From contig JBFWVI010000006.1 in assembly GCA_050246815.1 (NCBI GenBank), forward strand, positions 1 through 25,968: DNA of 25,968 bases, written 5' to 3'. The stretch's first letter is position 1. Each line of letters starts with the position of its first letter. Made by a program: the position numbers and the translations under genes. Origin of the DNA: Bdellovibrionales bacterium. Lineage in GTDB: Bacteria; Bdellovibrionota; Bdellovibrionia; Bdellovibrionales; UBA1609. This document shows positions 1 to 25,968 of the stretch, in pieces. The notes beneath the pieces are model-generated. The model was given only the letters and a program-made list of their open reading frames with translations. It was not told the DNA's origin and did no database searches.

Positions 1-1922
1 GGACGGCGCTCCGCCAGCGCGAGGTTGGCAACCAACTTCCACAAATTGGCCTCGCGACGTCCGGTGGCATCGTGGTGCGTGCTCAAATCGAAAAAACAAA
101 AACGCAGTAAAGCTTTCTCCCAAGCCATACTAAGACCCAACTCGATGGCTTCACCTTGGCTCTGCTTCAAACGCGCAAGCGCCGGGTGATTTTTCAGTTC
201 ACTGTTTTGCAGCTGCTGCCAATAGCTCATCCGGTCGCGCTTGATGTTCTTGACCAACTGATCATCGCGGACCCTGCACCAAGGTGAGCGCAATAACGCC
301 ATCAGGTTTTGGTCATCGGCCGGATGGGCCAAAAATTTCAGTAGGGCCAAAGCATCTTGAACTTCTCGCCGGGCAGAATAACCACGTGATGCATGCACGT
401 GAGTGGGATAACCCTGCTCTTTCAAAAACTGCGCGATGTCGAGCAGGGTGCGATTTTTGCGCGTCAAAACACAGATATCCGAAAGCTGAGCTTTTTCATT
501 TTTCAAAAGATGCTGGATGTGGCTGGCCATGGCCTGATATTCGCTTTGCCGTGGCCCTTGCCCATCTTCCACTGTCGCTTGATGAAAGGTGGCCACTGCC
601 TTTCGGGGATGAAACTCAAGGCTGCGCGGCTCCATGGCTTGGAAGTCCGGACTGACCTTAGCGAAAAAATCATTAATGAAGCAAAGTAAGCTTGGATGAG
701 AACGATAGTTTTTCATTTTGACTTGAGTGTGCCCGCCCTTTGCCCGCAAGGCGGCTTCTTCATGCGCAAACACCTCAGAACGAGCCCCGCGAAAAAGGTA
801 AATGCTTTGTTGCGGATCACCCACTATGTAACGCGGTCGCCCTCCCACCAAAAGTTTCAGTAGTTCGGTCTGCACAGGACTGGTGTCCTGATATTCATCG
901 ATTAACCAATGATCCCAGTCGCATGAAAAGGCCTGGCCCACGCTGGGTTGGTCACGAAGAGTCTTCAGTGCCAAGAGCTCCAAGTCGCTCATCTCCATTT
1001 GCCCCTGTGTCATCTTGTGCTCGCGGATGCGCGTCGCATAGGCTTCACCCAAATGCCGAAACTTCACCGCTTGTGCCGCAAGCTGTTCGCCAGCGAAAGG
1101 AGAATGGCCTGGATCATCCAGCCACTTTTTAAGGTTCTCACGCCAAGTTTTGATATTTTCATCCAGGTCATCAGAAATCGTATTTGGCCCCTTGCGCGGT
1201 TTACTTGGGAACCCGTCCCAAAAAGACATAATCAAATCCCAATTTTCTTTATTCCAAGGATGTTGTAGTAATTTGGCCAGTTGGCTTAAAATTTGTGCGT
1301 ACTTCAGCCAAGTCTCATGTTGGGTGGCGCCGCGAATTTCTTCGGCCAAGCTTTTGGCATCGTGGCCCAGCTTCGCAGCCGCAGCCCCCTGCATCTGCAA
1401 AATTTCGCTTTCGGTAAGAGGACGCAAATCCGGGTGCGCGGCCTTTGCGTCGGCAAATTCACGCAACATGTTCTCAAGCGCGGCTAAACGATACTGCTCC
1501 AACAAATCGCTGCCCGCAGTTTCGCTCATCAAAACCTGCCGCAAAATTTGGCGGCGCATCTGCGCTGCTCCGGTTTCGGTCAAAATCGTGTAACTGGGAT
1601 CAATTCCCAATAAATGTCCATAGCGGCGTAAAAATAACCCCATCACGCCGTGAATGGTCGAAATGTGCAACCGTGATCGCGAGCGACAATAGTCGAGCAG
1701 TTCTAAATCTTGGCGTCGACAGGCTTCAACGGTCAAGCGCTCCCGCAGCTCTTGAGTTGCCTTGCGAGTGAATGTGGTAACCACCAAGCGCGGCCACTTT
1801 TGATTTTGCCCACGATAATGGGCAATCAACTCCATCACGCGCGCGACTAAGGCTGTGGTTTTGCCCGCGCCCGCACCAGCGCGAACCAATTCATCATTTA
1901 ATGCAGATGGGGTGCTCGACAT
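1..1922 (-). CDS. addA: AddA-type ATP-dependent helicase/nuclease subunit (UvrD/REP superfamily 1), 5' portion; continues beyond the window start
   Basis: Absent from the ORF track because it has no stop inside the window. Manual minus-strand translation from ATG at 1922 gives MSSTPSALNDELVRAGAGAGKTT (Walker A), VVTTFTRKATQELRER (motif Ia), WLIDEYQDTSPVQ (motif II), VGDPQQSIYLFRGA (motif III) and NYRS (motif IV). The same frame is still open at position 3 (...ATGRREANLWKLVANLALAERR). Overlaps the addB stop by 25 nt. Confidence 0.93.
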   Translation of the reverse strand, partial: MSSTPSALNDELVRAGAGAGKTTALVARVMELIAHYRGQNQKWPRLVVTTFTRKATQELRERLTVEACRRQDLELLDYCRSRSRLHISTIHGVMGLFLRRYGHLLGIDPSYTILTETGAAQMRRQILRQVLMSETAGSDLLEQYRLAALENMLREFADAKAAHPDLRPLTESEILQMQGAAAAKLGHDAKSLAEEIRGATQHETWLKYAQILSQLAKLLQHPWNKENWDLIMSFWDGFPSKPRKGPNTISDDLDENIKTWRENLKKWLDDPGHSPFAGEQLAAQAVKFRHLGEAYATRIREHKMTQGQMEMSDLELLALKTLRDQPSVGQAFSCDWDHWLIDEYQDTSPVQTELLKLLVGGRPRYIVGDPQQSIYLFRGARSEVFAHEEAALRAKGGHTQVKMKNYRSHPSLLCFINDFFAKVSPDFQAMEPRSLEFHPRKAVATFHQATVEDGQGPRQSEYQAMASHIQHLLKNEKAQLSDICVLTRKNRTLLDIAQFLKEQGYPTHVHASRGYSARREVQDALALLKFLAHPADDQNLMALLRSPWCRVRDDQLVKNIKRDRMSYWQQLQNSELKNHPALARLKQSQGEAIELGLSMAWEKALLRFCFFDLSTHHDATGRREANLWKLVANLALAERR

Positions 1923-4573
1923 AAATTCCGCCATTGGCAATCAAAACATTGTGTTGGTTTTTTGGGTTGGGGCTGAAACAAGCCTTGATTCGCTTTTTGC
2001 AAAATCTCGGCGATTCGCTGGCGAACCTGATTGAAGATCTCGCGTTTTTGCTCTTCGCTGACGCCTGAGTTGCGCCGCCCTTTGGCCGGCAACAGGCTAT
2101 TCTCGCCATTGACCTGCAGTCCTTTTTGACGTTCAAAATCCTTGGCCGAATAATAAAAGGCGCCGCGCACGGGGCGGGCCGGCAATTCGCTGAAACCGTT
2201 TTCAACCACCTCGCTATAAAGTGCCAATTGAAATGAATCTTTCTCGGCCCAATTGGTAGCGGAGTGGGTGCCGACCAAGCTCGATTTGTAATCAAGAACA
2301 ACATACTCCTGACCATCACTATCGACCCGGTCGATGCGCCCTGAAAAAGTCAAATCACCGGGCGATGTCTGCTGGCCTGCCACCACTTGCCGCTTTTCGA
2401 TGGACCAGGCAGCTTTGAATGGAAGTTCCCGCGCCACGGTTTTTGTGCCGGGATGCTGATTCATCCACTCTAGCTCGGCCTTTAAAAATTTTTGCGCTTG
2501 TTCGATAAATCGACGACGTAGTTGCGGCCACAAACCAAAATCCGGAATTTCAGCCTGGACGCGAGCCTCGTCCACGATCTGTCCGATTTCACTTTCGGCC
2601 CAGTCGAAACGACGCGGCTCTACGGTTAAGCGCTCGAAAACTTTGTGCACAATACTGCCGCGGGTCATTGGATCCAAATCCAGATCGGCGGCGGGCAAGT
2701 CACTCAGCTGAAACAATCTTTCGGCCGCGTAGACAAAAGGACATTCGCTGTATTTTTCAAGTGCCGAGGCAGAAAGCTTGCGCATTGTTCCTGCGCCGAA
2801 GCTTGGTAAAGGCTTTAAACCTAAATCTTCGGCCAAACCATCCAACATCTCTTGCATATGATCCATCGGCCATTGGCGTAGGCTTGCGATGGCCACTGCT
2901 GACGCGTTCTGAACTTCATCCCAGCGTGTTGGCAAAGGGGTGGTGATTCGCGCGAGCGCAAGTTTAGGGTCCTCGTTTTGCAACAACCAAAGCCGCGAAG
3001 GTGTCAACGGTGCGCCACTTGGATCCGTTACCGCGCAACTCATAACGCCCTCTTGCAGGGGTCTTTCCAGCAGCCATCGTGCTTCGAACTCTAAGGTGCT
3101 GCGTTCGCTGGACGGCAACAGCACACCCAAATCCTGAAAGATTTTTTGAGTTTCAAGGTTTGACAGCCCCTGGGCATTGAAATCGCGCAAATTTTCTTCG
3201 CTCAGCCCCAGCAGATAAAGAAACTTCAATGGCAACCACTCGGCCGCCATCAGATTCACGGCGTGCACGCCCTCCACCGGCGGATGGATCATAATTTCTA
3301 TTTTTGAGGCCCAAGCCTCAAGCCAATCAAACCACAATGCAACACTTAGGCGCACGCGCGGTGGACCGTCTTCAAGCAACTGTTTGACCAGCCGCTCAAG
3401 CAGGTTGATGTCGCCCCCCTGCCACCAACGGCTGATGCGGGCGGTGAATTCATCGCGGGTGACAATCTGCTCCGGATCCAAAGTTTTCGCAAATTGATTT
3501 TTTAGCCACTCCTCGTGACTCAGCTGATCTTCGCTGTACAAATTAGTGAACAACCTTTTGAATCGCTCATAACTAATCGGCACCTCGCGGGCGTGAAATG
3601 TCGCCAACTCCAAGTCGGCGCCATCGACTCGCCCCATCTTCAAACGCAACTGCGCCAACCACATTTGCACTGCCGGCAAAGAGTGCAATAAAACCGTGCG
3701 GGCCTTGTCCACGGGGATTCCCTCTTGCTCGAGGGCCGGCGCCAGAAGCGGCCAATAGGTTTCAATTTCGGGAGCCGCAATGGCAATCGCACGCGGGTCC
3801 GCACCGGCGTCAAGCCAAAGTCGCACTTGAGCCACGGCGTCCTTGATCTCGGCCAAAGGCGAAGAAAAATGCGCCACGCGCAGCGTCCCGCCGACCCTCA
3901 AATCTTCGATTCGAGGGGAATCCGAATGCCAGATTGGAGCGGGTCGCAAAAGCACAACTTCGGTATTTTGCGAAAGCTGCTCAAGCAGCACCTCCTCCAT
4001 GGGGGTGAGTTGTGCCGACAGATCGGTCAAAATTTCTCTCGGCCAACTTAATTTTGCACCAGCACTCAACAAATAGGCCGGAGCCCAAGCCGCCGGCAAC
4101 ATTTTTTCTTGCTGCAAAACATCCCACACCACGGCAGCCAATTCAAACCAGTGGCCCCACTTCAAAAGGCTATCTGGATTGGCGCGCAGCCACTCACGCA
4201 CCAACTCAAGATCAGGCAGTTGGCCAAACAACGGCAAAAACTGTGGCATCAATTGGGTCAAAGTGTGGGCGGCACCATTGCCCTTGGCCCAGGCGATATT
4301 CTTTTGGCGAAGTTCGCGCTGCACCAATGTGCGCACCAAGTCCATCGACACCAACCGCTGTTCGGGATGATGCTGCCACATCAAGCGTCGCCACAGTTCA
4401 CTGGCACGCAGCACCGCCACGTCTTCGATGGCACCATGAGAATCAAGCAAACGGCTTTGAATTTCCAATTTGGATTTAAGATCCGAAACCAGCCAGGTTT
4501 GGGTCTTCGGCTGGAAGCTTTCGAGCCACTTTAATTTGTCTTGAGGCTTTTTTAAATCGTGGCGCTTCAACAT
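1898..4573 (-). CDS. addB: AddB-like subunit: degenerate helicase fold plus C-terminal PD-(D/E)XK RecB-family nuclease with four-Cys Fe-S staple
   Basis: 891 aa. Motifs LSASALEKYSECPF, RGSIVHKVFE, GRIDRVD...LDYK, QLALY and C-terminal CFDCQWRNLC. Lies directly upstream of addA. Confidence 0.88.
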   Translation of the reverse strand: MLKRHDLKKPQDKLKWLESFQPKTQTWLVSDLKSKLEIQSRLLDSHGAIEDVAVLRASELWRRLMWQHHPEQRLVSMDLVRTLVQRELRQKNIAWAKGNGAAHTLTQLMPQFLPLFGQLPDLELVREWLRANPDSLLKWGHWFELAAVVWDVLQQEKMLPAAWAPAYLLSAGAKLSWPREILTDLSAQLTPMEEVLLEQLSQNTEVVLLRPAPIWHSDSPRIEDLRVGGTLRVAHFSSPLAEIKDAVAQVRLWLDAGADPRAIAIAAPEIETYWPLLAPALEQEGIPVDKARTVLLHSLPAVQMWLAQLRLKMGRVDGADLELATFHAREVPISYERFKRLFTNLYSEDQLSHEEWLKNQFAKTLDPEQIVTRDEFTARISRWWQGGDINLLERLVKQLLEDGPPRVRLSVALWFDWLEAWASKIEIMIHPPVEGVHAVNLMAAEWLPLKFLYLLGLSEENLRDFNAQGLSNLETQKIFQDLGVLLPSSERSTLEFEARWLLERPLQEGVMSCAVTDPSGAPLTPSRLWLLQNEDPKLALARITTPLPTRWDEVQNASAVAIASLRQWPMDHMQEMLDGLAEDLGLKPLPSFGAGTMRKLSASALEKYSECPFVYAAERLFQLSDLPAADLDLDPMTRGSIVHKVFERLTVEPRRFDWAESEIGQIVDEARVQAEIPDFGLWPQLRRRFIEQAQKFLKAELEWMNQHPGTKTVARELPFKAAWSIEKRQVVAGQQTSPGDLTFSGRIDRVDSDGQEYVVLDYKSSLVGTHSATNWAEKDSFQLALYSEVVENGFSELPARPVRGAFYYSAKDFERQKGLQVNGENSLLPAKGRRNSGVSEEQKREIFNQVRQRIAEILQKANQGLFQPQPKKPTQCFDCQWRNLCRAPHLH

Positions 4574-4579
4574 CGTCGC

Positions 4580-5746
4580 TTAACGACGTTGTTTGAGTCG
4601 CCCTCCAAAACTGCCGCGCTTCGAACCACTGCCGCCCTTACCACCCTTGGCACTGCTCCCGCCGCCGAAAATACCGAAGCCTGGGTCAAAGCCCAATTCC
4701 AATGAGAATTGCACCAGGTAGCGACGATCTTCGCGCTGCCCCGGATAAGCTCCCAATTCTTCACCGTAAGTGGCGGCGTCCACGCGAATGATACCAAGAT
4801 TCAGTCCTACCCCTGCCGTGTAATAGCCTTGGTGAAAACCCGCGCGAAGATCCAACATGGGTAACCCGACTTCCAGCCCAAAATTAATCTTCTTGCCCAG
4901 CTGGACGTCACTTCGATTCAAATAACGAAAATCAAAAGCCGGATTCACTGTCACCAAGCCCGCATCCAAATTCAGCGCCAAACCCAAACTCATTTCGTCT
5001 TGGTCTGACGGCGGTGCGGCCAATGTTAAACTGTCGGCGCGGAATGAAGTCACTCCCACATCACGCCAGACAAACGATAACACAGGTGACACCGGTCCCG
5101 GAATCAACAAATTCATGCCCAAATCCATGCTGTAGCCGCGGCCCTTGGTTTCCACATTGGCCATAATGGCATTAGGATCCAGACTACCGACGAAACTAGG
5201 GCCAAAGGGCTGTCGTGAACCCGTGCGTTGAACATATTTAAGAGTGGTTCCGATGTGCAGTACGGGCAAAATCGGAACTGCTGCACCAAGGGCGTAACCG
5301 TAGTCATTGACCACCGCCACATCCAAATTCGGATAAACCGGGTTATTCACATCAAGGCTGGCATCCAAACTGTCGTAGACCGCAAAACCAAGGTACGGCA
5401 ACGTCAACGCCGATTTGGCGCCGGCACCCACCCAGACATGGTCCCCATATAAAGTGCGTACGGTGTTTTCGAAACTGGTAGTGCCTTGGATGTCATTGAC
5501 GGTCTGAAGCACCTCTTGGCCATTGGCGCCTACTTTGACATCGGCAATCAGCCAGTTCAAACCGCTTACGCGAGCCAGGCCGGCCGGATTATAGAACAAG
5601 GCGTCTGCGTTTTCGACCACACCAAAGTAGGCATTGCCCATACCCAATGCGCGCACAGACGTGTTTTTGTCATAAAGATTCCCAGCGGCCGCGGATGCGA
5701 CGTAAAATAGACTTAAAATGAAAAACGCCCTTATGGACAGGCGCAA
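4580..5746 (-). CDS. Outer-membrane beta-barrel, FadL/PorV/TraF-like family (paralog 1), with Gly/Lys/Arg-rich C-terminal tail
   Basis: Signal peptide (..FFILSLFYVASAAA), hatch-like SVRALGMGNAY...ALFYNPAGL, alternating beta-strand pattern, and GFHQGYYTAG...DAATYGEELG...EDRRY shared with paralogs 2 and 3. Start uncertain (TTG 5746 or GTG 5767). Confidence 0.8.
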   Translation of the reverse strand: MRLSIRAFFILSLFYVASAAAGNLYDKNTSVRALGMGNAYFGVVENADALFYNPAGLARVSGLNWLIADVKVGANGQEVLQTVNDIQGTTSFENTVRTLYGDHVWVGAGAKSALTLPYLGFAVYDSLDASLDVNNPVYPNLDVAVVNDYGYALGAAVPILPVLHIGTTLKYVQRTGSRQPFGPSFVGSLDPNAIMANVETKGRGYSMDLGMNLLIPGPVSPVLSFVWRDVGVTSFRADSLTLAAPPSDQDEMSLGLALNLDAGLVTVNPAFDFRYLNRSDVQLGKKINFGLEVGLPMLDLRAGFHQGYYTAGVGLNLGIIRVDAATYGEELGAYPGQREDRRYLVQFSLELGFDPGFGIFGGGSSAKGGKGGSGSKRGSFGGRLKQRR

Positions 5747-6549
5747 GCCACAGCGTCGCCGGTACACGTTCCTAGCCCCACATCCTGACTTTCATTAATC
5801 AGCGTTCGAATGCCTCTTTGTTCGTTAGCGTCAATATCAGCAATGTCCGTTTGCGGAGGATCCGCGCAGAAGTTAAGCAAAGGTGGCAGCGCCGCACAGG
5901 CTGCGGTAAAGTCACCCGTTGCGCCAGCGCCAATGGTGCTTGAACCTATGTTTTCCAAAGCATCCATAGCGATAATCAAACCAGTCGCGAACTCTTGGGA
6001 GGCCACCGCAGGAAAATCACCCACATCACAAGGATCAAAACCAGCATCGACACTGCCATCCGGTGTACCTGAGTCACCGTAACGACTGACCAGGGCTCCC
6101 ATTTTGGCAAAACTGATAAAGGCCATCAAAAGATTCTCATCGGCAGTGCGGTCGACTCCCAGGTCACTGATTGACTTGATGATGGTCTCGGCTTGAATGC
6201 AGCTCGCCTGGCGCGAAGCGTCCCCGCCTTGAAAGGTCGACATCAACCATGGCACGACCCGAGTCGCCATGCTGCTTAAGGCATCCACCAGATCCAAAAA
6301 ATCCAAACTGGTGCATAACCCCAAATAGGCTGACGCATGCACGACTTTGACATCCCGTTTGGCCAAATAGGTGGCACTCATGGCGTTGAATTTTGCAATG
6401 GCACCGGCGTAGTTGCCCGCGTTCACCAATTGTTTAGCGTCAAAAAACAAAGCCTCGTTGCTATTGACGTCCGAGAACTCCTGCAAGATGTTCACCGAAC
6501 AGCTGGTCAAAATAAATGTTGCCAAAAGGCCAAGTAAAAACTGTTTCAT
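5731..6549 (-). CDS. Cys-rich helical lipoprotein, unknown function
   Basis: 272 aa. Lipobox ILTS-C at residue 17, GGAG RBS upstream, TPR-like helix pair near the N-terminus (FDAKQLVNAGNYAGAIAKF), 8 further Cys, ends ACACP. Confidence 0.8.
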   Translation of the reverse strand: MKQFLLGLLATFILTSCSVNILQEFSDVNSNEALFFDAKQLVNAGNYAGAIAKFNAMSATYLAKRDVKVVHASAYLGLCTSLDFLDLVDALSSMATRVVPWLMSTFQGGDASRQASCIQAETIIKSISDLGVDRTADENLLMAFISFAKMGALVSRYGDSGTPDGSVDAGFDPCDVGDFPAVASQEFATGLIIAMDALENIGSSTIGAGATGDFTAACAALPPLLNFCADPPQTDIADIDANEQRGIRTLINESQDVGLGTCTGDAVACACP

Positions 6550-6567
6550 GACAAATCTCCATATTCG

Positions 6568-7692
6568 TCAAAAACGAAAAGCAAATTTAAAAACGTAACG
6601 CCGATCCTCTTGTGTGATCGTTGCCGTCCCGACCTCTTCTCCGTAAGTGGCCGCCTGCAACTGATAGTTTTGCATGGCGAATTCCAAACCCGCCGTCCAA
6701 TAACGTTGGTTCATCCCCGCGCGCAGAAAAAATGCATCGGCCACGTTCATCTCGATGCCGGCATGCACGCGACGCATTTGATCGTCTTCATCGCCGGTGG
6801 TCAGCACGTCGCGATACTCGCCGGTGAAAGTGACACGAGTCCTTTTACTGGCAATCGGAAACAGTGCAAAGGCCACATCCACCGTCTGTGGCGTGTGATT
6901 GGGAATGGTGATGGCCGAAGTGAACATGCCCTCTTTTAAATTGTAGGAAGTGCCACCCACATCGCGCCAAACCGCCGCGATGGTTGGCAGCCACGCGATC
7001 GGAGCCGCCAAAATCAAGCCCACGTCGCCAGCTACACCAAAGCCTTCTTGAGCCAAATTATCCACCGTTAATCCCGTGGAGTTGGCGGGAATATCGATGC
7101 GGTCGATCTGTACGCGGTTGATGGCACGTGCTACGGCACCCAATTTAATGATCCCGTCGAACAGACGAAAGTTGAAGCCAAAGACTGCAGCGTAATCATT
7201 ATTGTAATGCAATTCGTAGTTAGTTCCAGCGGCATCAACGCGGCCGTCGGCGGTGTAGTTGCCATAAACACCAAAACCAAAGTTCGGCACCACGATCGAA
7301 GGGAAAAGCTGTGCCTTCAAATGCAATCTTTTATCGCGATTTGCAACCTGGTTCAGTTTGTTGAGCATTGGCTGAGGCTTGAACATATTCAAAAGATCCG
7401 TGCCCGCAAGAGTTGCGGCGTTGGCGCTGCCCTCAAGTTCTGGATCCGCTACAGTGACAAAATAATCTCGCAGCTTGCCGAGGCCTGCGGGATTAAGAAG
7501 CAGCGCCGTCTCATCGTTGACCACGGCCACGCCGGCGCCGCCCATGCCCAACTGCCGAACACCATTGTAAAACTCGTAGCGTTCCGCCGCATGTGCCAAG
7601 GGGCTGACTGAAAGTAGCACTCCAAAAAAGAGGCCACTTAAGATCACTCTCTTCAAGGACACTGGACTTGTGCGAAAGTTATGCGATTTCAT
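6568..7692 (-). CDS. Outer-membrane beta-barrel, FadL/PorV/TraF-like family (paralog 2)
   Basis: Signal peptide ending PLAHA, GVRQLGMGGAG...ALLLNPAGL, GMNQRYWTAG...ATYGEEVG...EDRRY and terminal beta-signal YVFKFAFRF. Start uncertain (7692 chosen; the ORF track extends to 7743). Confidence 0.82.
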   Translation of the reverse strand: MKSHNFRTSPVSLKRVILSGLFFGVLLSVSPLAHAAERYEFYNGVRQLGMGGAGVAVVNDETALLLNPAGLGKLRDYFVTVADPELEGSANAATLAGTDLLNMFKPQPMLNKLNQVANRDKRLHLKAQLFPSIVVPNFGFGVYGNYTADGRVDAAGTNYELHYNNDYAAVFGFNFRLFDGIIKLGAVARAINRVQIDRIDIPANSTGLTVDNLAQEGFGVAGDVGLILAAPIAWLPTIAAVWRDVGGTSYNLKEGMFTSAITIPNHTPQTVDVAFALFPIASKRTRVTFTGEYRDVLTTGDEDDQMRRVHAGIEMNVADAFFLRAGMNQRYWTAGLEFAMQNYQLQAATYGEEVGTATITQEDRRYVFKFAFRF

Positions 7693-7810
7693 CACCTTTT
7701 TTTCGGTCTCATTTTGATGCGCCTTGAGCCACTGGACCCTCATCTTGACTTAAGGCCTGAAAAATCTGGACTGCTGGCGCGTCTTGGTGCAGTTGGAGCA
7801 GGCCAAACGG

Positions 7811-7819
7811 TGATATAAT
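7811..7819 (+). promoter_or_regulatory. Extended -10 sigma70-type promoter element (TGnTATAAT) for the 7855 lipoprotein gene
   Basis: TGATATAAT is a perfect extended -10 match, 35 nt upstream of ATG 7855 in the divergent intergenic gap. No convincing -35. Confidence 0.5.
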
Positions 7820-7854
7820 ATGGTCTTCGGGGCATCACAACCGAAGAGGGTTTT

Positions 7855-8613
7855 ATGAGTCTATTGTGGAAAAAGCTGTTGAGTGTGGGGATTGTGGTTT
7901 TGGCGGCCGGCACCTTGAGTGGCTGCGAAGAGGAAGAGTCAAATGACCTGGCCAAAGCACAAGCTTGTTTGGACAAAATAAGCTCGACCAATTACAGCGA
8001 CGCCGAAGCCTGCCTGTCGCATGTGGCGAAGTATGATTCTCAACAGGCCAATATCTTAAAGTGCTCGATCAAAATGGTGGCCGGAGGCTTGACCACAGAC
8101 AAGGTCAGCGAAGCTTACAAAAAGCTATCCGCGGCGACCGGAACCAACGAGGCCGCCTTTATTTCGGTTCTGGCCATGGCCGACAACAAGGCCGAAGAAG
8201 CCCTTCCCTATTGTGTAAAAACAGGTTTAAAAGGACTGATCTACCTGGCCAATTTGGCCGTCATGGGAACCGCCCTGGCCAACACTTTGCCAGCCGGCGG
8301 TTATGACCCCAATGATCCTTCGACGCTTCCCACACAACAAGAGATCGACGACATGATCAACAACTGCCAACCGGGCAGCACACCCACGCCGGGCGGCACG
8401 GCCTGCGGCAACACCGAGTACACCGCCATTGGCAACGCGGCTGTCACTTTGGGCGCCAGCTACTGCGCAGGCAGCAATGCCACAAGCGAGGTTTGCACCA
8501 AAATGAACACCGCCATCACCAATGGCGGCAGCGACGCTGCCCTGATCGCCAAAGAACTGATGTGTTTGTTGGACAATAAAACTTACGACTCCATCGGCGA
8601 TGCCTGTATCTAA
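7855..8613 (+). CDS. Cys-rich helical lipoprotein, unknown function
   Basis: 252 aa. Lipobox TLSG-C, GAGGG RBS, 10 further Cys, ends GDACI. Its stop overlaps the stop of the convergent TPR-like gene. Confidence 0.82.
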   Translation: MSLLWKKLLSVGIVVLAAGTLSGCEEEESNDLAKAQACLDKISSTNYSDAEACLSHVAKYDSQQANILKCSIKMVAGGLTTDKVSEAYKKLSAATGTNEAAFISVLAMADNKAEEALPYCVKTGLKGLIYLANLAVMGTALANTLPAGGYDPNDPSTLPTQQEIDDMINNCQPGSTPTPGGTACGNTEYTAIGNAAVTLGASYCAGSNATSEVCTKMNTAITNGGSDAALIAKELMCLLDNKTYDSIGDACI

Positions 8614-9773
8614 TTTTGAACAGTACTGTCCTTAGAATTAATTTCTTTTGTTAAGTGAAATGCGCGCTTAACAAAGGCGGGCTCTTTGATTTGCTGCAGG
8701 TGCACACGCGCCCTTTCAAACTCACCGACATTTGCTAATCCAAAAGCAACGGCGTATCTAGCCTCGTCAGACTCAAGCACGGGTGTCTTGCTTAAGTTTG
8801 AATCTAGACTTGCCGCCAAGGGCCATTGATCTTGGTCGACAGCTTGAGCCAGTTGGAAACGCAGATAACGAGTGTCATCGGGAATCTGCAGCGCATACCA
8901 CTGCGCCATCCTAGGCTTGCCACGCTGGCGCAATAGTTCCGCCGCATGAAAGTTAAACTCACGTCTTTGTCGCGCCAATGTCGCGAATAAATCGGTCACG
9001 GCTTGCAGCCAACCGCGTTGGTAATATCCAGCAATAAGGGCCTGAAGAACCAGCGGATCTGCCGGCCAACGTAATCGTGCTAGTTCCAACAGCTCCAAGT
9101 GCAGCTGAGGAACCGAACTAAAAATCTCAGCCAAGCCGATTGCCTGAGAGGCCGTTGCACCCGGCCGTGCAATTAAGTCCTGAGCTCGATGGAAGGCTTC
9201 ATTCTGGATATGCTGCGAAAACAAAAGATTCACTTGTTGATACTGCCATGCCGACACAGAAAAGTTTTTCTCTCCCCACTTCAAGACCCCCCAGGCTGAA
9301 GCCACCTGGCTGATCTTGACATAACACCGATAGGCTCGCCACAGATCAGATTCAGTTGCAGATTTAAAGCCCTCAACTTCGTCGACAAATTCGGCGCAGG
9401 CATTAAAGTTACCCATTTGTTCTTCGATGCGGGCCTGCATCCAGCGCAACTCCGCGACCTCAACGATTTGCACGTTGTTTGCTTGCATTCGCGCACTTAT
9501 AGCCAAGACCATCAACGCTTGCGCCTCATGCCATTTTTTTGATTGATAGGCGATCTCGGCGCGAATCCAATATTCAAGGCCAAGGCTTTTTGATTTCTCT
9601 TGCTTAGAAAGAAGTCGTACCTGCTCGTAAGCAACTTGCAATTTTTCTTCTTTCAAAAGCTGCTTTACTAATATTGCCCCTTCAAGTTCGTCATACCTTG
9701 AATTCAGTAAAATATCCGTGGCCTCGGCCACAAAAGGAAGCGTCAGCAAAATAAGCAGGAGACTCTTGAGCAT
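8610..9773 (-). CDS. Secreted TPR-like helical protein (positional TtpD equivalent)
   Basis: 387 aa. Signal peptide MLKSLLLILLTLPFVAEA, TPR-like helices (YWIRAEIAYQSKKWHEA; YAVAFGLANVGEFERARVHL). Last gene of the TonB operon, directly after tonB. Confidence 0.7.
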   Translation of the reverse strand: MLKSLLLILLTLPFVAEATDILLNSRYDELEGAILVKQLLKEEKLQVAYEQVRLLSKQEKSKSLGLEYWIRAEIAYQSKKWHEAQALMVLAISARMQANNVQIVEVAELRWMQARIEEQMGNFNACAEFVDEVEGFKSATESDLWRAYRCYVKISQVASAWGVLKWGEKNFSVSAWQYQQVNLLFSQHIQNEAFHRAQDLIARPGATASQAIGLAEIFSSVPQLHLELLELARLRWPADPLVLQALIAGYYQRGWLQAVTDLFATLARQRREFNFHAAELLRQRGKPRMAQWYALQIPDDTRYLRFQLAQAVDQDQWPLAASLDSNLSKTPVLESDEARYAVAFGLANVGEFERARVHLQQIKEPAFVKRAFHLTKEINSKDSTVQN

Positions 9774-9786
9774 TTTTTACGTTACC

Positions 9787-10398
9787 TCAATTTAGTTCAA
9801 AGCGGATTTTTTGCATCGACCATTCCGCTACCGCCTGCCCACCCCTTAGCGCCGGCGCAAAACGCCAATTGCGCACGGCACTCAATGCAGCCTGGTCAAA
9901 GGCTCCCGGCGGCGTACTTTCCACCACGCTGATTGCCGTCATCTCTCCACTGGGTTGTATCAAAACCTTCACTATGACCGAGCCACTGATCCCGCGGCGA
10001 CGGGCGTCTTCGGGATAAGACAAAGGGCCGCGCGTCAATACCCGCACGGCCTGATCCACTCTGGCCTCTTGAACCAGCTGCCCGGCCGCGGCACCAAGCC
10101 CGCCGCCGCCGATACCACCACCATTGCCATGACCGAATCCTAAACCAAATCCAGACGGCGTGGCCGCCTGATCGGCGCTCATGGACTGCGGCGCTAAAGC
10201 CCGCATTGGATCTTGTGTTGGTTGTGCCTGAGTTGGAATTTCAGCTTGCGTTTCGGGCGGCAAAGCAACCGCAAGGATAGGCTTATTCTTCAGCGGCGCG
10301 AACTCAGGATCGATGAGGCTTGGGTCTGCAGCCATCACTGCAATCGCAACCACGAAGACCAACACGGCACAAATAAAAAATAATTTTAAAATCCGCAA
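9787..10398 (-). CDS. tonB: Energy transducer TonB (short, TonB2-like)
   Basis: C-terminal TonB domain YPEDARRRGISGSVIVKVLIQPSG...FDQAALSAVRNWRFAPA...IRFEL, N-terminal hydrophobic anchor and Gly-rich linker. TTG 10398 preferred as start because AGGGG precedes it; the ORF track gives 10449. Confidence 0.88.
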   Translation of the reverse strand: MRILKLFFICAVLVFVVAIAVMAADPSLIDPEFAPLKNKPILAVALPPETQAEIPTQAQPTQDPMRALAPQSMSADQAATPSGFGLGFGHGNGGGIGGGGLGAAAGQLVQEARVDQAVRVLTRGPLSYPEDARRRGISGSVIVKVLIQPSGEMTAISVVESTPPGAFDQAALSAVRNWRFAPALRGGQAVAEWSMQKIRFELN

Positions 10399-10418
10399 AG
10401 CAACACCCCTTTGTCTTT

Positions 10419-11273
10419 TTACAGGCGTGCAAGCCGGAAAAACAACCATGCCACCACAGCAAACAGCATAACCAGAACGATGATCGGCAATAGACCAGCA
10501 GCTTGGTCAACCCAGGTGGATGCCTTCGTCAATTGAACCGAGGAGCGCAAACTATCAAAGACATAGAGCGGGGTCAGTCCGGCCTCTTGAGTAGCGGCAG
10601 AAAGCCAACCACTAAGCCAAGAACTACGTTTTTGCTCAACCACACGCAGGTGTCCTGAACTTGGCCCCAAAACTTCGACCCCGTCGCCGCCGGGCACCAA
10701 CGCCGCAGCCGCGCCCACACGAATGATGGGTCCCGCCTGCAGCTGTTCAGCTTTATCTAAATAAGCACCTGGCTGCAGCCGAACCGAGCTGATGTCTTCC
10801 AGAAGCGCTAAAGCCAACTGTGCTCTTGCTTGGACTTGCGCCAAGCTTTTAGTCTCATCCGTCAAGTCATCAGGTTGAAGAGTCTCAGCGTAAGCTTGTT
10901 GTTCGCGGACTTCCAATAAAAGCTGCGCCATTTTTTTTCCAAGATTATCTAGATCCGTTGACTGACTTAAAATTTCACGGCGCTGCTTTTCTTCGTTTTG
11001 CACCTTCAATGTCAATTTTTCATTCTCAGCCTGCAAAGCAACTAATTCCTTTTCAGCTAAACGAAGACGGCTTTCAGTTTGATTTCTCTCAACACGAGCG
11101 CGCTGGTCAATTTTTTTGCGCTGCTGCGAAAGCTGATCGCGAACGTCAAATAAAAATTTTTGCTCGCGCCGATAGGCCTGCTCAAGCTCCTCTTGAGCCG
11201 GTGTAGCAAATGCCTGTCCAATGTTTATCAATGCCGCGATGATTAGAATTTTTTTTGCTGTACACATCTTCAT
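10419..11273 (-). CDS. TtpC-like periplasmic coiled-coil protein with a single C-terminal TM helix (no ExbB/MotA channel helices)
   Basis: 284 aa. Signal peptide (..GQAFA), long coiled coil, GAYLDKAEQLQAGPIIRVGAAAAL and TPLYVFD...TWVDQAAG resembling the N-terminal region of TtpC-type proteins, then one TM helix and stop. Follows the DUF3450-like gene with an ATGA overlap. Confidence 0.65.
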   Translation of the reverse strand: MKMCTAKKILIIAALINIGQAFATPAQEELEQAYRREQKFLFDVRDQLSQQRKKIDQRARVERNQTESRLRLAEKELVALQAENEKLTLKVQNEEKQRREILSQSTDLDNLGKKMAQLLLEVREQQAYAETLQPDDLTDETKSLAQVQARAQLALALLEDISSVRLQPGAYLDKAEQLQAGPIIRVGAAAALVPGGDGVEVLGPSSGHLRVVEQKRSSWLSGWLSAATQEAGLTPLYVFDSLRSSVQLTKASTWVDQAAGLLPIIVLVMLFAVVAWLFFRLARL

Positions 11274-12025
11274 TGGATCTCCATTGCGGCCGGTGACGCT
11301 AACCCAGGAACTTCAAACCAGCCATGACGCATTTGTTTTTTAAAACGCATTAGAATACGTTCGATCGAGTTCTTTATTTCATGATTATCGGTCATGTTTA
11401 AAGTCCATGCGCCAGACCGAAATTGGGAAAACCCGACGCGCTTTTGCGGATCGGCGAAGACCATCGACACCATGCCAAACCGTGCAAGTTCAACGGTTCT
11501 GATTTCACCATTCACTTTTAAAGGCATCACGACAAATTCATTCCGCCTTGCCAGTTGAATTTCTTTCTCGGTAATCGCCCAAAGCTCCTGGGCCAGACGT
11601 GATGGACTGGATGTTCCTTGCAGCAAACCTTGTCGCCAATTTTCCAGTCGCAATAATCGATCCTCAAGTTGAAATGGCAAGCTTGTTTTGACATACCGAG
11701 AGAGGCGTTCATGCCAAGCCTTAAACGCATCCACCAAAGTCGCGCGCACGCCTGGCAGGGTTTCTTCACGCAAAACCTGCAGCCGAGCCTTCAATTGCAA
11801 GTTTTTTAGCTTTTCTTTCTGAATTTGCGCGTCAACCTCAACCCATCGGCCTCGAGGTGCTTCGATTTCGGCCTTCGCTTGAGCCTGCGCACTTTCAATC
11901 TCGCGGTTGAGCTGTTCGATTTCTCCACGCAAAAAAACAATCTCAGCACCAATTTTATTTAATTGAATCGGTTCTGCCTGAGCGGCAATCAGCATGAGTC
12001 CCATCAAATATATGATCATCGTCAC
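11270..12025 (-). CDS. DUF3450 family / TtpB-like periplasmic coiled-coil protein
   Basis: 251 aa. Signal peptide, coiled coil, then LSRYVKTSLPFQLEDRLLRL and VELARFGMVSMVF...W, recognisable as the DUF3450 core pattern. GTGA overlap with the exbD stop. Confidence 0.75.
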   Translation of the reverse strand: MTMIIYLMGLMLIAAQAEPIQLNKIGAEIVFLRGEIEQLNREIESAQAQAKAEIEAPRGRWVEVDAQIQKEKLKNLQLKARLQVLREETLPGVRATLVDAFKAWHERLSRYVKTSLPFQLEDRLLRLENWRQGLLQGTSSPSRLAQELWAITEKEIQLARRNEFVVMPLKVNGEIRTVELARFGMVSMVFADPQKRVGFSQFRSGAWTLNMTDNHEIKNSIERILMRFKKQMRHGWFEVPGLASPAAMEIQ

Positions 12026-12435
12026 TCCTCCAAGGGTCGATCAGTGGTCACAGCCAGATGCTTGACACCAGACGATTTGACCCAATCCAGTACCCGAATA
12101 ATTTGTCCATAATCAGCGGATTGGTCTGCCGCGACAATTGCCTGCACCTCGGGATTTTTGCCAACTTCAATTGCGGCCTGGGCCCGAAGGTTGACTTCAT
12201 CCACTTCGGCATTGTTCAGGTGCAGGCGACCATCGGCTGTGACCGCTATTTGCAATGAGGAGGGTTCGCCGTCTTCTGCAGAGCCCGCAGCCGGTAAGTC
12301 GACGACTAAGTTGGGCTTCATCATCGCGGGGGATGTGACCATAAAGATAATCAAAACCACGAGAATAATATCGACTAAGGGAACCACGTTGATGTCGGCG
12401 ATAACTTCGTCACTGTCACTACTTTTCGCGGCCAT
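12022..12435 (-). CDS. exbD: Biopolymer transport protein ExbD/TolR
   Basis: ADINVVPLVDIILVVLIIFMVT with the conserved TM Asp; VDLP; AADQSADYGQIIRVLDWVKSSGV. ATG 12435 preceded by GGGAG. Confidence 0.92.
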   Translation of the reverse strand: MAAKSSDSDEVIADINVVPLVDIILVVLIIFMVTSPAMMKPNLVVDLPAAGSAEDGEPSSLQIAVTADGRLHLNNAEVDEVNLRAQAAIEVGKNPEVQAIVAADQSADYGQIIRVLDWVKSSGVKHLAVTTDRPLEE

Positions 12436-13063
12436 TTTGTACTCCCTGCTGCTTGCTCCAAGCCAAAACAAGATCACGGCAAGAGTCCAGGCTACCCATC
12501 ACCAGTTTAACTTGCCGTTGAAAAAAGTTAAAAGCCAACACGGCGGGAATTGCCACCAGCAGACCCGCAGCAGTGGCAATCAGGGCCGCTGAAATTCCAG
12601 CCATCACGGACTGTTGATTGGCATTGACGGTTTGTGACATATCATTGAAAGCTTTCATGATCCCCAAAACCGTACCAAATAAACCGATATAGGGTGCGTT
12701 TGATCCAACCGTCGCCAAAAACCCCAATGAGCGTTCAAGCTGACTACGCTCCAATTGCGCCACAGTAGAAAAAATTTCTGACAGGCCCTCATGATGACCA
12801 CTACGCGCCTGTTCGAGCGCAAGTCCTACAGCCCGCCCTTCGATCGACCCCGTGTTGGCCGCGATATCTTCGACGACACTTAAATTGCGCTCTTTCACAG
12901 CTTGCGTAATCTGTTGCCGGTGAAAAAGACTTTGCTTGATCACCGGCTTCAGAGTTGCCCAACGCTCAAAAATCAAGCCTATACTGACCACGGCCAAAAG
13001 CACCAATAGCCAAAGTACTCCTTGGTCGGCTAAACCTGCGACGGCAAAAATTCGTTCCTGCAT
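12419..13063 (-). CDS. exbB: MotA/TolQ/ExbB proton channel protein
   Basis: FLATVGSNAPYIGLFGTVLGIMKAF and AGISAALIATAAGLLVAIPAVLAFNFF; three TM helices. ATG 13063 preceded by AAGGAGG. Confidence 0.92.
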   Translation of the reverse strand: MQERIFAVAGLADQGVLWLLVLLAVVSIGLIFERWATLKPVIKQSLFHRQQITQAVKERNLSVVEDIAANTGSIEGRAVGLALEQARSGHHEGLSEIFSTVAQLERSQLERSLGFLATVGSNAPYIGLFGTVLGIMKAFNDMSQTVNANQQSVMAGISAALIATAAGLLVAIPAVLAFNFFQRQVKLVMGSLDSCRDLVLAWSKQQGVQNGREK

Positions 13064-13064
13064 A

Positions 13065-13802
13065 CTAATCCTCCTTGGCCCCTTCGCGAAGCAAGAGTTG
13101 TTCAATTCTTTTTAAATTCAGCTGCCGGGCAAGTGCCAGCGGCGACAAATCCGTTTGAGTCTTAAAATTCACATCGACTGCATTTTCCAGATCATCTTGA
13201 ATCGATGGTTTATGTTGCAAAAGTGCCCGCACCACCAATTCGCGGTTATTTTGTATGGCGGCTGTCAACGGTGTGTGGCCTGAGCCCGTATCATGAAATT
13301 GTGTTGCCGTGTTTTGTGCCAGTAGGCGTTTGACATCCTGAGTATGTCCACTCATCACTGAAAGCATCAAAGCCACCCGGTCCTGAGCTTCGATTTCGGC
13401 ATTGAAAATCTTAAGGATTACAGGCTGATTTTCTGCGTACTCCTCGGCAAGGCGACCGCTGTCATCCACACTCTTGGCTTCAATGCCTTGCTGAAGAAGC
13501 CAACGCACAACCTTAACCGCACCGACCCGACTGGCCTCGTGCAATGCAGGCCGTCCTTCAATTAATACTTGTCTAAAATCAAATTTTTCGGTCGCCAAAG
13601 ACTCTAGGGATTTCAAATCGCGCGTTTGAATCGCAATGAGCGCGGTCTCAACAGGTTTTTCAAGACGCGGGTCAGAATTATCTGTGGGACTATGCAGTCC
13701 GCCAAAACGCTCGCTTTTATGAACACCGCATGCACTCAGGGTTAGCGTATAAATAAATCCCACCAACGAAAGATTAATAATTGGCGGTAAGCGAAACAAC
13801 AT
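13065..13802 (-). CDS. Ankyrin-repeat lipoprotein
   Basis: Lipobox TLSA-C; ankyrin motifs GRPALHEASRVGAVKVVRWLLQQG, GHTPLTAAIQNNRELVVRALLQH and DVNFKTQTDLSPLALARQLNLKRIEQLLLREGA. ATG 13802 preceded by AGGGGGAG. Confidence 0.85.
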   Translation of the reverse strand: MLFRLPPIINLSLVGFIYTLTLSACGVHKSERFGGLHSPTDNSDPRLEKPVETALIAIQTRDLKSLESLATEKFDFRQVLIEGRPALHEASRVGAVKVVRWLLQQGIEAKSVDDSGRLAEEYAENQPVILKIFNAEIEAQDRVALMLSVMSGHTQDVKRLLAQNTATQFHDTGSGHTPLTAAIQNNRELVVRALLQHKPSIQDDLENAVDVNFKTQTDLSPLALARQLNLKRIEQLLLREGAKED

Positions 13803-16350
13803 AGGCGCTCCCCCTCTTTTGCTCACGCACGACTTCCCCGCCTTGCGTGGCTAAAATTTTTGGATCAAAAATGTTCTTCGCGCGAAAGCCAATGCTAAGT
13901 GCCGCATCCACTTTTTTATTCGCCACTAGATCCACCTGATGCACGGTCTGTTCAAAAACATCCGGTCGCCCGGCCGTGCCCACTTCAGTAATTCGTGGCC
14001 CCAGAGCATTGTATAACACTGTGAACGAGGTCCCGAATGCGGGACGATCATATTGCAGCTGAAAGTTGGCTATCCATGGTGACTGCCCCTGTAATGGACG
14101 TTCACCAGATGTCTGTAGCCCTGCTGCCTCTGGCCCAAGGCTGACCTGCGATTCAATTAATGCAAAATTGGCCATCACAGTGAACCTGCGCAAATTTCGG
14201 CTAAAGCGGCGCAATGCACTGCGCGCTTCAAACTCTAAACCTAGGTTCGTGGCGGATTCGGCATTGGCATAAGTCTTTCGTAAATTGGGGCTAGGTTCAA
14301 AGACCTCTTCGATCGGCGCCTTGAATTGCTTAAAGAAGGCACCGACTGAAATGCTTTCGTCGGTGGACGGGTAGTATTCCCAACGATGATCCAGACTGCG
14401 GATAATTGTCCCTTGAAGTTGTGAGTTGCCGACTGTTTCATAGCCAGACTCTTCGTCAATGAACGGAGCCGTTGAAAGCTCGCGAAATTCAGGACGCGTT
14501 ACAGTTTCACTGTACGCAAGACGCGCACGCCATTGCTCATTCAAACGCCAAGTCAATAAATGCGACGGCAGCCAATCGTCTGTTGTTAATCCTGCGCGTG
14601 AGGTGGGCTGACCTTGATTGAAGTAATAAAAAGTTTTAACCTCTTGTCTGCTGTTTTCATGACGTAGGCCGGTCTGCCAAACCCAATGCTCAGAGATCTT
14701 CCAGTCCATCTCGGCAAATTGGGCGCTTTGCGATTGTTCAGCCGTGTAGGAGTCCGCCGATTCACTCAAGTTCGTCAAAACAAAGCCGTCCGAACGAATT
14801 TCGTCCGGAGCTAGAATTTCCTCAATTGGTCGGGTCAAATCCGGAGTCGCCCCGCTGGGAAAGCGGCTACGGAAGTGCAGTCGCCAAGTGTCCGATCGGC
14901 GTTCTCGCTGAGTCATTTGGGCCCCAGCACTCAACTTCAGTTCGCCTGAACCGAGCCCGTGTCGGTGGGTTAATGAGAACCCTCCTTCTACCGCCTGATC
15001 TTTGAGTTCTGACCAATTGCGCTGATTGCCGTTCGGGCTCAAGTCAAACTCCAAACCCTGGCCGCGATCTTGATAAGTGTATTCTCGTCGATCGGGTTGA
15101 TCACGCTGGGCCTGCGCCCACTGCAAACGCCAGTCTGCAGCCCACGGCGGTTTTTCACCCTTTTCTGAACGGTGCTCAGCACCAAGTTGGGCCACCAGCA
15201 GCTGTCTTTCAACCCAGTCCAACGTGGTTCTTTTTAAATTCCGAATCGAATCATTTTCTCGCTCGATATTTTTCTGCGCCAACTCTTCACTGCTGTGGCG
15301 AAGCATGAGGCCTGTTAAATGCAGGCTGTGGCGTGAGGCCACTTCAACACCCAAATCCAAACTGGCCGCAGCCTTGACCTCATTTTCACTGACTTCGGCT
15401 TGGGCCGCCTCATCACGAGCCAATCGCCCACCACTACCGACGTTAAAGCGCTGACTTTTTTTGCGCGTAGTTTCCCCCGACCGCGAATAACTTAACGAAG
15501 AGGCCCAACCCAGCTGCATCCCATTCACTCGGTGCCCGGCGCCTCCAGCCAATGACAAACCCGGCATTTGGATTTGATCTTCACCCGCGCGTACGCTGTA
15601 TGAATTTTTAAGAAGTCGCCCCATTGCGACCAGCTCTTCACTCGAAAAACCATTGTTAAAAAACGGCGGGTTGTTTTCTGCTAACTGACGGCCAGAGCCT
15701 AGTGCTCTGCGAATTGGTGCCGGCATGGCTCGGGTCCCGTCATCGACGCCCATCCAGTCTGTGCTGCCACCCTTCGCGTCCAGACTTTTACTATTTCCGG
15801 TGAGCGCTTGAGTGACACCTGCACGAAAAAATCTTTTTTGCGGCAACCTTTTGGTGCGCAATTGGATCAGCCCTCCACCGAACTCACCCGGCAATGGAGC
15901 ACTAAAACTTTTTTGCACCACAACACTTTCTAAAATCGCCGTGGGAAACAAATCCAAAGGGACGACTCGTCTGGCAGGCTCCGGACTTGGTAAGCCCGAA
16001 CCATTTAGCGTAACAGCCGAATAGCGCTCACCCATCCCGCGAACATAGATGTATTTACCGTTCATCAGGGTCAGCCCCGTCACGCGCCTCAGACTCGAAC
16101 CCGCATCAGAGTCTCCGCTTCGGGCCATCTGCTCGGATGCCAAAACCTCAGCTACACTGGAACTTTGTCGACGTAACTCAACTAAATCCGCAATCGAACC
16201 CTGGATCTTGGGTGCCAAAACGATGTGCTCTTCAACCTCTTGCTGAATCGAGACTGACTGTGCCAGTGCACTTGATGCTAAAAATAAAATTCCAACTGAC
16301 AGAATCAAAAAAGCAGAAAAGGGGGCGCTTATGACGCCCCCATTTAACAT
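13774..16350 (-). CDS. TonB-dependent outer-membrane receptor
   Basis: Signal peptide (..LASSALA), TonB-box-like EEHIVLA, plug domain (LRRVTGLT...YIYVRGMGERYS...LNG..LPSPEP.RRVVPLDLFP), barrel motifs RLAYSETVTRPEFRELS and AKNIFD, terminal aromatic residue (LTANY). Start uncertain. Confidence 0.92.
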   Translation of the reverse strand: MLNGGVISAPFSAFLILSVGILFLASSALAQSVSIQQEVEEHIVLAPKIQGSIADLVELRRQSSSVAEVLASEQMARSGDSDAGSSLRRVTGLTLMNGKYIYVRGMGERYSAVTLNGSGLPSPEPARRVVPLDLFPTAILESVVVQKSFSAPLPGEFGGGLIQLRTKRLPQKRFFRAGVTQALTGNSKSLDAKGGSTDWMGVDDGTRAMPAPIRRALGSGRQLAENNPPFFNNGFSSEELVAMGRLLKNSYSVRAGEDQIQMPGLSLAGGAGHRVNGMQLGWASSLSYSRSGETTRKKSQRFNVGSGGRLARDEAAQAEVSENEVKAAASLDLGVEVASRHSLHLTGLMLRHSSEELAQKNIERENDSIRNLKRTTLDWVERQLLVAQLGAEHRSEKGEKPPWAADWRLQWAQAQRDQPDRREYTYQDRGQGLEFDLSPNGNQRNWSELKDQAVEGGFSLTHRHGLGSGELKLSAGAQMTQRERRSDTWRLHFRSRFPSGATPDLTRPIEEILAPDEIRSDGFVLTNLSESADSYTAEQSQSAQFAEMDWKISEHWVWQTGLRHENSRQEVKTFYYFNQGQPTSRAGLTTDDWLPSHLLTWRLNEQWRARLAYSETVTRPEFRELSTAPFIDEESGYETVGNSQLQGTIIRSLDHRWEYYPSTDESISVGAFFKQFKAPIEEVFEPSPNLRKTYANAESATNLGLEFEARSALRRFSRNLRRFTVMANFALIESQVSLGPEAAGLQTSGERPLQGQSPWIANFQLQYDRPAFGTSFTVLYNALGPRITEVGTAGRPDVFEQTVHQVDLVANKKVDAALSIGFRAKNIFDPKILATQGGEVVREQKRGSAYVVSLTANY
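16307..16341 (-). terminator. Intrinsic terminator-like hairpin inside the operon
   Basis: Minus strand reads GGGGGCG-tcataag-CGCCCCC followed by TTTTCTGCTTTTTT, beginning 47 nt after the stop of the 16389..17669 gene. Confidence 0.7.
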
Positions 16351-16388
16351 CTTCAATTTTACAAGACACCCGGTATCCACTTTCACGA

Positions 16389-17669
16389 CTACTGAGTGAC
16401 CGAAGTTGTCCAGCCCAAAGTCCAATCTTCTTGTGAACCACTGATTGCGCCGATGTAATCGGCCGGTTCGAAGAATAAATCTTCAAGCATCAAGGCCTTG
16501 CCCAACAAGGGACTTCCACTGCGTGGAATGTAGCCATCCAGCTGCAAATCCTGACTGACCATATTGCCCACTTGCGAATTGAACCAATCGGCAATTGACC
16601 ACACATCGTTTGCTTCTTCCATAAAGGGTTTACTGCAAGCCACCGCGGTGTTGAACATTTTTAGGCCACCGTGGTTAAAGGTCTCTGCATCATCAATATT
16701 GATGCAGCCTTTTGGAAAACCAACCATCGCAACGTTTGCGAAAATACCGGCTGTCCCCCGACGCAGCAACATTCCATATCCTGATTTGGCGCCACCGATC
16801 ATTGTCACGTTGGCGATCACCGGGTTCGAACGTGGCTGCGCATCCATCGGCGATTTCAAATTATCCGCCTCAAAGCCGCTGTCTCCAATGTCATCAGCAT
16901 GGCGAATCACGATGAACTGGGCACGACCAACCCATCCCATGTCCCAGTCAACAGAATCATCGTCGTTGGCCGTTAGAACCAAATGCTTGGCATCCACGGT
17001 CCCACCGAAAAACTCAACCCCGTCATCTGCATTCATGTGAACCTGAATATAATCAACAACCGTGCCGGCACCGACTCCGTTAAATGTGATACCATTTAAT
17101 TCATTGTCAGGAGCAATGGGGTAGCCGCCAAATTCAACGCGGACGTATCGCAGCTCACCGCTATTGTCCTGAGCGTTATTGCCGCCAAATCGCACTTGCT
17201 CTTCTTTGATTCCTTCACTGATCGCCTCACAGACTGGGGTGCCAGCTTTACAGGCATTGATTGGCGCGTTGCCATTGATCACCAAACCGCCCCATTCGCC
17301 ACGCTTGCGCTCAGTTTGCTTGGCCGAAGTGAAAACCACCGGGCGCTCTGCCGTGCCAAGAGCGAAGACTTTCGAACCGCGCATGATCACCAAAAAAGTT
17401 CCTGCATTGGCTAGAATTCTGGTGCCCGCCTGAATTCGAAGAGTCGATGAGTTTTGATTGTCGCCACCAATGTATGTGCCCTGCTCTAAGAGATAGTCGT
17501 TATCCGCAGTGAGAAACAACTCCGTGTTTAAATATTTTTTTTGAGAGAAGGCACACAGGTCCTTGCCGTCAAGCTGCGCACGCTTTGTTGTGCCACTTGG
17601 ACACGCCGCATTTGCGCTCATGGCGCCTGCGGCCAAAAGGGCCAATCCCATCAACTTAAATCTGATCAT
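16389..17669 (-). CDS. Secreted parallel beta-helix protein, acidic motifs, ElpS-like TBDR-associated family
   Basis: 426 aa. Signal peptide; motifs GTAERPVVFTS, GEWGGLVINGNAPIN, DNSGELRYVRVEFGG, DNELNGITFNGVGAGT, DDGVEFFGG, DDDSVDWDMGW, GFEADN and YIGA...DWTLGWT. ATG preceded by AGGAG. Confidence 0.8.
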   Translation of the reverse strand: MIRFKLMGLALLAAGAMSANAACPSGTTKRAQLDGKDLCAFSQKKYLNTELFLTADNDYLLEQGTYIGGDNQNSSTLRIQAGTRILANAGTFLVIMRGSKVFALGTAERPVVFTSAKQTERKRGEWGGLVINGNAPINACKAGTPVCEAISEGIKEEQVRFGGNNAQDNSGELRYVRVEFGGYPIAPDNELNGITFNGVGAGTVVDYIQVHMNADDGVEFFGGTVDAKHLVLTANDDDSVDWDMGWVGRAQFIVIRHADDIGDSGFEADNLKSPMDAQPRSNPVIANVTMIGGAKSGYGMLLRRGTAGIFANVAMVGFPKGCINIDDAETFNHGGLKMFNTAVACSKPFMEEANDVWSIADWFNSQVGNMVSQDLQLDGYIPRSGSPLLGKALMLEDLFFEPADYIGAISGSQEDWTLGWTTSVTQ

Positions 17670-17733
17670 TGTCGTCTCCTGTCGTGAGTTGTGTTTCTGA
17701 ACTCAGCGATATCGCGACTTCGATCAAATGCGT

Positions 17734-17772
17734 AATCAGGACTACGTCAGGCTTATGTCTGGATTTTGTTAG
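17734..17772 (-). promoter_or_regulatory. Four direct repeats with 11-bp period; Pho-box-like / OmpR-PhoB family operator
   Basis: Minus strand reads CTAACA-aaatc-CAGACA-taagc-CTGACG-tagtc-CTGATT, ending 64 nt upstream of the first ATG of the operon. Confidence 0.55.
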
Positions 17773-17775
17773 AGG

Positions 17776-18936
17776 TTAAAAATCTAAACTCATTTCAAGC
17801 ATATAGCGCCGGCTTTCTTTGGGTACGTCGGTGGTGCCGACCTCTTCGCCGTAAGACGCGATGTCCAATTGAAAGATCGCCATGCGCGCGCCGAAGCCGG
17901 CAGTCCAATAGCCCTGGTTCAAACCAATGGCCCAATGCCCCTTCCACCAGTTGAACATCTTCCAATAAAGTTCGGCACCGGCGTGCATTCCCTTTTTCCA
18001 GGTCCAGTTTTCATGCAGCACATCGCGAATATCGAAAGCAAAGTGGGGATCGAACTTCCAAAAGTGCGGCAACTGCCACTTGGTACCGAAGTCAAAACGG
18101 CGCTGAAGCTTGGGTGGCTCGCCAGAATTTTTATCCAAAAAGTGGAAATTGGTGGTGAAGCCATAATCGGCCAGGTTACGGCCCACAATGGCGAACGTGG
18201 GCTTAATAAAGGCGTTCTTGCCAACCCGCGGAGTCCATAAAGCGCCAACATCCAAGTCGACGGTGAAACCTTCATTGGCATCGTCGGTGTCGAACACTTT
18301 GTCGTCATTGGCCAACTCACCGGCTGAAATCGCTTCGCTGACATTCACGCGATGAATCCCTTTAACCGTGACGCCCAAAGAGACCAAATTGCTTTTACCA
18401 AACCATTTGACGTTGCGGGCATAACCGTAAGCCAAAGTGCTGTCCAAGTAGCCGTTCACGTTTAACATTGGGCCGATCTGTTGGTGAACCGCAATGTCGA
18501 TCGAAAGATCCGCCGGAATAAAGGCGATACCCCAATTGGGCCTGACCCACACCGCGCCCAAAGTGGGAATACGGAAATAATAGTGATTTCCATAATTGTT
18601 CTGGATCAGGTCCGTGAGCGCGTCGATTTGTTCGGATTCTGTGGGTTTTTTTGTGGCGGCCTCGATGTCGTCGATCAAAGGCAAATATTGATCGTCCATA
18701 CCGCCACGAAGGAACATGCGCACTTGGCCATCTGTGCGACGGGCAAGGGCTGCGGGGTTGTAAAATAGCGCGCTATGGTCGTCGACCACAGCTGAAAACG
18801 CATTGCCCATGCCCAGCGCGCGAGTGCTGGTGTACTCTTGATGAATGGTGAAGTCCAAGGCTTTCGAAGCCTGGGCTTGCCCGGCTTGAACGATCAATGC
18901 CAACAATCCGATTCCGTACACCAAACGAAGACTCAT
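17776..18936 (-). CDS. Outer-membrane beta-barrel, FadL/PorV/TraF-like family (paralog 3)
   Basis: Signal peptide (..QAGQAQA), STRALGMGNAF...ALFYNPAAL, GLNQGYWTAG...DIASYGEEVG...ESRRY and terminal YMLEMSLDF. ATG 18936 preceded by AGGGG. Confidence 0.85.
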   Translation of the reverse strand: MSLRLVYGIGLLALIVQAGQAQASKALDFTIHQEYTSTRALGMGNAFSAVVDDHSALFYNPAALARRTDGQVRMFLRGGMDDQYLPLIDDIEAATKKPTESEQIDALTDLIQNNYGNHYYFRIPTLGAVWVRPNWGIAFIPADLSIDIAVHQQIGPMLNVNGYLDSTLAYGYARNVKWFGKSNLVSLGVTVKGIHRVNVSEAISAGELANDDKVFDTDDANEGFTVDLDVGALWTPRVGKNAFIKPTFAIVGRNLADYGFTTNFHFLDKNSGEPPKLQRRFDFGTKWQLPHFWKFDPHFAFDIRDVLHENWTWKKGMHAGAELYWKMFNWWKGHWAIGLNQGYWTAGFGARMAIFQLDIASYGEEVGTTDVPKESRRYMLEMSLDF

Positions 18937-19004
18937 TTTGTTTGCCCCTTGCATACGATCAACAATAAAATTGTATATGCGCAAAGGCGAACGGCGGTAT
19001 ATTT

Positions 19005-19655
19005 ATGTCGATGCAAGTCTGGGTTCGAATTCAATTATTGACGTTAGTCTTAACACTGCTTGCCACAAATGCGCTGGCCACAACACCTGACAAAACCGAG
19101 GCGCCCCTGTCAAAACCTGGCCATGTGACGCCACCTCCACCCGCTCCAGGCGATGGACGGGAGCTCGATGAATACAATTTGTTGTCCACGCCACCTGCCT
19201 TACCACTGCCGCCTGAAGCGCGTGAAACCCATTACTATCCCTTTCGTCAGGCCCTGTCCCCTCGTCTAGGAGCGGTGATCACCAACGATGAAGATCATCA
19301 ATTCGAGTATTTGTTGGGCATCAGTTACTTGTGGCCACGCTATCGTCAACCCCAAGCGGAATTGGGCGTCGACTTGCTGTCAGGCCTGGGTGGCCACTTG
19401 AATTTTGGTGTTCGACATATTTTTTTCGAACGAAACTACTTTCGACCTTATTTCTTGTGGGGTCTTACTCACGAGGTCGTGCCCGAAGATCGCTTGGCCA
19501 CCATCACCAACATTGATAACTACTATCTGCGCATTGCCGTGGGCATGGAGGACACTTTAGAATTGCCCAAAAGTGTTCGTTTGGAACTTGAAGGGCAGCT
19601 GGGCATTGATAAATATCTTTTATTGTTATGCCTGGGGTACACTTGGGGTTTCTAA
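19005..19655 (+). CDS. Small outer-membrane beta-barrel-like protein with Pro-rich N-terminal linker
   Basis: 216 aa. Signal peptide (..ATNALA), TPPPPAP linker, amphipathic strands (RPYFLWGLTH, VRLELEGQLG) and terminal LGYTWGF. Confidence 0.7.
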   Translation: MSMQVWVRIQLLTLVLTLLATNALATTPDKTEAPLSKPGHVTPPPPAPGDGRELDEYNLLSTPPALPLPPEARETHYYPFRQALSPRLGAVITNDEDHQFEYLLGISYLWPRYRQPQAELGVDLLSGLGGHLNFGVRHIFFERNYFRPYFLWGLTHEVVPEDRLATITNIDNYYLRIAVGMEDTLELPKSVRLELEGQLGIDKYLLLLCLGYTWGF

Positions 19656-20248
19656 AGTCCCTCGAGCTTATTGACCAACTCACCCACTTGCATTTTCAGA
19701 TCAGCTAAGGAGCCATGGTTTCGCACCACAAAATCGGCCTGTTTTGTTTTTTCCGCCAATGGCATTTGACTGTTCAAACGCTGTAAGACCTGTTTGCGGC
19801 CCCAGCCTTCACGGGCCATGGTGCGGCTGATCTGCAACTCCTCGGGCGCATCGACCACCACGATCTTGGCAAAACGTTTTTGCATGTTCTTTTCGAACAA
19901 CAGCGGCACATCGTAAAAAGCCACTTTTTCGCCACGGTTTTCAGCCGCCAGACGCCGCTCCTCGGTCAACCGGCCCACCACGGGATGAACGATGGCCTCC
20001 AATTTTTTCAAGGCCTCGGCGTCTTTAAAAACCAAATCCGCTAGTTTTTTACGGTCCAGTTCGCCATTTGGTTTTTGAAAATGTGAGCCGAATTGGTGCA
20101 AGACCTTGGTCAAGCCTTCTGAATTTGGACCAACGGCCAGGCGAGCCATTTCATCGGCATCGACGACGGTGTATCCAAGTTCTCGTAGTAATTTCGCGAC
20201 GGTGGATTTGCCAGAACCCAAACCGCCCGTCAAACCAATCCACAGCAT
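19652..20248 (-). CDS. coaE: Dephospho-CoA kinase
   Basis: IGLTGGLGSGKSTVA, VVDADEMAR, LDRKKLADLVF, LEAIVHP, DVPLLFE, ADFVVRN. Confidence 0.96.
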   Translation of the reverse strand: MLWIGLTGGLGSGKSTVAKLLRELGYTVVDADEMARLAVGPNSEGLTKVLHQFGSHFQKPNGELDRKKLADLVFKDAEALKKLEAIVHPVVGRLTEERRLAAENRGEKVAFYDVPLLFEKNMQKRFAKIVVVDAPEELQISRTMAREGWGRKQVLQRLNSQMPLAEKTKQADFVVRNHGSLADLKMQVGELVNKLEGL

Positions 20249-20282
20249 ACAAGGCTGACCTTAGCCCAGGGCGCTTTTGACA

Positions 20283-20310
20283 TCAAGCATGCGCCGCAAA
20301 ATGCCGAGAT
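20283..20310 (+). promoter_or_regulatory. Possible sigma28 (FliA) promoter upstream of the kinase gene
   Basis: TCAAGCAT-N12-GCCGAGAT versus consensus TAAAGTTT-N11-GCCGATAA. Imperfect match. Confidence 0.3.
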
Positions 20311-20315
20311 AAATT

Positions 20316-22691
20316 ATGGAAACTCTTAATCATATCGGACGTAGTGTGACCCAACGGTTTGAACAGTTCGGTAAATATTTATTGCTTGAAAAGTTGGCCA
20401 CTGGTGGCATGGCCGAAGTGTTCTTGGCGCGCGCCAGTGCCGCCAGCGGCATCAGCAAATTTGTCGCGATCAAGCGCATTTTGCCCCAATATGCCGAAAG
20501 CCCCGAGTTCATTGACATGTTCAAAGACGAAGCCAAGATCGCCGTGAACTTGGGCCACAGCAACATCGTTTCGATTTATGATTTCGGCGTGCAGTCCAAT
20601 CAGTTCTACCTGGTTATGGACTATGTCGAAGGCCGTAACCTTCGCCAAATCCTGAACAAAGTCAAAAAATCCAACCTGCGCTTAAGCATCGACCAGGTCA
20701 TCTACGTGATCAAAGAGATCGCCAGCGGGCTGGATCACGCTCACCGCTGCTTAGATGGAACCACGGGCAAACCGCTCAACATCACTCACCGAGACATGAG
20801 TCCGCAAAACGTGATGATCAGCTTCGAAGGCGAAGTCAAAATCGTCGACTTTGGTATCGCCAAGGCCGAAAGCCAGATGGAAACCACCCGGGCCGGCACC
20901 TTAAAGGGCAAATTCGGCTACATGAGCCCCGAACAAGCCGAAGGCCAAACCGTTGATCTGCGCACGGACATTTTCTCACTGGGCATTGTCCTTTGGGAGT
21001 TGCTTGCCAATGATCGCCTGTTTATCGCCAGCAACGAACTGAATACGCTTCGCAAAATTCGTGACTGCCAAGTTCCCTCTTTGCGAAAAATCAACCCCAA
21101 CATCCCCGTTGAACTTGAGCGCATCACCATGAAGGCGCTGGCTCGTGATCGCAACCTACGCTATCAAACCGCCGCGGCTATGCATCGCGATTTAAATCGT
21201 TTCTTGAATCGCCACTACCCCGAATTTTCGCCGCAGGATTTTGCCGGCTTCATCAAAAGCCAGTTCCAAGATGAGATCTTCTCGACCCGTCAACGCTTGG
21301 TGGATTATTCGAAGATCCCGACTCAAGAAGAAGGCAAAGCAAATCCCTTGGCTTCGCCCATGATGCAAGTTCCTGCCATGTCGATTGAAAAAGGCACCAG
21401 CACGGGCACTGGTACGGCCAGCAATCAAACCGGCTCTTATGTCACGGGTGAATCCGACGAAGTCTCAGAAGGCTACACACCGACCAACACCGGTCCCGTA
21501 CCCAATCCCAGTCACGGCAACATCATGCCACCTGAATCTTTTGCCAATCAGCCGAACACATCCGCCCGTGGCTCTGCCGCCAACATCAAAGCGCCGGTGG
21601 GCAATGATGAAGCGACTCGCGTGGCCTCGGCAGCCCCGCCCCAAACAGGCCCGCTCGAACTGCGCCTGGATGAAAAAGCCTTGGGCCGCGAAATGCGCCG
21701 CGCGCGCCACAGCGACTCCAGCATTTATGGGTTGCAAACAGAAGAAGTCAGCTCACCCAGCATTCGTGGTCGAACCAGTGGCGGCACCCCCTTGCGCAGC
21801 AGTCGCTCACGCCGACGCAAAAAGAAGCTGATCCCCGCACAAGCGGTGAATATCGCCATGAGTTTGTTCATAGGCATTGGCTTTTACACTTATTTGGCTA
21901 AGTACCAAACCTCGCTCGTCTTGCCGATGATCGTCGCGCTGGACCCTTATTTGCGCCCCTTCCACAGCTTGGTCGGTATTTACGAGGGGCACAACTCTTC
22001 CGGCAGCACTCGTGGAGCTCCTCAAAATCCACCTCCCACTCCACCGCCGACAGAACCCAGCGTGGCTTTGCCCGATTTGCCAGCTCCCGTGCTGCCCGTG
22101 GAGCCTGCGCCTGCGTTACCGCCGCCTGAAAAACTCACCGGCAAACCGAAAGAGCCCGTCCAAGCGGCAGGTTCAGATGAAGATCCAGCGCCGCTAAGCA
22201 GCAGCGAGCCCAAAGATTCGTTGTTGATCACAAGCACGCCTTCGGGCGCAGAAATTTTCGTCAATGGTCGTCCTTCGGGCTCATTGACTCCAAGCCGAGT
22301 GGACATCCCAACCAGCCGCGAATTTTCGATCACCTTGCGTCGCATGGGTTACTTGGACTATCGCCGCACCAGTCTGCGCCGCGACCAATTGGGCAGCCGC
22401 CTTAGTGGCACCTTGCAACCTGCGTTGGTGGGCTATTTGGACATAGACGTCATCCCACCGCAAAATGCCCGCGTCTATATCAATGGCCGTCTGCTCAAAG
22501 GTGAACATCTGCCTATCAGTGGCTATGCGGTTCCGGCTGAAACCTCGGTTATGATCAAAGCTGAAGACCCGGTCACCCAACAAACCGCCCAGCAGCTGGT
22601 GCGGGTTCCCAAAGACCGTCGTGTGCCCGTCTTGCTCGATTTACGACGTTCGAACCCAAAAAACGATAGACAACCCTCACGTAACCGATAA
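20316..22691 (+). CDS. Hanks-type membrane Ser/Thr protein kinase with C-terminal PEGA-like domain(s)
   Basis: GGMAEVF, VAIKRI, HRDMSPQN, DFGIAK, GKFGYMSPEQ, DIFSLG; low-complexity linker, RRRKKK, TM segment, Pro-rich linker, ITSTPSGAEIFVNG. Alternative start GTG 20346. Confidence 0.93.
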   Translation: METLNHIGRSVTQRFEQFGKYLLLEKLATGGMAEVFLARASAASGISKFVAIKRILPQYAESPEFIDMFKDEAKIAVNLGHSNIVSIYDFGVQSNQFYLVMDYVEGRNLRQILNKVKKSNLRLSIDQVIYVIKEIASGLDHAHRCLDGTTGKPLNITHRDMSPQNVMISFEGEVKIVDFGIAKAESQMETTRAGTLKGKFGYMSPEQAEGQTVDLRTDIFSLGIVLWELLANDRLFIASNELNTLRKIRDCQVPSLRKINPNIPVELERITMKALARDRNLRYQTAAAMHRDLNRFLNRHYPEFSPQDFAGFIKSQFQDEIFSTRQRLVDYSKIPTQEEGKANPLASPMMQVPAMSIEKGTSTGTGTASNQTGSYVTGESDEVSEGYTPTNTGPVPNPSHGNIMPPESFANQPNTSARGSAANIKAPVGNDEATRVASAAPPQTGPLELRLDEKALGREMRRARHSDSSIYGLQTEEVSSPSIRGRTSGGTPLRSSRSRRRKKKLIPAQAVNIAMSLFIGIGFYTYLAKYQTSLVLPMIVALDPYLRPFHSLVGIYEGHNSSGSTRGAPQNPPPTPPPTEPSVALPDLPAPVLPVEPAPALPPPEKLTGKPKEPVQAAGSDEDPAPLSSSEPKDSLLITSTPSGAEIFVNGRPSGSLTPSRVDIPTSREFSITLRRMGYLDYRRTSLRRDQLGSRLSGTLQPALVGYLDIDVIPPQNARVYINGRLLKGEHLPISGYAVPAETSVMIKAEDPVTQQTAQQLVRVPKDRRVPVLLDLRRSNPKNDRQPSRNR

Positions 22692-22702
22692 ATTCCCCAG
22701 TT

Positions 22703-24481
22703 GTGAACTCAAGCACGATCACCCAGATTTTAGCCAAAGCCCGTCAACGTCCCCGCGATTGGACCGCACTACGCTATCGCCGCCGCGATCATTGGCTCAA
22801 CATCAACTGGGGTGAACTTTACCGGCTTTGCGAAACACTGGCGGCCGCCTTGGCCAGCTGCGGAGTCAAACCTGGAGACCGTGTCGCACTGATGAGTGAA
22901 ACTCGCTATGAATGGCTGGTGGCTGACTTCGCCATCATGGGCATGGGTGCCGTCAACGTGCCAATCTATCAAAGCCAGCGGGCCGAAGAAGTGGCCTACA
23001 TCCTGAAGGATTCAAAAGCATCGTGCCTTTTGCTCGAGGACTACAATCAGTGGCTGAAGTGGGTGCAGGTCAAAGATCAGTGTCCCGACGTAAAAGTGGT
23101 GGCCCTGATCGATGGTCATCACGAACTGCCTGAGGGGCCTTTGACTTGGGACGATTTACTGGAACATGGCACAGAGTATTTGAAAGACCACCCGCATTTT
23201 TATGAGCAGGCGATCTCACGCCAGACCGGCGCAGACTTGGCCTCCTTGGTCTACACCTCTGGCACCACCGGTGAACCCAAGGGAGTGGTGCTGACCCACC
23301 ATCAAATTACCAGTGAAGTGCAAAGCGTGTTGCAAAATATCCCCCTGACCGAAAAAGACACCAGCCTGGCATTTTTGCCGTTTGCCCACGTCTTGGGGCG
23401 AATCGAGGGCTGGTGTGCGGTGACTGCAGGCTTCACTGTGGCTTTTGCCGAAAACATCGATCGCTTACGTAACAATCTGGTTGAAATCAAACCGACGGTT
23501 CTGATTGCCGTGCCTAGAATTTTTGAAAAGCTGCACATGGCGATCATCACCCAGGTGCAGGCGAACCCAATTTTACACAAACTTTTTGCGTGGGCACTTG
23601 AGATCGGGAAAATGGTCAGCCGCCACAAACAAAATGGCCAGACGGTGCCGATGTCCTTGCTGGCCCAACATGCCATGGCCGATCGTTTGGTCTTTCAACC
23701 TCTGCAGAAAAAATTGGGGGGCCGACTGCGTTTTGCGGTCAGTGGTGGTGCCCCGTTGGCGACAGAAATCAGCGAGTTTTTCCACGCCATCGGCATTTTA
23801 ATTCTAGAAGGCTATGGCCTGACCGAAACCACTGCGGCCATCACGGCCAACACTCCCTTGCACTATCGTTTCGGAACCGTGGGACGCCCATTGCCCGGGG
23901 TCGACCTAAAGCTGGCCCCGGATGGTGAAATCATGGTCAAAGCCGGGCAAGTGACTCCTGGTTATCATGGTTTGCCTGACGCCACCGCCGAAGCATTGAA
24001 AGACGGCTACTTTTACACCGGCGATATCGGCGAAATTGATGCGGATGGATTTTTAAGAATCACCGACCGCAAAAAAGATCTTATCAAAACGGCAGGTGGC
24101 AAATACGTGGCCCCGCAAAAACTGGAAAATTTGCTTAAGATGAGCCCCTATATCTCGCAGGTGCTGATCCATGGTGATCAGGAAAAATACATCGTGGCTG
24201 TTTTGACTTTGAATGCAGAGAAGATTGTCGACTATGCCAAGAAGAATGAAATCTCTTATCAAGATTACGGCATGCTTTGCCAGCATCCCCAGGTCAAAGC
24301 ATTGGTTCGCGGCGCCGTCGCCGAGGTCAATGCCCAGCTGTCGGGCTTTGAAACCATCAAAAATTTTGCGATTTTACCCCGCGAATTCACCATTGAAGCT
24401 GGCGAAATCACGCCCTCACTCAAGGTAAAACGAAAATTCTGCAGCGAAAAATACCGCGACCTGATCGCCAGTCTGTACTAG
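22703..24481 (+). CDS. fadD: Long-chain-fatty-acid--CoA ligase (AMP-dependent synthetase, FAA1/FadD15 type)
   Basis: YTSGTTGEPKGV, FLPFAHV, SGGAPL, EGYGLTET, TGDIG, ITDRKKDLIKTAGGKYVAPQKLE, GEITPSLKVKR. Confidence 0.92.
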   Translation: MNSSTITQILAKARQRPRDWTALRYRRRDHWLNINWGELYRLCETLAAALASCGVKPGDRVALMSETRYEWLVADFAIMGMGAVNVPIYQSQRAEEVAYILKDSKASCLLLEDYNQWLKWVQVKDQCPDVKVVALIDGHHELPEGPLTWDDLLEHGTEYLKDHPHFYEQAISRQTGADLASLVYTSGTTGEPKGVVLTHHQITSEVQSVLQNIPLTEKDTSLAFLPFAHVLGRIEGWCAVTAGFTVAFAENIDRLRNNLVEIKPTVLIAVPRIFEKLHMAIITQVQANPILHKLFAWALEIGKMVSRHKQNGQTVPMSLLAQHAMADRLVFQPLQKKLGGRLRFAVSGGAPLATEISEFFHAIGILILEGYGLTETTAAITANTPLHYRFGTVGRPLPGVDLKLAPDGEIMVKAGQVTPGYHGLPDATAEALKDGYFYTGDIGEIDADGFLRITDRKKDLIKTAGGKYVAPQKLENLLKMSPYISQVLIHGDQEKYIVAVLTLNAEKIVDYAKKNEISYQDYGMLCQHPQVKALVRGAVAEVNAQLSGFETIKNFAILPREFTIEAGEITPSLKVKRKFCSEKYRDLIASLY

Positions 24482-24486
24482 CTGCT

Positions 24487-25254
24487 CTAGTGAATATAAA
24501 ACCGAAACGTGATCCCAGCCGTTAACCCACCCAAGTCCAATTTGCGGGCCGTGCCATCGTGATTCAGCATTGAATCGCCCTTGGCCACAGCTCCTTGAGA
24601 GATCGTGGTATTGGCGGCTTTGTGTTTGAAGTTGTCGACCACCAAGTGACGATAGCCAAAATCCAAACTGAACGTGGTGTTGTCGACAAACATGGTTTCA
24701 AAACCCAGACCCAATTGGCCACTGATGCCGCTGCCATCACCTTTTTCAGTGTGCGAGGTGACAGGACTGAACGCGGTCAAGCCGGTCGAAGTCATGTCGT
24801 ATTGGTTGTCCAAGGTGACAAAGCTGTACCCGACGGCCGCATAACCGTAAAAGCGCACGCTTTCCATCGCGCTGTAAACATATTCGATCGTCAGCGTGGG
24901 ACTGTAAGCGAAAACTGCGGAATGCAAAGTAAACAACTCGGCGTCCGAAGCATTTTTGCCCTTGATCTCAAGTTCCTTGGGGCGCAACGCCTCAATCCCC
25001 AAACGAACACTCAATGGTCCGCCCGAAAACTGCACGCCGATCTCGCCGAAAAAATTAAAAGCCACATCGCTATTGCTGAAAACGGTGCTGACTCCGCTGG
25101 AGTTTGCGAAGGCATCTTGTGCCAGTTGTGAATTGATGCCCCCGCCCCGCACAAAACCCGCGACCGTGCGGTCTTTAAAGGAAAAAACTCGGGCCTCTGC
25201 CGCCAGTGGCGACAAAAGCAAGGCCATGAGCAAAATATGAGAGTGCTTCAGCAT
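24487..25254 (-). CDS. Outer-membrane beta-barrel protein (OmpW/OmpA-like, about 8 strands with long loops)
   Basis: Signal peptide (..SPLAAEA); strands FYGYAAVGYSFV, GQLGLGFET, FSLDFGYRHL and terminal GLTAGITFRFYIH. Confidence 0.72.
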   Translation of the reverse strand: MLKHSHILLMALLLSPLAAEARVFSFKDRTVAGFVRGGGINSQLAQDAFANSSGVSTVFSNSDVAFNFFGEIGVQFSGGPLSVRLGIEALRPKELEIKGKNASDAELFTLHSAVFAYSPTLTIEYVYSAMESVRFYGYAAVGYSFVTLDNQYDMTSTGLTAFSPVTSHTEKGDGSGISGQLGLGFETMFVDNTTFSLDFGYRHLVVDNFKHKAANTTISQGAVAKGDSMLNHDGTARKLDLGGLTAGITFRFYIH

Positions 25255-25262
25255 CGCTTGTC

Positions 25263-25805
25263 TTACTTTTTACGGGCCGGCGCCGCGTTTTTCTTTAGGT
25301 CCAACACAATGCGGGTGGCTTTGTTGGCCGACGGCATTTCAAACACTTCGACCGCCATCGGCTCATTTAAGGCCAAAACCAATGAAGCCGAACGGTCTTC
25401 GGGGTCCGACGTCAGCTCAACGCTTTTTATGTAGGGTGATCTTTTAAAAATCTGCTTCAGTTTGGCTTCTGTGACTGCCGAGCGCGACAGTTGGGCCAAG
25501 TCAATCACGATACGGGGCGGATTTTTCTCGATGCTGGCTTGAAAATAGCTGGCTTTGCCGGCAAGCGGTTTGCCCTCCAAGTCACCCAAATCCAAGATCA
25601 CCCGCTCCATCGCCATTTTTGTTGAAAGATCACGGCGCACATTCAGCAAAGAATACCCTTTGCCGGCCCGCCCACCGGTGACCACACCTTCGCTTAAATA
25701 GGCGTTCAGTTTTTTATCCAAAGCCTGTTTATATTGCGAGGCCGCCAAGGCCTGCCCGCCCCAAAGACTGCTTAAAAAGCATAATATATAGATATAGGTC
25801 TTCAT
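25263..25805 (-). CDS. Secreted AMIN-domain-like protein
   Basis: Signal peptide (..GGQALA); repeated ERVILDL / NPPRIVIDL / TRIVLDL strands typical of AMIN domains. ATG 25805 preceded by GGAGG. Confidence 0.68.
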   Translation of the reverse strand: MKTYIYILCFLSSLWGGQALAASQYKQALDKKLNAYLSEGVVTGGRAGKGYSLLNVRRDLSTKMAMERVILDLGDLEGKPLAGKASYFQASIEKNPPRIVIDLAQLSRSAVTEAKLKQIFKRSPYIKSVELTSDPEDRSASLVLALNEPMAVEVFEMPSANKATRIVLDLKKNAAPARKK

Positions 25806-25865
25806 TGATCTATCCTCCCCCACAACTGACTATTCTGCCCGAGACCCGGACTAACGCAACCCTGA

Positions 25866-25895
25866 ACCAAAAGGTGCCAGGCACCTTTTGGTGCC
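25866..25895. repeat. Nested palindromic element (REP-like)
   Basis: ACCAAAAGGTGCC-A-GGCACCTTTTGGT (13-bp perfect arms, 25866..25892) overlaps a second hairpin GGCACC-TTTT-GGTGCC (25880..25895). Confidence 0.7.
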
Positions 25896-25968
25896 AAAAA
25901 GCGGCGCTGGGGCCGTGAAATGTCTCCATGAGGACATTATTTCCACGTGATTTCAATGGGTTAAGACC

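Follow-up and report, generated by a model that had tools for sequence, protein, structure and literature searches.

Introduction

Vibrio TonB2 and TonB3 systems comprise six components encoded in the order ttpB-ttpC-exbB2-exbD2-tonB2-ttpD (PMC6957404, PMC5524678, PMC10734418), and TtpB2, TtpC2 and TtpD2 are each essential (PMC6957404); the cited portions of these papers give no mechanism for the accessory proteins. Because TtpC combines a channel subunit with a long periplasmic part in a single protein, its deletion cannot tell the two roles apart. A locus of a Bdellovibrionales bacterium (assembly GCA_050246815.1, contig JBFWVI010000006.1) raises the question of what a Ttp system does when its TtpC has no channel. 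The window analyzed here, that is, the whole stretch of 25,968 nucleotides, contains an operon that amounts to a natural dissection for testing what the Ttp accessory proteins do and, with one receptor and one motor, a system for testing the periplasmic role of TtpC.

Gene organization of the locus

Nine open reading frames, all on the minus strand, form the block. In gene order, they encode an ElpS-like right-handed beta-helix protein of 426 aa (16389..17669), a TonB-dependent receptor with plug and barrel domains over the Pfam cut-offs (13774..16425, likely start ATG 16350), a predicted ankyrin-repeat lipoprotein of 245 aa with the lipobox LSAC (13065..13802, within the ORF 13065-13826), ExbB (12419..13063), ExbD with the conserved membrane Asp in PLVD (12022..12435), TtpB (11270..12025), a short TtpC, hereafter TtpC' (10419..11273), a short TonB of about 205-220 aa (9787..10449) and a TtpD-like predicted TPR protein (8610..9773), the stop of whose gene overlaps that of a converging gene. 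This arrangement bears out an earlier sequence-only reading, which had described nine tightly coupled genes with exbBD preceding a ttpB/ttpC-like pair.

With the likely starts, the distances are about +38 (beta-helix/receptor), -29 (receptor/ank), +1 (ank/exbB), -17 (exbB/exbD), +2 (exbD/ttpB, or a GTGA overlap if ttpB starts at GTG 12025), -4 (ttpB/ttpC', ATGA), -31 or about +20 (ttpC'/tonB, set by the choice of start) and +13 (tonB/TPR). The ATGA/GTGA overlaps that the same reading had listed therefore occur at one or two junctions only, though all junctions are tight. Directly 3' of the beta-helix gene, a GC-rich hairpin with a T run (16321..16341, minus strand; 8 pairs, 7 of them G-C) may act as a partial terminator or mRNA stabilizer; the call is weak because such sites are at chance level in a hairpin and T-run scan (16 overall vs 14.1 by chance). 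A sigma-70 promoter scan was likewise at chance level.

Among the domain families expected from the letters, DUF3450, MotA_ExbB, ExbD, TonB_C and ankyrin matched over cut-off; the last-gene protein has no Pfam match, hence no TPR match of its own, and is assigned through its homology to the last-gene proteins of relatives (E 1e-10 to 1e-24), some of which match TPR families. The membrane helix of TonB has no His. The receptor is the sole one detected by Pfam profiles in this 99%-complete genome (one plug, one barrel), in agreement with the proposal of a dedicated machine.

Counterparts of all six gene types of the Vibrio TonB2/TonB3 systems are present, that of TtpD being a predicted one: TtpB, with its DUF3450 domain, immediately precedes the TtpC homologue, and the gene for the putative TPR protein stands last, after that for the short TonB. 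Unlike those systems, the locus has the order exbB-exbD-ttpB-ttpC'-tonB-TPR, carries its own receptor, beta-helix and ankyrin genes within the block, and is predicted to be under phosphate rather than iron control.

TtpC without a channel domain

TtpB, a predicted periplasmic coiled-coil protein, matches DUF3450 with 55.9 bits (cut-off 32.6). TtpC' matches the same family below threshold (E 0.098) and has no MotA_ExbB match; the ExbB-like channel domain, which Pfam detects in the full TtpC of relatives, is absent, whereas the periplasmic part is homologous to that of full TtpC. The structure model of TtpC' comprises a signal peptide, a helix of about 100 residues, a beta domain and one C-terminal membrane helix. 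In an hhalign comparison, TtpC' aligns over 238 columns with the N-terminal region of full TtpC at a probability of 99.9, which, together with the DUF3450 score, upholds the TtpB/TtpC identities proposed earlier. When compared directly by profile, Alteromonadales (Vibrio-like) TtpC matches weakly (probability 41-62), and the homology therefore runs through the TtpC of Bdellovibrionota and Myxococcota. A word-based search with the single protein returned only itself, and its relatives were found by profiles: about 65 clusters at 50% identity outscored the best full-length TtpC in a search with the TtpC' profile. A structure search yielded no solved match, only generic coiled coils with Z < 8, and barely tested the beta domain; Atlas matches were all below 0.9. 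TtpB and TtpC' are themselves paralogous, though distantly (hhalign 94.6), and full TtpC also matches DUF3450 weakly. Three distinct TtpB-TtpC' fusions, 24-39% identical to each other, retain what resembles the remnant of a signal peptide, and a single-base error at the 4-nt overlap could account for each of them. Copies are broken in two genomes, by a ttpC frameshift in G006 and by split genes in G475.

In all 39 short sequences, TtpC' ends exactly 21 residues past the invariant Pro263, after the first membrane helix; this confirms the shortened subunit and excludes an assembly error as its source. Within TtpC', conservation is highest in the membrane segment (0.55, against 0.44 for the long helix). 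The fixed end also bears on the idea that TtpC' and TtpB have become vestigial, or brace the envelope passively, while an ordinary ExbB-ExbD-TonB complex works alone. Such decay would fit the low identity of TtpC' orthologues to the window protein (17-31%) and the frameshifted ttpC of G006. It is nevertheless very unlikely, given that several families, from at least two orders, retain an intact TtpC' with the same C-terminus, that its membrane segment has an invariant Pro and Phe, and that the Vibrio counterparts are essential. The channel was lost in evolution while the periplasmic half and one helix were retained, which speaks for a periplasmic site of the essential role.

Origin of the ExbB/ExbD motor

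ExbB is 46% identical to the stand-alone paralogue of the same genome on contig C11. All 25 short-layout ExbB sequences form one clade (SH-aLRT 98) nested in the stand-alone ExbB family of the lineage, and grouping them with ExbB2 was rejected (p-AU 0.0009), ExbB2 being represented by Alteromonadales and Bdellovibrionota sequences and not by Vibrio. The motor thus comes from another clade than ExbB2, and the trees, which were quick searches without bootstrap and from which the window's own locus and three duplicates of ExbB loci were dropped, also reject a descent of ExbB from a split-off second half of TtpC. The closest relative of ExbD in the genome is the stand-alone ExbD on C11 (E 2e-36), and a Vibrio-order ExbD2 query matches the operon ExbD at only 1e-12. 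A second, stand-alone ExbB copy is retained in each of G000, G001, G006 and G021. Judging from these comparisons, the ExbB2/ExbD2 pair was likely replaced by a duplicate of the stand-alone ExbB/ExbD of the lineage. The 24 short-layout TtpB sequences sampled all group in a single clade (SH-aLRT 99), which also takes in one long-branch sequence of Vibrio order.

Loci of Vibrio order in Bdellovibrionota, Myxococcota and Alteromonadales share the beta-helix, receptor, TtpB, TonB and TPR genes with the present locus but carry full-length TtpC (about 415-500 aa) and ExbB2/ExbD2, and likely represent its ancestral state.

The beta-helix protein, the receptor and the ankyrin lipoprotein

Judged by sequence, the beta-helix protein and the receptor are a pair of the ElpS/Fjoh_0546/BT4056 type, that is, of a known kind. 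In Caulobacter crescentus, ElpS (CC0170), which goes with the receptor CC0171, is induced by phosphate starvation (PMC2996285). Fjoh_0545/Fjoh_0546, in the phoBR cluster of Flavobacterium, are also induced by phosphate starvation (PMC8115612), and BT4056 has been modelled as a lid on BT4055 (bioRxiv 10.1101/2023.03.17.533168). These two sources relate the receptor and its pectin-lyase-like partner to ElpS and report the pair as adjacent in 621 genera; our likening of the present pair to theirs follows their descriptions, in the cited parts of which the partners are lipoproteins and no dedicated Ttp motor is reported. The earlier remark that no characterized example of the architecture is known accordingly holds for the gene order, which we found in no paper, and fails for this pair, which is partly characterized. 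The operon offers a clean route to the cargo of the very widespread ElpS-type receptor pair, which is likely a phosphorus-scavenging pathway.

The beta-helix protein is 37-40% identical (E 1e-61 or better) to all five fetched Caulobacterales proteins in the ElpS layout, and the receptor is 28-31% identical to the adjoining receptors; orthology of these proteins to ElpS was assigned by features (lipobox LAGC/LASC near residue 20, adjoining receptor, gspD in 4/5) and not by the ElpS sequence. As with ElpS, the beta-helix gene directly precedes the gene of a related receptor and has a predicted phosphate link. In contrast to ElpS, the protein has a predicted signal peptide I without a lipobox, with an N-terminus ending in AxA-CP, and it has a private Ton motor in place of adjacent gsp genes. 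The lipobox, judged by eye, is missing in almost all Bdellovibrionota copies, that of G408 appearing lipidated. Since the ElpS-like lipid anchor is absent, a surface location is not a given. Cys23 and Cys39 of the protein are invariant, as are many acidic residues. We predict that the protein is a lid or a substrate-binding partner of the receptor.

The rather unlikely alternative keeps the machine and its phosphate control and makes the beta-helix protein a metal-dependent surface enzyme, or the cargo a metal cofactor of a phosphatase, so that the receptor would import the product or the metal. The protein has a net charge of -16 and the invariant acidic residues E152, E190, D215, D216, E219, D237, D238, D241 and E267; its nearest folds are polysaccharide lyases and epimerases, and the genome encodes PhoX, which needs Ca and Fe. 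The AlphaFold2 model (pLDDT 92.9) resembles Pel9A (Z 23.2, rmsd 3.1, 284 aligned residues), which does not stand out: against the enzyme, the matches are generic, with Z from 23 to 17 across unrelated beta-helices at 6-16% identity, Foldseek and VIA returned generic beta-helices only, and the protein has no sequence relative in the PDB. A Pfam search gave no match, and Atlas assigns the protein to PF28492 (Beta_helix_4). Secretion of ElpS goes with higher alkaline phosphatase activity (PMC2996285), as an enzymatic role would have it, whereas the BT4056 lid model has predicted, if few, receptor contacts (bioRxiv 10.1101/2023.03.17.533168).

It is highly improbable that the motor and barrel work outward, exporting, displaying or releasing the beta-helix protein while the ankyrin lipoprotein chaperones or tethers it. 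The missing lipobox in Bdellovibrionota, the near-restriction of the ankyrin lipoprotein to this phylum and the adjacency of the Caulobacterales pair to type II secretion genes (gspD) in place of a Ttp motor in 4/5 loci would suit export; the receptor, however, has an ordinary plug and barrel, Gammaproteobacteria have a non-lipidated beta-helix protein without the ankyrin gene, and Myxococcota and Alteromonadales combine a lipidated one with the same Ttp motor. The ankyrin gene, seen earlier as an addition to this architecture, is present but not peculiar to the exbBD-first layout: it also lies 3' of the receptor in the Vibrio-order loci of Bdellovibrionota relatives, where 3/4 candidates match Pfam ankyrin, and in an Oligoflexus locus.

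Upstream repeats and predicted phosphate control

The repeat-containing upstream region noted from the letters consists of four direct heptamers (CTAACAA, CAGACAT, CTGACGT, CTGATTA; 17733..17772, minus strand) with an exact 11-bp period, which we predict to be PhoB-type boxes. In a matrix learned from the pstS regions of five relatives alone, the operon promoter ranks 11 of 2883 in this genome with three boxes and 69 with two, and 9/10 operon promoters of relatives reach at least the 99.4th percentile with three boxes; the matrix is weak, as the genome's own pstS ranks only 41 (two boxes) and 315 (three boxes). A refined matrix places the operon promoter second of 3060, a rank that is partly circular because the 33 training regions are mostly orthologous promoters (one is not a promoter; L234, L241 and one piece of L251 were excluded). 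With the same matrix, a phoB-like gene ranks 3 and pstS/ppx 10-11; against a Pho reading, PhoX ranks 710 and a PhoD-like gene 1154, and several of the highest-ranking sites lie ahead of genes that have no obvious tie to phosphate. At 13/20 further loci, no more than 7 of 200 shuffles equalled the box score, and the same repeats occur at the Vibrio-order loci of Bdellovibrionota, Myxococcota and Alteromonadales.

PhoB over cut-off adjoins 17/65 homologous loci, mostly from related Gammaproteobacteria, and a PstS-like protein adjoins nine. The present genome has a pstSCAB-phoU-regulator-kinase cluster on contig C7, whose regulator scores 195.6 bits (PhoB cut-off 296; another regulator scores 208) and is regarded as PhoB by position only. 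Boxes like those of pstS, with the 11-bp period, and a PhoBR-type system thus occur in one genome. The operon is likely induced by phosphate starvation, in line with the phosphorus scavenging suggested earlier; taken by itself, the phosphate module is nothing new.

Proposed mechanism

We consider it probable that the locus encodes a self-contained, phosphate-starvation-induced TonB importer with a channel-less TtpC and a duplicated ordinary ExbB-ExbD as its proton motor. A PhoB-type regulator would bind the 11-bp repeats, and the ElpS-like protein would sit on the receptor as a cap and trap a solute that contains phosphorus, perhaps an organic phosphoester or a fragment of nucleic acid. The short TonB would draw its energy from an ordinary ExbB pentamer with ExbD and would pull the plug. 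TtpB and TtpC' are predicted to pair as a periplasm-spanning strut, anchored by the single conserved membrane helix of TtpC', that would keep TonB, together with the TPR protein, in place at the receptor or guide them there.

More tentatively, and with less than even confidence, TtpB and the periplasmic half of TtpC may form a motor-independent two-chain coiled-coil strut of about 15 nm that docks on any ExbB-ExbD ring through its single conserved membrane helix, with the ankyrin lipoprotein tethering the unlipidated lid. The lineage would then have unplugged the module from its native hetero-ring and re-attached it to a housekeeping motor. If true, this would be a fourth architecture of the Ton system and would account for the dependence of short TonB proteins on Ttp partners.

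Distribution among relatives

The short-TtpC form occurs in about 38/384 genomes of the order, a count in which G408 (frameshifted, Vibrio-order), G453 and G279 were reclassed, G263 (a fragment) was left unclassed and G289 was not inspected. The nine-gene block is conserved in dozens of bacteria, and the carriers are likely related to Bdellovibrio. Among 20 fetched loci, in which a few genes were missed by the ORF filter, 19 have the beta-helix, receptor, ank, exbB, exbD, ttpB, ttpC' and tonB genes in the same order; the remaining one is of Vibrio order with a broken ttpC. The order that had seemed unusual is therefore common in the lineage, and our literature search found no description of an exbBD-first order with a short TtpC. 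What is likely new is the combination of a TtpC without channel domain with an ordinary ExbB/ExbD in place of ExbB2/ExbD2. Truncation and motor swap would have occurred once, together, in an ancestor within Bdellovibrionota, and the cassette would then have spread. In the present genome, the operon has been inserted between genes that lie side by side in congeners.

A nine-gene insertion

The sequence-only reading had proposed nine coupled minus-strand genes, and reading of the ORFs and junctions of the window bears this out: they occupy 17669-8610 with tight spacing, and the Pfam assignments hold for the receptor, ankyrin, ExbB, ExbD, DUF3450 (TtpB) and TonB_C. The block would work like a Ttp-assisted TonB system combined with an ElpS-type receptor pair, both of known kinds; the new part is a truncated TtpC (TtpC') with a probably swapped motor, together with the gene order. 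Three defining features of the Vibrio TonB2/TonB3 system are absent from the operon. DUF3450 appendages on ExbB-like subunits are noted in PMC12505986. In agreement with the earlier claim that no characterized example is known, neither a stand-alone short TtpC nor this gene order was found described in a literature search that reached few subscription journals and none of the primary reports on TtpC.

The operon is an insertion at this site. Two of three congeners have its flanks, a barrel gene at 17776 and a lipoprotein gene at 7855, side by side, while in the third some 1.3 kb separates them; in one of these three the operon sits at a different site. The interrupted cluster, kept in congeners, comprises three outer-membrane barrel paralogues (4580-5767, 6568-7743 and 17776-18984; one TraF_2 match over the cut-off, weak PorV/FadL-like matches) interleaved with two lipoproteins not assigned to a family (5731-6549 and 7855-8613). 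Farther out (1-4573 and 19652-24481) the neighbors are ordinary: an AddAB-like helicase/nuclease pair, dephospho-CoA kinase, a membrane Ser/Thr kinase with a PEGA domain and a probable long-chain acyl-CoA ligase.

A single plug and a single barrel, both belonging to the operon receptor, were detected in the genome, which is 99% complete. This receptor, the sole TonB-dependent one detected, leaves the motor genes with one detected client only. That the system works outward, rather than through import at this receptor, seems highly improbable. Many receptor orthologues (for example, in homologous loci L015 and L018) are ~170 aa longer than that of the window (13774-16425), which is without their extra N-terminal carboxypeptidase-regulatory-like domains.

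Truncation of TtpC

The shortened TtpC-like subunit claimed earlier is indeed present. Over 238 columns, TtpC' (284 aa) aligns to the N-terminal region of the full-length TtpC proteins of Bdellovibrionota and Myxococcota (hhalign 99.9), and that region in turn to Alteromonadales TtpC (93.4), to which TtpC' itself shows a weak direct match (41-62). The truncation is precise: the C-terminus falls just past the first membrane helix, and 39 of 39 distinct short sequences stop 21 residues past an invariant proline, Pro263 in the window's protein. The ExbB-like channel domain is absent. The C-terminal membrane segment, with its helix at 254-283, is the best-conserved region across the 39 sequences. 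TtpB and TtpC', distant relatives of each other, would form a periplasm-crossing strut docked via this conserved helix; that they are a functionless remnant seems improbable. The structure model of TtpC' (pLDDT 82.6) has a helix of ~100 residues and a small beta domain besides the membrane anchor, the relative orientation of these domains being unsure at a pTM of 0.43.

Three different in-frame TtpB-TtpC' fusions, each retaining a signal-like remnant, were found in distinct clusters (L241:5229-6848; proteins P0186, P0187, P0200); these may be real or may stem from single-base errors where the two genes overlap by 4 nt. The 24 short-layout TtpB proteins sampled cluster together, joined by one long-branch Vibrio-order sequence.

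Distribution of the two layouts

The beta-helix gene is present in 11 of 61 genomes searched: six have the Vibrio order (ttpB-ttpC-exbB2-exbD2-tonB2-ttpD), with a full TtpC of ~430-450 aa where complete, four, this genome included, have the window's order (exbB-exbD-ttpB-ttpC'-tonB-TPR), and one contig is cut. Alteromonadales, Myxococcota and others likewise have loci in the Vibrio order, a TtpC/ExbB2 family gene being found in 24 of 65 GTDB loci; no complete short TtpC was found among loci from outside Bdellovibrionota. Of the order's 384 genomes, 58 had a match to a short-TtpC profile; upon inspection these comprised 38 short-type, 19 Vibrio-type and one fragment, not a fair ratio since the profile is biased to short forms; the ttpB-ttpC'-tonB arrangement was checked in 37 of the 38. 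Across the phylum there were matches in 36 of 401, among them six short forms from two families that lie outside the order. The gene order set out earlier does differ from the Vibrio order but recurs in the lineage (19 of 20 loci fetched whole). Named beta-helix homologues come mostly from Bdellovibrionaceae and Bacteriovoracaceae, which places the host probably within Bdellovibrionota; one such homologue is annotated in Bdellovibrio sp. ArHS.

In 15 of the 61 genomes (G005, G012, G019, G020, G021, G029 and others) a further DUF3450 protein matches far more closely (E about 1e-74 to 1e-89); it apparently belongs to another Ttp system with no link to the beta-helix.

A probable motor swap

Judged from sequence, the motor is probably a swapped one, with ExbB/ExbD drawn from a stand-alone family to which 56 of 61 genomes in this lineage have a match. 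The operon ExbB is 46% identical to that of the genome's own stand-alone exbB-exbD pair (contig C11:49761-50810; also loci L164-L190), which has no adjacent tonB in these loci. In a quick tree, 25 of 25 operon ExbB proteins form one clade (SH-aLRT 98) nested within the stand-alone family, far from ExbB2 and from the TtpC channel domain. Forcing them together with ExbB2 is rejected (p-AU 0.0009, for a grouping chosen after an earlier tree). The window's copy lies apart from its congener's in both the TtpB and ExbB trees, and a single origin followed by lateral spread of the short layout would be the simplest reading.

The ExbD membrane Asp and two Thr-containing ExbB motifs, whose role is known from E. 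coli work, are intact in the operon. An ordinary ExbB-ExbD ring would power the short TonB.

A probable link to phosphate

The operon's upstream region carries four heptamers repeated at 11 bp spacing, and a similar heptamer pair lies upstream of pstS in the genome's pstSCAB-phoU-regulator-kinase cluster. With a matrix obtained by unsupervised learning on the pstS regions of five relatives, the operon comes out at rank 11 of 2883 with three boxes and at rank 69 with two; nine of ten relatives' operon promoters are at least at the 99.4th percentile. In 13 of 20 further loci, no more than 7 of 200 shuffles equalled the motif score. A refined matrix, built without any sequence of the window's genome and partly circular nonetheless, places the operon at 2, the regulator at 3, an endonuclease I gene at 6-7 and pstS/ppx at 10-11 of 3060; against the phosphate link, however, stand the ranks of PhoX (710) and of a PhoD-like gene (1154), as well as a pst-cluster regulator that scores below the PhoB cut-off. 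Independently of the motif, 17 of the 18 regulators examined in 65 homologous loci exceed that cut-off, and a PstS-like gene occurs in nine of the 65, many hosts being kin. Phosphate starvation would switch the block on.

Top-ranked motif copies in this genome belong to an endonuclease I family gene (C75:5189-6145) and a RoxA-like cytochrome c gene (C62:3826-5292), candidate members of the operon's regulon. In one sub-lineage (L125, L126, L132), the stretch ahead of the beta-helix gene holds a gene for an Ig-domain lipoprotein of ~800 aa as well as a divergent endonuclease/exonuclease/phosphatase gene, the latter hinting at a phosphoester cargo.

The beta-helix protein and ankyrin lipoprotein

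Structure prediction gives a confident right-handed beta-helix fold. Its structural matches are generic only. An enzymatic role for this protein, or a metal as cargo, is unlikely; we favor a beta-helix that would catch a solute containing phosphorus at the receptor. In the order to which Oceanicaulis belongs, Caulobacterales in GTDB, 113 of 151 genomes have homologues. Five single-domain homologues fetched from it are 37-40% identical to the window's protein and have an ElpS-like lipobox, a related receptor next and then, in four of five, gspD. This layout matches that published for ElpS (PMC2996285); two further reports describe related proteins as phosphate-induced in Flavobacterium (PMC8115612) and, in Bacteroides, modelled as a lid (bioRxiv 2023.03.17.533168).

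The lipobox is absent from almost all Bdellovibrionota beta-helix copies, and the ankyrin lipoprotein is almost confined to this phylum; hence, it may tether the lid. Supposed to be an addition peculiar to the window's layout, the ankyrin lipoprotein in fact accompanies both, Vibrio-order loci included.

Gammaproteobacteria (L065-L120) and Alphaproteobacteria (L088, L112, L117) have beta-helix homologues of ~900 and 1350 aa, which apparently hold two and three domains in tandem; those of Rheinheimera are divergent from phoBR.
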